Of a DNA stretch of 58,779 nt, positions 1-58,779 are shown piece by piece. The notes beneath the pieces are model-generated. The model saw only the letters and a program-made list of their open reading frames with translations, was not told where the DNA came from and did no database searches. The DNA lies in the IMG/VR virus record IMGVR_UViG_3300022851_000005, positions 1 through 58,779 of that record. One strand, written 5' to 3'. The stretch is from a virus. Lineage: Duplodnaviria; Caudoviricetes. How positions within the stretch are numbered: the stretch's first letter is position 1; every line of letters starts with the position of its first letter. The translations under genes were made by a program, and so were the position numbers.

Positions 1-127
1 ACGGGGCGGGGAAGCTGATCGAGGGGCGACACTTACACATTTCCGACTCGTGGCACCTGACAAGCCCATTTGAGCCTCTAAACTTTGCCGAGTATGAATA
101 CCGCATCAAAGAGCAGCCAGAGAGTAT
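1..127. repeat. Terminal direct repeat copy 1 (identical to 58653-58779), probable circular assembly overlap
   Basis: acggggcggggaagctg...cagagagtat occurs at both ends; length 127 matches a common assembler k-mer and an ORF reads through it. Confidence 0.95.
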
Positions 128-251
128 CAAGGTTGAGGTGTGGTCGAGAGAAGGGGTGGTAATTGTCAAACAAGGCTTAAGTGTTCAAGAGCGCATGGAC
201 TTATTTTCTAGTGGTTGGGTCTTTAAGAAATCCGTAACCATAGAGGTGTAG
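1..251 (+). CDS. 3' part of a 95-aa hypothetical protein spanning the junction (starts at 58616)
   Basis: Frame from ATG 58616 (RBS aaggag) continues through the repeat to TAG at 249-251: MNTEEQIEIVKANGAGKLIEGRH...FAEYEYRIKEQPESIKVEVW...TIEV. Confidence 0.7.
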   Translation, partial: GAGKLIEGRHLHISDSWHLTSPFEPLNFAEYEYRIKEQPESIKVEVWSREGVVIVKQGLSVQERMDLFSSGWVFKKSVTIEV

Positions 252-346
252 AGCATGAGTAGAACCAAGCACCATCGAAGCCAGAAGCGTCCTTAACTTA
301 GAAAATAAAACACATAAAACATTATAAAAATAATAAGGAAAGATAA

Positions 347-565
347 ATGCAAGTAACAATTAATGATAAAGTCTATAACGTAGCAGAAATGTCACAAGAA
401 GCACAGGTATTAATTCAGAAATGTATTAATATGGAAACTCAAATTGAAGCTCTTAGTATAGCAAAACAAGCTTACAATAATGCTTTAGTAAAAGTAGTTA
501 ATTCTAATAAGCCTGTAGAAAATGATACTGAGAACCCTGAAGATAACAGTGCTAACTCTGAATAA
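347..565 (+). CDS. Hypothetical protein
   Basis: RBS aagga; coupled to the primase gene. Confidence 0.7.
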   Translation: MQVTINDKVYNVAEMSQEAQVLIQKCINMETQIEALSIAKQAYNNALVKVVNSNKPVENDTENPEDNSANSE

Positions 566-567
566 TT

Positions 568-2229
568 ATGGAGCCACGTTATTTTGTAAAGTTTAGGCAG
601 CCTTGCCCTTGCGGGGAAGGTTCAGATAATACAGGGATCAATAACGATGGTTCCGCTAAGTGCTTTAATTGCTCCAAGTTCTTTATAGACTATGAAGCAA
701 GCACAGAAGGTATAGATATAACACAAAAAGAAGAAAAACCAAAAAGAGAAATACTAAGCTTAGGTCAATTCGATGACATCCCTGAGCGTAAATTAAGTAG
801 AAATACTTGTCAGGCTTATAATGTTAAAGTAATAAAAGGTAATGAAGGTATAGTAAGACATATATATCCTTTATACGATGAAGAAGACAATGAGGTAGCA
901 CAGAAGATTAGGAACTGCGCTGATAAAAGCTTTGATATAAGAGGAGACTTTAAAAGAGCGACTCTATTTGGGCAGTCATTATTTAAAGCTGGTTCAGCTC
1001 GTTACATTACAGTAACAGAAGGTGAGCTAGATGCTATGGCAGCTTATCAGATGACAGGTTCTAAATACCCTTGTGTCTCCATTAGGAGTGGTAGCTCTGG
1101 AGCCTCTAAAGACTTTAAAGCTCAGATGGAATACTTAGAGTCCTTCGACAATGTAGTAATTTGTTTTGACCAAGACAGTGCAGGTAAAGAGGCTGTCAAA
1201 AGCGTATGTAAACTACTTACTCCCGGTAAGGTTAAGATAATGTCGATGCCTCTTAAAGATGCTAGTGATATGCTAGTGTCCAATAGATCTGGAGAGTTCC
1301 TTCAATGCTTTTGGGATTCTGAAAAGTATATCCCTTCAGGTATTGTTAATGTTAGTAAGAATAAAGATAAGTTTTTAAAGAGTATAAAAGAACTTAAAGA
1401 GATATCTTTTATCCCTTACCCTTGGAAAGGTCTTAATATTAAATTAGATGGTATTAATCTAGGTACATTAATTACTTTAACCGCTGGTGCAGGTCTAGGT
1501 AAGACTGCTGTTACTAGAGAACTTGAAGAACATTTACTTAACATTACAGATTTTAATGTAGGTATCATGGCTCTTGAAGAGAATGAGACTCAGACTACTT
1601 TAGGTCTAATGTCTGTCAAAGCAGGTGTACCTTTATTTAGAAAGCATATATTAGCTGAGTATCCAGAAGCTAAACTCGAACAGTTACATGAGACTACCTT
1701 CGGAGGTGATAGAGAAGACAGAGTACATATACATAGTCATCTAGGTATTCAAACTATTGAAGATATCTTTGCTAAGCTTAGATTTTTAATGGTAGGGTGC
1801 GATTGTAAAATTGTAATCTTCGACCACCTTCATATGCTAATCGCATCTCATGGGGGATCAGATGAGCGTATAGTTATTGATGAGATTATGGTAAGACTAC
1901 GTAGTCTTATAGAAGAGACAGGTACAACTCTTATACTAGTAAGCCATCTACGTAGGGCTATGGGTGATAAAGGGCATGAACAAGGTGTTGAGGTATCCTT
2001 AAGCCACCTTAGAGGCTCTCAGTCTATTGCTCAGGTATCTGATGTAGTGATAGCACTAGAGCGTAACCAGCAGGCTGAAGATGATAGGGACGCTAACACA
2101 ACTACTGTTAGAGTACTTAAGTCTAGACATACTGGAGAGACAGGTATAGCTTGTAAGTTATATTTTGATAGGCACTCTGGTAGGCTAGAAGAACTTGGAG
2201 AGGAGTTAGAGTTTGACGAATTTAAATAA
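568..2229 (+). CDS. T7 gp4-like DNA primase/helicase
   Basis: N-terminal Zn finger (CPC...CFNC), TOPRIM (TEGELDAM, FDQD), Walker A AGAGLGKT, DHLH, SHLRR, LRGSQSIAQVSD, KSRHTGETG. Confidence 0.96.
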   Translation: MEPRYFVKFRQPCPCGEGSDNTGINNDGSAKCFNCSKFFIDYEASTEGIDITQKEEKPKREILSLGQFDDIPERKLSRNTCQAYNVKVIKGNEGIVRHIYPLYDEEDNEVAQKIRNCADKSFDIRGDFKRATLFGQSLFKAGSARYITVTEGELDAMAAYQMTGSKYPCVSIRSGSSGASKDFKAQMEYLESFDNVVICFDQDSAGKEAVKSVCKLLTPGKVKIMSMPLKDASDMLVSNRSGEFLQCFWDSEKYIPSGIVNVSKNKDKFLKSIKELKEISFIPYPWKGLNIKLDGINLGTLITLTAGAGLGKTAVTRELEEHLLNITDFNVGIMALEENETQTTLGLMSVKAGVPLFRKHILAEYPEAKLEQLHETTFGGDREDRVHIHSHLGIQTIEDIFAKLRFLMVGCDCKIVIFDHLHMLIASHGGSDERIVIDEIMVRLRSLIEETGTTLILVSHLRRAMGDKGHEQGVEVSLSHLRGSQSIAQVSDVVIALERNQQAEDDRDANTTTVRVLKSRHTGETGIACKLYFDRHSGRLEELGEELEFDEFK

Positions 2230-2452
2230 TACTAAATTAAAAGATAATAACGGAGACTTTATAGAGTGTAAAGGTTGTAAATTATTTTTATGGGATTCTA
2301 GTCGTGTTAGCTTTTTAGGTACAGAAATATTTCATAGCCTTGAATGTAGGGATTCCTATCTGATTAGATTAGTAGTTGACTTAAATGAAAAGGTAGTAGA
2401 TTTAGAGGCTGAAGTAAGCTATTTAACAAATAAGGAAGTCCCTTATTTATGA
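2213..2452 (+). CDS. Hypothetical protein
   Basis: RBS gaggag, TTG start, operon context. Confidence 0.55.
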   Translation: MTNLNNTKLKDNNGDFIECKGCKLFLWDSSRVSFLGTEIFHSLECRDSYLIRLVVDLNEKVVDLEAEVSYLTNKEVPYL

Positions 2453-2652
2453 ATAAATGGATAGATGTTAACGACCGCTTACCTACTTCAGATAAAGTTA
2501 TGAAGTATAATGTACGTACTATAGAAGGTAGCTTTCAACCTAAAGAAGGAGAAGGAGTCGTACTAGGTAAACTATATCCTACAGGCTTTAGATTTATTAC
2601 AGGCGATTGGTTTCATGTAACTCATTGGAGACATTATAGTAATGAAATATAA
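2449..2652 (+). CDS. DUF551-like small phage protein
   Basis: WIDVNDRLP ... VTHWR pattern. Confidence 0.6.
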   Translation: MNKWIDVNDRLPTSDKVMKYNVRTIEGSFQPKEGEGVVLGKLYPTGFRFITGDWFHVTHWRHYSNEI

Positions 2653-2764
2653 TAAAGATTTCCCAGATTGGATAGACGACGTGTTAAATCTAACTTTCCT
2701 AATTGTATTAATTATTATACTAGGCGCAATTTTAATCTTATAAAATAAATAAAAAGAATAATAA

Positions 2765-4549
2765 ATGAAAATACTATTTGATGCTGAAGGGGACGGCTTG
2801 TTCCCTACGAGGCTTTGGTGCTTCTCATTAATTGATATCGACACCAGAGAAATTACAGAATATGGCCCTAAAGATATCGAAGCAGGGCTTAAACATTTAC
2901 AGAAAGCTGATGTGCTTATTGGACACAATATTATAGGTTACGATCTACCTCATATTAAAAGACTTTATGGAGTAGACTTTGAAGGTACTAAGATTATAGA
3001 TACCTTAGTACTATCTAGACTTAATAATCCTATACAAGAAGGACTACATAGCCTTCAAACTTGGGGCGTTAAGATGGGCTTCCCTAAAGTAGAGCATGAG
3101 TGTTGGTCTCAGTATACTAAGGGAATGCAGAATCGCTGCACTATGGATGTAAGGTTAAACCTTAAAGTCTACTTGTATCTTATTAAAAATATGCAACCAT
3201 TCTCTCAGGACTGTATAGACTTAGAACATGAAGTAGCTTATATTATGAGAGACCAACAAATTTACGGTTGGTTGTTTGATATTAGAGGGGCTGAACAACT
3301 ATTAGCTAAAGTACAGGATGAACTAGGTACTATTGAAGATAGAGTTCATGAGACCTTTAAACCTAAACAGTTAGTAGACAAAGTAGTAACACCTAAAATA
3401 AAGAAAGACGGTAACTTATCTAGGAGCGGCTTAAGACCTGAAGAGTTTGAAGCTGTTGAACTTAGTGGAAATAGGAGTCCTTTTAATCGCTATTACACTC
3501 AAGTGTTTAACTTATCTTCTAGATCACAGATAGCCTTATGGCTTCAAGACTTCGGATGGAAGCCTACAGTATTTACTGAGAATAGTAAAGCAGAACATAA
3601 GAAAGATAAGTCTAAGTCTCTTAAGCCTAAGATGGATGAAACAGTCCTTGAAGGTATTAAAGGTATACCAGAAGCCGATTTAATTAACGACTTCCTTGGG
3701 GTCTCTAAGATTAGAGGGTTTCTTGAAAACTGGTTAGACTCTGTAGAAGAAGATGGTAGGCAACATGGACATGTTAATCCTATGGGAGCTGTTACAGGAC
3801 GTATGAGTCATAGTAAGCCTAACCTTGCTCAGGTTCCTAGTAAGCGTAAGAAGTTTGGTATGGAATGTAGAGATTTATTTACTGTACCAGAAGGTTATAC
3901 TTTATTAGGTATGGATGCCCAAGGTTTAGAGTTAAGGATGTTAGCTCATTATATGGATAAACCTTCTTATACACTTACAGCATCTACTGGAGACTCTAAA
4001 TTAGGTACAGACGCCCATACTGTTAACATGAAAGCAGCAGGTTTAACTGACAGAGATCAAGCTAAGACTATGTACTATGCTCTTATATATGGGGCTGGTG
4101 ATAAGAAGATGGGTTCTATTGTAGGAGGAGGTATTCAAGATGGTAAGCTCATTAAGTCTAATCTCTTTGGAGAGCTACCAGAGCTTGAAGATCTTATCTA
4201 TAGAGCACAAGCAGCAGCACAACGAGGTTACATTAGAGGTATTGATGGGCGACTTATTCGTATTAGGGCTGTTTACTCTGCACTTAATACCCTACTACAA
4301 GGAGGAGGGGCAGTGATTATGAAGAGGGCTTTAGTTATATTAAAGAGTAAAGCTGATAAAGCTGGTCTAGATTATCACTTTGTAGGTAATGTTCATGATG
4401 AGATTCAAAGCGAAGTAGCTGATGAGCACGTAGAGGCTTTCAAACTATTAGCTTTAGAAGCTATGGTAGAAGCTGGAGAGTACTATGATATGAAATGCCC
4501 TATGGAAGGTAGTGTAGGTATAGGATCTTCATGGGCTGAGACACACTAA
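2765..4549 (+). CDS. DNA polymerase family A (T7 gp5-like) with 3'-5' exonuclease
   Basis: ExoI DAE, ExoII GHNIIGYD, TGRMSH, motif A DAQGLELR, motif B KTMYYALIYG, motif C VHDE. Confidence 0.97.
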   Translation: MKILFDAEGDGLFPTRLWCFSLIDIDTREITEYGPKDIEAGLKHLQKADVLIGHNIIGYDLPHIKRLYGVDFEGTKIIDTLVLSRLNNPIQEGLHSLQTWGVKMGFPKVEHECWSQYTKGMQNRCTMDVRLNLKVYLYLIKNMQPFSQDCIDLEHEVAYIMRDQQIYGWLFDIRGAEQLLAKVQDELGTIEDRVHETFKPKQLVDKVVTPKIKKDGNLSRSGLRPEEFEAVELSGNRSPFNRYYTQVFNLSSRSQIALWLQDFGWKPTVFTENSKAEHKKDKSKSLKPKMDETVLEGIKGIPEADLINDFLGVSKIRGFLENWLDSVEEDGRQHGHVNPMGAVTGRMSHSKPNLAQVPSKRKKFGMECRDLFTVPEGYTLLGMDAQGLELRMLAHYMDKPSYTLTASTGDSKLGTDAHTVNMKAAGLTDRDQAKTMYYALIYGAGDKKMGSIVGGGIQDGKLIKSNLFGELPELEDLIYRAQAAAQRGYIRGIDGRLIRIRAVYSALNTLLQGGGAVIMKRALVILKSKADKAGLDYHFVGNVHDEIQSEVADEHVEAFKLLALEAMVEAGEYYDMKCPMEGSVGIGSSWAETH

Positions 4550-4557
4550 ATAAACCT

Positions 4558-4824
4558 TTGAGAAAACTTATGAGTCATGAGACTTTTGAATTAATATGGT
4601 TAGTGGTAGCTATAATGAGTGTACCCTTATCTTATGTATACCTATACTTTTATCCTAAAGATAAACAGATAGCCTCTTGGATATTCATAGGTTGTTGTTT
4701 TTTACCTATGACACTTATGGCTCTAACTATGGCGGTTATAGTATGGCCTATTATTTTAGGAGTAACAAAGTTTGGAGAGTATGTATCTATTAAAGGTACG
4801 GAAAGACTTAAAAATAAAGGATAG
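4558..4824 (+). CDS. Hypothetical membrane protein (start may be ATG 4570)
   Basis: Two hydrophobic segments. Confidence 0.55.
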   Translation: MRKLMSHETFELIWLVVAIMSVPLSYVYLYFYPKDKQIASWIFIGCCFLPMTLMALTMAVIVWPIILGVTKFGEYVSIKGTERLKNKG

Positions 4825-4829
4825 GATTT

Positions 4830-5078
4830 ATGAATCTTAACGTAAGGCTATTAAACTTAAAGAAACTATATGGCCCTAAAAGTTCTCTAAAAGTAACAAA
4901 CAATCAAGACCATGTACGAATGACAGCCTCAGTATATGCAAAGGAGGATCTAGTAGAGTACTCTGTATCTATACCTTATCAAACTAACACAGCCTTTATG
5001 GAGAGTCTATTAGACCAAGCCTTTGATAACTGTATGATGAAATTAGGGAATAAACTAGCAATTAATGAGGGATCTTAA
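4830..5078 (+). CDS. Hypothetical protein
   Basis: RBS agga, operon context. Confidence 0.6.
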   Translation: MNLNVRLLNLKKLYGPKSSLKVTNNQDHVRMTASVYAKEDLVEYSVSIPYQTNTAFMESLLDQAFDNCMMKLGNKLAINEGS

Positions 5079-5455
5079 TGAAAATATTTGATAGTAGTAT
5101 GGGTAATTGGGGAGATAAAGTAAACTTCGTAGATGAAGAGAATGTTTTTGTAGGTTATGATACTGGCCAAAAGTGCTGTGAACACGCTGATTGGATTATA
5201 GCTAATAAGATTGTACCATATAAAGATATGGAGTTTGATTGGGCAACACCTAATACAGAGGGTTATATTTTTGATACTAAATACTTTAACGAAATAGATG
5301 AACCTGACTCAGACGTTTCAGTTATAGCTTTTAAACTTATACACCAAGATCAAGTAGATCTTTACCTACATATATTTAACGTTCATAATGGTTATTATTA
5401 TCATGGCTTTACATTTAAAGATGGTGATAAGGTTATACAAGAGGGTGAATTGTAA
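5078..5455 (+). CDS. Hypothetical protein (Q-x-CCE / NGYY phage family)
   Basis: QKCCE and HNGYY motifs; TAATG coupling. Confidence 0.65.
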   Translation: MKIFDSSMGNWGDKVNFVDEENVFVGYDTGQKCCEHADWIIANKIVPYKDMEFDWATPNTEGYIFDTKYFNEIDEPDSDVSVIAFKLIHQDQVDLYLHIFNVHNGYYYHGFTFKDGDKVIQEGEL

Positions 5456-6045
5456 TGACAGCTATACTACTACATAATCCTAAAGCTATATTCCTTAAGA
5501 CTCCTGAGACCGAATCAGATAAAGTAATAGCTTTATGGCCTGATAGTAATGAGGACAGAGAGATTTCTATTGAATCTCATATACCTAAAAAATATCCTAA
5601 TCACTTTAAGTTTGGATTTGTAAGACATCCCTTTGATAGGTTCGTCAGTTGTTATTATACATATGTTAAAGATTTCGATATACTAATGTCTTTCGAGCAC
5701 TTCATTGATAAGGCCCTATATGAACAGGACTATTATTCTACTTGGTCGCTTACTGTACGCACTCTACCTATGTCTAATGAGTTAAACCTTTTACAACATG
5801 CAGACTTCATAGGTAAGTATGAGAACTTTAAAAAGGATATAGAAGCTATATCTGCATATGTAGGCTTGACAAATACATTAGAACATGTTACAGTAACTGT
5901 AGACAATAAGACATGGGAGGAAGCTATAGGTACACTTAATGAAGAGTACTATAATAAACTATTAGACTATTATAGAACAGACTTCAATACATACTGTTAT
6001 CCTATATTAGAATATGAAGTACTTAATAGCCTGTCCGGGGCCTAG
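5455..6045 (+). CDS. Sulfotransferase family 2-like protein, 5' PAPS motif degenerate
   Basis: FKFGFVRHPFDRFVSCY, DFIGKYEN, YYRTDF; N-terminal AIFLKTPETES in place of FIHIPKTGGTS. Confidence 0.7.
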   Translation: MTAILLHNPKAIFLKTPETESDKVIALWPDSNEDREISIESHIPKKYPNHFKFGFVRHPFDRFVSCYYTYVKDFDILMSFEHFIDKALYEQDYYSTWSLTVRTLPMSNELNLLQHADFIGKYENFKKDIEAISAYVGLTNTLEHVTVTVDNKTWEEAIGTLNEEYYNKLLDYYRTDFNTYCYPILEYEVLNSLSGA

Positions 6046-6565
6046 CCTTACTAAGGAAGATATAGAATATGGTAAAGGAAAAACAGATAAGCTTATACTT
6101 GTTAATGGGGCTAATGCTCTTTATCCTATTAGTGATAGTAATATCACACGGTATAGTTCGGATGCAAAGTGGGTCAGAATGTACAAGCATTATGATAACA
6201 TCGTGTGTCCCTTTGAAACAGAAGTTACCTCAGAAAGGGTTGACTCCGAGAGAGGAAGAGGTTTTAGTACTACCGTTTTACGCTTAGGACACTGCTCAGG
6301 ATTTGCAGCAGTAAGCTTAGCACTTTTAAGTGGTGCCAAAGAGATATACTTATTAGGTTATGACATGGGTATTATTGATAATCAAGCCCATTTCTTTGGA
6401 GACTATCCAGAGACTCTACACAAAAAGAGTCCATATGAAAAGTTCATAGAAGACTTTGAAGTTTCTAAACAAGACTTGAGTCTCTTTGGTGCCACTATTT
6501 TTAACTGTACAATTGGATCAAAACTAATAACATTCCCTATAAGTAATATTAGGGACGTACTATAA
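6014..6565 (+). CDS. DUF115/MptE/Maf-like Rossmann-type putative transferase
   Basis: GPSL, VNGA, SGFAAVSLALLSGAKEIYLLGYD, HFFG, IFNCT. Confidence 0.7.
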   Translation: MKYLIACPGPSLTKEDIEYGKGKTDKLILVNGANALYPISDSNITRYSSDAKWVRMYKHYDNIVCPFETEVTSERVDSERGRGFSTTVLRLGHCSGFAAVSLALLSGAKEIYLLGYDMGIIDNQAHFFGDYPETLHKKSPYEKFIEDFEVSKQDLSLFGATIFNCTIGSKLITFPISNIRDVL

Positions 6566-6588
6566 ACTCATAAATAAAAATAATAATA

Positions 6589-7038
6589 ATGAGAAAAACT
6601 TGTAGAAATAAAGGATGTAATAATGTCCTTGAGCCTACAGCCAAGGCAGGCGCTCGTAACGTTTACTGTATACCTTGTGACCGTAAAGGTAATAGGATAA
6701 GGATGCGTAACTTAAGAGCTAAACGAACTGCGGCTAAGGTAGGTAAATTATATTATAGACCTAAACATGGTTGTGTATATGTTATATATAATCCAAACTT
6801 TAAAGGCTGGTTAAAAGTAGGATGTGCTTTAGATGCAGAAGACAGGCTTAATGCTTTTCAGACTGCTGATCCTTATAGAGGCTTTCAGCTTCTTTACTTT
6901 AGAACAGCTTCTAATAAACTAAGATCAGAGACTCAAGTACATGATGAACTAACTAAACTCTATGAACGTAAAGGAGAGTGGTTCTTTGCTAAACCAAATG
7001 ATGTAATAAAAATAATAGGTGAACTAGAATGGAACTAA
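6589..7038 (+). CDS. T5orf172/GIY-YIG-like nuclease with N-terminal Zn finger
   Basis: CRNKGC..CIPC; VYVIYNP..WLKVG..DRLNAFQT..E..VH..GEWF. Confidence 0.75.
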   Translation: MRKTCRNKGCNNVLEPTAKAGARNVYCIPCDRKGNRIRMRNLRAKRTAAKVGKLYYRPKHGCVYVIYNPNFKGWLKVGCALDAEDRLNAFQTADPYRGFQLLYFRTASNKLRSETQVHDELTKLYERKGEWFFAKPNDVIKIIGELEWN

Positions 7039-7232
7039 GTACTATAGCCGCTATATTTCTAGGGGCTTGTATAATAACAGTTATAGAGTGTGTATTAGTA
7101 GATATAGTTATTAAGGCTAAAGCTACTACACCTATGGAATTACTTATGGCTAACCAAGCCGAGGTTGAAAATTGGTTTATAATAGGCTCTATCTGTGTGT
7201 GGGTAGCGATAGGTATTGTTATATGGAGTTAA
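7029..7232 (+). CDS. Hypothetical membrane protein
   Basis: Two hydrophobic segments. Confidence 0.5.
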   Translation: MELSTIAAIFLGACIITVIECVLVDIVIKAKATTPMELLMANQAEVENWFIIGSICVWVAIGIVIWS

Positions 7233-7356
7233 TAATTGTATTTTTAGTAGCTCTAAGTATGTCAGCTATACAGTACAAAACTGTACAGGATATAGATTAT
7301 TTTTTATTAACTGGATACGTTACAGTAATTAGCGCTATTTTAATAGGAGTAAGCAA

Positions 7357-8214
7357 ATGCCTGACCTATCTAGTTTAGTACCTGATATATACAAACTCAC
7401 AGCTAAACTAAACACAGGAGAAGAAATACTAACTAATCTAGAGGAGCATATTCCTCGGTTTCTTAGTGACATTGAAGAAGCCTTAAGAGGCTGGGCAGTA
7501 CCTCAAGATAGAAGTAGGCAGGACGGGCTACGTATGTCCAATATAGGTAAGCCTAATCGTCGTTTGTATTTTGATATTAATACAGAAGAAGTACCTTTAG
7601 AAGATCCATCACTGCAAATTAAATTCCTATATGGTCATATCATCGAACAGATGGTTATGCTTTTAGTACGCTCTTCAGGACATGAAGTAACTAGAGTACA
7701 GGATGAAGTTATTGTAGAGGGTATTAAAGGTCATATGGATAGTGTGATTGATGGAGAAGTAGTAGATGTTAAGACCGCTTCGCCCTTTGGGTTCACTAAG
7801 TTTGTGACAGGAGCTATAGTAGAAGACGATCCTTTTGGATATATGGCACAGATAGCGGGCTATGAAGCTAACAACGGTACAAGTAAAGGTGGTAATCTAG
7901 TTATTAATAAAGTAACTGGAGAGTTATGTTTATTCATACCTACTCACCTTGATAAGCCTAACATACTTACACGTATTGCTGAAGTTAAAAAGATAAAAGA
8001 CCTTGACACGCCTCCTCCTTTGTGCTATCCTGATATAGCAGATGGGAAATCAGGCAATACTATCGTTAATAGAAAATGTAATTATTGTCCTCACATCGAA
8101 GAATGCCGTAAAGATTCTAATGACGGAATGGGGATACGTAAGTTTAAGTATTCTAACGGTGTTAAATATTTCACCGAGGTTCTTAAAGAGCCTAAAGTAG
8201 ATGAGATTAAATGA
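7357..8214 (+). CDS. PD-(D/E)XK Cas4/RecB-like exonuclease
   Basis: RMSNIGKP, GHMD..VDVK, QIAGY, C-terminal CNYCP..C. Confidence 0.85.
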   Translation: MPDLSSLVPDIYKLTAKLNTGEEILTNLEEHIPRFLSDIEEALRGWAVPQDRSRQDGLRMSNIGKPNRRLYFDINTEEVPLEDPSLQIKFLYGHIIEQMVMLLVRSSGHEVTRVQDEVIVEGIKGHMDSVIDGEVVDVKTASPFGFTKFVTGAIVEDDPFGYMAQIAGYEANNGTSKGGNLVINKVTGELCLFIPTHLDKPNILTRIAEVKKIKDLDTPPPLCYPDIADGKSGNTIVNRKCNYCPHIEECRKDSNDGMGIRKFKYSNGVKYFTEVLKEPKVDEIK

Positions 8215-8444
8215 ACGGGAAAAAATGTAAAGATCTAAGAAAACAAGCAGACTCTATAGTCCTTGAGTGGGTTAAGAGTCTTCTTAGTGAAGAAGATTGT
8301 GATAAGGTTAATATAAATAATCTATATAAGCACCTTCCAGACGAGGATTACTACCATGCAAATAGTAGTAGAAGGCTTAATATAATGAGTCCTCGTTGGG
8401 TCTATAAAAAGCTTAAGGGGGGTAAAGCTATTGCCCTATCGTAA
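8211..8444 (+). CDS. Hypothetical protein
   Basis: ATGA coupling; lies between exonuclease and endonuclease genes. Confidence 0.65.
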   Translation: MNGKKCKDLRKQADSIVLEWVKSLLSEEDCDKVNINNLYKHLPDEDYYHANSSRRLNIMSPRWVYKKLKGGKAIALS

Positions 8445-8895
8445 ACCAAAGAAAGAGAGGAAAAAAGAAGTAGGAGTACCTAAAGGATATGATTCTAAGT
8501 TTGAACTATATTTAGATAAGAAAGTATTATCTAATAAATGGTTCTATGTAGCTACTCCTGACCCTGATCCTATTCATTATAGTGTTCCTCATACTTACCA
8601 CACAGATTTTGTTATGGAAGATGGGGATAATATAATATATTTAGAGGCTAAAGGACGCTTCTGGGACTATCAAGAGTATAATAAATATATATGGGTACGT
8701 GAATCCCTCTCAGAGAATGAGGAGCTAGTATTTTTATTTGCTTCACCTCATGCAGCTATGCCTGCTACAAAGAGGCGTAAAGATGGTACTAAGTTCTCTC
8801 ATGCTGAGTGGGCTACTAAGAATAAATTTAGGTGGTATGACGAATTTAATTTACCAGAGGAGTGGAAACTAAATGACCCTAGAACAGATGGTTAA
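8431..8895 (+). CDS. T7 endonuclease I-like Holliday junction resolvase
   Basis: YDSKFE, YHTDF, LEAKGRF, W..KNKF pattern of T7 gp3-like enzymes. Confidence 0.85.
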   Translation: MPYRKPKKERKKEVGVPKGYDSKFELYLDKKVLSNKWFYVATPDPDPIHYSVPHTYHTDFVMEDGDNIIYLEAKGRFWDYQEYNKYIWVRESLSENEELVFLFASPHAAMPATKRRKDGTKFSHAEWATKNKFRWYDEFNLPEEWKLNDPRTDG

Positions 8896-9008
8896 CTTTG
8901 AGGAGGTATTTATATTTAGCGGGTGGACATATAAGTCATTTGCTACGTTAGTATTGAAACCTATTGGAGTTAGTAAAAAGGATCGTAAGCAATTGAAGAG
9001 GTTTCTAG

Positions 9009-9674
9009 GTGAGTAAAATACTAGGTACAGTCGCAGAAGTAAAAACTTATAACCTTCGGTGGATAGATACATGTATAAATGTATTAGGAGATAAAGTACC
9101 CTTAGATAAATGGCTATTAGCTCTTGAATACGAAAAACAAATAGGAATTCAATTTGAAGATAAAGATAAAATATACGCAAATGCTAAATATCCTATTCAT
9201 TTTATAGGTTCTTTACCTGAAGACGCCCAAGCAAGAAAGGACGTACCAATCTATACAGGCTTTTTAAAGTATTTTCCTAAAGCCATTGTAGCCGTTACAG
9301 AACTAAGCCTTCAAGGTAATAAGCAGCATCATCCTGATAAGCCTTTACATTGGGATAAAAGTAAATCTACTGATGAACTAGATGCGTTAACTAGACATCT
9401 ATTAGACTCAGGGACTTACGATTCTGATGGAGTTCTTCATGATGTTAAAGTAGCTTGGAGAGCTATGGCAAACTTAGAAAGGAAACTAGATGCGGGTTTG
9501 AAGTTTAAACAAGAACTACCTACTGCTTATAACACAGCCTTAAAAGAAGCTACACATGGTACTGGAAAGCCTAAAGTACGCTTTACGTATACTCCAGATA
9601 ATAAATCATGGCCTAGTCTAGATACATTTTACGACACCAAGGACTTTATTAATAATAGTGATAAGGGGGATTAA
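9009..9674 (+). CDS. dATP/dGTP diphosphohydrolase-domain protein (DUF5664-like)
   Basis: G..QH..W.K....DALTRHL...H..VAWRAMA motif set. Confidence 0.7.
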   Translation: MSKILGTVAEVKTYNLRWIDTCINVLGDKVPLDKWLLALEYEKQIGIQFEDKDKIYANAKYPIHFIGSLPEDAQARKDVPIYTGFLKYFPKAIVAVTELSLQGNKQHHPDKPLHWDKSKSTDELDALTRHLLDSGTYDSDGVLHDVKVAWRAMANLERKLDAGLKFKQELPTAYNTALKEATHGTGKPKVRFTYTPDNKSWPSLDTFYDTKDFINNSDKGD

Positions 9675-9676
9675 TT

Positions 9677-9940
9677 ATGAGCTTATTACTTCTATTCGCT
9701 GCTCAGTTTGTTAATATATTTCTAAGAGCTTTCCAACAACGTAACGTAGCTCACATGCATTATATACCTATACTTCCAATTAGTACCCTAATGGCCTTGA
9801 CAGAAGTGTTCGTTATTGGTACAATAGCTATTCAGACTATATCTAACCAGATAGGCTGGGAAGAAGTAGCAGCCTTAGCACTAGGAGGCGGTACAGGATG
9901 TATAGTGAGTATGTATTTACATAATAAGGTGTTTAAATAA
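9677..9940 (+). CDS. Hypothetical membrane protein
   Basis: Three hydrophobic segments; RBS ggggg. Confidence 0.6.
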   Translation: MSLLLLFAAQFVNIFLRAFQQRNVAHMHYIPILPISTLMALTEVFVIGTIAIQTISNQIGWEEVAALALGGGTGCIVSMYLHNKVFK

Positions 9941-9941
9941 T

Positions 9942-10157
9942 ATGGGTGATATAGCTGATTTTTACTTAGACTCAGCAATGAGCAATGAAGATTTTGATCC
10001 TAGAGATGAGGAGTTTGGAGGTTTACCTGCTTTAGGGTCAGGAGCGTGTCCTAAATGTAAAGGTAGCACAACCTTAAGACAAGGCCCTTATGGGGAATTC
10101 TATGGCTGTTCTTCATTCCCTAAATGTAATGGTACACGAAAAGTACATGGTTGGTAG
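9942..10157 (+). CDS. Topoisomerase-type C4 zinc-finger protein
   Basis: CPKC...RQGPYGEFYGCSSFPKC. Confidence 0.8.
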   Translation: MGDIADFYLDSAMSNEDFDPRDEEFGGLPALGSGACPKCKGSTTLRQGPYGEFYGCSSFPKCNGTRKVHGW

Positions 10158-10176
10158 TTGATATTAAGGAGTATAT

Positions 10177-10800
10177 ATGAAAACGTTAGTAATAGGAGAC
10201 CTACACGGCCAGAAGAATTTAGCAGAAAAAGCTATAGATACAGGATACCCTGTTATATTTGTAGGGGACTATGTAGATTCTTTTAATAAAGATGCGGTTG
10301 CATGTATCGAGACTCTTAAGTTTGTTCTAGAGTCTATAGAGTCTGGGAAGGCTCAAGGACTTTTAGGTAATCATGAGATGAGTTATATAGATGACTCTAT
10401 GAGATGCTCCGGTTATAATCCCCTAACTCATAATATGATTAGACATTTAGATATTAGTAGCTTAAAGAGTTATATGTATGCTGAGGGATTCTTAATTACT
10501 CATGCAGGTATCAGTCAAAACTTATTAAATAGTAATCATATTAATCTAGATGAGTACTTACTTAAAGAAGATTATAATCAGATAGGGAGAAGTCGAGGAG
10601 GTTCCTCTTTATGTGGAGGTCTCTATTGGTGTGACTGGTCAGAGTTTGATCCTGTTGAAGGTGTTGATCAGATTGTAGGGCATTCTAGAGGTAAAGATAT
10701 ACGAGAGAAAAGTAATAACTTCTGTATTGATGTACTAGAGGATTCTAATCCTAGAGGTTTGTTAATAGAAGATGGAGTAGCAGAAATTCTAGAGTTATAA
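10177..10800 (+). CDS. Calcineurin-like metallophosphoesterase
   Basis: GDLHG, GDYVD, GNHE, THAG, GHS. Confidence 0.9.
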   Translation: MKTLVIGDLHGQKNLAEKAIDTGYPVIFVGDYVDSFNKDAVACIETLKFVLESIESGKAQGLLGNHEMSYIDDSMRCSGYNPLTHNMIRHLDISSLKSYMYAEGFLITHAGISQNLLNSNHINLDEYLLKEDYNQIGRSRGGSSLCGGLYWCDWSEFDPVEGVDQIVGHSRGKDIREKSNNFCIDVLEDSNPRGLLIEDGVAEILEL

Positions 10801-10928
10801 TAGAAGAGGTTTCTAGAGCCTTAAAGTCCTCGGCAAGTACAGCCTCTCACATCAAGCTATTAGTGCTGAAATGTTATGCTCAAAGTGTTACGGCGGGGCG
10901 TTTTATAATAATAATAAGGGAAATAGAA

Positions 10929-11327
10929 GTGAATAAAAAATCAGTAAGTCCTAAAAAGTCTTACTCAGATACGTTATACCACGCAAGGGATAGAGAGATT
11001 ATTTTTAATCTTACATATTCAGAATACCTTGAATTATGGTTAGTATCTGGTAAATGGGAATTTAAAGGTACTTCTAAAGGAAGTTATCAGATGTGTAGAT
11101 ATGGGGATACAGGCCCTTATTCTATTAATAACTGTAGAATAGATACTGTAGAAAATAACCAAATGGAAAAGTATACTAAACATGACGGAGGTAATACCCA
11201 AGACATACTTGTAGCATATTTAGAAGGTAGTACTCAAAGGACTATTGCAAATGAATTTAACCTAAGCCAGTCAGGAGTATCTAGAATTATTAATGGTAAG
11301 AGGAGAGTACATGAGCAACGGATTTAA
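10929..11327 (+). CDS. HNH-like endonuclease with C-terminal helix-turn-helix (GTG start at 10929; track extends to 10863)
   Basis: AR.R.I.F.LT..E..W...MCRYGDTGPYSINNC..T..NN; HTH TQRTIANEFNLSQSGVSRII. Confidence 0.6.
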   Translation: MNKKSVSPKKSYSDTLYHARDREIIFNLTYSEYLELWLVSGKWEFKGTSKGSYQMCRYGDTGPYSINNCRIDTVENNQMEKYTKHDGGNTQDILVAYLEGSTQRTIANEFNLSQSGVSRIINGKRRVHEQRI

Positions 11328-13209
11328 AATGGATGAATACCAAAAATTTATTCATAAGTCTAGATATGCACGTTATATAGATAAAGAAAAGAGAAGGGAG
11401 ACTTGGGAAGAGACTGTATCTAGATATATTAACTTCTGGATTAATAGGGGACAACTAAAAGATAAAGAGGCAGGAGAATTATACAAAGCTGTAAGTCATA
11501 TGGAAATAACACCTTCTATGCGATGTATGATGACCGCAGGAGCCGCCTTAGACAGAGACAATGTAGCAGGCTTTAACTGCTCTTATCTCCCTATAGATAG
11601 CCCACGCTCTTTCGATGAACTAATGTACGTACTACTATGTGGTACAGGAGTAGGGTTCTCAGTAGAGCAATCCTATGTAGATAAATTACCAGAAATAGCG
11701 GATACATTTCATGACACAGAATCAACAATCGTTGTTAGCGACAGTAAAATTGGATGGGCGTCTAGCTTTAGAGAACTCATCAGTCTCCTCTACGCAGGAA
11801 AAGTACCAAAGTGTGATCTTACAAGGATCAGACCGGCTGGAGCGAAGCTTAAGATCTTTGGGGGCAGAGCTTCAGGGCCTGAGCCTCTCTCCGACCTATT
11901 TAACTTCACGGTGGATATCTTTAAGAGCGCTGCGGGAAGAAGATTTACAGACCTTGAATGTGCTGATATTGTGTGCAAGATTGCGGACATCGTTGTTGTT
12001 GGGGGAGTTAGACGAAGCGCACTCATTAATCTCAGCGACCTTGGAAGCCAAAGAATGCAGAGAGCCAAGTCTGGCCAATGGTGGATCACTAACGGTCACA
12101 GGGCTTTAGCTAATAATAGCGCAGTCTATACAGAGAAACCAGATTTTGAAACCTTTATCGGAGAAATGGCGAGTCTATATGAAAGTAAATCAGGAGAGAG
12201 AGGAATCTTTTCGAGAGTGGCAGCAAAGAAGATTGCAGGAAAGAACGGTCGCAGGGATTCTAATCACGAGTTTGGTACTAATCCATGCTCTGAAATTATA
12301 CTCCGACCTTATCAGTTCTGTAACCTCTCCGAAGTGGTTGTACGAGAAGGAGATACACTTGAAAGCCTTAAAGAAAAAGTAAGGCTTGCTACAATACTAG
12401 GTACACTACAATCTAGTTTAACGGACTTCAGATATCTACGTAAAATCTGGAAGCGTAACACTGAAGAAGAAGCTCTATTAGGTGTAAGCCTTACAGGGAT
12501 TATGGATCACAAAGTACTAAGTGGTTCAGAGTATCCTGATGATGGATCTAATTTATCTGGGTGGTTACATCAACTTAAGGAGGTCGCAATTGAAACGAAT
12601 AAATTATGGGCTGAAAAGCTTGGCGTTAATATTTCTACTGCCATTACTTGTGTTAAGCCTTCTGGCACTGTTAGTCAGTTGGTGGATAGCAGCTCCGGTA
12701 TTCATCCTCGTTTTGCAGATTATTACATCAGAACCGTCAGAGCCGATAGAAAAGACCCACTTGCTCAAGCTATGGAGTCTTATGGGTTCCCTTGTGAAGA
12801 GGATGTTACAAAGCCTACTAACCTTGTATTCAGCTTTCCTATCAAGGCTCCAGAGGGTTCTACAGTAGTAGAGGACTTTAAAGGTATTGATCAACTTAAT
12901 ATCTGGAAAGTCTATCAAGATCATTGGTGTGAGCACAAGCCTTCTATGACTTGTTACTACAATGAGGATAACTTTTTAGATATGGCTCAATGGACTTGGA
13001 ATAACTTTGACTCTTTAAGCGGGGTATCTTACCTGCCTGAATCAGACCATAACTATAAGCAGGCCCCTTATCAAAAGATAACTGAAGAGGAATATAATAA
13101 TCTAGTAGCTTCTATGCCTACAGGTTTTGATTGGGACATTGAAGAACTAGAAGATGAAACTACAGGTACACAAGAGTTAGCGTGTGTGTCGGGAGTATGT
13201 GAAATATAA
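11311..13209 (+). CDS. nrdJ: Class II (adenosylcobalamin-dependent) ribonucleotide reductase
   Basis: PSMR, FNCS, GTGVGFS, VVVGGVRRSA, NPCSEI, VKPSGT, C-terminal CVSGVCEI; no beta-subunit gene in the genome; RBS aggag before ATG 11311. Confidence 0.92.
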   Translation: MSNGFKMDEYQKFIHKSRYARYIDKEKRRETWEETVSRYINFWINRGQLKDKEAGELYKAVSHMEITPSMRCMMTAGAALDRDNVAGFNCSYLPIDSPRSFDELMYVLLCGTGVGFSVEQSYVDKLPEIADTFHDTESTIVVSDSKIGWASSFRELISLLYAGKVPKCDLTRIRPAGAKLKIFGGRASGPEPLSDLFNFTVDIFKSAAGRRFTDLECADIVCKIADIVVVGGVRRSALINLSDLGSQRMQRAKSGQWWITNGHRALANNSAVYTEKPDFETFIGEMASLYESKSGERGIFSRVAAKKIAGKNGRRDSNHEFGTNPCSEIILRPYQFCNLSEVVVREGDTLESLKEKVRLATILGTLQSSLTDFRYLRKIWKRNTEEEALLGVSLTGIMDHKVLSGSEYPDDGSNLSGWLHQLKEVAIETNKLWAEKLGVNISTAITCVKPSGTVSQLVDSSSGIHPRFADYYIRTVRADRKDPLAQAMESYGFPCEEDVTKPTNLVFSFPIKAPEGSTVVEDFKGIDQLNIWKVYQDHWCEHKPSMTCYYNEDNFLDMAQWTWNNFDSLSGVSYLPESDHNYKQAPYQKITEEEYNNLVASMPTGFDWDIEELEDETTGTQELACVSGVCEI

Positions 13210-13376
13210 TGTGGGAATATAAAATAGAGAGCTTTGTAACAGGCTCTATAGACGGTAAGACCTCTGCTATTAACCATCATGGTTTAGAGGGTTGGGAGTT
13301 GATCTCAGTAAACGATTTAAAATACTTTGTATTTAAAAGAAAAATAATAAAAACAAAACTAAAGAATAAGGTTTAA
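13209..13376 (+). CDS. DUF4177-like small protein (55 aa, not in ORF track)
   Basis: MWEYK...NHHGLEGWELISV...FVFKR; TAATG-coupled to nrdJ. Confidence 0.65.
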   Translation: MWEYKIESFVTGSIDGKTSAINHHGLEGWELISVNDLKYFVFKRKIIKTKLKNKV

Positions 13377-13381
13377 TAATA

Positions 13382-13726
13382 ATGAAAAGTAAAGATAATA
13401 ATAATAATAATGTCCCAGATATTTGGGAACCAGTAACTATAACTGATCTACTTAACATGAACTCTCCTACTCCTATGGAGGAAGCTTATAAAAACCTTGA
13501 GACACCTAAAAGTACAATGGACTCTTTAGATCTCTCAGGTACTGAAATAAACCCTGAAGATATTGCTAACTTACTTCAAGGCCCTGATACACGCACATTA
13601 GATTATGATAAGATTACTACAGTAGAACACTTGAAGACAGTATTTAAAGGCTTAGACTTAGTAGTAGACTATAGGTTCGCTAGTGAAGAGCTTAAAAAGT
13701 TTCTTAAGGATAAAGATGAAGCCTAA
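13382..13726 (+). CDS. Hypothetical protein
   Basis: ORF in operon context. Confidence 0.55.
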   Translation: MKSKDNNNNNVPDIWEPVTITDLLNMNSPTPMEEAYKNLETPKSTMDSLDLSGTEINPEDIANLLQGPDTRTLDYDKITTVEHLKTVFKGLDLVVDYRFASEELKKFLKDKDEA

Positions 13727-13952
13727 AGATACAGAGACTAAACCGCCTATTAAGGAGGCTACCTTTGTAGGCTTTAAGCTTATGATAGTAGACGGTCAGA
13801 TTATGACAGAGATAACTGATGTACCTAATAAACGGATTGCACATCTCTTTAAGCCTTCTGATTGGATACTTCTAAATGCTGCGATCAATGCAGCACGTAG
13901 AGGTGTTAACGATACTGTGAAAGGTATCGAGAGAGAGATAGGGAGTTTTTAA
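13716..13952 (+). CDS. Hypothetical protein
   Basis: RBS aagga before ATG 13716 (track start 13683). Confidence 0.55.
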   Translation: MKPKDTETKPPIKEATFVGFKLMIVDGQIMTEITDVPNKRIAHLFKPSDWILLNAAINAARRGVNDTVKGIEREIGSF

Positions 13953-14046
13953 ATGTTATTTGCTTTTGGGTTCGTATTAAGTATACTATACTTATCTCTT
14001 ATTTTAACTGAAATTGAAGCGACTAAAAAATCAAAGGAGGATTAAA

Positions 14047-14244
14047 ATGAAAGTAAAAGATTTACTATGTGCATTAAAAGACATACATCCTGATATGCCT
14101 GTAGTACTGGAAGCAGATCATGGTCATACTACAATGCATAGTACTCACTGCGGTACTATAAGCGTGGAAGACTCTTCTGGATATTATATGGAACACTGTT
14201 ACGATGGTGACGGTAGTGAAGTATTCTTAATAGAAGGTTATTAA
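14047..14244 (+). CDS. Hypothetical protein, last gene of the + arm
   Basis: Strong RBS aaggagg before ATG 14047; MKVKDLL..L...PDMPV. Confidence 0.65.
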   Translation: MKVKDLLCALKDIHPDMPVVLEADHGHTTMHSTHCGTISVEDSSGYYMEHCYDGDGSEVFLIEGY

Positions 14245-14609
14245 TAACTCCAAGACCCTTTAAGCATATCGGCTTTGTCTAGGTGTAAAAACCTAGCAGA
14301 GCCTTTCTGATTCCATCCTATTCTTCTACAGCCTAAAGAGTACGCTATACTAGTTAACTCTATAACATCTACTCCTCTCACCTTTATATCAACTGCTAAG
14401 CCCGTAGTATGAGCACCGGGATAGTCTTTCTTTTTCTCTATAGGATGCTCAGGACACCTATAACCACTACTAATAACTATAGGCTTACCAAATGTAAACC
14501 TTACAGTATCTAACCACTCCATAAACTCTTGATTCCAAGCAGAGCCTCCACAATGCTGACAGAGCATTTCAGACTCTTTAAAGTATTTAGATTCTTTCAT
14601 ATTATCCAT
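14241..14609 (-). CDS. Peptidase M15A-family endolysin
   Basis: SSGYRCPEH, AHTTGLAVDI, FLHLD Zn ligands. Confidence 0.88.
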   Translation of the reverse strand: MDNMKESKYFKESEMLCQHCGGSAWNQEFMEWLDTVRFTFGKPIVISSGYRCPEHPIEKKKDYPGAHTTGLAVDIKVRGVDVIELTSIAYSLGCRRIGWNQKGSARFLHLDKADMLKGSWSY

Positions 14610-17600
14610 ACCTTCGAGCTAATGCCCTAGTTAAATTTGAACCTTTATTCACTTTTATTTCATTAGGGGCTTTATTTATACCTACATTATTAGTACCTTC
14701 AGTTAAACCACCTATAGGAGTTTGCACCTGCCCACCATAACGCTTCTGTAACCTAGCTTTGACATAGCCTCCTTTAGCCTTTTGGACTCTAGGATCACTA
14801 GACATCCCAGCAGCAGCCAACTTTATCTGCTCAGGATCAAAGACTATATAAGAACGTCCTGATCCTTTCTTACTAGAAGACTCTCCCATATTTTTATAAT
14901 CTATCCCATCAAATCCGAGTTCCTTAAGATATTCTTTAAAAGATCTATTAACTCTGTAGCTTTCCATCTCATTAGCAAGATAAGCACCAGCATTAGTATA
15001 TTCTTCCTGTATTGCTCCAGTAGCTTCTTCAAGTGACCCGGTATATATTTTATCCAATCTTTCAATATCTATAGGCCCTACCTCTTTTTCAATAGCCTCT
15101 AAGAAGCTATTAGGTTCTCTTTCTGTACCGAAAGCATCAAGATACTTATCTACAGTATCTAAGTCTACACCTTCGTCTAGAAGGCTATCTACTAGGTTAT
15201 CGTCCTGATCACCCATCAACTTCATATCTATATATTCAAATACCCCGTCCTCTAGATCTTCAGGCACATTAGCATTCTCCCAGAATGTAGGATCAGTATC
15301 TAATTGAGCTATTATCTTATCAGTACTTTTAGGCCCTTTAGAATTAATAGCCTTCCTCATATCCGCAATTATAGCTCTAGCATCCCAATCAGAAACGTCA
15401 TCATTAATTACTAAAGGCTTCTTAATATTAACATAGTATTCTGTTAGAGCTGATTCTGAAGCCGTACCCTTTCTTTCAAACTCTTTTAGTAAAGTAGACT
15501 CACTAGCTCTAGGTACTCCACTCTTATCAGCTACTCCTACATGTTTTAATAGTAGACTTTGAGGCTGGTTTCTATCAGACCCTACATGCGTACTTATCTC
15601 TCTAGGGTTAAACATAGAGATTAAGAAGTCCCTTGCAGGTTCTTGAGAAGTAGTTGCTCTGAATACAGACTTCTTGACTACAGAGTCCTTTAAGAATTCC
15701 TCTGGAGAAACCTTAGTATTTTTAGAGAATACTCTAGATCTAGGGATTGGTTTAATAGCATCCTCTACATCATCAATGAAATCTTTATCAAAACCATACT
15801 CATCTATAATAGCTTGGAACTCTGCTTTCTGTTCGTCTTTTAATATGAAGTCGTCAATCGTTTGAAGCACATCAGTTCTTATATCTGTTTTAGATTCTAA
15901 GTTATCTAAAGCTGCTCTACTTTGAGGTATAACATTCTTATATACATCTGCGTCGTCTAGTTGTCTCCATGAATCAGAGTACTCTGTATCGGATACTAAG
16001 CTCTTTGAAGTATATAGAGAACGGTTATCATCAGCATAGATATTAGATATATCTTCTTTAGTAGCTAAGGCTACCTTAGTACTTACAGGACTCTCTCCTT
16101 TAGATTGCTTAATAATATTTTGTACAATCAAATGAGTCTGATCTTTTTGAGGCTCTAACCCATCGCGTTTAATTATATCTTGAGCCTGCTTAGACTCTAT
16201 AGGTAGTATATCATCGTAGTTACCTGAGTCCTTATTACCTTTTTTCTCTAAGCGAGCTTTAGAGATACTCTTATTAGAATTCATATAAGATACGCGAGTA
16301 GGTACTAAGAAGTCATCTTCATTCAAAGCATTAACCGCTAAACTATCCCCCGCTCTTACTATAGCAGCTTCGTCTATAGAGTTCTTAAAATACTTCTGTA
16401 TTGGAGGTGCCATCTTTTTAACTATACCACCAAGGACATATTGCTGCCTTGTAACCCATCCACCTTCTCTGAATCCCATTCTAGATAAAGGATCTTCTCC
16501 TGCGTCTACTGAGTAAGGATGACCTGTTAACTTATTGATACGCTCAGAGGGATCAGAAGGGGCGTTAGGTACTGATACATAACCACCTTCTGCTTTAAGT
16601 ATTCGTTTATCCTCTTCATCTATATTTCCTTTTTCATCTACTGTATCTAGAGTTTCTAAACTAGTCGCTAACATTTGTCCGTAAGCGTCAAAAATCCCTG
16701 ATATAGTCTCATTTTCTTTACCCTCTACTTCATCATAATCATGACGTAGATCTGAGAACGTTTTACCAAACAAGTTCATTAGCATAGCATCGCTAGGTTC
16801 TTTAGGCATAAAGAGACCAGCCATAATATAAGAGGCCTTGTCTTCTCCTAACTGTTCTTCTAATTGTATATAAGCAGCACCACGCCCTATAAACATAGAG
16901 GCAGCATTAAATTGTTCGTATAGATCTTGCTGTAGCCTAAAATCCTCTTTATGACTGCCTATGTACTGCTCTATAATATCTCCACCAGTCTTCTCAAAAT
17001 TAGGCTGGTAACTTACTAGATCTTGAGACCTTACAACATAACTAGTCGTAGCATTCTTTAGGTTAAATTCAGGATCAACTTTAGTAAACTTAATACCTAA
17101 AAGGTTAGTCATTAACTCAGAAGGTATATCCTTAGTCTGATGGCCTCCTGTTCTGTGTACTTTACCTATAGATGCCTCGTATAGTCCTTTAGCACTCATA
17201 ATAGAACCGGGAGTTACAGAAGCTATAAGGTGGCCTACGGCATCAAAAGCCTGTTCAGATCTATCTTTACCGGGCTCAAAGATACCCTTACCGTTAGCAG
17301 TACGTCCTTCTGGATTAGTAGAAGCGTATATTAAGTCTGTCATAGCAGTAGTAATAATACTACCGGATAGGTAAGGGCTTAATACCTTTTCCATACCCCT
17401 TAAAGCAGCATCAGTTAAATATTCATCAAGATCTTTACCTTGCTTGTTACCGTCATAGATCTCTTGAGCAATAGCAATGAAAGGTTCTGTAATAGTAGAG
17501 TAAGAGTTAAGAAACTGTGTATCATTGGCCCATAGGTCTCCAGTCTCTGAGTCTCTATAGTAGATTCTTTCAGACTCTTTAGACCAAGGAGTCTCAGTAG

Positions 17601-20259
17601 TCTTATCAGCAGCTCTCTTCTCATCAGGAGACATACCATTAAGCGCGGCAGAACCATAACCTACCCCAGCCCATGTACCTGTAGAGCCTATATAGCCTCC
17701 TAGTCTTTTAAGTCCTCTATTACGTATAGTCTCATTACCACTATTAATCTCTTTAGAAGCCTGCTTAATAATATTAACAGATGTTCTTGTGATTTCAGCA
17801 GGGAAAGAAAAGAAGTTACCTACTGGTAATTCCTTTAGGGCTTTAATACCTTTAGGTACTCTATCGTAATTAGGGAATGTATTTTTTATTATCTCGGATG
17901 CTTCAGCCTCTAGTACCTCTATAGGCGTACCGGGATTAGCAGCCTTTAAAGTCTCTAGTTCATTATGGAACCCATGTATTTTAAAGAAGTCATCCGTAGC
18001 CATGTACGTCTGTTCTAGTACTCTATCAGTCTTTTGAACGGCTCCATATCTTTTAGATAGCTCATCTATCTTACCTATAAGAGCATCACCTTGAGCATTA
18101 ACAGCGGTATCCATAAGCTCTCGGAATTCACCTACATTCACAGATGTATTGATTATACCTAGACCTTGGTACTTTTCATACATAGTATTTAAAGCTTTAT
18201 CTCCTCCTTCAAGTATTTCATTCTTAAGCATACCTGTAATATGATCCCCTTCTTTAGAAAAAGGAGACATACCATTAGCCACGCCGAACTGAAGCCCGCC
18301 TAAATAGTTTCTTAATTGTGTAACATGACTATAAATTGTTTTAGTCTTTTGAGAGAAAGCTTTAGCAGCTAGAAATTTACGCCCTGCTGACTTCATAAAC
18401 TTCATCATACCGGGATCGTCACCACCTTCTCTTAGGTTCCAGATCTTACCTTCTTTGTTCTTAATAGCAGAGAGCATCTCTGGAGTAGTATAAAGACCAT
18501 CTAAGGCTGAGTTAGTACCCTCAATCTTAGCACTGAATATCTTATTATCTGGTACGCTCTTAGCATCAAAGATATATTTACCTCGGCCTAGTTTATTCAA
18601 TGTATCTAGAAATTTATAAGTCTCTGTTACTTGAGACATCTTCTGAACAGACAACATTATCTTTTCACTAGGTTCAGTAACTTCTCCGAGTAGTGCTCTT
18701 ACTGGATCATCAATATCCTTCTTACCTTGAAATATACCTTTATTAATTCTAGATACAGCATCAAAATAGTTTCTTTCTTCTTGAGTAGTTTCTCCTAAAA
18801 TATCGCCTACCATAGCCCTACCCATAGCTTCAGATTCTTCTAAAGTTACAGCTCCTGCTTGAGACTTAAAAGCTCTATCAGCAAAGTATCTCTCTGCGTC
18901 TCTTCTTACTTTATCATTAGGCTTATAATTAACGTCCTCAAAGAGTCTATAAGATCTTGTAGTATACTTGCCTATATTGTCTGCAATTATCGCTTTGGCT
19001 TTAGGGTCTACTACATTAGTTCCTAGTATAGTATTAGAAAGATCGTCGATAAGGTCACGGGCTTCTAAGACTTCAGAAGCTATATCCATATCTAGGTCAT
19101 GATACTTAGCAAAAGCCTCTACTCTGTCTTCAGGCTTAACTCCATCTAAAAACTTAATCCCTTCATTGAAAGCCGTATTGATATTAGCTATATTTTTCTC
19201 TACTAAATCAGTAGGGAGTTTATCCATAGCTATCTTCATGCGAGTAGCAATATGCTGAGCTTTCGTATCTAGTTTTCGTTTAGCAGCTTTAGCACCTTGA
19301 AAGGCATCATAGGCTTTAGGTTCTAAGTAACCTCTAGACGTAAAGATCTGTTGTTTAATTTTAGAAATAAATGAAGAGTTCTGGTTGATTATTTGAACAG
19401 GAGCTTCTTGCTTAAAAGAACGTTCTTGTTCTGTAAGCATTCTCCACGAACCTGTCTCTCGATCTTTAACGACCATAGGGCCTATAGGTAGCTCGTCTAC
19501 TTCTTTACCTGAAGGCATAACGGATTTGAGGTAATCATAGACACTACTTGCTTGTAACTTAGTACTCATCTCTGAGAAACTTTTACCCGTTGACCTTTTA
19601 ATCATACCAAACATTTTAGGAGCTGTTTGGAAAGCCGTCTCGAATGTACCTCCTAATATAGCCCCTTCAATAAGTAATTTAGCCCTCTTCTCAAGGATAC
19701 TATTATCCTCTTGAGCGCTTAGTGCCTCGAATAAAGGTTCTGCAAGAGAGTCCTGCATAAGAGGACTAACTATATTAAATATATTTTCATCAGAATCTGC
19801 ATACACTTGGTCTACTACTATACCTGAAGTAACACCAGCAACGAATGAGCCAGATCCTAAAGCTTTTAAGCCTGTAAAAGCAGCACCGCCACCTGTACCG
19901 AATCCAGCAGCCATAGGTATTAACTCACCAATAGTTGAAGCCCACGGAGAATCCTCGCCCCTTGCTCTAAAGAACTCGGCAGCCTCTTCTTGCTTATCAG
20001 ATATAGAGTTTAAGTAGTCCGAGATTTTATTCTCACCAGCTACTATTTCACCTGTATCAGCCACAGCCTCAAGAAGATTACCTCCTAAATCTGAGAAGCC
20101 TACAGCAACTCCTGTAGCAAAGTCCTCAAATGTTCCTGATTGTTGTGCTACTTGAGTTCTAGCTATCTTAGCTTTTAACTCTTCGTCTGTAACGTCTTCG
20201 GGAACATCCTTGTACATTTTCCCATCAATGGTCGCAGTACGCGTTTTAACTTCTTCCAT
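14602..20259 (-). CDS. Large internal virion/ejection protein with C-terminal ART-PolyVal-like ADP-ribosyltransferase domain
   Basis: 1885 aa, last structural gene; DDFFK...NTFPNY..VP..IKALK.LP.GNFFSFPAE core; C-terminal VFRAT, YVNIKKP, LGFDGIDYKN, YIVFDPEQIK. Confidence 0.75.
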   Translation of the reverse strand: MEEVKTRTATIDGKMYKDVPEDVTDEELKAKIARTQVAQQSGTFEDFATGVAVGFSDLGGNLLEAVADTGEIVAGENKISDYLNSISDKQEEAAEFFRARGEDSPWASTIGELIPMAAGFGTGGGAAFTGLKALGSGSFVAGVTSGIVVDQVYADSDENIFNIVSPLMQDSLAEPLFEALSAQEDNSILEKRAKLLIEGAILGGTFETAFQTAPKMFGMIKRSTGKSFSEMSTKLQASSVYDYLKSVMPSGKEVDELPIGPMVVKDRETGSWRMLTEQERSFKQEAPVQIINQNSSFISKIKQQIFTSRGYLEPKAYDAFQGAKAAKRKLDTKAQHIATRMKIAMDKLPTDLVEKNIANINTAFNEGIKFLDGVKPEDRVEAFAKYHDLDMDIASEVLEARDLIDDLSNTILGTNVVDPKAKAIIADNIGKYTTRSYRLFEDVNYKPNDKVRRDAERYFADRAFKSQAGAVTLEESEAMGRAMVGDILGETTQEERNYFDAVSRINKGIFQGKKDIDDPVRALLGEVTEPSEKIMLSVQKMSQVTETYKFLDTLNKLGRGKYIFDAKSVPDNKIFSAKIEGTNSALDGLYTTPEMLSAIKNKEGKIWNLREGGDDPGMMKFMKSAGRKFLAAKAFSQKTKTIYSHVTQLRNYLGGLQFGVANGMSPFSKEGDHITGMLKNEILEGGDKALNTMYEKYQGLGIINTSVNVGEFRELMDTAVNAQGDALIGKIDELSKRYGAVQKTDRVLEQTYMATDDFFKIHGFHNELETLKAANPGTPIEVLEAEASEIIKNTFPNYDRVPKGIKALKELPVGNFFSFPAEITRTSVNIIKQASKEINSGNETIRNRGLKRLGGYIGSTGTWAGVGYGSAALNGMSPDEKRAADKTTETPWSKESERIYYRDSETGDLWANDTQFLNSYSTITEPFIAIAQEIYDGNKQGKDLDEYLTDAALRGMEKVLSPYLSGSIITTAMTDLIYASTNPEGRTANGKGIFEPGKDRSEQAFDAVGHLIASVTPGSIMSAKGLYEASIGKVHRTGGHQTKDIPSELMTNLLGIKFTKVDPEFNLKNATTSYVVRSQDLVSYQPNFEKTGGDIIEQYIGSHKEDFRLQQDLYEQFNAASMFIGRGAAYIQLEEQLGEDKASYIMAGLFMPKEPSDAMLMNLFGKTFSDLRHDYDEVEGKENETISGIFDAYGQMLATSLETLDTVDEKGNIDEEDKRILKAEGGYVSVPNAPSDPSERINKLTGHPYSVDAGEDPLSRMGFREGGWVTRQQYVLGGIVKKMAPPIQKYFKNSIDEAAIVRAGDSLAVNALNEDDFLVPTRVSYMNSNKSISKARLEKKGNKDSGNYDDILPIESKQAQDIIKRDGLEPQKDQTHLIVQNIIKQSKGESPVSTKVALATKEDISNIYADDNRSLYTSKSLVSDTEYSDSWRQLDDADVYKNVIPQSRAALDNLESKTDIRTDVLQTIDDFILKDEQKAEFQAIIDEYGFDKDFIDDVEDAIKPIPRSRVFSKNTKVSPEEFLKDSVVKKSVFRATTSQEPARDFLISMFNPREISTHVGSDRNQPQSLLLKHVGVADKSGVPRASESTLLKEFERKGTASESALTEYYVNIKKPLVINDDVSDWDARAIIADMRKAINSKGPKSTDKIIAQLDTDPTFWENANVPEDLEDGVFEYIDMKLMGDQDDNLVDSLLDEGVDLDTVDKYLDAFGTEREPNSFLEAIEKEVGPIDIERLDKIYTGSLEEATGAIQEEYTNAGAYLANEMESYRVNRSFKEYLKELGFDGIDYKNMGESSSKKGSGRSYIVFDPEQIKLAAAGMSSDPRVQKAKGGYVKARLQKRYGGQVQTPIGGLTEGTNNVGINKAPNEIKVNKGSNLTRALARRYG

Positions 20260-21563
20260 TAACCCACCAAGTCGTTATAACTAGTTGCTTGTCGAAACTT
20301 TTCTATAGCATCTCTAGTTTCCGTAGTATTATTAATAAACTTTGCGGCCAAATCTTTAAACATCTGAGCCTGTTTATTCGGATCTCTTTCACCCATTATT
20401 ATAGCTATATCTATTTTAAGCACTTTATCTAACTGTACTTTCATAAGCTCAATATATAGATCGTTCTTGAACTCATCCTTTAAGTTTTCCTTCTTATCTA
20501 AGAAAACACCTAAAGTCTTAAAAGCTAATGTCATCTGTTCAGGCTTATCAAAGAAAGCAGGGTTTACTCCTTGCTCATTTAATGTTTGAGCTAAAACTTG
20601 TATAGCCTCAGTAGATAGTTGTTCTCTTGCTAAATCTAGAAACCTAGCATTCTTATTAATATCGTTTAAGAAATCCTGTGAGGCTGTACCATCAGGAGCG
20701 TAATTACCTAGATTTTCTTTAGTTACTTCAGACTTTCCTTTATGAGTACCATCTGTATTAAGTCTTTGTTCTTTTGTAATAGCTAATAAAGTACCATCAG
20801 CCATTTGCTGTGTAGTTGTAGTAAAGGTAGATTCAGGAGGCTTGGTATCATATACTTTCTCTACTAGATCAGCAGTAGCTGACCAGTTAAGACTTTTATC
20901 ATAAGAAGACTTAAACAAATCTAAAGCTTTTCCGGGGAGTTCTCCAGAGATTCTAAGGTTCTCTATAGCTTCATTATCAACTTCTTGCTGGCTCTTACCT
21001 CCAAATAGATCTGTCATCTTATCAGCTATCCAACCGCCTACATTTTTAGGTCTAGTGTTTGATAAGTCTATTCTGCTCTGGAAGTCTTCAGGATCTATAA
21101 CCTTTTGAGCTGCTTGTTCTGCTTTAGTAAATAGTGAGGCTTGTTCTGCTCCTAGCTTAGTAGCCTGAACACGCGCAGCAGCGGCCATAGTGTTCTTACC
21201 AGAAGGGGATAGAGTAGCTAAATCAACCCCCTCCATACGCCGAGCTAATATCCTTTCATAATTACTATCTGCAAAGAACGTATCCATTCCTTTTCTTGAA
21301 AGCTCTATAGCGTCTCTAGTCTGTTTAACATAGAGTTTGTTATCATAGTCAGTCTTATTCTTAGCTTTAGACGCCATAATATCAGCGTTCTGATTAAACT
21401 GATCAGCTCTTTTAGATAAGATGCGATTACCTATACCTACTCCTAACTGTATAGCTAGTTGAGCAAATACACTCTTATCATCATCTTTACTATCTTCCCT
21501 TCGCTTATTAGAGTCTTCAAGAAGTGAAGCCCCTAAAGGGGCTATATCAAATCGTTTAGCCAA
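20259..21563 (-). CDS. Putative internal virion protein
   Basis: Position in ejection module; helical composition. Confidence 0.6.
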   Translation of the reverse strand: MAKRFDIAPLGASLLEDSNKRREDSKDDDKSVFAQLAIQLGVGIGNRILSKRADQFNQNADIMASKAKNKTDYDNKLYVKQTRDAIELSRKGMDTFFADSNYERILARRMEGVDLATLSPSGKNTMAAAARVQATKLGAEQASLFTKAEQAAQKVIDPEDFQSRIDLSNTRPKNVGGWIADKMTDLFGGKSQQEVDNEAIENLRISGELPGKALDLFKSSYDKSLNWSATADLVEKVYDTKPPESTFTTTTQQMADGTLLAITKEQRLNTDGTHKGKSEVTKENLGNYAPDGTASQDFLNDINKNARFLDLAREQLSTEAIQVLAQTLNEQGVNPAFFDKPEQMTLAFKTLGVFLDKKENLKDEFKNDLYIELMKVQLDKVLKIDIAIIMGERDPNKQAQMFKDLAAKFINNTTETRDAIEKFRQATSYNDLVG

Positions 21564-22164
21564 CTGGCTTCTCCATTAATGATGCTGGTTCTTCTCCACC
21601 TTCTACAGGGGATTCAGCAGATTGACTAGGTTTCTCCATAAGACTAGCTACAGAAGAGTTTTCTATCTTCTTTACTATCTCAGGACTAATAGCTGTCTTA
21701 GGTATTGTTTTAGACTTCGGAGTCTTCTTAGCGATCTCTTGAGATAAGGCATTAGATTTATCTTCCATGTCTTCTTCATCAGGCTCATTATCTATCTTAT
21801 AATCTATCCCTGCTCTCTCTGCTAAAGCCATAAGCATATAGGCTGTAGGCTCTACAAGCATTAGCATTAGATCAGGATTCCATTTACCTGCTGAGAACCC
21901 TGCTGATAATAGGTTCTGAGTAACGTCCATTATAGTAGCTTCGCTTGCATCAATTAATTGCATTATAGGAACGAAGTTCTCTTCTTCTGTTAACTTAACA
22001 AATATTTCCTCTTGAGCCTTTTTAGCACTAGTGAACTTAGGAGCTTGTTCAAAAGCTCGGGGTTGCTCTGGGTCGTGTGTAAGGCTCTCTCCGGGAATAG
22101 GACGATCCATAGTGGACATCTCTTTCGCCATAATAGCTTGGTCGTCATTTTGCATTTCCGACAT
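21556..22164 (-). CDS. Conserved-type structural-module hypothetical protein
   Basis: PIPGESLT..P..FEQAP, GKWNPDL motifs; coupled to neighbours. Confidence 0.65.
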   Translation of the reverse strand: MSEMQNDDQAIMAKEMSTMDRPIPGESLTHDPEQPRAFEQAPKFTSAKKAQEEIFVKLTEEENFVPIMQLIDASEATIMDVTQNLLSAGFSAGKWNPDLMLMLVEPTAYMLMALAERAGIDYKIDNEPDEEDMEDKSNALSQEIAKKTPKSKTIPKTAISPEIVKKIENSSVASLMEKPSQSAESPVEGGEEPASLMEKPVG

Positions 22165-23222
22165 TATATTCTAAGCTTCCCTGTAGGTGATAAGCCTCTT
22201 TGTAGTGTGTACTGATAAGCATCAGTAGGCTGGTATTGACTCATTTGCATTCTGTTGAAGGTTGTAGCCCCAAAGTCATAACCACTTCTAGTATAATAGT
22301 CTTGAGCCATCTGTATAGAAGCTGGTGAACTATAAGAAGCAACGCCTCTAGCTTTACGATCTTCAATCTCTTCAGGAGTACCTTGTAAGTAGTTATTTAG
22401 GGCGTTTTTTCCAGTAGTGAATATAGCATCCCTAGCTTCCTCTCCTAAATTAAACTTAGTACCAAATACCTCTATATCTTGATTAAGGAAATCAAGCACT
22501 CCTTTACCTTTAGTTTGGGACTCAGCGTACTCTTTAGCTAAGTCATTAGATATCTCTGTCATAGACTTGAACCTATCTACTGGTTCTATCTTACCAAGAA
22601 AATCTTCTCCTGCCATACCTGAAGACTCGAAGTCCTTTACTCCTTTAAGTTTACTAGGCTGTACTGCATCAATCCCCGGAACATCTATATCTACTACATC
22701 GCTTACTGTAGCTACAGGCTTAGGGACTAATGAGGCAGCGAACTCTTTATTTGTTAATTTAAAGGGATCTAGGACTTCGGAGAAACCTTTAGCAGTATCT
22801 CCCATCCAGCCCTGAAAAGCTTCTGTTAATGTACCCTCAGTAGCGACTTTAAGTCCTACTTTCTCTAGAACTTTTCCCCCTACTTTAGATATAAAGCTTG
22901 AGATACCCTCTGTAACACTAGAGAACACATTACCTACAGTGCTTGCAAACTTACCAGCAGTAGATAGTATATTCCCTACTCCCCTAGCAAGAGTACCCAT
23001 AATACCTGTACCTGTTGCTCCTAATAATCCGCCTGTTAAGGCTCCAAAGCCTTTAGCAAGGAGACCCCCTACTCCGGGCATAATAAACATTAGACCTATT
23101 TGGCCTACAATGCCTAGCTTACCTACAACTTTACCTATTTTACCGGCTATTTTTTTAATACCTGAACCGATCTTTTTAAAGACTTTTTTAATACCTTTAA
23201 ATACTTTAGAAAAGAATCCCAA
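22164..23222 (-). CDS. Putative ejection/pilot protein with cationic amphipathic N-terminus
   Basis: TTG start with RBS gaggt; MGFFSKVFKGIKKVFKKIG followed by Gly-rich hydrophobic segment. Confidence 0.65.
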   Translation of the reverse strand: MGFFSKVFKGIKKVFKKIGSGIKKIAGKIGKVVGKLGIVGQIGLMFIMPGVGGLLAKGFGALTGGLLGATGTGIMGTLARGVGNILSTAGKFASTVGNVFSSVTEGISSFISKVGGKVLEKVGLKVATEGTLTEAFQGWMGDTAKGFSEVLDPFKLTNKEFAASLVPKPVATVSDVVDIDVPGIDAVQPSKLKGVKDFESSGMAGEDFLGKIEPVDRFKSMTEISNDLAKEYAESQTKGKGVLDFLNQDIEVFGTKFNLGEEARDAIFTTGKNALNNYLQGTPEEIEDRKARGVASYSSPASIQMAQDYYTRSGYDFGATTFNRMQMSQYQPTDAYQYTLQRGLSPTGKLRI

Positions 23223-23246
23223 TTTAAATTACCTCATACTTATTCA

Positions 23247-25541
23247 TTATTCAAACATACTCTTAAATGTATTTACTAGCGTATTTGCCGTTGAGTAGTT
23301 ATTTCTAGAAGCATAGCCTTCATGCGTTAAGGCTGTAGCATATAAATTAGCTACGTTAGCCTGATAGCTTACAAAGTTCTGCTGCTCGAAGGCCGCTTGG
23401 TCTCTTACTTCCTGCCACAAACTATCTAATGCAGACTTCTCTAAACCGAAAGCGTTCAAAGCGTTCTGCTGATTAACTGCATTCTGAGTAGCCGTGTCTA
23501 CTGTGTTTGCTTGACGCCTCCAAGCTATATTAGATTGCTCAATCGCCTGCTTATTAGCAGCGTTCCATTGGTCTCTTTGAAAGTCTTTCTCAGCGTTAAA
23601 CTGATTCATGCTGTTTTCTTGAGAAGTGTTAAACTGCGCCATAGCATTACGCTGTGAAGTGTTATGCATATTTACTTGAGCAGTAAGACTACCCATAAAC
23701 TGATTTATCTGGTTCTCTGAGCCTGCGTTAAACTGTTTAGCTGCGTTCGATGCTGCTTGATTACTTAGTAATGTCTGTTGTTTTAACTGAGAATTTATAA
23801 CTCCTGTCTGCTGCTCATTAGATAGATTAGACATATCCATAGCGAGGAAGTTTTTGGCATTCTCTATTTGTAATCTTGTATTGAAATCGGCTGTAGCTAT
23901 ATCTGCATTAGCTTTAAGAGTAGCGTTCTGTAGAACACCTTGTTGCTCATTAGATAGGTTAGCTAGTGAAGACGTTTCCATCCACTTACTGTTAGATAGT
24001 GCTACCTGTTGACTAAGATCTAATTTAGTAAAGTCCATCCTAGCATTAGTAGCGGCATTAGCTATAGCCGCCTGTTGAGCTGTACTAAGATTAGCAACTT
24101 TCATTTCGCTAGCTAGTTGAGCGTTAATAGTCCCAACTTGTAACTCTGACTGTAAGTTAGCTAACTCAACCTTAGTAACGGCATCTAGATTCGCTTGATC
24201 AGCTTGGCTCATTGATTGAAGGTTAGCTAAGCTAATCTGATTCTTCTCAGACATGTTAGCTATTTCCATCTGATTAGCAAACTGAGCGTTAGCTGATCTT
24301 AAGTCTGCAATAGTAGAATACTTTAACTGAGCGTTCTGAGCATTAAGCTGCCCTTCTACTATATTAGCTTGTGAACCTAACTGAGCATCAGTAATAGCTT
24401 TTTGCTGAGCATTTTGTAGATTTTGAGCTGCTCTTTCCTTAACAGCTTGAGCGTTCCCTTGAGCAAGAGGAAGAGCACTTTGTACTATAGCAGAGAACAG
24501 AGCTGTCTGGCCTACTGTAGAGGCATCCATTCCTCTGGCCATCATCATAGCTTCTACTTGCTGAACAGCAGGAAGAGCCCACGCAGGGGTCTTACCACTC
24601 TCTATGCCAGCAAGGAGCGCATCCATCTGAGTAGTAACTAAAGCCTCTAAAGGAAGCTCTTGAAATACTGTAGCTACTTCAACAGAAGCAATATCAATAT
24701 CTTCTAGATTAGGTAGTCCATCTTCTTCAATCTGGGCTGCAATACCTTGAGCAACATCATCATTAGATATCTGAGCTGCTTTTATTAATTTATCTGCTAT
24801 GTCCGCTTTAGGTGTAGGGCCACCAAATGAAGCAGCCTCACCAGTAATAGTCTTAGTTAAAGAACCTTCTCCTAAAGCTGCATTGTCTATATGATCTTTA
24901 GCAGTCTTAGCGTTCTCTATTTGCTCAGGAGTTAATGTAGCCCCTGTAATAGGGTCTATCCCTATGTCTTGTTGGTTTGCTAGTTCTTTAGATACTTTAC
25001 CTACTGCGGTAATAACGGCTGGAGTGTCTGATAAGATTTCAGGAGTTATAGTAGCAGAGGTTATAGGTTTAGGTGTCCCTGCATAGAGAGTACCAGTGTT
25101 CTTAGCTAGAGGTGTAGGTACTCCAGTAGCTATCTGCTCCGCTTCTCCACTTAATATAAGCGAGTCTAAATCTATAGGAAGCGCAGTCGTCTTAGCACTA
25201 AGGCTTGTTTCTCCTTTAGAGATACTCTCCATAGTAACGCCAGTTCTTTTAGCGCGTTCTTCTGAAATAGAATCGAGTGAAGTAGGATCAGAAGGTTCTG
25301 TAGAGCCACCTGTAGAGCCACCTGTAGAGCCACCTGTAGATCCACCTGTTCCTACATCAAAATCAAATTCAAAATCCCCTATAGTATCTAAATAGCGATT
25401 TGTAGGCATAGGGTCTGCTTTTTCGGAGGGTCGAACGGTAGGTTTACTATTGGACTCAAAATCATATCTCTCATCGTCTTTAGCTCTAGTATCTGAATAA
25501 CGATTCGTAGGCATAGATGTACTGTCGTTAACTTCTCGCAT
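23247..25541 (-). CDS. Putative internal virion/ejection protein, Q/N/A-rich coiled repeats
   Basis: Repeated (A/S)NL(S/Q)N.QQ and QFN(A) motifs typical of pilot-type proteins. Confidence 0.7.
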   Translation of the reverse strand: MREVNDSTSMPTNRYSDTRAKDDERYDFESNSKPTVRPSEKADPMPTNRYLDTIGDFEFDFDVGTGGSTGGSTGGSTGGSTEPSDPTSLDSISEERAKRTGVTMESISKGETSLSAKTTALPIDLDSLILSGEAEQIATGVPTPLAKNTGTLYAGTPKPITSATITPEILSDTPAVITAVGKVSKELANQQDIGIDPITGATLTPEQIENAKTAKDHIDNAALGEGSLTKTITGEAASFGGPTPKADIADKLIKAAQISNDDVAQGIAAQIEEDGLPNLEDIDIASVEVATVFQELPLEALVTTQMDALLAGIESGKTPAWALPAVQQVEAMMMARGMDASTVGQTALFSAIVQSALPLAQGNAQAVKERAAQNLQNAQQKAITDAQLGSQANIVEGQLNAQNAQLKYSTIADLRSANAQFANQMEIANMSEKNQISLANLQSMSQADQANLDAVTKVELANLQSELQVGTINAQLASEMKVANLSTAQQAAIANAATNARMDFTKLDLSQQVALSNSKWMETSSLANLSNEQQGVLQNATLKANADIATADFNTRLQIENAKNFLAMDMSNLSNEQQTGVINSQLKQQTLLSNQAASNAAKQFNAGSENQINQFMGSLTAQVNMHNTSQRNAMAQFNTSQENSMNQFNAEKDFQRDQWNAANKQAIEQSNIAWRRQANTVDTATQNAVNQQNALNAFGLEKSALDSLWQEVRDQAAFEQQNFVSYQANVANLYATALTHEGYASRNNYSTANTLVNTFKSMFE
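25299..25348 (-). repeat. 12-bp tandem repeat encoding (GGST)n linker
   Basis: tgtagagccacc repeated about 4 times. Confidence 0.85.
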
Positions 25542-25547
25542 TACTCT

Positions 25548-25576
25548 ATTATACTCTTAATTTTATTGTTTGTCAA
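25548..25576 (-). promoter_or_regulatory. Perfect sigma70 promoter, leaderless, for the 764-aa gene
   Basis: TTGACA-17-TATAAT, then 6 nt (agagta), then ATG at 25541. Confidence 0.85.
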
Positions 25577-25580
25577 GTTA

Positions 25581-25973
25581 TTATTTACCCATTATAGACT
25601 TAACAGTCCCTACAGTCTTACTAGCTAAAGGTACTCCTGCACTTACTGAGAATACAGATATAATCATATATTGGAACCAAGTAGGAGTAGCATCGAGAGC
25701 TATGAATCCTGCTAAAACATACCCATCATACCCCGGAACAAAGCACATTATCACTGGAATGCTTAAAAGTATAAGCACATACTCGTCTTTCCAAGTACCT
25801 TTAAGTCCTTCAGTCCTTACCATATCTGCTTGAAACTCTGAAGCCTCTGCTTTCTGTACACCCTCTATAGTCTTTTGGTGTCTTAACTCTACTAGTTCAT
25901 TCTTTCTAGCTCTGTTGTCCTGAAAAGTCTTTAAAGGACTAATAAGGGCATTTATTAAACTCATCCAAGGCAT
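25581..25973 (-). CDS. Putative holin
   Basis: TWKDEY..ILLSIP..CFVP...GF.AL..TPTWFQ; two TM segments, basic C-terminus. Confidence 0.65.
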   Translation of the reverse strand: MPWMSLINALISPLKTFQDNRARKNELVELRHQKTIEGVQKAEASEFQADMVRTEGLKGTWKDEYVLILLSIPVIMCFVPGYDGYVLAGFIALDATPTWFQYMIISVFSVSAGVPLASKTVGTVKSIMGK

Positions 25974-25974
25974 A

Positions 25975-26278
25975 TTATTTCCCTATGCTAAATAGATTAT
26001 TAAACCAAGCAAGGCCTAAAGTGCCTCCTATAGTTAGGATACCTATTACAACCTTTTTAAAAGCTGAAGCTGCGTACTTATTAAAACCATTTTCTATAAT
26101 TTCTATAACATCTTCTTTAGTAGCTACTTTTTCATTCAAAATATCTAAACGTTCATGAAAGGCATTTAGTGATGCTTTATTCTCTACAGCTAATTCTCTA
26201 GCCCTCTCTACATCTGAACGTAAGGCTACCTGCTCTATTTGTAGTTTATTTATTTGCTCTCGCATAAAATTATCTGTC
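25975..26278 (-). CDS. Coiled-coil protein with C-terminal TM helix (lysis-accessory/XhlA-like architecture)
   Basis: Heptad N-terminus, single C-terminal hydrophobic helix; next to holin; start approximate. Confidence 0.5.
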
Positions 26279-26333
26279 ACGTTTATCCTTGGTTAATACC
26301 AATAGTATTTAGAGAGTTTATCGGAACCACTCA

Positions 26334-26660
26334 TTAGAGTCTTCTCCAGTATTCATAAGGCCTGTCATTGAATATCTCAGGGTCGTCCCACGTTAATGAA
26401 TCTATCTCCATTGGGTTATCTTTATAACCATACTTCAAATGAAATCCTATGTACGTCCAGAGCCACTTAAAATACCCTTTCCAAGTCCACTCAGCTGTAT
26501 CCGAGAATTCTATCTGCTGTATAACATGAATTATCTCATTGTTGATTGTGCGTATTTTCTCTGCCAAGGTGAATTTTATACGGCTGTTTACTACAGCGCG
26601 ATTAGGGAAGCCACCAAAGCCGTTCTTGCTAAGTGGTAGGGGCCAGAAGCTAACTTTCAT
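26334..26660 (-). CDS. Zincin-like small protein with degenerate HExxH (NEIIH)
   Basis: NEIIHVIQQIE ... YKDNPMEID pattern. Confidence 0.5.
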   Translation of the reverse strand: MKVSFWPLPLSKNGFGGFPNRAVVNSRIKFTLAEKIRTINNEIIHVIQQIEFSDTAEWTWKGYFKWLWTYIGFHLKYGYKDNPMEIDSLTWDDPEIFNDRPYEYWRRL

Positions 26661-26910
26661 TTTCAGTCTGAGCTGCTAAATGAGCCTGATAAGCCGCGAC
26701 AACTTCGTCAGTATGCACAGCCGAGCAGATTACCTGAACCTCTGCTGACTCATTGCTGTAGTCGTCGCCTGCTGTGACAACGTGCCTATGGTATCCAGAA
26801 GATAACTCCGCGCCATCTTCGAGAACCTTGGTGCAGGTTCTAATCTGTACGCTTTTAAACTCACCACAAATCTCAATCTTGTCTTCAGATACTACTTTTT
26901 CAAGTGCCAT
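26650..26910 (-). CDS. Tail-fibre-associated small protein
   Basis: DKIE...VQIRT.T...DG.ELS..YHRHVV motif recalled from genes that follow tail fibres in marine phages. Confidence 0.65.
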   Translation of the reverse strand: MALEKVVSEDKIEICGEFKSVQIRTCTKVLEDGAELSSGYHRHVVTAGDDYSNESAEVQVICSAVHTDEVVAAYQAHLAAQTENES

Positions 26911-27410
26911 TACGCGGCCTCCTTCTTATATGTTTTATTCAAAACCACATTGCTAATTGTGGCAGATGTCGTGTTATACATTTTAGCAATAGCTGTTTGT
27001 GTCATACCATCTTGATAGAGAACTCGCATCTTCTCCGCTTCTTCAAACGAAAAGTGCCTGCTTTTTAATCCTTGTTGCCTAGCAACCTCTCGTTGTTTTT
27101 CTGATGGACTACGAAGTCCGGTAGCGAAAGCGTGCTTATGGTTTTCAGAGTGATTGCACCACTCAAGGTTTGCCACTCGATTGTCTAACTTGTCACCGTT
27201 AATGTGGTTAACACAGTCCTTGCTTTCGTGCTTATTACAAAACGCTAATGCGACCAAACGGTGAATCGATTGTGTTTTATTGTGAAGTCTTACTGACAGG
27301 TATCCGCTTCCCGTTACGGCTGGTTTTAACCACCTGTTAGTCTTGTAACTCCATACGCGCCCATCCTCGCTGACCGCGTATGCCTCATCGATGTTTTTAA
27401 GTTCTGCCAT
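26910..27410 (-). CDS. HNH homing endonuclease with NUMOD4-like N-terminus and C-terminal HTH
   Basis: YAVSEDGRVWS, IHRLVALAF, VNHINGDKLDNRVANLEW. Confidence 0.9.
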   Translation of the reverse strand: MAELKNIDEAYAVSEDGRVWSYKTNRWLKPAVTGSGYLSVRLHNKTQSIHRLVALAFCNKHESKDCVNHINGDKLDNRVANLEWCNHSENHKHAFATGLRSPSEKQREVARQQGLKSRHFSFEEAEKMRVLYQDGMTQTAIAKMYNTTSATISNVVLNKTYKKEAA

Positions 27411-27459
27411 TGTGTGTTGCTCCTGTCTGTGCCTACCGTCCGGTGGGCATATGGTTTGT

Positions 27460-28785
27460 TTATTCTGTGAGATAAGTAACGGTCACCCAAACGTAATCGC
27501 TAGACGCTCCATTTGTTGCAAGAATGTCGTCCTGATACACGTTTGCCTGATACCCTAAATTGTCCAACTGTCTAAACTGTAGTGTTGTTGAGGCGTCAGC
27601 CGCGAAAATACATAATCCTGTAGCACCCGTGCCAAGCATTCTTACTTGAACATTTCCAATGCAGTCTACAAGGGGGGTGAATGGCATCCCTTGTAGATAG
27701 AGCAAGCCGTTGTTGGTATTGGTTACGGTGAAATTTGATTTCCACGTGATGGTCACGCTGTCACCTGTTTTGACGTAGTAGCCTGTCGCTGTAGTTAGGA
27801 AATTAGATCCTTCGTACAAAGCGCCGCTAAAAGTTCCAGCCTCATAATCATCCAGCAGATTAGCCGCTGCCGTTCCGCCGATGTACGCGCCGCCTGTGAG
27901 GGTTGTTGCGCCACTAACATCAAGTGTTCCTGTGATGTCAGTAGCGCCAGCGGCTAGGGTGCTAGTGCCTATATCAATAGCGCCGAATCCAGAGGTAATC
28001 GAGCCTGAATTCAAAGCGCCTGTTGTGACTAGGTTAGATAGAGTGGTAATAGCCGATTGAGACGCGCCTGTGACTGTAGCTGCGCTGCCGGAAGCATCGC
28101 CCGTGAGAGCGCCTACAAGGCTCGTAGAGGTGATAGAGGTGGCGCCAGTAACCACGCCAGCGTCTACGTTGATAGTTCCGTCCAGAACAATTGCAGAACC
28201 AGAGGCAGGGGTTAAATTCAATGCGCCTGTCGAGGCCGTGATGGTATTGCCGTTGACATTGACGTTATCGACTTGGAGCGCTGTTAGCGTACCTAAGCTG
28301 GTTATCGCGGTTTGAGCTGCGCCAGTCACGGTAGCCGCTGTACCTGATGCGTTGCCTGTTAAGTTGCCCACGAAAGCCGTTGCGGTCAGTACTCCTGTAA
28401 CTCCTAGAGTACCAGCTATAAGTCCATTACCTTTTAGGTGCAAATCTTTAAAGCCTAAAGATGCTGTACCTAGATTAATATCGTTATTAGTTACAGGAGC
28501 TATAACGCCATCTGATACAGTAAACTGCTCTACAGAAACACTGGATACATCTACCCAGAAACCTACATTATTATTACCTGTATCTATCTCTACTTTATTA
28601 AGAGGAGTAGCTACGCCTGCATCGCCTATTACTCCTATTACAGGCCCTTCATTAGCAGTACCATCATGAGAGTGACCAGTAGTATTACTATATGAAGATG
28701 CTAAAGCATCATACTCATTATTATGATCAGAAGCTTCAATGATATCCTCATCACTAAAGCTCGATTGTCTTGTGAATCCTGCCAA
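27460..28785 (-). CDS. Tail fibre protein
   Basis: Anchor N-terminus (GHSHDGT..EG), G/T/A-rich repeats, ANLLDDYEAGTF and GYYVKTGDSVT tip motifs; TTG start, RBS aggag. Confidence 0.85.
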   Translation of the reverse strand: MAGFTRQSSFSDEDIIEASDHNNEYDALASSYSNTTGHSHDGTANEGPVIGVIGDAGVATPLNKVEIDTGNNNVGFWVDVSSVSVEQFTVSDGVIAPVTNNDINLGTASLGFKDLHLKGNGLIAGTLGVTGVLTATAFVGNLTGNASGTAATVTGAAQTAITSLGTLTALQVDNVNVNGNTITASTGALNLTPASGSAIVLDGTINVDAGVVTGATSITSTSLVGALTGDASGSAATVTGASQSAITTLSNLVTTGALNSGSITSGFGAIDIGTSTLAAGATDITGTLDVSGATTLTGGAYIGGTAAANLLDDYEAGTFSGALYEGSNFLTTATGYYVKTGDSVTITWKSNFTVTNTNNGLLYLQGMPFTPLVDCIGNVQVRMLGTGATGLCIFAADASTTLQFRQLDNLGYQANVYQDDILATNGASSDYVWVTVTYLTE

Positions 28786-28789
28786 GGTC

Positions 28790-30406
28790 TTATCTCCTAT
28801 CCGAAGGCATAAAGGTTACATAGAACCCTGTGATTGTAAAAGGTGTTAAGGCATCTACGCCTGAAAATTGAAAGGAAGCACTGGTTCCAGAGCCTCTTAA
28901 ATTAATACGTTTATTAGGAGATACTGATGCTCCATAGGTCGCTGTACCATATACTGCTGTACCATAGTAGCTAGGGTAAACTACAGTACCTACATCTTGG
29001 AGAGCTGGTTGAATCTTTAAAGGTGTAGAGAAATCATAAGTAACCCTCATCTTAATGTCAGAAGCCCCTTCAGGCTTTACAGACAATAACATATAATGAA
29101 GAGTCTTTAGCATACCAGCATCTCCGAAGTCTATATCAGGAGTACTATAAGCATATCTAATATTAACATTATTAAATGTATCACCTACATCGTGAGAGTA
29201 TACATAGCCATCTAAGTCTCCATGATAGGTTTTCTCTATTCCTAAATTATCATAGTATGAGGCTATAGATGATACTTCAATACCTTTAGTCTCTGACCAC
29301 TCATAGTTTAAAGATCCTGTCTGAGAGTCTAATCTTAATGTACCTATAATTCCTTTTTGTGTAGTTGATTCATTATTTTCATTAGTATAGAATAATCTAT
29401 ATTGGTTTTTATTCCTTATAACACAGCTAGTAAATATAAATGAATCACTGTTTCTAATAATACTAAGAACTAAAGGCTGGATCTTTTTACTTAAAGTCCC
29501 TATCTCTGTATCATCAATCCGTGCTGTCCCTGCTATAGTCCTAAAACCATCATTAGCAAGGAAGATAAGATCACCTCCTACTTCTTGAATTGTATAACCA
29601 CTAACGCAGCCTATATTGTTAGTAACCTGATCCACTCTAATATTTGTTGGGTCATTTATATTCACTAGTTTATATATACTATTTTCACAAAAGATCATAA
29701 GCTCTGTACGGAAACTCTTAATACCTACAATCTTATCATTGATTACGACACTACCAGATCCAGTACCTGAAAAATCACCATCATCGTTATTAGCGCTGTA
29801 ATATAATGTACTTGGAGCATTCGTAGTATCTACTAAGCATAAATGCTTCTCATGTTCTTCTAAATATAAAGCAGCGGCAGGGGTACTTACCTCTTCATAG
29901 TGATAAGTCCTAGATCCTCCTGTACCTTCTATTCTAAACCTAGCAAGCTTATTAGGGCCTGTAGCTATACTAAGACTACCATAAGTAGTCGATGTCCTAC
30001 CTGCTGGGGCTGTCATCATAATGAATTGGGCCCTTCCTTGTACTGGTCTATCTAAAGCCGCTGTACCGGGCATCTGAGCTAAAGTCTTACCACCACTAGT
30101 TGTGTCTTTATTAACCTGTAACCAAGTAATACCGTCTTCAGAGTAGTAAACACTTGTATCTACGCATACTATGACTCCTAATCCATAAGGATATATTCCT
30201 AATATTTTATTAGATGATTCAGGTCTAGTAGACGACCCCTCACCAAATAATGTAAAGCCATTTATTCTTCTATACCCACCACTTAGAGCTACTTCAAAGT
30301 TAACTAACTTAGTAGCTACATTAGGAGTACGTAGTAATTCATAGGCACTACTGATTAAATCTAGGCCTCCTGAAGATACTGCGGTATAGGGTTGCATTTC
30401 AGGCAT
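28790..30406 (-). CDS. Tail tubular/nozzle (P22 gp10 / T7 gp12-like) protein
   Basis: GGL, NFE...GGYRRING, GCV...IQEVGGDLIFLA.DG; position after adaptor. Confidence 0.75.
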   Translation of the reverse strand: MPEMQPYTAVSSGGLDLISSAYELLRTPNVATKLVNFEVALSGGYRRINGFTLFGEGSSTRPESSNKILGIYPYGLGVIVCVDTSVYYSEDGITWLQVNKDTTSGGKTLAQMPGTAALDRPVQGRAQFIMMTAPAGRTSTTYGSLSIATGPNKLARFRIEGTGGSRTYHYEEVSTPAAALYLEEHEKHLCLVDTTNAPSTLYYSANNDDGDFSGTGSGSVVINDKIVGIKSFRTELMIFCENSIYKLVNINDPTNIRVDQVTNNIGCVSGYTIQEVGGDLIFLANDGFRTIAGTARIDDTEIGTLSKKIQPLVLSIIRNSDSFIFTSCVIRNKNQYRLFYTNENNESTTQKGIIGTLRLDSQTGSLNYEWSETKGIEVSSIASYYDNLGIEKTYHGDLDGYVYSHDVGDTFNNVNIRYAYSTPDIDFGDAGMLKTLHYMLLSVKPEGASDIKMRVTYDFSTPLKIQPALQDVGTVVYPSYYGTAVYGTATYGASVSPNKRINLRGSGTSASFQFSGVDALTPFTITGFYVTFMPSDRR

Positions 30407-31170
30407 TAAAACTTGATCCTGTCATCATGTATATCATCAGGAGTAGAGTCGATTAGGTTTGTTCTCATCTTCCCTAAAGCCTTCTCATACTTCTTAGTAG
30501 CCATAGAGACCTGTATAGGATCTGCTTTAAATCCCCACATAGGAACTCTTGCGCCTGCGTAGAGAACATTAACCCATCTATCAGGTATAACTAACTGATC
30601 ACTGTGTAGTACTAAGGCAGTAGGTATTGTCCAAGCACTAAAGTATATTCTATATACTGCGTCAGGTATAGGAGACAGTCCAAAGTACCTTGTGTCAGCA
30701 CTTCTTATTACTCTACTAGGTAAATTATATTCATTATTACCTGAAGTTATACTCTCTATATCTTGTTCTTTAAAGAATAAAGACCATCTGTCTTCATCCA
30801 TATAATTTAGGTTCTGATGTTCATAAGGAGCACTAGCCCCTGCTACACCATAGTCGGTAAGATGGAATGTATCCCAATCCACCGACTTAAAATCTGTTCG
30901 TATATCTGCTGATCCTGTCTTTAATAGGTACCACTGTTGACCTATTACGCTCTCAACATATAATGAGCCTCTAAAGGGCTCTTCAGGGTTTCCTTCTATA
31001 AGGAAAGGCCACTGCTCTTCGTCGTTTACTATATCTAAGTAGGATTCATTCACTGCGTCCTTTACAGTAGCGTGAATACCTACAGCACTAGAGAAATTAC
31101 TTGCGCTTAGTTCTACTTCATTATACTCTCTGAGTAGTTTATTAGTTGCTTGTAGGAATGTAGTCGCCAT
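30406..31170 (-). CDS. Tail adaptor (tubular protein A-like)
   Basis: TFL..TN.LL...NEV, WPF, P.PD.VY; follows capsid gene. Confidence 0.75.
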   Translation of the reverse strand: MATTFLQATNKLLREYNEVELSASNFSSAVGIHATVKDAVNESYLDIVNDEEQWPFLIEGNPEEPFRGSLYVESVIGQQWYLLKTGSADIRTDFKSVDWDTFHLTDYGVAGASAPYEHQNLNYMDEDRWSLFFKEQDIESITSGNNEYNLPSRVIRSADTRYFGLSPIPDAVYRIYFSAWTIPTALVLHSDQLVIPDRWVNVLYAGARVPMWGFKADPIQVSMATKKYEKALGKMRTNLIDSTPDDIHDDRIKF

Positions 31171-31187
31171 TTAGATCCTATAAATAT

Positions 31188-31211
31188 AAAAAAGCCCCTC
31201 CGAAGAGAGGC
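31188..31211 (-). terminator. Intrinsic terminator after major capsid gene
   Basis: GCCTCTC-TTCG-GAGGGGC followed by T6 on the - strand. Confidence 0.85.
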
Positions 31212-31226
31212 CCTGTTTAAACGCTA

Positions 31227-32216
31227 TTAGGCGTCGGTAGTGATAGTCCAAAAGATCTTAACGAGTGCATTGTGTCGAAGTACTTTACGTCCGTAGACAT
31301 GAAGACCTCGGCATAAATCACCGAAAGAATTCTGGTGCCGAAGTGTTTCGACATTAAGGATCGTACCTGCTGTTGATACAGCGGACATATGACCTGCTAA
31401 GGCTACGTCTGCATTAGAACCAGCAGTAATGTTGTTGGACTTGTACATCTTGAAGCCGCGAAGCAAACCAGATGTTACTAGACCATTACGCAAAGAACCT
31501 TGACCAGCATTGTAATCAACACTCATCAGCTTCGAAGCGCTTTGAGACAAGATCTCATAGAACTGAGGCTTAGCAACAAACCAGCGATCTTCCTCTGGTA
31601 CGTTGTTGTCGTCTAGTTCACGAGCTGCTCTAGCAATTACGTCTAGAGGATCACTTGAATCAGCAGCAGTAGTGTCAATGTTTACAGCTTCAGTCGCACC
31701 TCCATCAATAGTGGCAAGAGAACCAGCAGTAGCGTCGTCAGCACCAATTACAGTACTACCATTACCGGCAGTTGCTTGTGTGCTAATGTACGATAGGACG
31801 TTAGTGTCCATCTGGTCTTTAAGAGCGTAAGCTGCGGCACTGGCTGCAACTTCCTTGAAGTTAACATGGGACATACGTGTTTCAATATCATCTACGATGA
31901 ACTTAAAAGCGCGTGCTTGGTCAACAACGAGGGTTAACTCTTGGTCTGACAAAAGTGTTTGAGTTGTATCATCACCACGAGTGTAGTCGTAGGTAGTGAT
32001 AGTTGGTTCTTTGATGATGTTTACAGTATCACCGAATGATGCGATTTCGCCCGAATAATCAGTGTTAGTAATACCTTCTACTACCGAAGCCTTTCGAAAA
32101 AAGTTTTGAACCTTTTTAGAATAAACCGAAGGTAGAAAGAAAGTATTAGTCTGACCACTGATTGCGGAGTCAAAATTCGAAATACTCGGGGTACTGGCTT
32201 CTTCAAATTGAGCCAT
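31227..32216 (-). CDS. Major capsid protein
   Basis: FLP.VYS, ITNTDYSGEI..FGDTVNI, LD..NVP..R, GLHVYGRKVLR; follows scaffold. Confidence 0.92.
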   Translation of the reverse strand: MAQFEEASTPSISNFDSAISGQTNTFFLPSVYSKKVQNFFRKASVVEGITNTDYSGEIASFGDTVNIIKEPTITTYDYTRGDDTTQTLLSDQELTLVVDQARAFKFIVDDIETRMSHVNFKEVAASAAAYALKDQMDTNVLSYISTQATAGNGSTVIGADDATAGSLATIDGGATEAVNIDTTAADSSDPLDVIARAARELDDNNVPEEDRWFVAKPQFYEILSQSASKLMSVDYNAGQGSLRNGLVTSGLLRGFKMYKSNNITAGSNADVALAGHMSAVSTAGTILNVETLRHQNSFGDLCRGLHVYGRKVLRHNALVKIFWTITTDA

Positions 32217-32239
32217 TGTAGTTTCCTAAGTTATTAAAA

Positions 32240-33049
32240 TTAACCTCTCACAAAAAGGCCTTCTGCAATCGCTATGTCAATCTCCTCTTCATATCTTTCG
32301 AATTGAGCAGGACTTAACTTATTGATTTCAGATTCTCTCCAAACTTTCTTTTCAGGTCTAGTATCAGATCCTGAGTTACGAGTAGGAAGTAAGGTTGCTG
32401 CTTCCTCATCTAGATTTGGACGGCCAGTGTCTTGAACGGTTCCTGTAACGATACCCTTCTCAGATTTGTATAGGCTAATAGCTTTAGCGGCTTTACTACC
32501 ATCATACGGATTCTTATAAATCCAATCCTGAATAAACTCTTCTTGAGCGTTGGCCCAATCGTGAAAATTCTGATCAACCTTAATGGAATCAAAATCAGGA
32601 TGGATACTTCTGATCTCAGCTTGAGCTTCTCTAGCAAGGATTTTACTCTCACGTTCGTCGAGTCGCTGGACTTTATCATTAGTATCTGAAGTCCTGTTAT
32701 GGATCTCAGTCTCTAAGACTGCATAGATCTCAGGGTTCTTTTCTTTGAACTCTGCAATCTCTTCAGCCGTCTTAGGCGGTTGGTATACTGGTACTTGGGC
32801 TTGAGCTTCTGCTTTCACCTGCTTGAGTTCCTGTTGAAGATCACGTAGTTTGTTGTCGTGATGCTTCTTCAGTTCATCATACCGTACTTTGTAAGGGTCG
32901 TCCTTAGCATTTAGATTGGCCGAGTTATCGGGGTCTACTTGCTTAGGGCTCGTAGGGTTAAAAAGCGAATCAGAGCTTACAAACTCTTCTTCATCTACGT
33001 TCTGCCATTCCTTACTTCTATTATAAGGGTTAGCTACTTCGTCGTTCAT
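32240..33049 (-). CDS. Scaffolding protein
   Basis: YK.RY.ELKKH coiled coil, HPDF, FHDW, C-terminal EI..AI.EG; between portal and capsid. Confidence 0.8.
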   Translation of the reverse strand: MNDEVANPYNRSKEWQNVDEEEFVSSDSLFNPTSPKQVDPDNSANLNAKDDPYKVRYDELKKHHDNKLRDLQQELKQVKAEAQAQVPVYQPPKTAEEIAEFKEKNPEIYAVLETEIHNRTSDTNDKVQRLDERESKILAREAQAEIRSIHPDFDSIKVDQNFHDWANAQEEFIQDWIYKNPYDGSKAAKAISLYKSEKGIVTGTVQDTGRPNLDEEAATLLPTRNSGSDTRPEKKVWRESEINKLSPAQFERYEEEIDIAIAEGLFVRG

Positions 33050-33167
33050 ACTATCTCCTAGTGGGGCTTATTCTAAAGTTTGGCTCTATCACACTTGCAC
33101 AAGCGGAATAGAGGGACTTTAGTCTTAAGTTGGCCTCAGAGTTTAAAATTTCTTAGGATGTGCCGTC

Positions 33168-33533
33168 CTAAGCCATAGATGTCCCAGAAGCTTTCGCTTC
33201 ATTATGCATCCGTTCTAAGTTCTCAACGCCTATCACCTGTACGGCTTCAGCGCTAAAAACGAATTCTCCATCAGAAAGCCTAGCAGGTATAGAATCACTT
33301 GTTCCGTCTCCTGGGCCTTCTATTGCACCGTCCTTAGAGACCTCTATAGCTCTCATAACAACGGTTTCAAATATCTGTTCTAATTTAGGATCATTAGATA
33401 TAATGTTCATCAAGTACATCTGGGAGTCTTGATCTAAATTCTCATCAAGGAAGTAATCAATAGCTTGGTCTTCAATCGTACTATCAGGCTCAATAGCCAT
33501 CTTCGTCTGGGGGTTTGATTGCATTTCTGACAT
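33168..33533 (-). CDS. Small protein with GPGDGTSDSIPARLSDGEFV domain
   Basis: Motif usually seen embedded in tape-measure-like virion proteins; here stand-alone. Confidence 0.7.
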   Translation of the reverse strand: MSEMQSNPQTKMAIEPDSTIEDQAIDYFLDENLDQDSQMYLMNIISNDPKLEQIFETVVMRAIEVSKDGAIEGPGDGTSDSIPARLSDGEFVFSAEAVQVIGVENLERMHNEAKASGTSMA

Positions 33534-33723
33534 TAACTTCTATATCCTCTAACTTACCCAGAAAAACTAGGGCTGCTTGGATCGACAGGAACTCTTGGTG
33601 AGATGTTGCCGTCACCAGCTTCTGATGCTCCAGATGCTTGAGCTTCTGTGCCCATTCCATTAGGTTGTCCCATGCCGGGTTGTTGACCAGCGGGGCCAGC
33701 CCCTGCGCCTCCTTGAGTTCCAT
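33490..33723 (-). CDS. Small helical protein overprinted on the portal 3' end
   Basis: RBS aggag 7 nt before ATG; LVNNPAWD.L...H.KL...QA pattern. Confidence 0.65.
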   Translation of the reverse strand: MELKEAQGLAPLVNNPAWDNLMEWAQKLKHLEHQKLVTATSHQEFLSIQAALVFLGKLEDIEVNVRNAIKPPDEDGY

Positions 33724-35713
33724 TCTGTGCTCCTAAAACTGCTTGAGCTATTGCTATCTCCTCAGGCGTATTTAATAATTCTCTAGGGTCTAAATCTATA
33801 CTATGAGCAAACTCTTTAATTAGAGTAGACATCCTTACATACGGAGCTACTGCTGGGTTAGCTGCTGTCTGCATGAACATAGTGAGTCTTTGAGACCTTA
33901 CTTCTTTCTGCATAAGAGAAGAGGTACCTAAAGCTCTAACTTCTAGATCCTGCTTAATTCCTAATTTACCTCTAAAGAACTGCTGATTCCATCTAAAGAG
34001 ATCAACGCCTAAAGGTTTAAATAAGAAGTCATCTGTATTTTTAACAATAGTTTTTATGTTTAATGAAGCAGCTCCCATTAGCATAGACATGCCAGATGCT
34101 GTTCTAGTCATAGATCCTACGCCTGTATCACCATGAGAGTAGCTAGGGATACCTGTCTGTTCATCAGCTAGTTGTCGTGCTTTATCAAACATAGCTAGGT
34201 TTTCATTTGATGTATTAGGAAACTTAATTCCCATTACTGCTGGCTTATCTGAGCCTGCTTGTCGTCTGAATACTTTGCCGGGATATATTTTAGTAGATTG
34301 ACCTGCTACTAAAGCTGTCTCGTCGATATCAAATATCATTGAACCACTAAGCGCTAGGTTATCTATAGCCATACGCATATGGCCGTTCATTAAGGCTTGA
34401 GAGTCTGACATGTTTTCAGCTACTCCTATACCCCAAATGCTATAAGGATTTCTTTCGTAAGGGCAAGCATGATAAGGAAGTCTTGCAGGGATGAAAGGGT
34501 TGACTACACCTCTTAACATCTGATCGCCACATATCCATACGTTTACTTGTACTTCGTCTAAATCATCTACAGAGTCAGGCACCTTAATACCCATCTCTCT
34601 AGCTGCATCAGCATCAATAGTTCCCCAATACTCTAAGACTTCAAAGCGATTAGATCCTATAGAGGTTGTATCAGAGGAGTCATCAGCTCGTATAGTATAC
34701 TCAAAGTCCTGTACTTCGTAGTTAGGGCCGTCTTGTAATACTTTCCTTAGAGCCTCTTTATCAAAATTAGGAAGACGAACTAGTCCTCTTACCTCTGAAC
34801 GAGTCATCTTTCTTCTTTGTATTAGATAATCACAATCTTCAATAGTAGTACAATGAGGATCTGGATACATATCCCAACAAGAAACAAATTCTATTCTTGG
34901 TACTCGTACATTAACTGGCTGATAGGTTCTAACCCCCTCTTCATCTTCTACCCAGTTATGTAGTACTTTATTATAATTGAAAGGGCCTTTAATCCAGCCA
35001 GTACCTAATAGGCACATTTCAAATATAGTACTTCTAATTTCTGTCTCACCATTAGATTCTTGTATCTGATCGTGAATAAGCTTTTGAAGCTGTCTAGCTG
35101 CTTGCTTAGCTAGGTTTACTTCTGGTACATCAGGAGAGGGTGAAGCACCTTCTTTTAATACAGGGCCTTCAGGACTAGAGTATTTCTCTTCAGAGTCTTT
35201 AAGGAACTTAGTAGCACTTCTAAACGTAGCACCGGGAGCTAATGTTTTACCATCTCCATTGTAGCCTACATCGAAAGGATTCTCTACAATATCTTCTTGG
35301 GTATCTTCTGGTAACTCTACTTGAGTCTCACCATTAGTCTTTAGATGAGCACGCTCTGAAGCCCCTTCAGGAACCTCTGTCTCTTGTATTCCTATAGGAA
35401 ACTGACCAGTACCAAATAGAACATCTATTAGCATACCATAAGCAGCTAATACTTTAGTCTTAGTAACCTTAATGAATACTCTAGACTTTTCATGTTCTCT
35501 AAACTTTACATTCTTTCCGTACTCACCACGGTAATTCTGGTAAGCACTAAGCATATGACGCTCTTTGACCTCTCGGCCTCGCGCTGCTTCTTCGAACCTA
35601 GACTTTATCTCGCCTATTAGAGTCCTCTCAACCTGCTCATCTAACTTTAATTGATGAGATTCTTGATCATCTTCTGGTTGGAATATAAAACTGGAATCTA
35701 CTAAATTAGACAT
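33554..35713 (-). CDS. Portal protein
   Basis: GTG.IKGP, WDMYPDP, PY..WGIGVAE, DN..LS, RTASGMSML; follows terminase. Confidence 0.9.
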   Translation of the reverse strand: MSNLVDSSFIFQPEDDQESHQLKLDEQVERTLIGEIKSRFEEAARGREVKERHMLSAYQNYRGEYGKNVKFREHEKSRVFIKVTKTKVLAAYGMLIDVLFGTGQFPIGIQETEVPEGASERAHLKTNGETQVELPEDTQEDIVENPFDVGYNGDGKTLAPGATFRSATKFLKDSEEKYSSPEGPVLKEGASPSPDVPEVNLAKQAARQLQKLIHDQIQESNGETEIRSTIFEMCLLGTGWIKGPFNYNKVLHNWVEDEEGVRTYQPVNVRVPRIEFVSCWDMYPDPHCTTIEDCDYLIQRRKMTRSEVRGLVRLPNFDKEALRKVLQDGPNYEVQDFEYTIRADDSSDTTSIGSNRFEVLEYWGTIDADAAREMGIKVPDSVDDLDEVQVNVWICGDQMLRGVVNPFIPARLPYHACPYERNPYSIWGIGVAENMSDSQALMNGHMRMAIDNLALSGSMIFDIDETALVAGQSTKIYPGKVFRRQAGSDKPAVMGIKFPNTSNENLAMFDKARQLADEQTGIPSYSHGDTGVGSMTRTASGMSMLMGAASLNIKTIVKNTDDFLFKPLGVDLFRWNQQFFRGKLGIKQDLEVRALGTSSLMQKEVRSQRLTMFMQTAANPAVAPYVRMSTLIKEFAHSIDLDPRELLNTPEEIAIAQAVLGAQNGTQGGAGAGPAGQQPGMGQPNGMGTEAQASGASEAGDGNISPRVPVDPSSPSFSG

Positions 35714-35731
35714 TTATACTAATCTTTACCT

Positions 35732-35962
35732 TTAAAGGGGCTTAGAAGTAGAGCGAAATCCGCTTTTGTCCATTGCGTCCATTCGGGATACATTAGACTC
35801 TAGGGAATTACCTTGAGGGCCTTTAGTAACACCATCACCATTCATGCTTTTATATTTAGGGTCTCCTTGGGCAACGGGAGTATTGGTTCCGCCTCGCATA
35901 GTTTTTGCGGTGTCCATTGATACTCCGTTACCGCCGGGAGACTTAATTTCGTTATATTCCAT
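35732..35962 (-). CDS. Hypothetical protein
   Basis: RBS aaggt; between terL and portal. Confidence 0.6.
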   Translation of the reverse strand: MEYNEIKSPGGNGVSMDTAKTMRGGTNTPVAQGDPKYKSMNGDGVTKGPQGNSLESNVSRMDAMDKSGFRSTSKPL

Positions 35963-35985
35963 TTAATTAACCTTGCAAGTTTAAT

Positions 35986-37794
35986 TTAATATCCGAACAC
36001 GCTATCAGCGGGCTCTTGGTATTCTGATTTGAATCGTGCCATCCTTTGCATATGTCCTTCCATTCTAGGTCGGCTCATTATAAGATACCTTAAGGCATCA
36101 TAGGCATGATCTGGCGCATTAGTATCTACATCCTCTGGATCGTTCTTAGCAGAGGGTAGAGCTTGTAATTCTTTTATAAGGTTTGGGCAAGATGAGAATA
36201 TTTGCATCTTAGGTCTTCCAGTAGTGGCTATTGCTAACCTCTCATGGAATTGTATCTTACCAGCCTTTCTGTTTTTATCAGCTCTTCTTAGCTTATGTCC
36301 CATAGATACTAGTACTTCACCAACTGTAGGGCCTTTAAAGCCTCCTCCAGATTGATTCCATGCTGCACCGTCTAGGACTCCTTGGACACTCCTTATGTCA
36401 GGAAGTTCCATCTCTCTCATTATAGCACCTAATTGAGAACCTGTCAAGCCTTTTTTGTATAATTCTCTATATATAATCAGGGTGCCGTCTTCTGGATCTA
36501 CTGCTGCCCATATACAGGCGCTCTCAGCGGCATAGCCATAGTCTACTCCTTTATACCTTTCCCAATGAGCAGGTAGTTCAAATGGAGGTATTACATGAGA
36601 TGTAGGGTCAAACTCAGGAAAAGCTGCTCCTTCAGTAACGTCCCAGTTACCTTCTAGTAACTGTTGTCTTAATACAGGAGGCAAAGATGCTAATGTCATC
36701 TCATACTGCCCTGAGTCTAAGTAGGGGTTATCCTTTAGCTTTGAAGGGATAAAGCGCCTAGTTACATACATGATACTACCATCTAGCATCTTAACAGGAC
36801 TACCAAAGGTCTCATTAGCTGGTGCAGGGTCAATGAACATCTTCTTAACCCAATGCCCTCCTGCTCCTCCGGGGTTAGCTGTAGCTCTCATAGCCACTTC
36901 TATACCTGTACCCGAAGCGTCACGTAAACGACTGAATAGATAATTCCAGCAGAATGCAGTAGGCCACTGAGTTAATTCATCAAAGCCTATCCAAGTATAT
37001 GCTTGCCCTTGATACCTATAGACATCACTATCCTTTTCACAGAAACCAAACTCTAATTTAGCCCCTGAAGGGAATGTCCATGTGTTCGTCATTATTTTAA
37101 AAACAGAACCCGGAAAAGCTTTACGATATAACTCATGGGATTTATCAATTAATTCCCTCAGCTCAGGCATAGTACGTCTAATAAGGAGGGCTTTAGCATG
37201 TTTGAAGCTCATTTGTCTAAGAGGGTCTACTAGCATACCATAACTTTTACCTCCTCCTGCTGCTCCTCCAAATAAGACTTGAAGTTCTCCTGCTGATAAG
37301 AAGTCCTCTTGAGGCCCTTTATTAGCTTTAAAGACAATCTCAGATTGGTTCTGAGCTAGTTGATCTCTTACACTCTGAGGAAGTCTATCAAGCTCTTCAT
37401 GAGATACTATACTATCTTTAGCATTACCATCTAGACGAGCTAAAGCATTCTCTTTAGTCTTTATCTTACTAGCTGCTAATTTTACTTTAACCTGTAAAGC
37501 TGCCTTTACTTTCTTTTGTTGTCTTAGTTGAGCCTTAGCATCTTTCTTAGCCTGATCAGAACTATGAAGTATATTACCTCTACTACCATACTTCTTACCG
37601 GGGCGTCTTTGAGGTTCTCCATTTTTCTTTAATTTAAATTTACCCTCTATATCAGTAATATATAGTTCAGGGAATAGCTCCCATAGAGTAATAGAAGGGT
37701 CAGCCTCTAGGATTCTAAACTCAGAGGTCTTTATGTCTTTAAGGTCTTTAAGGAGTATTTCCTCTACTGTAGGTTTAATCTGGATACTCTCCAT
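35986..37794 (-). CDS. terL: Terminase large subunit with long N-terminal extension
   Basis: GGAAGGGKS, IGFDELT, ATANPGG, GVDYG, DHAYDALRY. Confidence 0.95.
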   Translation of the reverse strand: MESIQIKPTVEEILLKDLKDIKTSEFRILEADPSITLWELFPELYITDIEGKFKLKKNGEPQRRPGKKYGSRGNILHSSDQAKKDAKAQLRQQKKVKAALQVKVKLAASKIKTKENALARLDGNAKDSIVSHEELDRLPQSVRDQLAQNQSEIVFKANKGPQEDFLSAGELQVLFGGAAGGGKSYGMLVDPLRQMSFKHAKALLIRRTMPELRELIDKSHELYRKAFPGSVFKIMTNTWTFPSGAKLEFGFCEKDSDVYRYQGQAYTWIGFDELTQWPTAFCWNYLFSRLRDASGTGIEVAMRATANPGGAGGHWVKKMFIDPAPANETFGSPVKMLDGSIMYVTRRFIPSKLKDNPYLDSGQYEMTLASLPPVLRQQLLEGNWDVTEGAAFPEFDPTSHVIPPFELPAHWERYKGVDYGYAAESACIWAAVDPEDGTLIIYRELYKKGLTGSQLGAIMREMELPDIRSVQGVLDGAAWNQSGGGFKGPTVGEVLVSMGHKLRRADKNRKAGKIQFHERLAIATTGRPKMQIFSSCPNLIKELQALPSAKNDPEDVDTNAPDHAYDALRYLIMSRPRMEGHMQRMARFKSEYQEPADSVFGY

Positions 37795-38074
37795 TATGAA
37801 AGATAGGATGCTTCATAGTTTTAATCATTAACCTCAAGCCTTCATAGGTTATAACTTCACCACTAAATTCCTTTATAAATCTAGCAGCTTCTCTATACGA
37901 TACGCTTTTAAATGCTAAATACTCTAAAGCAGTCTCTAAGGCCTCTAGGGTGTCGTATACGGGGAGTATATAGGAAGGGTCATCAGGGTCTATAGTATAA
38001 CCAAAGGGTATCCTAGCGTGAAGCTTAGGCAGCTTAGAGAATGTACTAGATGCATATTTAGTACTTTTAGACAT
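37775..38074 (-). CDS. Small HTH-like DNA-binding protein (likely start ATG 38074)
   Basis: IPFGY...SYREAA......ITYEGLR; RBS gaaggag. Confidence 0.6.
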   Translation of the reverse strand: MSKSTKYASSTFSKLPKLHARIPFGYTIDPDDPSYILPVYDTLEALETALEYLAFKSVSYREAARFIKEFSGEVITYEGLRLMIKTMKHPIFHNGEYPD

Positions 38075-38483
38075 CCTCATAGTCTCCTTCAATAAAGTTA
38101 ACAGGCTTCTTATCAGGAAGAATAAAGACTCCTCCTTTAATCTCATGATTAACTTCCATTATTTGCTTCTTAGCATGCCCTGCTCTATCAAGTAAATCCT
38201 GAGCTACTGCTATCTTCTCCTTTAGGTTCATAGTAGGAGCATCATTGTCTAGGACATCTATTAAGGTCTTTAAAGCTTTAAGACTTGTATTAGATATAGT
38301 CTCTTCTGCTAAAGCAGTTATCTCCTTTCTTAAGGCTCTAGAGGCTACATAGGGTTCTGTATAGCCAGCAGCTATAGCGGCTTTAATAGGATCAAAGTTA
38401 CATGAAGGTAGATTATCTAATAGATCTACTTGTTTCTGGGTTAATCGTCTTTCAGTATAAGCATTAGTTGGTAAATAGTCCAT
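38067..38483 (-). CDS. terS: Putative terminase small subunit
   Basis: LTQKQ..LD, AAIAAGY, AQDLLDRAG, GGVFILPDK; first gene of packaging operon. Confidence 0.7.
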   Translation of the reverse strand: MDYLPTNAYTERRLTQKQVDLLDNLPSCNFDPIKAAIAAGYTEPYVASRALRKEITALAEETISNTSLKALKTLIDVLDNDAPTMNLKEKIAVAQDLLDRAGHAKKQIMEVNHEIKGGVFILPDKKPVNFIEGDYEDV

Positions 38484-38489
38484 ATAGCT

Positions 38490-38518
38490 ATTATACCTCT
38501 AAGTTACGGAACTGTCAA
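38490..38518 (-). promoter_or_regulatory. Perfect sigma70 promoter, leaderless, for terS
   Basis: TTGACA-17-TATAAT, then 6 nt (agctat), then ATG at 38483. Confidence 0.85.
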
Positions 38519-38547
38519 GTCTTAATTGCAAATAAATAAGAAATACC

Positions 38548-38576
38548 TTGACAAATCCTAAATCTACCTGTATACT
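38548..38576 (+). promoter_or_regulatory. sigma70 promoter firing into the non-coding repeat region
   Basis: TTGACA-17-TATACT, back-to-back with the terS promoter. Confidence 0.75.
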
Positions 38577-38712
38577 ATGGTAATCATGCCTACCAAGCTT
38601 GAATCTAATTATAGAGTAACTATATAGCCCTATATAGTTCTATAAATCCTACTAAGGCCCTATAAGACTCCCTCAGTCCTATAGGGCCTTATTCGTTATT
38701 ATTATCTAATCT

Positions 38713-38820
38713 AGATACTCTACTACCTTTAAGCCCCTCAGATACTCTACAGCTACTCTACTACCTTTAAGCCCCTTAGGGACTATAAAGCCCCTCAGAT
38801 ACTCTACTACCTTTAAGCCC
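38713..38820 (+). repeat. Three copies of 21-bp TACTCTACTACCTTTAAGCCC
   Basis: Copies begin near 38716, 38754 and 38800. Confidence 0.85.
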
Positions 38821-38906
38821 ACAACTTGACACTTCTAATTATTCTAATCTTACACGACCACTAGTATATATACGTGTATGTGCCCATGTGCACCTGCCCG
38901 CCCCCT

Positions 38907-39290
38907 AAGCCCCTAAGGGCTTCAGAGCACTCCTCAATCCTTTAAATCCCACCATCCAGAGCTATAGAGCCCTTAAGGGCTACATGTGCTACATGCGCTA
39001 CGTAGACTATAGAGCCCTTTTAGGGCTAAATGTAAAGTAGACTTGACTTTTTAGACTACGAAGCCCTAAAGGGCTTAGGGTATATTTAGCCTCCCTAAGA
39101 TCCCTAAGGATCTCAATAGCTTATAGCCTTTAGGCTAAATCGTAGCAATCCTAGCTATTCCTTACAGGAATACATAGACTATTAAGCCCTTTAAGGGCTC
39201 TATAGCGCGTAATAGCCCTTTAGGGCTCAATAAGGCTTTGAAGCCCTTAAGGGCTCTATAGCGCGTAATAGCCCTTTAGGGCTCTATAGC
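38907..39290. repeat. Array of AGCCC-N4/5-GGGCT palindromes
   Basis: Eight copies (about 38908, 38968, 39013, 39062, 39185, 39214, 39242, 39270) plus AGCCTTTAGGCT at 39125; the last four form a roughly 43-bp direct repeat. Confidence 0.9.
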
Positions 39291-39412
39291 GCACGATAGA
39301 CCGAAGGTCTTTAGAGACTTTTCAGCCCCTAACTTTCCCCTTTCTCCTTTCTTCATGTGTTCTCGCAGGAGTATCGAAGATACCGCGTGAAGAATCACCC
39401 ACCAGAAAAGGC

Positions 39413-39440
39413 TTGACAAATTCCAGAAGCATGGCAATCT
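39413..39440 (+). promoter_or_regulatory. Probable first early promoter
   Basis: TTGACA with TGn-CAATCT at 16-nt spacing, upstream of the first + arm gene. Confidence 0.5.
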
Positions 39441-39488
39441 ACATCGGCACCACAAATTTCGACCAGCCAATTCCGGCTTTTACCACTT

Positions 39489-39938
39489 ATGAGTACATAT
39501 GACATGACAAACGTAAACGTAGTTGCCTTAGCCGACCTTCCTGATTCAGTTAACTTCAGATTCCCTAAAGGGAATAAGGAGTACATGATACTTGCCCTTG
39601 ATGGTGACACTGTTAGCTATGCTAACCCTGATAAGCCTGATAGTGTTTACACTTGCCCAGCAAGCCATGACGTAGTGGCCTTGAAAGAAGGCGTAGCCTT
39701 TCGTAAAGTGAGCAAAAAGGGTAAATTATCTGCGAAGCAAGCTCGACCAGCGTTTAAAAAGGTGATCACTGCTAAGCAGCGTGAAGCGTCCATTAAGGGC
39801 ACAACACATGTATCGGACTTTAAAGTCCTTGAGGCACGAGTCGCCTCTTTAGAGTCTGGGCAGTCTCAGATACAAGCGAGTCTTAAGACTCAAAGCGAAG
39901 CGCTCGCTGCAATCCTCTTAGCTGTTACAGCTAAATAA
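39489..39938 (+). CDS. First early protein, hypothetical (basic middle, C-terminal coiled coil)
   Basis: Own promoter and terminator. Confidence 0.75.
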   Translation: MSTYDMTNVNVVALADLPDSVNFRFPKGNKEYMILALDGDTVSYANPDKPDSVYTCPASHDVVALKEGVAFRKVSKKGKLSAKQARPAFKKVITAKQREASIKGTTHVSDFKVLEARVASLESGQSQIQASLKTQSEALAAILLAVTAK

Positions 39939-39944
39939 CCCTTT

Positions 39945-39966
39945 AGGGGCTTCGGCCCCTTTATAT
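39945..39966 (+). terminator. Hairpin terminator
   Basis: AGGGGC-TTCG-GCCCCT then TTATAT. Confidence 0.65.
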
Positions 39967-40005
39967 ACTCACACACTCACACACTCCTTAAGGAGCACAT
40001 GCAAG

Positions 40006-40179
40006 ATGAAATCAGTCATAGCGTCGTTATTAACATTGTTAATAGTTATACTTATGTATTTAGGCCATAGGTGGATAACCGAAGGTCATGGTTTAAACCC
40101 TTCTATTGCCTTTACGATAGTAGGGCTAAGTATAGCCTATTTAGGTGTCATATTCTACCGAGACCTGTTTAGGCATTAA
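40006..40179 (+). CDS. Small 2-TM membrane protein, paralog A (57 aa, not in track)
   Basis: RBS aggag; MKSVIASLLTLLIVILMYLGHRWITEGHGLNPSIAFTIVGLSIAYLGVIFYRDLFRH. Confidence 0.7.
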   Translation: MKSVIASLLTLLIVILMYLGHRWITEGHGLNPSIAFTIVGLSIAYLGVIFYRDLFRH

Positions 40180-40247
40180 GAGTCGAAAAGCCCTTAATAG
40201 GGCTTCGTAAGGTGACTAGCCGCCTTATCTGATGATGACAGGCTTAA
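40176..40247 (+). ncRNA. Type II hammerhead ribozyme
   Basis: gtc-GAAA-[agccct taat agggct]-TC-[gtaaggtg actagc cgccttat]-CTGATGA-t-gac; outer ttaag/cttaa; predicted cleavage after C40206. Confidence 0.85.
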
Positions 40248-40263
40248 TTAATAGGAGTAACAC

Positions 40264-40371
40264 ATGATAAATATACGTGTTAAAACAGTCGACCACGATA
40301 CACTAGATGTTTATGCTAAAAGTCTTACCTTTAGTATGGAAGAATGGTGGGAAGGTACTATTACTAAATAA
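40264..40371 (+). CDS. Small hypothetical protein (35 aa)
   Basis: RBS aggag immediately after the ribozyme. Confidence 0.5.
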   Translation: MINIRVKTVDHDTLDVYAKSLTFSMEEWWEGTITK

Positions 40372-40403
40372 CATATTTTGATTTAGAAATTAAGGAGATT
40401 TAA

Positions 40404-40583
40404 ATGAAAACATCTTTAGCTGTACTGTTAACAGCAACAATAATCTACTTAGTACAAGAAGGGCATTTATGGTTAAATACTTTAGGACTAGAAGGGCTAA
40501 ACCCTGCATTCTCCTTTACATTAGTAGGTGTATGTTCAATAGCCTTACTGGTATTAATGCTTAGGGACAAGTCAAGACTATAA
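40404..40583 (+). CDS. Small 2-TM membrane protein, paralog B (59 aa, not in track)
   Basis: RBS aaggag; shares GH.W...GLNP...FT.VG...RD with 40006. Confidence 0.7.
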   Translation: MKTSLAVLLTATIIYLVQEGHLWLNTLGLEGLNPAFSFTLVGVCSIALLVLMLRDKSRL

Positions 40584-40637
40584 TAACATGTATATGCACA
40601 GGACTTTTACATGTGCAGAACTGCGCGCCAAAAGAGG

Positions 40638-40666
40638 TTGACATTGGTTGGCTCACGCTGTAGATT
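40638..40666 (+). promoter_or_regulatory. sigma70 early promoter
   Basis: TTGACA-17-TAGATT, intergenic. Confidence 0.7.
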
Positions 40667-40729
40667 GATTGGGCTGGCCAGAGTTGAGTCCGTAAACTTT
40701 AGACATTAAATGAGATTAAGGGGATTTAA

Positions 40730-40891
40730 ATGTATAGAAAAGTTACGATAACTGTTATCTTAGATGTCGAGGATGAGTCGCATTGTAATAAGGTGTTGAG
40801 AGCTATGCTCAAACCGCTTGATTCAGATACACCTATGCGTCTTTTAAGAGACTACAGCACAGAAGAAGAGTATGAAAATTTTAAAACTTAA
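40730..40891 (+). CDS. Small hypothetical protein (53 aa)
   Basis: RBS aagggga; MYRKVTITVILDV. Confidence 0.55.
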   Translation: MYRKVTITVILDVEDESHCNKVLRAMLKPLDSDTPMRLLRDYSTEEEYENFKT

Positions 40892-40907
40892 ATAATAGGG
40901 ATTTAAT

Positions 40908-41144
40908 ATGAAACCTAGTAAATATATTACTATTAAAGGGGGCTATTATAAGCCTAAGGAAGTCATTGAAGGTAACTATAAGCAGGGTACACTCCTTTTT
41001 TATACTTTCGATGTACTTACTAAAGCTGTAAACGGCACTTATAAGCTCCATACAGGTGGTTATTTAGATGGTATTACTTTTAATGATGAAAGTAAGCTTA
41101 AATTTAAGAAAGACGATGTGGTTATATTAGGAGATTTAGTATGA
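40908..41144 (+). CDS. Hypothetical protein
   Basis: RBS aggga. Confidence 0.6.
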   Translation: MKPSKYITIKGGYYKPKEVIEGNYKQGTLLFYTFDVLTKAVNGTYKLHTGGYLDGITFNDESKLKFKKDDVVILGDLV

Positions 41145-41380
41145 AAGTTAATACTATGGACTTAAGAGTATCTGAAGCAACTGTTATAGATGAAATAAGT
41201 AGAGGACATGGGTTCACTTTTAATGGTAGTAATTACATTAAAATAAATCATAATCAGTCTAAATATTATAACTGTTTAAAGTTACCTGAGGATTTAGATC
41301 TGCAAGGTGATCTAGAAGTATGTAGTATACATACTAGCTCTAGTGTAACCCCATTTAACCTTACATTCGTTATATCTTAA
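41141..41380 (+). CDS. Hypothetical protein
   Basis: RBS aggag; ATGA coupling. Confidence 0.6.
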   Translation: MKVNTMDLRVSEATVIDEISRGHGFTFNGSNYIKINHNQSKYYNCLKLPEDLDLQGDLEVCSIHTSSSVTPFNLTFVIS

Positions 41381-41398
41381 ATAACTAGAGAGTTTAAT

Positions 41399-41557
41399 AT
41401 GCTAACACTATACGATTTAGAAGTAGGCGATACCTTTGTATGCTTAGAAGGTATTTACACTGTAATGCATAATTGGGGTATAGTTAAAGGGGTATTTAGC
41501 AGTTCAGAAGGTATTTTATGGCTTGGTACAGACGTTATGAAGATAGAAAGTGTTTAA
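41399..41557 (+). CDS. Small hypothetical protein (52 aa)
   Basis: MLTLYDLEVGDTF; fills an intergenic gap. Confidence 0.5.
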   Translation: MLTLYDLEVGDTFVCLEGIYTVMHNWGIVKGVFSSSEGILWLGTDVMKIESV

Positions 41558-41600
41558 AACTTAACCCATACATAAATTGTAAAGCTAAAAGGAATTTACT

Positions 41601-41888
41601 ATGGAACTTAAACAGTTAAAATGTGCTAATTGTGGTAAAGAATTCCTACCTAAAGAGGGTATTATACCTTGTGTTATTATTAACAGTACTCTATGTAGTG
41701 ATGCTTGTAGCCAAGAAGGGCTAGAAATGGCTACAGATATATATGAGCAATTACGTATGTTAATATATAATCCAAAAGAGACTGAAGAGTACTTAAGGTC
41801 TTTAAATGATTACGCTATAGATTGTATTACTCAATACATATCAATTATAAATGATTGTATTGCTGATGAAGGCCCTACTATACACTAA
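41601..41888 (+). CDS. Zn-finger (CxxC...CSxxC) protein, paralog 1
   Basis: MELKQLKCANC...CSDAC. Confidence 0.75.
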   Translation: MELKQLKCANCGKEFLPKEGIIPCVIINSTLCSDACSQEGLEMATDIYEQLRMLIYNPKETEEYLRSLNDYAIDCITQYISIINDCIADEGPTIH

Positions 41889-41955
41889 ATAGACTTTAAA
41901 GGTCTTAAAAGATGTGATGAAAGTTTAAATCCTAAATTAATTAAAGGAATTTACT

Positions 41956-42237
41956 ATGGAACTTAAACAGTTAAAATGTGCTAATTGTAATAATAACTTT
42001 GAGCCTAAAGACGGAGAAACAGGGCTTATTATAACTAGCCCTATATGTAGTATAAAGTGTAGTTTAGAGGCTTTAGATAAAGCTAAGGTTACTTTTAAGA
42101 AGTTAGAGGAGATTAAAGGTAATCCTGAAGCCTTTTCAACGTATTTAGAATCTTTAGATACTTTCTCGATGCATTGTATACTTCAATTAATGGCCTCTTT
42201 ACGTAAAATGTCAAGAGAAAATCATATTGTACACTAA
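41956..42237 (+). CDS. Zn-finger (CxxC...CSxxC) protein, paralog 2
   Basis: MELKQLKCANC...CSIKC. Confidence 0.75.
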   Translation: MELKQLKCANCNNNFEPKDGETGLIITSPICSIKCSLEALDKAKVTFKKLEEIKGNPEAFSTYLESLDTFSMHCILQLMASLRKMSRENHIVH

Positions 42238-42392
42238 ATAGACTTTAAAGGTCTTAAAAGTTATGCTAAAGTTTACATTAAAAGCTATAAAAGTACGTAA
42301 AAAGCCGCCAGAGAACTTTAAAGGCGGTAAACATAGAGTTGCTATTAAGTACACTCGTAAAGTTAAACATAAAACCATTAAGGAGCTTTAAT

Positions 42393-42551
42393 ATGTCGCG
42401 AAATAGACCTAAGAAAGGCCAGTGGGTTGTTATTAACTCTTCAATGCATGAACCTAGAAAAGCTAGAGTATCTGGGTTATTAAGTGCTCAGTTTGCTTAT
42501 AAGTTTAAAGGTTTAATATTCTTTTGTCTTTATACAGGAGATTGGAAATGA
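42393..42551 (+). CDS. Hypothetical protein
   Basis: RBS aaggag before ATG 42393 (track start 42339). Confidence 0.55.
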   Translation: MSRNRPKKGQWVVINSSMHEPRKARVSGLLSAQFAYKFKGLIFFCLYTGDWK

Positions 42552-42790
42552 AAAATATAGCAAGTTTTTTATTATTAGGCTTAATTTTTTGGGGTATGAT
42601 ATGTGTTGTATCTATTTTACATCATTTTGCCTTCGGAGGTGGTTTACCGTTATGAAAAGTGCGATAGCAGAGTTTTATATGTCTGTACTTCATTATCTTA
42701 AGTCTAATAAGGCTTCGGATACTACAGACTTAGTAGCCAATGAAGTTCTTAATAGCCCTTCAGTAATATTTAATACGGAGATTAACCATT

Positions 42791-43111
42791 ATGAGTCTTA
42801 AAAAGAGTTTAATAGAAGTTAAAAGTTTAATAGATACCCCTGAAAAGTGGTGTAAATATAAATATGCTAGGGATAGCAGTGGGATACCTGTAAGTTATAA
42901 ATCTCCTAGAGCTTGTAGTTTCTGTATCTTAGGGGCTGTACGTAGAGTAAGAATTGAAGAGCAGCTTGACGTCTTAAGAGAGCTTAGAAAGTTTATACCT
43001 AATAAACAAACTAATAGAAGGAATTTAAAGTTAAATATTTTTAATGATAATGCTACCCATAATGAGGTTATGGCTTTATTTGATAGAGCAATAAAACTAA
43101 CGCCTGAATAA
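42791..43111 (+). CDS. DUF6197-like protein, paralog 1
   Basis: LI..PEKW...ARD..G...SP.ACSFCILGA...FND..THNEVMALFDRAIK. Confidence 0.7.
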   Translation: MSLKKSLIEVKSLIDTPEKWCKYKYARDSSGIPVSYKSPRACSFCILGAVRRVRIEEQLDVLRELRKFIPNKQTNRRNLKLNIFNDNATHNEVMALFDRAIKLTPE

Positions 43112-43132
43112 TTACCCCTGCGATTATAGGGG

Positions 43133-43161
43133 TTGACACGAGAGACCAACTGTGATGTTCT
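43133..43161 (+). promoter_or_regulatory. Promoter with variant -10 (TGTTCT)
   Basis: TTGACA-17-TGTTCT; shares ccaactgtg(a/g)tgttctgtgg with 45552. Confidence 0.55.
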
Positions 43162-43209
43162 GTGGTCTCCTCTTCACCACAATCTATATTTATATAAAGG
43201 CTAACGCAT

Positions 43210-43455
43210 ATGATTCAGTTTCAAGGTAAAGTACTTTCCGAGACTAAAGGTAAATATGAATCCTTTTACTACCAAGATGGACTTCTTAAGCTACAAGTTA
43301 TACAGACTAAGGAGTGTAAAAATCCCCTTAAAGCCTGTGAAAAAGCTGTAATGAGTATTCAAGGCATTAAAGCCAATGTGTTCGACTACAATGGCGGTAC
43401 ATCCTTTGGAGGTAATATAGTAGCCTTCGTTCAAGAGTTTACAGAGGTTAAATGA
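43210..43455 (+). CDS. Hypothetical protein
   Basis: RBS aaagg, downstream of promoter. Confidence 0.6.
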   Translation: MIQFQGKVLSETKGKYESFYYQDGLLKLQVIQTKECKNPLKACEKAVMSIQGIKANVFDYNGGTSFGGNIVAFVQEFTEVK

Positions 43456-43456
43456 T

Positions 43457-43777
43457 ATGAATCCCTTTAAAAAGTTAGTAATTAAAAATATATTGATTAA
43501 AGCTAAAGCGGTTATAGCTAACCCGGATAATTGGATTCAGAACTCTATGGCTCAGGGTATAGATGGGTGGCAGACTAGTGTTTCAGATCCTCAAGCCTGT
43601 AAGTTCTGTAGTGTAGGAGCAATCTATAAGGTAAATGGCTCGATGAATAGTGTTACAGAGTTAGCACGTATTGCTTTAGAGAAAAATACCGGAGGTCTTT
43701 CTTTAGATATGTTTAACGATACCCATACACATCAAGAAGTAATGGCTTTATTTGATACGGCGATTAAAAATGCTTAA
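43457..43777 (+). CDS. DUF6197-like protein, paralog 2
   Basis: KAK..I.NPDNW...ACKFCSVGA...FNDTHTHQEVMALFD.AIK. Confidence 0.7.
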   Translation: MNPFKKLVIKNILIKAKAVIANPDNWIQNSMAQGIDGWQTSVSDPQACKFCSVGAIYKVNGSMNSVTELARIALEKNTGGLSLDMFNDTHTHQEVMALFDTAIKNA

Positions 43778-43988
43778 ATACTATGCAGGAATAGGACACA
43801 GAACGAGAAAGAGAATTATATGTATATAGAGATTTTACTTAAAGAGGCTAAAAAGGAAAATTTAGACTTTTACAAGCTTTACGCTAGTAGAAAGTTTGGT
43901 TTACCTTATGAAGAGGTCACTCCTATATTAAGAAGGAAAGCTAAAGAGTCTTTACACCACTACTTTTATAGTAATTAAGGAGAAATAC

Positions 43989-44303
43989 ATGGACTTAGCA
44001 GTTAAAGTTATGTTAGAAAAAGCTAAAAATCTAATACGTAATCCTGATAATTGGACTACAGAAAAATATGCTAGAGATGCTAATGGAGTAAGTGTTAATC
44101 CTAAAAGCCCTGAAGCCTGTAAATTTTGTGTTCTAGGGGCTATTATGAATATACAGGGAGTGAATTGTGATGACCTTGATTATGTTTCCCGTATTTTATA
44201 TAAAGCAACAGGTTATCTTAATATATCTTCTTTCAACGACAGCCATACACATAAACAAGTACTAGAGTTATTAGATAAAGCAATTAAAATAAATGGAGAC
44301 TAA
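43989..44303 (+). CDS. DUF6197-like protein, paralog 3
   Basis: KAK.LI.NPDNW..KYARD..G..SPEACKFCVLGA...FNDSHTH..VL.LLDKAIK. Confidence 0.7.
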   Translation: MDLAVKVMLEKAKNLIRNPDNWTTEKYARDANGVSVNPKSPEACKFCVLGAIMNIQGVNCDDLDYVSRILYKATGYLNISSFNDSHTHKQVLELLDKAIKINGD

Positions 44304-44306
44304 ACC

Positions 44307-44831
44307 ATGCCATCAAGTTATTTAGAATTTACAGCTCATTTAATGTCGCATATCAGAGTAAATCCTGATAAACATAATGCAATCTTTTTATCCAAAGGTC
44401 GCTATACTGTAAGGCATATAGAACTAGAGGATTCTTCTTTTGATTCTATGATTGAAGGGCTTTTAAACTTTAATAAAAGTGCTGACCATACTAGATGTAT
44501 TATGGTTAAAAGTCCTAATAGTATTTTAAGATCTTTAGCATCCTGTAGACCCATATGTAATAAGTTTATGGGGCCTATGCCTTTAGTAAAGAGTATGTTG
44601 ACCTATTGTGCCCCTATGGAAAACGCTAAAATAGAGACTGTTAACTTTAAAGCAGTAGGAAGACTAGACGAAGCCTATTTAGTCCCTGATAGAAGGCAAT
44701 TAGCTGCTGAAATGGTTAATGATAATAATGACCTAGTAGAGTTGGCTAAAACATCAATGAACTTAGCGAGTGTTACTGTAGGAGGCGCTGTAGCCTTTGA
44801 AGGCGCTCCATTATATGAAGTGAGGAGATAG
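44307..44831 (+). CDS. Hypothetical protein
   Basis: RBS ggag; 174 aa. Confidence 0.65.
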   Translation: MPSSYLEFTAHLMSHIRVNPDKHNAIFLSKGRYTVRHIELEDSSFDSMIEGLLNFNKSADHTRCIMVKSPNSILRSLASCRPICNKFMGPMPLVKSMLTYCAPMENAKIETVNFKAVGRLDEAYLVPDRRQLAAEMVNDNNDLVELAKTSMNLASVTVGGAVAFEGAPLYEVRR

Positions 44832-45064
44832 AATGGACGTATATACTATAGGATTTATAATATTATTAATATGTATAGGATTTATGACTTATTACTTATC
44901 TAAGTATTACTTAATAAGTTTTACTCGTCTTTTTATTTGTTATATTGTATGCTTTTTAGTAGGTTGGTTTAATAAGGAAATTACAGACTTTATAATGAGG
45001 TTAATATGATTAAAGTAATTAGAAAAGAAGATGTTATGATGGCTTCTATAGAGGTAATAGAGTT

Positions 45065-45319
45065 ATGAAAACTTTAAGTTTAATGTTACTATTAGTAGTA
45101 GTACTATCAGGTTGTCAATCCTTTAATTCAGATAGACCTAAAAAGATTGAATGTTCTAAAGACCTTACAGTACCTATATCTTCCTGTATAAGTTATAGGA
45201 AACCTTATAAAATACCTACTAAATGTGAAGTAGAAATTGTAGATAGTTGGGGTATAAAGTCCTGTATTACTAGGAATACTCTACGTATAATGTTAAATAA
45301 TACAACAGGAGTTTATTAA
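45065..45319 (+). CDS. Cys-rich lipoprotein, paralog 1
   Basis: Signal peptide with lipobox LSGC; CSKDL..PISSC. Confidence 0.7.
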   Translation: MKTLSLMLLLVVVLSGCQSFNSDRPKKIECSKDLTVPISSCISYRKPYKIPTKCEVEIVDSWGIKSCITRNTLRIMLNNTTGVY

Positions 45320-45510
45320 TGGAAAGTTACTTTAAATTTAAATATATTATAGGTATCATATTACATGTAGTACCTCTAGCACTTATATCGGTTTACTTAA
45401 GTCTTCCTGAATATTTTATACTTGTATTAGTATTTTTTATAGGGTGGTATAGTAACGATTTAGTAGACTTCTATATTAAAACCTTTAAAAAGCTGACTGG
45501 CAATCTATAG
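45319..45510 (+). CDS. Small membrane protein
   Basis: Hydrophobic; RBS aggag. Confidence 0.55.
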   Translation: MESYFKFKYIIGIILHVVPLALISVYLSLPEYFILVLVFFIGWYSNDLVDFYIKTFKKLTGNL

Positions 45511-45551
45511 AATAACGCACATACCTGTATTGAATATCACACGAATAGGGC

Positions 45552-45580
45552 TGGACATTCTCAGCCAACTGTGGTGTTCT
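45552..45580 (+). promoter_or_regulatory. Promoter with variant -10 (TGTTCT)
   Basis: TGGACA-17-TGTTCT; near copy of the 43133 element. Confidence 0.5.
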
Positions 45581-45720
45581 GTGGGAAGTCAGGGCAGCAG
45601 TGCATCACCTGAAAAGAAATACACTCACACGTTTATAAGGAGAAACTGATATGCCTTAAACTAGTAGGATTATATTTTTATATTACTTATTTATCAACAT
45701 AACCTTAAAAGGTATACACA

Positions 45721-46239
45721 ATGAATAAAGCAAATTTTGATTATAGTAGTTTAGAAGCGGATCGAGAAGCCACCTATAGGCAGAAGTTAGGTATAGGTAA
45801 TCTATTTAGTGGTAAAGGCTTTAAATGTCTTCAAGAAGGCGAGAAGCCTGACTGGGCACAAGGAAGACGTATTGCGGCAATGATAACTGATTATCATGCT
45901 AATATATCTAAAGATACTTTAACTCATGGTAGAGTCCAAGAGATTAGAGCACTAAAGAGTCTTCCTAAAGTCTATAAAGACCTTTACGATAAAGATAAAG
46001 TAGGGATGAATACAGTAGACAGAGTAAGTTCTAAAGAAACTAGTGAGCCAGTTAGTACTAAAAAGCCCTCTTCTAATGAGAATCTATTGGTTTTAGATCT
46101 AAATGATCCTGAAGCTGTAGAGAAACTTAGAAAGGCTTTACATATTGATAGTAAAGTATATGAAGACACTGAAGACGATGGGGATAAAGGCCCTAGTAAT
46201 TCAGAGATTGAAAGTGAAGAAGGTAACTTTAACCCCTAA
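45721..46239 (+). CDS. Hypothetical protein with acidic C-terminus
   Basis: RBS aaggt; followed by terminator. Confidence 0.7.
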   Translation: MNKANFDYSSLEADREATYRQKLGIGNLFSGKGFKCLQEGEKPDWAQGRRIAAMITDYHANISKDTLTHGRVQEIRALKSLPKVYKDLYDKDKVGMNTVDRVSSKETSEPVSTKKPSSNENLLVLDLNDPEAVEKLRKALHIDSKVYEDTEDDGDKGPSNSEIESEEGNFNP

Positions 46240-46249
46240 GTAATACTTT

Positions 46250-46286
46250 CCTCTGAAGGTTCTAATAGAGCCTTTGGAGGCTTTTT
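46250..46286 (+). terminator. Intrinsic terminator
   Basis: cctctgaaggttct-aat-agagcctttggagg then cttttt. Confidence 0.7.
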
Positions 46287-46304
46287 AGATTAAAAGGTAC
46301 CTAT

Positions 46305-46490
46305 ATGGAAATTTTAAAAGATTTTAGAAATGTTTTATACACTATACCTAGTATATATTATTTAGGTATAAATTTGGTTTTAATGTTTATTGTTCTTTTT
46401 GCTGGTTTGGGTTTATTAGTTAATGTAGGTTTAGTTATTACTCAAGTTACCTGTATGTTTTTACACTTTAAAACTAGCGCTAAGTCTTAA
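46305..46490 (+). CDS. Small membrane protein
   Basis: Hydrophobic; RBS aaggt. Confidence 0.55.
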   Translation: MEILKDFRNVLYTIPSIYYLGINLVLMFIVLFAGLGLLVNVGLVITQVTCMFLHFKTSAKS

Positions 46491-46502
46491 GGAGATATTT
46501 AT

Positions 46503-46709
46503 ATGGAATGGTTTTTATTGTATTTTATAGGGTGTGTAATTGTATTTGGACTTTCTAACGCTTACTGGATAAATATACATAATGTTTATAACGAGCCTGT
46601 AGTGTGGTGTACAAGTTTATTTAGCTTTGTTATGTTACCTCTTTTACTTATACTTTATAATATGGGTAGCTATACTTACTGTGGTTTTAGTTATAAATTA
46701 AAAATGTAG
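46503..46709 (+). CDS. Small membrane protein
   Basis: Hydrophobic; RBS aaggag. Confidence 0.55.
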   Translation: MEWFLLYFIGCVIVFGLSNAYWINIHNVYNEPVVWCTSLFSFVMLPLLLILYNMGSYTYCGFSYKLKM

Positions 46710-46717
46710 AGGCTTGT

Positions 46718-47176
46718 ATGAAAAAATACTTAGTGATAAGAGATGGTGAGAGTACTAGTTTACACAAAAGAGGTGAAACTTATGAAGCTGAAGTAAAAAC
46801 TATTTCAAATAAGTCCCTAGTACTCTTACCATTAGGATGTAATTATTCAATAGAGTTTAAAGTTAATATTTATGGTAAATATTTAAACCCTTTATGGACA
46901 TTAATAATTGAAGATGGAGAAGATGAAATGAAAAGTAATTCTTGTAGTTTAGGATCAGCTCTAGATATTAAAACAGTTGTTACTGTTGACGGTACGGACA
47001 TTAAGCTCTTAGATGTAAAAGGTGTCCTTAATTGTATTAAAAAGGAGCAGAATAGTATAGTTCAATTACAGGACGTACTAATTACAGTTACTTGCGTAGC
47101 TGTTACTCGTATGATAGAGACTCATAAGGCTAATATTTCATTCTTTGTTTCGGAGCTAGATAGTCGTGAGGAGTAA
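46718..47176 (+). CDS. Hypothetical protein
   Basis: RBS gagg; precedes ATP-grasp gene. Confidence 0.6.
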   Translation: MKKYLVIRDGESTSLHKRGETYEAEVKTISNKSLVLLPLGCNYSIEFKVNIYGKYLNPLWTLIIEDGEDEMKSNSCSLGSALDIKTVVTVDGTDIKLLDVKGVLNCIKKEQNSIVQLQDVLITVTCVAVTRMIETHKANISFFVSELDSREE

Positions 47177-47178
47177 TA

Positions 47179-48015
47179 ATGACCTACTTAAATCCTTATA
47201 TCCTAAGACGTTTAAAACTAGGAAGAACTAGTACACCAGCTATAGCGGCCTTATCTACTACAGGTATTATAAGTCGTAGATATAGTCATCAGATACCCCC
47301 TGAATGTGATCTTGTTATTCGATGGGGCTGTACAGCTAACATTAGACAACAGAATGTAATTAATACTGCTCATGCTATTCATGAAGTTAATGATAAAAGC
47401 TTATTTAGAGTTAAACTAAATGAAGCTGAATTATGTCCTGAGACTTGGAACGCTTCTAATAGACATGGTATCGTATTACCTTGTATTGTAAGACCTCAGC
47501 ACCATAGTAGAGGACTTAGGTTATATTATTGTATGAACCAAGTACAACTACAAACAGCTATTGAGCGTTGCGGTGAAGGTTGGTATGCTTCCGAGTATAT
47601 CCCTAAAGTCGCAGAGTATAGAGTCTTTGTATCTCAAGGTCGATGCATTGCAGTAGCTAAAAAGAATCCAGAGAACTCTGAAGCAATCGCTTGGAACGTA
47701 GCACAAGGAGGAGATTTTGAAAATGTCAGATGGGACGCATGGCCCCTTAAAGCCGTCAAGGTCTCTATTGAAGCATTTAACCTTTCCTCATTGGACTTTG
47801 GTGGAGTCGATATTATGGTGGGTAGTAATGGGAATTGTTATGTACTCGAAATTAACAGCGCCCCTAGTCTAACATCCCCATATAGACAGGAGTGCATGAC
47901 TAAAGCTTTAGACTATATGATTACTAATGGTAAAGAAAGGATACCTTTAATAGAAGAAAGGGGAGGATATCTTAAGTTTATTCACCCTTGTATTAATGAG
48001 AGGGCTAGAGTATGA
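47179..48015 (+). CDS. ATP-grasp (RimK-like) peptide ligase
   Basis: IRWG, NDK, IVRP..HSRG, EYI...EYRVFV, LDFGGVD, VLEINSAPSL. Confidence 0.88.
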   Translation: MTYLNPYILRRLKLGRTSTPAIAALSTTGIISRRYSHQIPPECDLVIRWGCTANIRQQNVINTAHAIHEVNDKSLFRVKLNEAELCPETWNASNRHGIVLPCIVRPQHHSRGLRLYYCMNQVQLQTAIERCGEGWYASEYIPKVAEYRVFVSQGRCIAVAKKNPENSEAIAWNVAQGGDFENVRWDAWPLKAVKVSIEAFNLSSLDFGGVDIMVGSNGNCYVLEINSAPSLTSPYRQECMTKALDYMITNGKERIPLIEERGGYLKFIHPCINERARV

Positions 48016-48230
48016 AAATTATAAAGGAACCCAATAAACCTATAGCTCGCTATCAAAACTTTATAACAGGAGATCATATTACTTTGTATAATAGTAGAAA
48101 TGTTTATAATATAATTATAGGACAAGAAGAAGGAATAGTACAATCAACGTTGGAATGTTTTAATATTATAAGTGCTTTAGAGATTTTTAGTAATCAAGTA
48201 AACAAACTAATAGGACTAAAACATGCATAA
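48012..48230 (+). CDS. Hypothetical protein
   Basis: ATGA coupling within the cluster. Confidence 0.55.
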   Translation: MKIIKEPNKPIARYQNFITGDHITLYNSRNVYNIIIGQEEGIVQSTLECFNIISALEIFSNQVNKLIGLKHA

Positions 48231-48576
48231 ATTAGCAGTGTATGGTACATTAAGGTCTAAAGATTCTTGGTCGGGCGTTTTAAGTACTCAAATATATTTA
48301 GGAAAAGGACTTCTCCCTAACAATATAGCTATTCATGATTTAGGAGGTTATCCTGCTGTACGTATTATTAAAGGAGTAGTAGATAAGCCTACAATCTGCG
48401 AAGTCTATGAAATAGATGATGTAGCTCTTGCTCGATGCGATCAAATAGAAGGCCACCCTAATTTTTATGAAAGACGTTTAGTAGATATTGATGGTTATGG
48501 TGATTGTCTTGTATATTTTTTAGATGATTGTGAGTCTTATCCTCGTATTATTTCAGGAGATTGGTTTGATAAATAA
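48223..48576 (+). CDS. Gamma-glutamylcyclotransferase (AIG2-like)
   Basis: VYGTLR, LGGYPA, EVY, D.IEGHP.FYER. Confidence 0.88.
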   Translation: MHKLAVYGTLRSKDSWSGVLSTQIYLGKGLLPNNIAIHDLGGYPAVRIIKGVVDKPTICEVYEIDDVALARCDQIEGHPNFYERRLVDIDGYGDCLVYFLDDCESYPRIISGDWFDK

Positions 48577-49459
48577 TAAATTATATAACCTTAATTACTA
48601 TTTAGAAATAGGTAATAATAACTTTAGACATAAAACTAGAAAGGATTCTAATTGTATCTGGATAGCTGCGAGATTTGGTTTACCATTTAATGATTATGGT
48701 AGTGATTGTTATAATCAAATATACTATACAGGATGTCATGGTTTCGTTATTGGTGAGGGTATTGAAGACAAAGATGCTGTAATATCTAGTCTTTATAACT
48801 CTTATAATCAGCCTAAATTAACTACTGAAGATTTAGATCAGTATTATTCAGAGGTTATGCCATATTTTAATGCTTATTTGCTTAAGGATTTTGAATTAGG
48901 TGATAAAGTTATAGCGGTTAATCCTAATTGTGCTGGTAATATGGCTATGATGGCTCTTATTATATCTAGGCAGCCTTGGGAATGTCTAAATTTCTTATCA
49001 GTATATATAAAAGCTCGTAAAGAAGGCTATAATCCTCTTATGGCGGTCTATTTGGGTCAGTATACCAAGTACCATCCTATAATGAGAGGTGATTTAAGTA
49101 GCGATCATGATGTATTTAATAACTATATAGATTTAAATAGACTTTATAAGTTTATTGTAACAGGAAAACCTCATATAAAAAACCTTAAAAGTTTTAATCA
49201 AAAGAGCAAAGAGGGTGTATTCAGTGCTTTTAAAGCTAGAGTGTCAGCGCCTTCTTATCATTTGAATACTTTAGGTTTTAGGGATAAATATAAAATTATA
49301 AAGACCTCTTCCTTTAATAATACACATTTTATGAGCGAAGCTGGAGTAGATCCAGAGTTACAATTTAATCATCTTAATGAGGAGGCAGAAAGAGTTATGA
49401 CTAATTTGAATGATAAAGTATATGAGACCTTAAGAGGTAAACCTAAATGTGCGGTATAG
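48566..49459 (+). CDS. Hypothetical protein of the amidoligase cluster (TTG 48566 likely; track start 48524)
   Basis: RBS aggag 6 nt before TTG. Confidence 0.6.
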   Translation: MINNKLYNLNYYLEIGNNNFRHKTRKDSNCIWIAARFGLPFNDYGSDCYNQIYYTGCHGFVIGEGIEDKDAVISSLYNSYNQPKLTTEDLDQYYSEVMPYFNAYLLKDFELGDKVIAVNPNCAGNMAMMALIISRQPWECLNFLSVYIKARKEGYNPLMAVYLGQYTKYHPIMRGDLSSDHDVFNNYIDLNRLYKFIVTGKPHIKNLKSFNQKSKEGVFSAFKARVSAPSYHLNTLGFRDKYKIIKTSSFNNTHFMSEAGVDPELQFNHLNEEAERVMTNLNDKVYETLRGKPKCAV

Positions 49460-50814
49460 TAGGAGTAGCAGGATATATATCCTCTGATATTGAAAGACTT
49501 TTTACTTCTTTATTACTTATTGATGTACTCCGAGGAAAGGACAGTACCGGGGTTATTAAAGTAAATAATGATAGCCAAGCTACTACTTATCTTAAAATGG
49601 CAGAACCTTCTCCTTATTTTATAGATACTAAGGAATATCAAAGCTTTATGAATACTTTTCATTCAGTATTAGTAGGACATAATAGAGCAGCAACCTTTGG
49701 TAAAGTTACTCATGAGAATGCCCATCCTTTTATGCATAGTAATATAGTAGGGGTACATAATGGGACGTTATCTGATGTAAGTTTACTTCCTAAGCATAAA
49801 GATTTTGACGTAGATAGTGATAACTTAATATATAGTATTGCTACCGATGGTATTAAAGCTACCTATGAAAAGTTAGATGGTGCTGCGGCTTTAGTATGGT
49901 ATGATATAAGTAATTCTACACTATACTTTTTACGGAATTCTGAGAGACCTCTTCATTATGGTTATTTAGAACGTTACAACACTCTCGTATGGTCTAGTGA
50001 TCCTAATATGCTAAGATATGCTATTAAGAACACAAGAAATTGTAATCTTAAAGATGATAAAGTTTATATGTTTAAAGAAGATACTCTTCATAGCTTTGTA
50101 ATACCTAAAAATACAAAGCATGGACAAGAGATGAAACCTAAACTTAGACCTTTAGAACCTTATATAGACCCTTTCCCTACCACAACATATTATGGAAGGT
50201 ATAGTAATTATAAGCCTAATAATAGTAACATTACAAATGTTAATGTTAAAAGATTACCTAGTCCTACTAATCAAAGTAAATCTGTTAATATATACAGTAA
50301 AGGGCCTTTAAAGATTAGGGATACAATATACGCAATATTAGATTCTTATGAAGATAAAGGAGGTAGATTAGTAGGTTATTCTCATCAAGCCCAAAAGAAA
50401 GTATTAATCTATGTTAATGGACAGAAAGATTTACTAGAGATATGCAAAGGGTTTAAGGATAAAACTCTAGATACTGTAACAATAAGAGGTGTAGTTAACT
50501 GGTTCGGAGCAGTACAAGGTATAGCAGGTGATCCTGTTTTAGACCCTTCAAGTATAAACATACTTTCTAAGGTACTTCCAGAAAAAAAGTTTAAATCTTC
50601 AGCAAAGAAACCTACAGGGGAAGTCGTTAAAATCGGGACTAGCTACCTTGCTGAAGAAGATTGGAATAGGCTAGTATCTCAGGGTTGTAAAGAATGTGGT
50701 GATAAACCCTTATCTCTAAACGCTGACGAGCTTTATTGGGAACCTGATGGTAGTTTCCTATGTTCAGACAACTGTATTATGACCCAAAAAGAGGAGTATA
50801 AATTATGGTTTTAA
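49447..50814 (+). CDS. Class II (Ntn) glutamine amidotransferase with C-terminal Zn finger
   Basis: MCGIVG, RG.DSTG, GHNRAAT, NAHPF, HNGTL, VDSD, RNSERPL; CKECG..CSDNC. Confidence 0.92.
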   Translation: MCGIVGVAGYISSDIERLFTSLLLIDVLRGKDSTGVIKVNNDSQATTYLKMAEPSPYFIDTKEYQSFMNTFHSVLVGHNRAATFGKVTHENAHPFMHSNIVGVHNGTLSDVSLLPKHKDFDVDSDNLIYSIATDGIKATYEKLDGAAALVWYDISNSTLYFLRNSERPLHYGYLERYNTLVWSSDPNMLRYAIKNTRNCNLKDDKVYMFKEDTLHSFVIPKNTKHGQEMKPKLRPLEPYIDPFPTTTYYGRYSNYKPNNSNITNVNVKRLPSPTNQSKSVNIYSKGPLKIRDTIYAILDSYEDKGGRLVGYSHQAQKKVLIYVNGQKDLLEICKGFKDKTLDTVTIRGVVNWFGAVQGIAGDPVLDPSSINILSKVLPEKKFKSSAKKPTGEVVKIGTSYLAEEDWNRLVSQGCKECGDKPLSLNADELYWEPDGSFLCSDNCIMTQKEEYKLWF

Positions 50815-51590
50815 AAGTAGGAGCAGATCCAGAGCTGTTCATTAAAGATAGATCAGGTATTCTTGTTTCCGGATTTTCAATGATTAGGGGGACTAAGGTA
50901 CATCCCTTTCCTGTTAATAAAGGAGCAGTACAGGTCGATGGTATAGCCTTAGAATACAATATTGATCCTGCTACGACTGTCGAAGACTTTGTAAACAATA
51001 ACTGTACAGTAATGAGATCATTAATAAAAATGATACCTCCTAACTTAGAGTTTAATATAATCCCTTGTGTGGATATTACTCCTGACTTTTATAAGTCACA
51101 ACCAGATGAAGCTATGATGTTAGGGTGTGAACCTTCTTATAATGCTTACAGCGAAGACGTAGAAAAAGTAAGTCCTCTATCTCATATTAGAACGGCAGCA
51201 GGGCATCTACATTTAGGATGGACAGACGATACTGAAGCTAATAATGCTCAACATTTCTTCGATTGTTGTGCTCTTGTTAAAGAGTTGGATGTATTTTATA
51301 ATGTTTTAACATTACACTACTCTGATATAGAATTAGAAATGAAGCGTAAAATGCTATATGGTGCTGCGGGTTCATTTAGACCTAAATCTTACGGTGTAGA
51401 GTATAGGGCTTTATCTAATTTTTGGATTAAAGATGAAGAGCTTATGAAAAAAGTGTTTGAAATAGCTCAGACAGTTTTTAATAGGATGCTTACAGGTGAA
51501 AAACTATTATCTGATATATATACAGGTAGAGAATTAGACCGTGTAACTAAAGAACAGATAGAAGAGGTAAGTAGCCTTGTTTCAATTTAA
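50805..51590 (+). CDS. phiEco32-like COOH-NH2 ligase type 2
   Basis: GADPELF, GTK, QVDG..LEYNI.P, GCEP, AGHLHLG, YG.AG.FRPK.YGVEYR.LSNFW. Confidence 0.9.
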   Translation: MVLKVGADPELFIKDRSGILVSGFSMIRGTKVHPFPVNKGAVQVDGIALEYNIDPATTVEDFVNNNCTVMRSLIKMIPPNLEFNIIPCVDITPDFYKSQPDEAMMLGCEPSYNAYSEDVEKVSPLSHIRTAAGHLHLGWTDDTEANNAQHFFDCCALVKELDVFYNVLTLHYSDIELEMKRKMLYGAAGSFRPKSYGVEYRALSNFWIKDEELMKKVFEIAQTVFNRMLTGEKLLSDIYTGRELDRVTKEQIEEVSSLVSI

Positions 51591-52185
51591 TAAAATGGCT
51601 AATGAAGATATAAATAGTAGATATAATAATGCTATAATTTTAGTTAACGGTAGATTATTTATTTGTTATGATTCAGATAAGCATAACTTAGAAGGTAGAT
51701 ACTTAAATGAAGAAAATACTTCTGTGATATCTACAAAACATAACGATATAAATACACAAAGCCCTAAACTAGGTTATTTAAATTATGGTAATCATACTAC
51801 ATATGTATCAAGAATACCTGTAAGATTTTATAGGCATGGTCTTAATGTCCGTAATTTAGTAAGTTTTTCACCTACTGACGGAAGACGTAGAGATACGTTT
51901 AGTTTTTTAGAACATAATACAATCTTCTCTGAAGGTCTACAAAATACTATACATAATAAATACCCTACTTTTAAGCAGTGTATAGTTAAAGTAGGTACAT
52001 TAAAGTCGAGAATAAGGTCTAATGCTTTCGATAGAGAGAGCGCTTTAGTATCTGTAAATGGTGTAATAAATGTATATTTTGGTACTACTAAAGTAGGGAA
52101 AGTAGTAGAGGATATGGTTATTTTAGATGATGAGCATATGTATCTTAAAGAATATTTTGGAGAATTAGATGTCCCTATACACTAG
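51577..52185 (+). CDS. Hypothetical protein of the amidoligase cluster
   Basis: LGYLN....Y.SRIP.R.Y.HGL motif; coupled to both ligases. Confidence 0.65.
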   Translation: MFQFNKMANEDINSRYNNAIILVNGRLFICYDSDKHNLEGRYLNEENTSVISTKHNDINTQSPKLGYLNYGNHTTYVSRIPVRFYRHGLNVRNLVSFSPTDGRRRDTFSFLEHNTIFSEGLQNTIHNKYPTFKQCIVKVGTLKSRIRSNAFDRESALVSVNGVINVYFGTTKVGKVVEDMVILDDEHMYLKEYFGELDVPIH

Positions 52186-53605
52186 TGTATATGATAAAAA
52201 ATTAACAGACGAGTTAGGGCTAGTTAGTCCTGAAGGTGATGTAGGACTAGAAATTGAAGCTGAGGTAATAGAATATATTTCAGACTCTAAAGAACTATCT
52301 TTTTGGAGAAAAGAACAAGATGGATCGTTAAGAGGCCCTAATTATGAATTAGTTTTAAAGAGACCTATACCCCATACTTTAGTACCTAAAGCTCTCCAAC
52401 AGGCTTATGAGTTTTTAAATAAAGGACGCTATCCAGACAGCGATAACTGTGGGGTACATGTACATCTTAATATGACACAGTGTACTATAAGAGAACTTGT
52501 CAATCTCATTGCTGTATACTTTATTTTAGAGCCTTTGTTAATATCTATTTGTTCCCCTACTCGTAAGGGTAATTATTTTTGCCTGTCTGCTTTAGAATCT
52601 CATACTCAATTTGAGACCTTAGAAAAGATATCTAATATAAATTTCTCAATGCTCCGTGATTCTATGAAATATGCAGGTATTAATTTAGGAGCTTTAACAA
52701 GTTATGGCTCCTTAGAATTTAGACACCTTCAGTTCCCTGTAACTGAAGAATTTTTAAATAAATGGGTTGACATTTTATGTGAAATAAAGCATAATATACT
52801 AGAGTTAAGTAAAAGTAAGGACTCAGATATAGTATGTAGACGTATATCTGAAATGGGTATAGTAGACTTTGTAAAAGATTATGCCCCTAGCCTTGCTGAA
52901 CTTTTAGACTTTGAAGATAAAGATTTACTTAATGAATGTAGAATATCTATGAGAAAAGCCCAAGTACCTCTATTTACTATGGCGAGAAATATAGTAAAAG
53001 GAAGTAAGTTTAGGGCTTATAGTGAAGATATTAAAGCTAGTGAAGATACTCTGCCCACATATACTACTCTGCCCACATATACTATACCTGAAAGTTCACC
53101 TACATTTGTACCTGAGGGTAGTTTTGATTTTAGTACACATGTATATACCTCTATATCCTGCATAGATATAAACTTCACAAAGGCTAATGGAGAGAATGTA
53201 AATATTAAGCGTTTAGATAACTTTATGGAGTTATATATTCATACAGACTACGAATTAGGGATAGCTCTTCAAGGTAGAAGATGCTTACTTAACAGAAGTA
53301 AGGTGGAAATATTACATGATAAACTACCTAGAGATTTGATTAATAGTAATAATAATAGAATACTTAGATATCTAGATTCTTTTATAGAAAGAAGAAGATA
53401 TGCTGACTACTTAGAGGCTTATATTGAGTATGTAGTTCCTTTAGGTTTAGAGCTAAATAGAAATAGAGATAATATAGAGAATAGCCCTGTAGGTAGATCT
53501 ATGGGTTCAGGATCAGATTTATCAGAAGCTTTACAACGATATACTACAAGAAACTCTGATGCAGATACTCCTGAGCCTAATCCGCGTTTCATTAATCCTA
53601 CCTAG
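52169..53605 (+). CDS. Putative amidoligase (glutamine synthetase/GCS-like fold) with C-terminal extension
   Basis: GLEIE, DGSLR, ELV, CGVHVHLN, KYAGIN, YGSLEFRH. Confidence 0.88.
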   Translation: MSLYTSVYDKKLTDELGLVSPEGDVGLEIEAEVIEYISDSKELSFWRKEQDGSLRGPNYELVLKRPIPHTLVPKALQQAYEFLNKGRYPDSDNCGVHVHLNMTQCTIRELVNLIAVYFILEPLLISICSPTRKGNYFCLSALESHTQFETLEKISNINFSMLRDSMKYAGINLGALTSYGSLEFRHLQFPVTEEFLNKWVDILCEIKHNILELSKSKDSDIVCRRISEMGIVDFVKDYAPSLAELLDFEDKDLLNECRISMRKAQVPLFTMARNIVKGSKFRAYSEDIKASEDTLPTYTTLPTYTIPESSPTFVPEGSFDFSTHVYTSISCIDINFTKANGENVNIKRLDNFMELYIHTDYELGIALQGRRCLLNRSKVEILHDKLPRDLINSNNNRILRYLDSFIERRRYADYLEAYIEYVVPLGLELNRNRDNIENSPVGRSMGSGSDLSEALQRYTTRNSDADTPEPNPRFINPT

Positions 53606-53637
53606 TTTTAATAATAATAAAAAGAAGATAAAACTTT

Positions 53638-53913
53638 ATGATGATAATAAAATGTTCAATCTGCCCAGCAGAAGACAACATGAGAGAATTAACACGACCT
53701 TGGTTTGAAGATGGTAATACTGATTTATGTCCTGATTGCTATGAAAGCTTTGCAGATGATAATGACTTACTAGTTAGTGAGTATAAAGAACGTAAGGAGA
53801 TAATATTCGATAGACTTAGAGAGAAAACGAAAATAAAAGATAGTATAAAAGTAGATAATGTACTGAAATTAGTTAGTAAAGAAAACACTGAGGATTTATT
53901 GGATGAAAGTTAA
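53638..53913 (+). CDS. Zn-finger hypothetical protein
   Basis: CSIC...CPDC. Confidence 0.6.
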   Translation: MMIIKCSICPAEDNMRELTRPWFEDGNTDLCPDCYESFADDNDLLVSEYKERKEIIFDRLREKTKIKDSIKVDNVLKLVSKENTEDLLDES

Positions 53914-54544
53914 ATTAATTTCTCATACTATTCCAGTAGATAATAGTATACCTAAAAATCTATTAGAACTTGTAGCCTATATAGCTAGAGTAAGTAACCC
54001 TAGTTCTCAAATCGAAAATATGAATAGTGGTAAACTTCTAGACTATTTAGAACGTAATAATCACTGGTCTCCATTTGAAATGGTTAATATATGTATTGAG
54101 ATAGAGACTACTCGTGATATAGCTAGGCAAATATTAAGGCATAGATCGTTCTCTTTTCAAGAGTTTAGTCAACGCTACGCAGACCCGAGCGAAGAGGGAT
54201 TGACATTCTCGCTGAGACCTGCCAGAATGCAAGACAGCTCGAACAGGCAGAACTCTACTGAATGTAATGATAAAGACTTAATGGAGTGGTGGGTACAACA
54301 ACAGAAGAAAGTTAAAGATGTAAGTCTTTCAGCTTATACTCAGGCTTTAGAAAAGGGTATAGCTAAAGAGGTAGCTAGAGCATTATTACCTGAAGGTATG
54401 ACAGGTTCTAGACTATACATGAATGGTTCTTTAAGATCTTGGTTGCACTATATAGAGCTTAGAGAAGGTAACGGTACTCAACTTGAACATCAAGAAATTG
54501 CTGTTGAGTGTAGTAAAATTATTCTAAAGCTTATGGAGTCTTAG
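53903..54544 (+). CDS. thyX: FAD-dependent thymidylate synthase
   Basis: ARVS, HWSPFE, RQILRHRSFSFQEFSQRY, EVARALLP, NGSLRSWLHY. Confidence 0.96.
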   Translation: MKVKLISHTIPVDNSIPKNLLELVAYIARVSNPSSQIENMNSGKLLDYLERNNHWSPFEMVNICIEIETTRDIARQILRHRSFSFQEFSQRYADPSEEGLTFSLRPARMQDSSNRQNSTECNDKDLMEWWVQQQKKVKDVSLSAYTQALEKGIAKEVARALLPEGMTGSRLYMNGSLRSWLHYIELREGNGTQLEHQEIAVECSKIILKLMES

Positions 54545-54605
54545 AGTATTAAAAGTCTTGCCCCAGCAGGCGTATTGTAAGTTAATTTTATTAGGAGAAA
54601 GCGTA

Positions 54606-54842
54606 ATGAACCTCAATACAGTTATTATTAATACATATCGTGAGTCAGCTAGAGCAGGACAAAGAGGATTGAAAAAGCTTCAGCGTAAAGTATATGCTCA
54701 CCGTAATCGAGTAGAGTTTTTAGAGAACTTTATTAAACTACGTCAGATGGATGGAGAACTACAAGCTGTAGAACTTAGAATTAAACAAGAACGTCTTGGT
54801 GCTTGGGTGTCTAGGGATATTACTCATTTTGAAGAGGTATAA
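54606..54842 (+). CDS. Hypothetical protein
   Basis: RBS aggag before ATG 54606 (track start 54558). Confidence 0.6.
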   Translation: MNLNTVIINTYRESARAGQRGLKKLQRKVYAHRNRVEFLENFIKLRQMDGELQAVELRIKQERLGAWVSRDITHFEEV

Positions 54843-54906
54843 AGTTACTACATGTTATAACTACCAAGGAGTAATAAGTATAACTTTATTAAAATAAAAA
54901 TAGGGC

Positions 54907-54935
54907 TTGACATTCCCTGCCAAACATGTCATGAT
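54907..54935 (+). promoter_or_regulatory. sigma70 promoter upstream of SSB
   Basis: TTGACA-17-CATGAT with extended TG; A-tract upstream. Confidence 0.65.
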
Positions 54936-54986
54936 GTGAAACACGAATGACGAAAGATCTTCGTACTAATAAAAATTAAAACAACT

Positions 54987-55430
54987 ATGGAGATATCCAA
55001 ACATATGTTACTATATGGTATAGCTTATTGGGCAGCTATTAAAACACCCAATACTAAATTTCAACCTCAGTATACTATTAACGTAGTACCAGAGGATGAG
55101 CAGGACTTAGAAGAGTTAAAGACTAAAGGTTTTAAAACTAAACCTGTAGGCCCTAATAATGAAGAGTCTGTAGTTATCCGGCGTTACGTTGAGGGTAAGA
55201 AAGGGCTTAATGAAATGCCTAAACTTAGGGATGCACACAATAACCCTATTGATGTTCAAGTAGGTAATGGCTCTAGAGTATGTGTTCAGTATAAAGAGTT
55301 CTCAGGTGTAGGTGCTTTTGGGCCTTATCAAGGACTTGATTTACAGGCAGTTCAGGTTATGGATCTAGTAGAGTACTCTGGAGCAGATGGCTCAGAGTTT
55401 CAAGACTTTGATCCTGATTCAGAACTATAA
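54987..55430 (+). CDS. Single-stranded DNA-binding protein (T7 gp2.5-like); start may be 55005
   Basis: G.AYWA, P.L.D, VGNGS, LQAVQV.DLVEY, acidic tail. Confidence 0.8.
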   Translation: MEISKHMLLYGIAYWAAIKTPNTKFQPQYTINVVPEDEQDLEELKTKGFKTKPVGPNNEESVVIRRYVEGKKGLNEMPKLRDAHNNPIDVQVGNGSRVCVQYKEFSGVGAFGPYQGLDLQAVQVMDLVEYSGADGSEFQDFDPDSEL

Positions 55431-55560
55431 AGTAAACCTCCTTTAGATAAAGGAAATTCAAGCAGGCCCTGAATATTATAAACCTGCACCTTTGTACTCT
55501 GATTAATCGGCAGAGACTATATAGCATACTGGCCCTGCTTAAACCAGTCCATTAAAATAA

Positions 55561-55633
55561 GAGAAGTAGCTTAAGAGTAAAGCGGCGGCTAACCGGCTGT
55601 GCATAGTAGGTGCAAACACTACTCTTCTCACCT
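55561..55633 (+). ncRNA. Degenerate tRNA-like element
   Basis: gagaag/cttctc acceptor, TAGCTT..AAGC D-arm, GTGCAA T-loop with mismatch, no regular 7-nt anticodon loop. Confidence 0.45.
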
Positions 55634-55657
55634 TTAAAATAACTATAGGATTTTAAA

Positions 55658-56065
55658 ATGACACTACGAGTGAATAGTCACGGCGGAGAATGCTGTGGAA
55701 TCCGTCACGTTTATGGTTTTTACGATTACGATTACGATCATTTTAACTTAGATGAAATCTATGATGAACTCTATAATTTAGCTCTAGTACAGACCAGTTC
55801 TAAATATACAAATGACTTCTCAAGTCGTTTAGTAGAGGTAGTACTAACAAATGCACAGCCTCTAGAGTTCCATCAGGCATGCATAGACATAGGGTTCGTA
55901 GTTGTTAATTGGTTTGTTAATCATAATTCAGGTAATACTTGTATGATATACCATATTGCTAGAGATCCTGAAAGCGGTTCCTTACCTATAAGGACTCAAG
56001 CCCAATCTTTAGCATTAGTTAACCGTACATTATTAACTCGTAAAGATATTGATAAGCAACCTTAA
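55658..56065 (+). CDS. Hypothetical protein
   Basis: RBS agga; CCG, GF, NHNSGN motifs. Confidence 0.65.
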   Translation: MTLRVNSHGGECCGIRHVYGFYDYDYDHFNLDEIYDELYNLALVQTSSKYTNDFSSRLVEVVLTNAQPLEFHQACIDIGFVVVNWFVNHNSGNTCMIYHIARDPESGSLPIRTQAQSLALVNRTLLTRKDIDKQP

Positions 56066-56084
56066 TTAACTCAGGTATTTTTAA

Positions 56085-56597
56085 ATGAACAAGTGGATAA
56101 TAAGTGACCTGCATCTAGGACATAAAAGTATCCTAGAATTTGAACCTAATAGACTAGGAGAGAAAGTAGATAGTGTAGAAGAGCATGATGATATCTTAGA
56201 AGTAAGATACAGAGCTACTGTACAACCTAAAGATACATGTTATTTCTTAGGTGACGTAGCCTTCTCAGCTAAAAAGCTAGAGAGTATTAAGAACTGGCCG
56301 GGGCGTAAAGTATTAATACGAGGGAACCACGATGATAAATCAGAGGAACTCTATAGACATATATTTACTAAAATCTATGGAGTCCTTAAAATTGATAGGG
56401 TCTGGTTCAGTCATGCACCTATACATACTCAAGAGCTTAGAGGGTGTCCTAGTGTACATGGTCATGTTCATAGTAATATAATTCTTGATGGGTATCATAG
56501 ACCTGATAAGCGCTATAGAGCAGTATGTGTAGAACAGAATCAAGGATGGCCTGAAAGTTTTGATAGAGTTATTGAGGAGGTAAAATCTAATGGATAA
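56085..56597 (+). CDS. Calcineurin-like metallophosphoesterase (second)
   Basis: SDLHLGH, LGDV, GNHD, SHAP, HGHVH. Confidence 0.9.
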   Translation: MNKWIISDLHLGHKSILEFEPNRLGEKVDSVEEHDDILEVRYRATVQPKDTCYFLGDVAFSAKKLESIKNWPGRKVLIRGNHDDKSEELYRHIFTKIYGVLKIDRVWFSHAPIHTQELRGCPSVHGHVHSNIILDGYHRPDKRYRAVCVEQNQGWPESFDRVIEEVKSNG

Positions 56598-56829
56598 TGA
56601 AACATATGAGGATTTTATGTCTCTTCTTGATCAACTTCAAAATTCTTTAACCGAATTGAATTTTATGATTTTTTCTAAGAGGCAAGAAACTATTCTAGAT
56701 TCTTTAGAAGAAGATAAAGAAAAAGATTCTTAAAGTTTTGGGGATATTACGGCAGCAAAGTATAGAGGATACTCTTATAAAAGTTAGGAATGATAAAATT
56801 CAGCCCGTCCTAGCATCCCAAATTCAATA

Positions 56830-56906
56830 GGGCCGATAGCTCAGTTGGTTAGAGCTTCTCACTCATAATGAGACGGTCGTAGGTTCAAGTCCTACTCGGC
56901 CCACCA
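56830..56906 (+). tRNA. tRNA with CAT anticodon (Ile2 or elongator Met), CCA encoded
   Basis: GGGCCGA/TCGGCCC acceptor, D-arm GCTC..GAGC, TCTCA-CTCATAA-TGAGA, GTAGG-TTCAAGT-CCTAC, ACCA. Confidence 0.95.
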
Positions 56907-56910
56907 AAAT

Positions 56911-57010
56911 GCGGGGTTGTCGTGATCGGCAATAGATAGAAGTTCTTATAATCAGCGCTGAGCCTAAGAGTTTCTGGAATGTCAAGGTTTGATTCCTTGG
57001 CCTCGCTCCA
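56911..57010 (+). ncRNA. Non-canonical tRNA-like RNA with extended anticodon-position arm
   Basis: GCGGGGT/GCCTCGC-T-CCA acceptor, CAAGG-TTTGATT-CCTTG T-arm, 11-bp stem agaagttctta/taagagtttct. Confidence 0.65.
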
Positions 57011-57077
57011 TATTTAAAGGAATGACTGCGCCCGTCTGACAAAAGACAGTCACTATTTTATATAAAGGTATATAAAT

Positions 57078-57254
57078 ATGAGTAACGGAGATAACGAGAC
57101 TATACAGGCGCTAAAGGCTGCGCTGCGGGAGGCTGATTGCCCCGAGTCCTGTCACAACGGCGGGATTTACTTTGATTTAGGTCATGGTGATTTTGATTTA
57201 GAACGCTGCCCTTGGTGCGCTAACCGTGATGAGTTAATAGGAGAATCAGAATGA
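57078..57254 (+). CDS. Small Zn-finger hypothetical protein (58 aa, not in track)
   Basis: RBS aaggt; CPESC...CPWC; ATGA coupling to next gene. Confidence 0.55.
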   Translation: MSNGDNETIQALKAALREADCPESCHNGGIYFDLGHGDFDLERCPWCANRDELIGESE

Positions 57255-57589
57255 GTTTAGAAATATGCTTCGAATGTGACTCCCGAGGGGCAGAGATCAA
57301 GCGCCTAACCGCTGAACGTAACGCGCTGCGGGAGCAGTTGAAAAAACAGTTGGAAGATCGAATAACACTGCCAACAGTACCGCCTGCAGGGCTATTGCTA
57401 TCAATGGCAATTAGGTTCGACCACGGACTAGGAGTACAGGGCTATTATGATGATCCTGTGTTCGGGCCACCATCGCACCAAAAGCGGCTAGAAAGCACCA
57501 TAAGAACAATGCATCAATTGTATGAAGAAGTTTCGGGCAGCGGTTTCTTTACTTATCCCATACCACAGGATAACGGGAGTGATGTATGA
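57251..57589 (+). CDS. Hypothetical protein
   Basis: RBS aggag; LL.SMAIR.DHGLG...M.QLYEEVSG.GFF phage motif. Confidence 0.7.
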   Translation: MSLEICFECDSRGAEIKRLTAERNALREQLKKQLEDRITLPTVPPAGLLLSMAIRFDHGLGVQGYYDDPVFGPPSHQKRLESTIRTMHQLYEEVSGSGFFTYPIPQDNGSDV

Positions 57590-57792
57590 ACTACACCTAC
57601 ATACTAGGCGGCAGCCTAGAATTAAACGTCGAATACAGCGTGACAAAAGACGAACCAGACGTGAACTATTTCAGCGAGGTGGTTATAGAGACGGTCTATC
57701 TGCCTGACGGGTCGGAGTTTGAGATTGATGATATTAGAATCGGCAATTATTCGCTTGAGGCTTTGATGAAAGAATCGGCCAATGACGCATAA
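57586..57792 (+). CDS. Hypothetical protein
   Basis: RBS ggag; ATGA coupling. Confidence 0.6.
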   Translation: MNYTYILGGSLELNVEYSVTKDEPDVNYFSEVVIETVYLPDGSEFEIDDIRIGNYSLEALMKESANDA

Positions 57793-57837
57793 CGGGATTA
57801 ACTTTGCTGATTAACAACATAATACGAGGTTTATAGT

Positions 57838-58095
57838 ATGAAAGATATGCCACGGGTGATACACGTTCACGTTTACGAGGACTACCTGCCTCACTTCGAG
57901 GATCAAGGAAAAGTTTGGCGAGTGTCAGACCATAAACCGCCAGCAGATATTGATTGTCACACTACGCCTTGGGTCGATAAGGCTCTGGTGGATGAGTTGA
58001 TAGAGGCCGCTGAGTATTGCATCAAGCAGCACGACTCTTACGATATTGAGGATTTAGCCAAAGCCATAGCAGCCATACAGGGAGAGGGGGAATGA
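57838..58095 (+). CDS. Hypothetical protein
   Basis: RBS gaggt. Confidence 0.6.
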   Translation: MKDMPRVIHVHVYEDYLPHFEDQGKVWRVSDHKPPADIDCHTTPWVDKALVDELIEAAEYCIKQHDSYDIEDLAKAIAAIQGEGE

Positions 58096-58343
58096 GTATT
58101 GAAAAAACAAATTATTTAGGCGGCCCTGTTGCCATGTTTATGGCGGGAGCGTTTCCGTCAGATATTGCGGATAAATTCGGCACATCTCAGAGTGTGGCGG
58201 CTAATGAGATTAGGGCTCGCATCACCGCCCTAGAGGATGCTATTAAGGCGCACAGAAGTTCTTTCAGCGAAAGTGGATTTGACGACGATAGCCTATGGGC
58301 TGTATTGGGAGAGACACCAACAGCATTAGAGGAATCCAAGTGA
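58092..58343 (+). CDS. Hypothetical protein with HTH-like segment
   Basis: DIADKFGTSQSVA; ATGA coupling. Confidence 0.55.
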   Translation: MSIEKTNYLGGPVAMFMAGAFPSDIADKFGTSQSVAANEIRARITALEDAIKAHRSSFSESGFDDDSLWAVLGETPTALEESK

Positions 58344-58597
58344 AAACACTGGCACTACTTGCGCTCACACTAATACTGGCGGGCTGCCAAAGCAACGGAA
58401 AGTTACCATGCTCTAAGGACTTGAGCCGACCGTTGTCGTCCTGCCCACTGCCTAGAATACATAAGGGCCCTGAAGCAGAGTGGACTACGTTTAGATGTGA
58501 CTTCGCTACGATAACGGTAAGATCCTCAACGGTTGACGGCAGAGACTACTGCGCCTGCTTGGAAACAAAGAACAAACATAAGAGACACTGCCGCTAG
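58340..58597 (+). CDS. Cys-rich lipoprotein, paralog 2 (GTG start 58340)
   Basis: RBS gagga; lipobox LAGC; CSKDL..PLSSC. Confidence 0.7.
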   Translation: MKTLALLALTLILAGCQSNGKLPCSKDLSRPLSSCPLPRIHKGPEAEWTTFRCDFATITVRSSTVDGRDYCACLETKNKHKRHCR

Positions 58598-58652
58598 GTG
58601 GCTAAAGGAGTAGGTATGAACACAGAAGAACAGATTGAGATTGTAAAGGCTA

Positions 58653-58779
58653 ACGGGGCGGGGAAGCTGATCGAGGGGCGACACTTACACATTTCCGACT
58701 CGTGGCACCTGACAAGCCCATTTGAGCCTCTAAACTTTGCCGAGTATGAATACCGCATCAAAGAGCAGCCAGAGAGTAT
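58653..58779. repeat. Terminal direct repeat copy 2 (identical to 1-127)
   Basis: Exact match to window start. Confidence 0.95.

Follow-up and report, generated by a model that had tools for sequence, protein, structure and literature searches.

The window analysed here, the complete 58,779-bp virus record IMGVR_UViG_3300022851_000005 with direct terminal repeats, carries its structural block on the minus strand, from ~38.5 kb down to 14.2 kb. The head genes are arranged in the order large terminase, a 76-aa ORF, an SU10-type portal (719 aa; 33554..35713, minus strand; SU10_portal in Pfam with E=3e-27, phrog_332 and phrog_1216), a 121-aa gene (33168..33533, minus strand), a 269-aa coiled-coil gene (32240..33049, minus strand) and the major capsid gene (31227..32216, minus strand; Phage_capsid_2 and phrog_267). 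These are followed by an SU10-type adaptor, a 538-aa protein, a 441-aa fibre-like protein, an HNH endonuclease and three small ORFs, and the block closes with five large ORFs (764, 352, 202, 434 and 1885 aa) and a 122-aa M15_3 cell-wall peptidase (14241..14609), the only peptidase found among the ORFs scanned. We call the coiled-coil gene scaffold-like from its position only, its sole match being phrog_13678, a family of unknown function (E=1.6e-50). Neither a tail-tube nor a tape-measure gene was found in the Pfam and PHROG scans of the record's ORFs, and since the portal and the adaptor are of the SU10 type, we consider the genome podovirus-like. In agreement with an earlier reading of the window, made from the sequence alone (hereafter the sequence-only reading), which had seen no canonical prohead protease, we detected none among the 54 ORFs of the record that were compared with the PHROGs, or among the 19 of those 54 ORFs, from the packaging and structural block, that were compared with Pfam. 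As the head module is scaffold-based and lacks a protease, a maturation enzyme is not expected there.

The 121-aa gene itself is exactly as the sequence-only reading had described it in its ORF and its motif, and it is located between the portal and the scaffold-like genes. It lies downstream of the portal gene, co-oriented with it and separated from it by a gap of 20 nt, and its product includes the stretch KDGAIEGPGDGTSDSIPARLSDGEFVFSAEAV quoted in that reading. The start codon is ambiguous: Met1 of the ATG ORF has a GAGGA 12 nt upstream, while a 100% identical database copy of 110 aa (P0004) begins at Met12 (position 33500), and the starts of five aligned relatives (P0005, P0006, P0010, P0018 and P0029) are aligned with Met12 as well, so that the protein may have either 121 or 110 residues. 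AlphaFold2 predicts three helices in residues 17-66 (33336..33485, minus strand), namely 17-32, 35-47 and 49-66, with pLDDT values of 79-91 over the residue blocks from 21 to 60; the family consensus spans this region, which is conserved in the portal-adjacent proteins. The helices are followed by what we term the GEFV module, in residues 66-112 (33198..33338, minus strand), of which a six-frame profile search detected a single copy in the 58,779-bp record.

The portal-adjacent protein family

We identified homologues of the 121-aa protein in 188 phage records by a tblastn search, the best of them being those of the Pelagibacter phages HTVC103P, HTVC104P and HTVC115P. A word-indexed search returned 124 homologues of 66-212 aa, and an exhaustive search returned 4989 cluster representatives at E<=1e-3, 948 of them at E<=1e-10. 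Judged by such sequence comparisons, the 121-aa gene is a real gene under selection. All 80 IMG/VR loci that we collected have their genes on a single strand in the order terL-portal-X-scaffold-MCP-adaptor, within the limits of each fragment, the portal being seen upstream of the homologue in 62 loci, a scaffold-like gene downstream in 75 and the MCP in 75; where no portal is seen upstream, the fragment is cut by the contig end. Fifteen further loci from metagenome contigs have the same arrangement (portal upstream in 9 of the 15). The homologues in the 80 loci are 43-53% identical to the 121-aa protein over residues ~16-114, and the 71 complete copies among them vary in length from 188 to 837 aa. 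Conservation is confined to the C-terminal ~100 aa, with residues 15-115 finding a single match close to the C-terminal end of proteins some 200-700 aa long, and a Pfam scan of the extensions of the 30 longest homologues gave no domain above threshold. The minimal forms comprise the 121-aa protein together with a small number of relatives whose length is 103-133 aa; several of these short forms are distinct (62-81% identity), and the motif is whole in them.

The closest cultured homologue is gp79 of HTVC103P, a hypothetical protein of 431 aa whose gene occupies the equivalent position, flanked by gp80 (the portal) and gp78. The two proteins align over residues 12-116 of the 121-aa protein at 44% identity, and the core, GPG.GTSDSIPA.LSDGEFVF, is identical in both. 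However, gp79 has an N-terminal extension of ~310 residues with several A-x-GG-L-M motifs and a longer tail, which the 121-aa protein lacks. The two proteins have in common the ~100-residue unit formed by the helical domain and the module, as well as the slot between the portal and the scaffold genes, which places the 121-aa protein in the gp79-like family. On this sequence evidence, the family is one of variable length found in marine podoviruses of the HTVC103P/HMO-2011 type, and the 121-aa protein is a 'core-only' member of it. The literature on these phages that we consulted mentions neither the gene nor any proteomics.

The GEFV module in tape-measure proteins

The module of the 121-aa protein comprises the segment SKDGAIE, followed by the core GPGDGTSDSIPARLSDGEFV and by a helix that includes G102 and L106. 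The invariant columns of the alignment are G69, G73, G75, D80, I82-E90, V92, G102 and L106, and the flanks vary. Seven of the 14 PHROG matches of the protein are tape-measure families (best E=4.7e-9), including 6090, 3547 and 5448; these matches cover residues 57-119 of the 121-aa protein and are internal to the families. When we built a profile from the module copies of 31 giant proteins, defined as those of more than 1000 aa among the best 150 of the 4989 representatives, the 121-aa protein scored 70.7 bits against it. By sequence score, the motif thus resembles tape-measure proteins far more closely than chance would allow. A profile that does not depend on a regular expression recovered 124 module copies, with at least one in each of the 31 giants, and the Asp, the Gly and the Glu are conserved in 98%, 99% and 97% of them, respectively. 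The consensus of 93 copies is A.GG.v.GPGtGTSDSIPAmLSNGEFV, continuing as ..A.AV...G...L, which bears out the statement in the sequence-only reading that the motif follows A-x-GG-x-V in cis in tape measures. According to Pfam scans of six of the giants, the copies are located between SLT, lysozyme, M23, NlpC/P60, LysM, HAD-phosphatase and ADP-ribosyltransferase (ART) domains, and a tape-measure domain (TMP_3 or PhageMin_Tail) is present in three of the six. In tape measures of long-tailed phages the module goes with GG motifs of the type [FYKR]-x-x-GG-x-h, which we refer to as joints, and module and joints together punctuate the cargo domains.

The 121-aa protein has the core motif of these copies, G-P-G-x-G-x-S-D-x-I-P-A-x-L-S-x-G-E-x-V followed by A..(V)...G...L. 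It does not have the canonical joint, A-x-G-G-x-V, six residues before GPG: the cis joint reads S-K-D-G-A-I and keeps only the second Gly and the hydrophobic residue, whereas in the giants A is conserved at 71% and GG at 78-80% at these positions. Nor is the module embedded in a long tape measure with a TMP_3, PhageMin_Tail or TMP_2 domain, a coiled coil and cargo.

A profile search of the PDB sequences matched the TMP of mycobacteriophage Douge (gp16), with two copies at 960-1002 and 1413-1450 (whole-sequence E=1.6e-13), the TMP of Pseudomonas phage JBD30 (gp46), with one copy at 1019-1058 (E=1.5e-5), and lambda gpH at residues 754-776. According to the structure papers that we consulted, the Douge TMP is modelled only at 1658-1699, with the GEFV region absent from the model, the JBD30 TMP only in its last 33 residues, and residues ~690-817 are missing from the structure of lambda gpHC. 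In phage DSL-LC04 a 759-aa protein annotated as 'tape measure' ends in the module and likewise combines it with [FYKR]-x-x-GG-x-h joints; its gene adjoins that of a 'DNA transfer protein', among 'DNA transfer' and 'stabilization' genes. There is no Pfam family over the module, Tape_meas_lam_C of lambda gpH stopping at residue 701, and the 121-aa protein had no match at E<=1 in Pfam or NCBIfam. In the giants, module positions +5/+8 showed no pattern of covariation with the cis-joint residues. Full-text literature searches with strings from the module gave nothing about phages among the matches listed, and a search on autoproteolysis of tape measures gave no paper on their self-cleavage among those listed; the literature searched yielded no description of the module or the joints.

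With an alignment of 24 sequences, AlphaFold2 gave pLDDT values below 50 for residues 67-87 of the 121-aa protein, and in a model made with 141 sequences the motif had about 54; the flanking helices were confident in both cases. The motif, being disordered in these models, probably folds on a partner. Foldseek comparison of the monomer model with BFVD and the PDB gave nothing at E<=0.001. In the ESM Atlas, the nearest clusters carry either no name or the label 'tape measure protein family'; the sole lead bearing a Pfam name, crAss cargo protein 1 (score 0.80), was rejected as being at chance level.

GG joints in portal-adjacent and putative internal proteins and in cleaved tape measures

In the portal-adjacent family the free joints occur in the context R-x-x-K-[AQ]-E-G-G-x-[ML]-..-P-P-E, as derived from 207 proteins (205 instances upstream and 249 downstream). 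Relative to the Asp of SDSIPA, they are most frequent about 100 residues upstream and at 38 and 47 residues downstream. The upstream joint (about 100 residues) is present in 53 and the downstream joint (30-55 residues) in 56 of the 71 complete homologues, and joints are wholly missing in only two. The 121-aa protein has no free flanking joint: it begins past the site of the upstream one, lacks the tail of 80-110 residues and ends 41 residues past the Asp, its final SGTSMA aligning with the ..DGGLM.. of its relatives. In one clade of ~150-aa relatives, comprising 17 clusters, ...EGG-x-V(Y) lies no more than 12 residues from the C-terminus and forms the very end of the protein in 15 of the 17, so that a cut at this site would free almost nothing. 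A terminal joint as a general feature was rejected, since it occurs in the last 12 residues of 20 of 265 module proteins, compared with 5.8% of all 12-residue windows; 17 of these 20 proteins belong to the one clade.

The 1885-aa ORF (14602..20259, minus strand) encodes a putative internal or ejected virion protein, with a match to phrog_7348 at residues 1753-1838 and a weak match to ART-PolyVal (E=1.2e-5, below the Pfam cut-off). The GG motifs that the sequence-only reading had noticed in it are indeed present, as RILKAEGGYV (1225), FREGGWV (1266), YVLGGIV (1277), RVQKAKGGYV (1830) and KRYGGQV (1842). The pattern GG.[VILM] occurs 8 times, compared with 2.6 expected from 5000 shuffles (P=0.004), and GG motifs in a charged context occur 4 times, compared with 0.46 expected (P=0.0014). 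The first three joints lie in a 'joint island' at residues 1214-1281 (16417..16620, minus strand), which reads RILKAEGGYV-SVP..P.DPSERINKLTGHPY and then FREGGWV and YVLGGIV. Its pattern, R.....GG.V.VP..P.EP.ERI...TG.PY, is among the few stretches of the protein kept in four complete relatives, and R15, G21, G22, V24, V26, R36, T41, G42, P44 and Y45 are invariant in the alignment of the five sequences. When a profile of the island was searched against 2161 ORFs and proteins, only the record's own 1885-aa protein was significant, indicating that the ERI..TG.PY part is absent from the portal-adjacent family. In one relative (G005) the gene stops 47 residues past the joint and a new gene begins there. 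The other two joints, RVQKAKGGYV and KRYGGQV, lie near the C-terminus, at residues 1823-1847 (14719..14793, minus strand); the big proteins of G002, G003 and G005 have a near-C-terminal joint too, and the 1772-aa protein of G003 ends in FAEGGLVTNS.

Each of the six complete genomes (this record and the relatives G001-G005) encodes one portal-adjacent module protein, together with a large internal protein that has one joint or more. The portal-adjacent proteins of the five relatives have joints of their own in three cases (L003, L016 and L066) and none in two (L007 and L070). Since the big proteins of all five relatives have joints, also beside portal-adjacent proteins with cis joints, those of the 1885-aa protein are not a compensation peculiar to this phage. 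The sequence-only reading had supposed that the two halves of the tape-measure motif are split here between the 1885-aa and the 121-aa proteins. This stands insofar as the 121-aa protein lacks flanking joints and the 1885-aa protein has joints of the R..KAEGGYV type; however, the module is not cleanly split, since its own upstream half persists in a degenerate form (S-K-D-G-A-I-E-GPG), and the GG joints of the big internal proteins are shared by all five relatives. In an AlphaFold2 model of a 207-aa relative with joints on both sides (P0060; alignment of 141 rows), the joints and the module had low confidence and did not dock, and a complex prediction of the 121-aa protein (24 rows) with residues 1205-1300 of the 1885-aa protein (5 rows) gave a score of 0.00 in two runs without controls, a value that carries no weight either way.

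The tape measures of T5 and lambda mature by cutting, pb2 into pb2* and pb2C and gpH into gpH* and gpHC. The T5 tape measure pb2 contains the sequence NSFVPRAEGGMMYPG, and according to Linares et al. (PMC10038345) it is cut after R1127; the cleavage, R|AEGGMM, thus separates positions -3 and -2 of a joint. In lambda gpH, residues 733-783 read FATGG..GEFVF..YATGGYV and lie in a glycine-rich region; the lambda paper reports that a fragment of ~14 kDa is cut from this region and that neither the exact cut site nor the catalyst is known. Our six-frame profile search, which found one module in the present record, found half a module in lambda gpH, namely the GEFV half and not the SD.IPA part, and none in the T5 region of 72-121 kb. 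As pb2 is nonetheless cut, the T5 cleavage does not need the module, or at any rate not a recognisable one.

Possible roles of the 121-aa protein

The sequence-only reading had raised the possibility that the 121-aa protein recognises or cleaves the GG motifs in trans, and had noted that maturation proteases are often encoded at this position. The positional remark is sound: in lambda the slot from portal to scaffold is occupied by the S49 protease gene C, and in T5 the head protease gene is placed between portal and capsid. A protease was not borne out, as the protein has no protease family or fold and no conserved Ser/Lys pair, and its motif is disordered in the models. We rejected a prohead protease of the S49, S78, S77/U9 or ClpP-like type for want of a family match (Pfam, NCBIfam or PHROG), a folded catalytic domain or a fold match. 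The motif also has what we take to be a resemblance to the LexA/signal-peptidase-type Ser-Lys peptidases (S24/S26). Such a peptidase was likewise rejected, given that there is no Pfam match at E<=1 and that the Lys at +16, present in 92% of the family, is Glu in the 121-aa protein; in P0014 and P0018, Ser is replaced by Asp at -1 and by Ala at +1, on either side of the invariant Asp. Protease activity therefore finds no support in the sequence comparisons or the predicted structures. On the other hand, the D, the S/T and the G-E are near-invariant across very distant phages, and this pattern is explained no less well by a catalytic or metal site than by a pairing strand.

The interpretation that we favour, with somewhat less than even confidence, is that the 121-aa protein is a small, non-enzymatic virion accessory, a core-only family member encoded between the portal and the scaffold genes and belonging to the DNA-delivery set. 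In general terms, it is probably a minor DNA-delivery protein, and it shows no sign of being a protease. Besides the synteny and the pattern of conservation, this reading draws on the seven tape-measure families among the 14 PHROG matches, the location of the giants' copies amid cargo domains, the neighbours of the module gene in DSL-LC04, the absence of the GEFV region from the models of solved virions and the scaffold-based, protease-free head module. Counting against it are the place of the gene among the head genes, some 8 kb away from those presumed to encode ejected proteins, the lack of a Foldseek match at E<=0.001, the near-invariance of the D, S/T and G-E, and the fact that the T5 joint is a real cleavage site. 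We infer that the protein would be built into the procapsid at the portal vertex together with the internal proteins (764, 352, 202, 434 and 1885 aa), and that at infection it might leave with them through the portal channel. The low pLDDT of the motif with both 24 and 141 sequences, next to confident flanking helices, suggests a partner-dependent element: the GEFV stretch would be unfolded alone and would become ordered only by pairing with a partner strand, which might be a like module in an oligomer or, on a protein packaged alongside it, a GG joint. The protein resembles, by its size and content, the small C-terminal fragments pb2C and gpHC that T5 and lambda cut from their tape measures, although it is separately encoded.

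It is considerably less probable that the protein acts in assembly only, helping the portal or the internal proteins to enter the procapsid in a scaffold- or chaperone-like manner, and is absent from mature particles. Such a factor would suit the slot between portal and scaffold, conserved in all loci, the co-orientation with the portal gene at a distance of 20 nt, and the small, acidic and helical character of the protein. However, the module occurs elsewhere in tape measures, which stay in the virion and are ejected; relatives reach 837 aa through long extensions, which would be unusual for a chaperone; and the Foldseek matches of the monomer model to scaffold proteins are not significant (E about 4-7).

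We consider it improbable that the protein is a trans-acting processing factor, whose module would bind the 1885-aa protein at its [KR]|A-x-GG-x-h joints and either cut these or present them for cutting, making it the catalyst of tape-measure maturation in trans. The T5 cut described above, R|AEGGMM, is in the same register as the R..K-A-E-GG of the family and the KAEGGYV and KAKGGYV of the 1885-aa protein, and lambda gpH, for which neither cut site nor catalyst is known according to the lambda paper, has FATGG...GEFVF in its glycine-rich region. The near-invariance of the D, S/T and G-E would also be in keeping with such a factor, a degenerate cis joint would free the module for other substrates, and the gene boundary in G005 falls just past the joint island. 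Against these points, there is no protease family or fold; pb2 is cut in T5, where the late region (72-121 kb) has no detectable module; and lambda has the GEFV half only. In addition, a general base is not conserved, K+16 being E in the 121-aa protein and S-1/S+1 being D/A in P0014 and P0018; a cut in the 17-cluster clade that ends at EGG-x-V(Y), 15 clusters exactly so, would release almost nothing; and the big proteins of the relatives keep their joints even where the portal-adjacent protein has its own. We give still less credence to a more general form of the idea, in which the GEFV module would be the recognition or catalytic unit for the cutting of tape-measure and ejection proteins at [KRFY]-x-x-GG joints, and the 121-aa protein its stand-alone trans version acting on K|AEGGYV and K|AKGGYV. 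Finally, it is very improbable that the protein is a decaying, functionless remnant truncated from a longer family member, for although both flanking joints and the 80-110-residue tail are missing and the final SGTSMA aligns with the relatives' ..DGGLM.. joint, several short forms (103-133 aa, 62-81% identity) keep the entire motif, the frame is open with a plausible start, and the core is identical to the invariant columns of the family.

What is new here is a stand-alone, portal-adjacent and joint-less form of the module in an abundant group of marine podoviruses. The module is very widespread (4989 representatives at E<=1e-3), yet it has no Pfam family. With the catalyst of lambda tape-measure cutting stated in the lambda paper as not known, a protein of 110-121 aa that is nearly a single module is the simplest test object, on which joint binding, oligomerisation and cutting are testable. 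If the module were a processing unit, this ~13-kDa protein would be convenient for studying how phages cut injected polyproteins; if it were a mere structural clasp, the result would do little beyond helping to annotate a 'hypothetical protein' that is very common.

Among known systems, the prohead proteases (lambda gpC of family S49 and the T5 head protease) share with the 121-aa gene the gene position alone; there is no sequence or fold similarity, and the conserved part of the 121-aa protein is disordered. Minor head proteins of the SPP1 gp7 / Mu F type are encoded just past the portal and carried in the head, and their 'polyvalent' forms bear cargo. The likeness to them consists in a minor protein gene following the portal gene, with no evidence of homology; the lack of any Pfam match at E<=1 means that the 121-aa protein has no Phage_Mu_F match. 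In the tape measures, which are 1000-5300 aa long and have TMP_3 or PhageMin_Tail domains as well as enzyme cargo, the module is internal and preceded by a canonical joint six residues upstream, whereas in the 121-aa protein the module stands alone, in a podovirus head module and behind a degenerate cis joint. T5 pb2C (92 aa) and lambda gpHC (about 120-130 aa) are of about the size of the 121-aa protein. They end in a coiled coil that binds the hub (TMP_C in T5), whereas the 121-aa protein has no TMP_C match and, without a hub-binding end, does not belong to their group; its N-terminus is a helical domain and not a joint. The likeness is therefore one of size and of the GEFV element only, and the module is not detectable in T5 and only half present in lambda. 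Nevertheless, pb2C and gpHC are the closest working analogy to the 121-aa protein, in the sense of a likeness in how it might work and not of membership.

The C-terminal end of the large internal protein and its counterparts

Residues 1753-1838 of the 1885-aa protein, the putative internal or ejected virion protein carrying GG joints ([FYKR]-x-x-GG-x-h motifs), are encoded at window positions 14746-15003 (- strand) and match phrog_7348 (E=3.7e-14) and, weakly, ART-PolyVal, the latter with an E-value of 1.2e-5 and a score of 26.5 bits, which is under the Pfam cut-off of 31.2. The stretch matching these residues is kept in three of the complete relative genomes (G001, G002 and G005) and could be an injected enzyme domain with joints on either side. 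Immediately downstream of the 1885-aa gene lies the gene (14241-14609, - strand) for a 122-aa protein matching Peptidase_M15_3 (E=2.1e-14) and phrog_894 ('endolysin'), which is either the endolysin or a virion-borne cell-wall peptidase.

In G005 (L097, 8962-15173), the large internal protein is split over two genes encoding 1186 and 883 aa, and the break falls 47 residues past the joint island, which is internal (residues 1214-1281) in the 1885-aa protein of the window. The C-terminal tail of the 883-aa protein resembles, by eye only, a 96-aa ORF (...KSHVV..IRFG..SAAYWAD..KW) inserted at 4455-4745 of locus L100, with the gene encoding the GEFV module on one side and the scaffold gene on the other. 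The module homologues of L100-L104 and P0014-P0036 form a clade of proteins of about 150 aa that end in ...ERIQKLEGGYV(Y), a tail similar to ERINKLTGHPY in the 1885-aa protein's joint island but too short for a homology test.

Other genes in and outside the structural block

A 352-aa protein (22164-23222, - strand) matches the tape-measure family phrog_58 over its first 142 residues (E=1.1e-6), which include the glycine-zipper stretches GVGGLLA and LTGGLLG, and may be a membrane-inserting ejection protein. An HNH endonuclease gene (26910-27410, - strand; phrog_59, E=7.4e-49) also lies within the structural block.

The remaining genes noted here are on the + strand. Sulfotransferase-like and sialyltransferase-like genes (5455-6565; phrog_3347 and phrog_4603) are located within the replication block. 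Since three adjoining ORFs of about 105 aa each (42791-44303) all match phrog_762, of unknown function, they make up a small paralogue array. A cluster of the peptide-ligase/amidotransferase type (47179-53605) comprises S6-glutaminyl-transferase-like, gamma-glutamyl cyclotransferase, glutamine amidotransferase, COOH-NH2 ligase and amidoligase genes.

The stretch after the cut joint in T5 pb2

Linares et al. (PMC10038345) use the term 'metallopeptidase motif' for residues 1128-1150 of pb2, the tape measure of phage T5 (L084), a stretch that directly follows the cut joint (AEGGMMYPGVSYQMGEHGTEVV). Profile searches returned no GEFV module match in residues 1128-1150. The 'metallopeptidase motif' occupies the same place as the GEFV module does in other tape measures, and it may be a diverged copy of this module.

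Follow-up and report, generated by a model that had tools for sequence, protein, structure and literature searches.

The stretch of DNA analysed here (the window) is a complete virus record of 58,779 bp with direct terminal repeats, and the phage is an HMO-2011/pelagiphage-like podovirus from salt-lake metagenomes. Its large terminase shares 45-48% identity with the terminases of HMO-2011 and the Roseobacter CRP phages. The window sequence was found in seven runs, all of them salt lake metagenome DNA and none of them RNA; contigs of the DNA runs X3, X4 and X5 were identical to the window wherever they covered it, with those of X4 and X5 covering the motif described below only in part. Rightward of two divergent sigma-70-like promoters lies approximately 0.9 kb of ORF-free, repeat-rich DNA, followed by a row of small plus-strand ORFs. 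The candidate hammerhead is situated between ORFs 2 and 3 of this row (Table 1). The 57-aa ORF on its upstream side (40006-40179) and a 59-aa ORF at 40404-40583 encode small hydrophobic paralogues with 45% identity (E value: 4e-12) and bracket both the ribozyme and the 35-aa ORF that follows it; hence, the ORFs flanking the ribozyme are probably real genes.

An 18-nt box containing TTGACA (AGAAA..CTTGACAAAT) occurs in two copies that are 83% alike, at 38539-38556, where it is part of the plus-strand promoter that matches 11/12 consensus positions, and at 39404-39421, approximately 70 nt ahead of a gene for a 149-aa protein (39489). The second copy was not flagged by the promoter scan and may be a second early promoter. 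On the 3' side of the 149-aa gene, at 39941-39972, CCCTTTAGGG overlapping GGGGC-TTCG-GCCCC-TTTAT gives a terminator-like hairpin that was missed by the simple terminator scan. Further rightward, the adjacent ORFs 41601-41888 (95 aa) and 41956-42237 (93 aa) both begin with MELKQLKCANC and carry more cysteines beyond this point, and the pair resembles a small Cys-rich protein duplicated in tandem. A tRNA gene with a score of 74.2 bits is present at 56830-56903; its anticodon loop, CUCAUAA, gives the anticodon CAU.

Table 1. Features at and around the candidate hammerhead ribozyme (positions in the window).
Feature	Position	Strand	Basis or remark
Large terminase	35986-37794	minus	61% identity to Pelagibacter phage HTVC115P
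Sigma-70-like promoter, strong	38518-38490	minus	12/12 consensus positions
Sigma-70-like promoter, strong, divergent from the preceding one	38548-38576	plus	11/12 consensus positions
Upstream ORF, 57 aa, small hydrophobic protein	40006-40179	plus	stop TAA 40177-40179
Whole type II hammerhead motif (candidate)	40181-40248	plus	custom covariance model R1
Stem II, 5' strand GUC (C40184 = C11.1)	40182-40184	plus	pairs with 40237-40239, 3 bp
Core GAAA (G12 A13 A14 A15.1)	40185-40188	plus	sequence; invariant in alignment A1
Stem III hairpin, 7 bp, loop UAAU 40195-40198	40188-40194 with 40199-40205	plus	closing pair A15.1-U16.1
C17, predicted cleavage between C40206 and G40207	40206	plus	alignment to family model
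Stem I hairpin, 6 bp, first pair G-U	40207-40212 with 40223-40228	plus	within 40207-40228
Pseudoknot strand in loop I, AGCC	40218-40221	plus	complementary to 40241-40244
Core CUGAUGA (C3-A9)	40229-40235	plus	sequence; invariant in A1
Extra U between A9 and G10.1	40236	plus	sequence; common to family
Stem II, 3' strand GAC (G40237 = G10.1)	40237-40239	plus	pairs with GUC 40182-40184
Pseudoknot strand in 3' tail, GGCU	40241-40244	plus	1 nt past stem II, after A40240
Shine-Dalgarno AGGAG of downstream ORF	40253-40257	plus	6 nt before ATG 40264
Downstream ORF, 35 aa	40264-40371	plus	ORF list

A preliminary description of this DNA, based on the letters and a list of ORFs, had claimed a type II hammerhead with a complete core and stems I, II and III, and each element that it named could be read on the plus strand. 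The core positions of the type are all present, namely C3-A9, G12-A13-A14, the pair A15.1-U16.1 (A40188-U40205) and C40206 as H17. The order is also that of type II, in which the 5' strand of stem II is followed by G12-A15.1, stem III, U16.1-C17, stem I, C3-A9, the 3' strand of stem II and the tail. Hairpins close both stem I and stem III, and stem II is open, with zero non-canonical pairs in the alignment to our family model. Stem I can be extended to 8 bp by U40213-G40222 and G40214-C40221, the AGCC strand being within its loop. The pseudoknot put forward in the same description holds as well, as AGCC at 40218-40221 and GGCU at 40241-40244 are complementary over four Watson-Crick pairs at the site given in the type II consensus (PMC3088659). 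Cleavage had been assigned after C40206, and alignment to the family model fixes the predicted position at the same nucleotide.

To retrieve further examples, IMG/VR contigs were scanned for the exact pattern GTCGAAA-N30-60-CTGATGATGAC, which is the stem II/core signature of the candidate. The signature was found in at least 117 viral-contig stretches with at least 149 matches. Each match was subjected to a strict fold test (stem I: at least 4 bp, stem III: at least 4 bp, U then non-G), which 129/149 passed among the matches listed, and several of the 20 failures among these were hammerheads with a single stem mismatch. Among the same listed matches, loop I and the 9-nt tail could form at least four Watson-Crick pairs in 81 of the 129 fold-passing copies, and multiple copies per contig were frequent (seven in L166, six in L120 and four in L143). 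As a specificity control, bacterial and archaeal genome contigs were scanned likewise; only 15 of 123 pattern matches passed the fold test, and these were mostly in MAGs of Firmicutes. Another RNA class was met on one of the retrieved contigs, a RAGATH-28 RNA at L098 3365-3449 on the minus strand (61.7 bits against a cut-off of 45.3), in the company of two hammerheads.

A covariance model, R1, was built from those matches that carry an A after GAC (class A). The 86 class-A matches were reduced to 61 unrelated ones, with no two more than 90% alike, none longer than 82 nt and none from the window, and their alignment (A1) gave a model of 70 positions and 16 pairs that encodes the three nested stems and not the pseudoknot. 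Searched with filters off, the window gave a match at 40181-40248 on the plus strand covering model positions 1-70/70 with 57.9 bits (E value: 5.7e-15), a score that is partly circular because the 18-base retrieval pattern came from the candidate and those positions match by construction. These 18 bases make up a large share of the score, the remainder being supplied by the stems and the tail and by two single A residues, one preceding GUC and one following GAC. The runner-up in the window scored 8.8 bits. Ranked among 146 R1 matches in the window and 99 family loci, the candidate stood 81st, inside the class-A range of 47-75 bits. The earlier type II call is thus backed by a match over the full length of the model, and this, within the class-A scores and with the placement between stop codon and Shine-Dalgarno typical of the family, puts the candidate in the extra-U subclass. 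As read from the retrieved sequences, this subclass has the layout (A)GUC-GAAA-stem III-UC-stem I-CUGAUGA-U-GAC-A-GGCY, with loop I pairing with the 3' tail, and is widespread in phages. A second extra-U type II subclass was also observed, with the layout GGUC-GAAA ... CUGAUGA-U-GACC-AA (L120, L143, L113, L155, L139, L173 and others); its stem I loop is short, no pseudoknot between loop and tail is evident, and copies are often found in arrays.

A covariance-model search had been proposed as a check of the call, and its outcome was divided. The custom model matched as above, whereas the Rfam hammerhead families remained blank up to an E value of 10. At the gathering score, no hammerhead was found by Rfam in the whole window and the only match was a tRNA; at E ≤ 10, no hammerhead family matched the 221-nt and 85-nt slices around the candidate, and RF02276 had zero matches on the whole record. 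The candidate therefore lies outside RF02276 as operationally defined by the gathering score of 37 bits, which is a curated cut-off and not a biological feature. Two look-alikes on the minus strand, CRISPR-DR17 (19.3 bits) and SpF51 (16 bits), were far under their own cut-offs and were discarded. At least a weak Rfam match had been expected, and the Rfam blank taken by itself would make up one half of the outcome named beforehand as refuting, the other half being a lack of self-cleavage in vitro. We do not count it as a refutation of the hammerhead because RF02276 is weak on this subclass. In 10 test loci it gave 12 matches of 40.1-48.5 bits, and its cut-off was reached by 10 of the 30 pattern-matching hammerheads there and by none of the 13 pattern-matching copies in L120, L143 and L113. 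In the RF02276 alignments, the consensus reads GC-GAAA ... CUGAUGA-GC and the U-G of the subclass is handled as a 2-nt insertion, hence many subclass copies are missed.

Covariation was counted in a model-based alignment of 114 matches (111 distinct rows) over the three stems and a six-pair pseudoknot. Among the 111 distinct rows, 92.2% of the cells were paired, against 62.7% in shuffles. Cells in which both partners had changed numbered 679 against 174 ± 13 in the shuffled sets, none of 500 shuffles being as high, and controls with slid partners gave at most 122. In stem II, 102 rows have U-A as the middle pair and nine have C-G. The pseudoknot, which is absent from the model, was 79% paired with double changes at all six of its pairs, for one of which 66 rows have G-C, 26 have A-U and 14 have C-G. 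As these counts exceed both the shuffles and the slid controls, the family is, on the evidence of covariation, a real and selected structure. The compensatory changes were seen at the level of the family; at the candidate's own locus, the DNA runs were identical to the window and no orthologous locus was found. In the candidate, the loop I strand of the pseudoknot is displaced by one position in the 3' direction compared with most members, and at 4 bp its pseudoknot is at the low end of the range for the family. Stem II is followed by a gap of 1 nt, as in 37/104 members, and 7 nt lie between the loop strand and C3, as in 33/104; all three values are common among the members. The second pair of its stem III is A-U and not C-G, a state shared with one other of the 111 distinct rows.

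The extra U in the core had been singled out in the earlier description. There is indeed one U, at 40236, between A9 and G10.1, but it is not unusual, being common to a large phage subclass. Among hammerheads found by R1 and not selected by the pattern, a base was inserted after A9 in 16 and absent in six at loci chosen for the U form, and inserted in eight and absent in 13 at loci chosen for the form without U. In all 24 of the insertions in these not-pattern-selected hammerheads, the base was U. Both forms are present within the same contigs, and the extra U is kept where N7 varies (CUGAAGA-U, CUGACGA-U) and where stem II covaries (GCC/GGC). The earlier statement that single-base insertions are tolerated in some viroid/satellite hammerheads agrees with the case of the CChMVd hammerhead, in which an extra A between A9 and G10.1 is tolerated with a moderately lower rate (PMC3705267, citing De la Pena & Flores 2001). 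When A10 of this viroid ribozyme is changed to U, the trans-cleavage rate rises 3-4-fold, while C or G is strongly detrimental (PMC3705267). The CChMVd (+) ribozyme and the candidate thus share one added nucleotide at the same core position, with U favoured there and the sole insertion here; they differ in that the viroid ribozyme is of type III, belongs to a circular RNA replicon and relies on loop-loop contacts. The extra U is a common and probably benign variant, and is not a defect or something new.

With regard to placement, the motif begins 1-2 nt past the TAA of the 57-aa ORF, and 8 nt separate the end of the pseudoknot from the AGGAG at 40253-40257, in agreement with the original statement that the element spans the distance from the upstream stop codon (TAA 40177-40179) to just before the AGGAG. 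The same arrangement recurs in the family. An ORF stop lies at most 60 nt upstream in 97/114 members against 33% of controls, and a Shine-Dalgarno sequence, start codon and ORF follow within approximately 45 nt downstream in 84/114 against 21%, where the controls were random positions on the same strand of the same loci and the downstream ORF had at least 30 codons. The median distance from stop to motif is -1 nt in the family and that from model end to start codon is 15.5 nt; the candidate has 1 and 15 nt, respectively.

A blastn search of 39400-41400 against 50,697 phage records returned no match, the two flanking early proteins had no relatives in the viral contigs, and relatives anchored on TerL reached an identity of at most 57% among viral contigs and 61% among named phages. 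RF02276 exceeded its cut-off in 0/50 related records, with a single match of 13.9 bits, and the best R1 score in 80 terminase-anchored loci of related phages (748,385 bases) was 15.7 bits. Since none of the 50 related records reaches the Rfam cut-off and none of the 80 related loci matches R1, the hammerhead looks sporadically acquired in the HMO-2011/pelagiphage-like group.

The element may be a hammerhead by descent that is slow or inactive, either a relic or a structure kept for other reasons, such as a pair of stabilising hairpins between cistrons, with little or no processing of the message. The folding results bear on this. The minimum free energy of 40176-40250 (75 nt) in ViennaRNA was -22.4 kcal/mol (z: -2.18); stems I and III were kept, and the junction was closed by GAGUC:GGCUU, a helix that competes with stem II and the pseudoknot. 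The nested hammerhead fold had -20.7 kcal/mol, so the fold with the competing helix was better by 1.7 kcal/mol, and the 4-bp pseudoknot duplex alone contributed approximately -4.2 kcal/mol. In a 261-nt context, all three hammerhead stems were in the minimum-energy fold, where stem III had pair probabilities of 0.5-1.0 (mostly approximately 1.0), stem I of approximately 0.7 and stem II of only 0.22. The competing helix exists in these models but does not clearly dominate. Slow cleavage would also suit a pseudoknot of only 4 bp that is shifted by one position in loop I, as Perreault et al. (PMC3088659) reported a 20- to >100-fold lower rate in their test construct when the pseudoknot was made shorter or moved, and it would suit the zero score in Rfam; moreover, only one copy is present and the 80 related loci have none, so that purifying selection is not demonstrable for this copy. 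On the other hand, all 11 of the 11 conserved core positions are intact, along with A15.1-U16.1, G10.1-C11.1 and C17, and the stems are free of mismatches; these would be among the first losses expected in a decaying element. The 1-nt gap and the 7-nt distance to C3 are inside the family distribution, and the placement is exactly that of the family. We consider a slow or inactive element of this kind unlikely.

A chance look-alike was weighed with a type II descriptor of our own, which allowed zero or one inserted base after A9. Even when it required no more than 3 bp in stems I and III and 2 bp in stem II (relaxed settings), the descriptor matched the hammerhead site alone across the whole window, both strands included. 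That a copy of the repeated GCCCU/AGGGC palindrome, or a terminator-like hairpin, came to lie beside a second hairpin and a CUGAUGA by accident is extremely improbable. In favour of such an accident, the palindrome of stem III has seven further copies at 38969-39282, the window has 16 copies of CTGATGA where 6.0 would be expected, the relaxed descriptor matched in 76 of 1500 dinucleotide-preserving shuffles of the window and Rfam was without a match. Against it, none of the 1500 shuffles had stems I ≥ 5, III ≥ 5 and II ≥ 2, nor the observed I ≥ 6, III ≥ 7 and II ≥ 3, the match reaches past the core to the family-specific A that precedes GUC, the extra U, the A that follows GAC and the GGCU tail with its loop partner, its 57.9 bits compare with at most 15.7 bits in approximately 0.8 Mb of window and related phage DNA, the placement between stop codon and Shine-Dalgarno is that of the family, and the terminator scan left the hairpin unflagged on both strands. 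A reading of stem III as a terminator was rejected on the same scan. As for the CTGATGA heptamer, its expectation in shuffles was 6.0 ± 2.5, with 0/100 as high as the window; 11 of the 16 copies lie in the half with the structural genes, on the minus strand, and the excess is probably an effect of codon usage.

The palindrome deserves attention in its own right. The form GCCCT-N(0-6)-AGGGC occurs in eight copies in the window against 0.12 expected, the hammerhead stem III included, and the likeness of stem III to a palindrome repeated at 38.9-39.3 kb, observed from the outset, is thus upheld. The seven copies apart from stem III have the form GCCCT-N2-3-AGGGC and lie in the ORF-free, repeat-rich region 38600-39320, flanked by the divergent promoters on one side and the first early gene on the other. 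This region also holds a 56-bp unit repeated at 39188-39300 and direct repeats of 27-38 nt at 38713-38834. The spacing of the palindrome arms varies, which speaks for hairpins and against a fixed dimer operator, and the region could function as an origin, contain regulator sites or form RNA leader hairpins. Stem III is freely variable in sequence within the family, and its identity with the palindrome may be either chance, for which a rough estimate is 1 in 500-1000 for a 5-bp arm, or meaningful. A putative phage or host factor that recognises GCCCU-N-AGGGC hairpins, as RNA or DNA, might gate the folding of the hammerhead at stem III, which we regard as very improbable; if true, cleavage between the two early cistrons would be a regulated and not a constitutive step.

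Type II hammerheads, both clustered and single, have been published from between phage genes since 2011 (Perreault et al. 2011, PMC3088659), and the earlier remark that they occur in phage intergenic regions matches this report. According to the consensus given there, the pseudoknot joins loop I by at least 4 bp to the residues just past the 3' strand of stem II in the majority but not all of the examples, and stem II is short, with two base pairs being common (PMC3088659). The candidate resembles this type (PMC3088659; RF02276) in its open and short stem II, closed stems I and III and full core, and also in the pairing of loop I with the 3' tail over at least 4 bp as a pseudoknot and in an intergenic position between small phage genes (PMC3088659). 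It differs from RF02276, which leaves it unscored, in that GUC-GAAA ... CUGAUGA-U-GAC has one more stem II pair and a bulged U. The multi-copy contigs of the retrieved family are reminiscent of the prophage arrangement described in PMC3088659, whereas the hammerhead of the window differs from type II arrays in being a single copy. In a pseudoknot hammerhead of solved structure, the helices are aligned through the pseudoknot as a tertiary contact (Zhan et al. 2024, PMC11300833). The two RNAs are alike in using a pseudoknot as a tertiary contact, but that RNA has its pseudoknot in place of helix II, while a 3-bp helix II precedes the pseudoknot here (PMC11300833).

Taken as a genuine type II hammerhead of the widespread extra-U phage subclass, which we believe it very likely to be, 40181-40248 on the plus strand is predicted to cut itself between two cistrons, in keeping with the published reading. 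The motif would be transcribed within the rightward early message and fold as a three-way junction in which the pseudoknot keeps stems I and II side by side, and the RNA would then cut itself 3' of C40206. Cleavage by hammerheads leaves a 2',3'-cyclic phosphate on one product and a 5'-OH on the other. By this chemistry and the context, the upstream message, with the 57-aa gene, would be left with the stem III hairpin and a 2',3'-cyclic phosphate at its 3' end, and the downstream message, from the 35-aa gene onward, would have a 5'-OH end followed by the stem I hairpin, a few nucleotides short of the ribosome binding site. The two cistrons may in this way be uncoupled in stability or translation, an effect suggested by the context. 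The placement between co-directional ORFs is the basis for supposing that the early polycistronic mRNA could be processed without RNase III.

The locus brings little new biology in so far as type II hammerheads between phage genes are already known. In the natural copies examined, the inserted residue after A9 is always U, which agrees with the mutational result from the viroid ribozyme (PMC3705267). Rfam RF02276 misses the copy in the window wholly and two-thirds of the subclass in the 10 test loci, hence the counts of phage hammerheads that are based on Rfam are too low.
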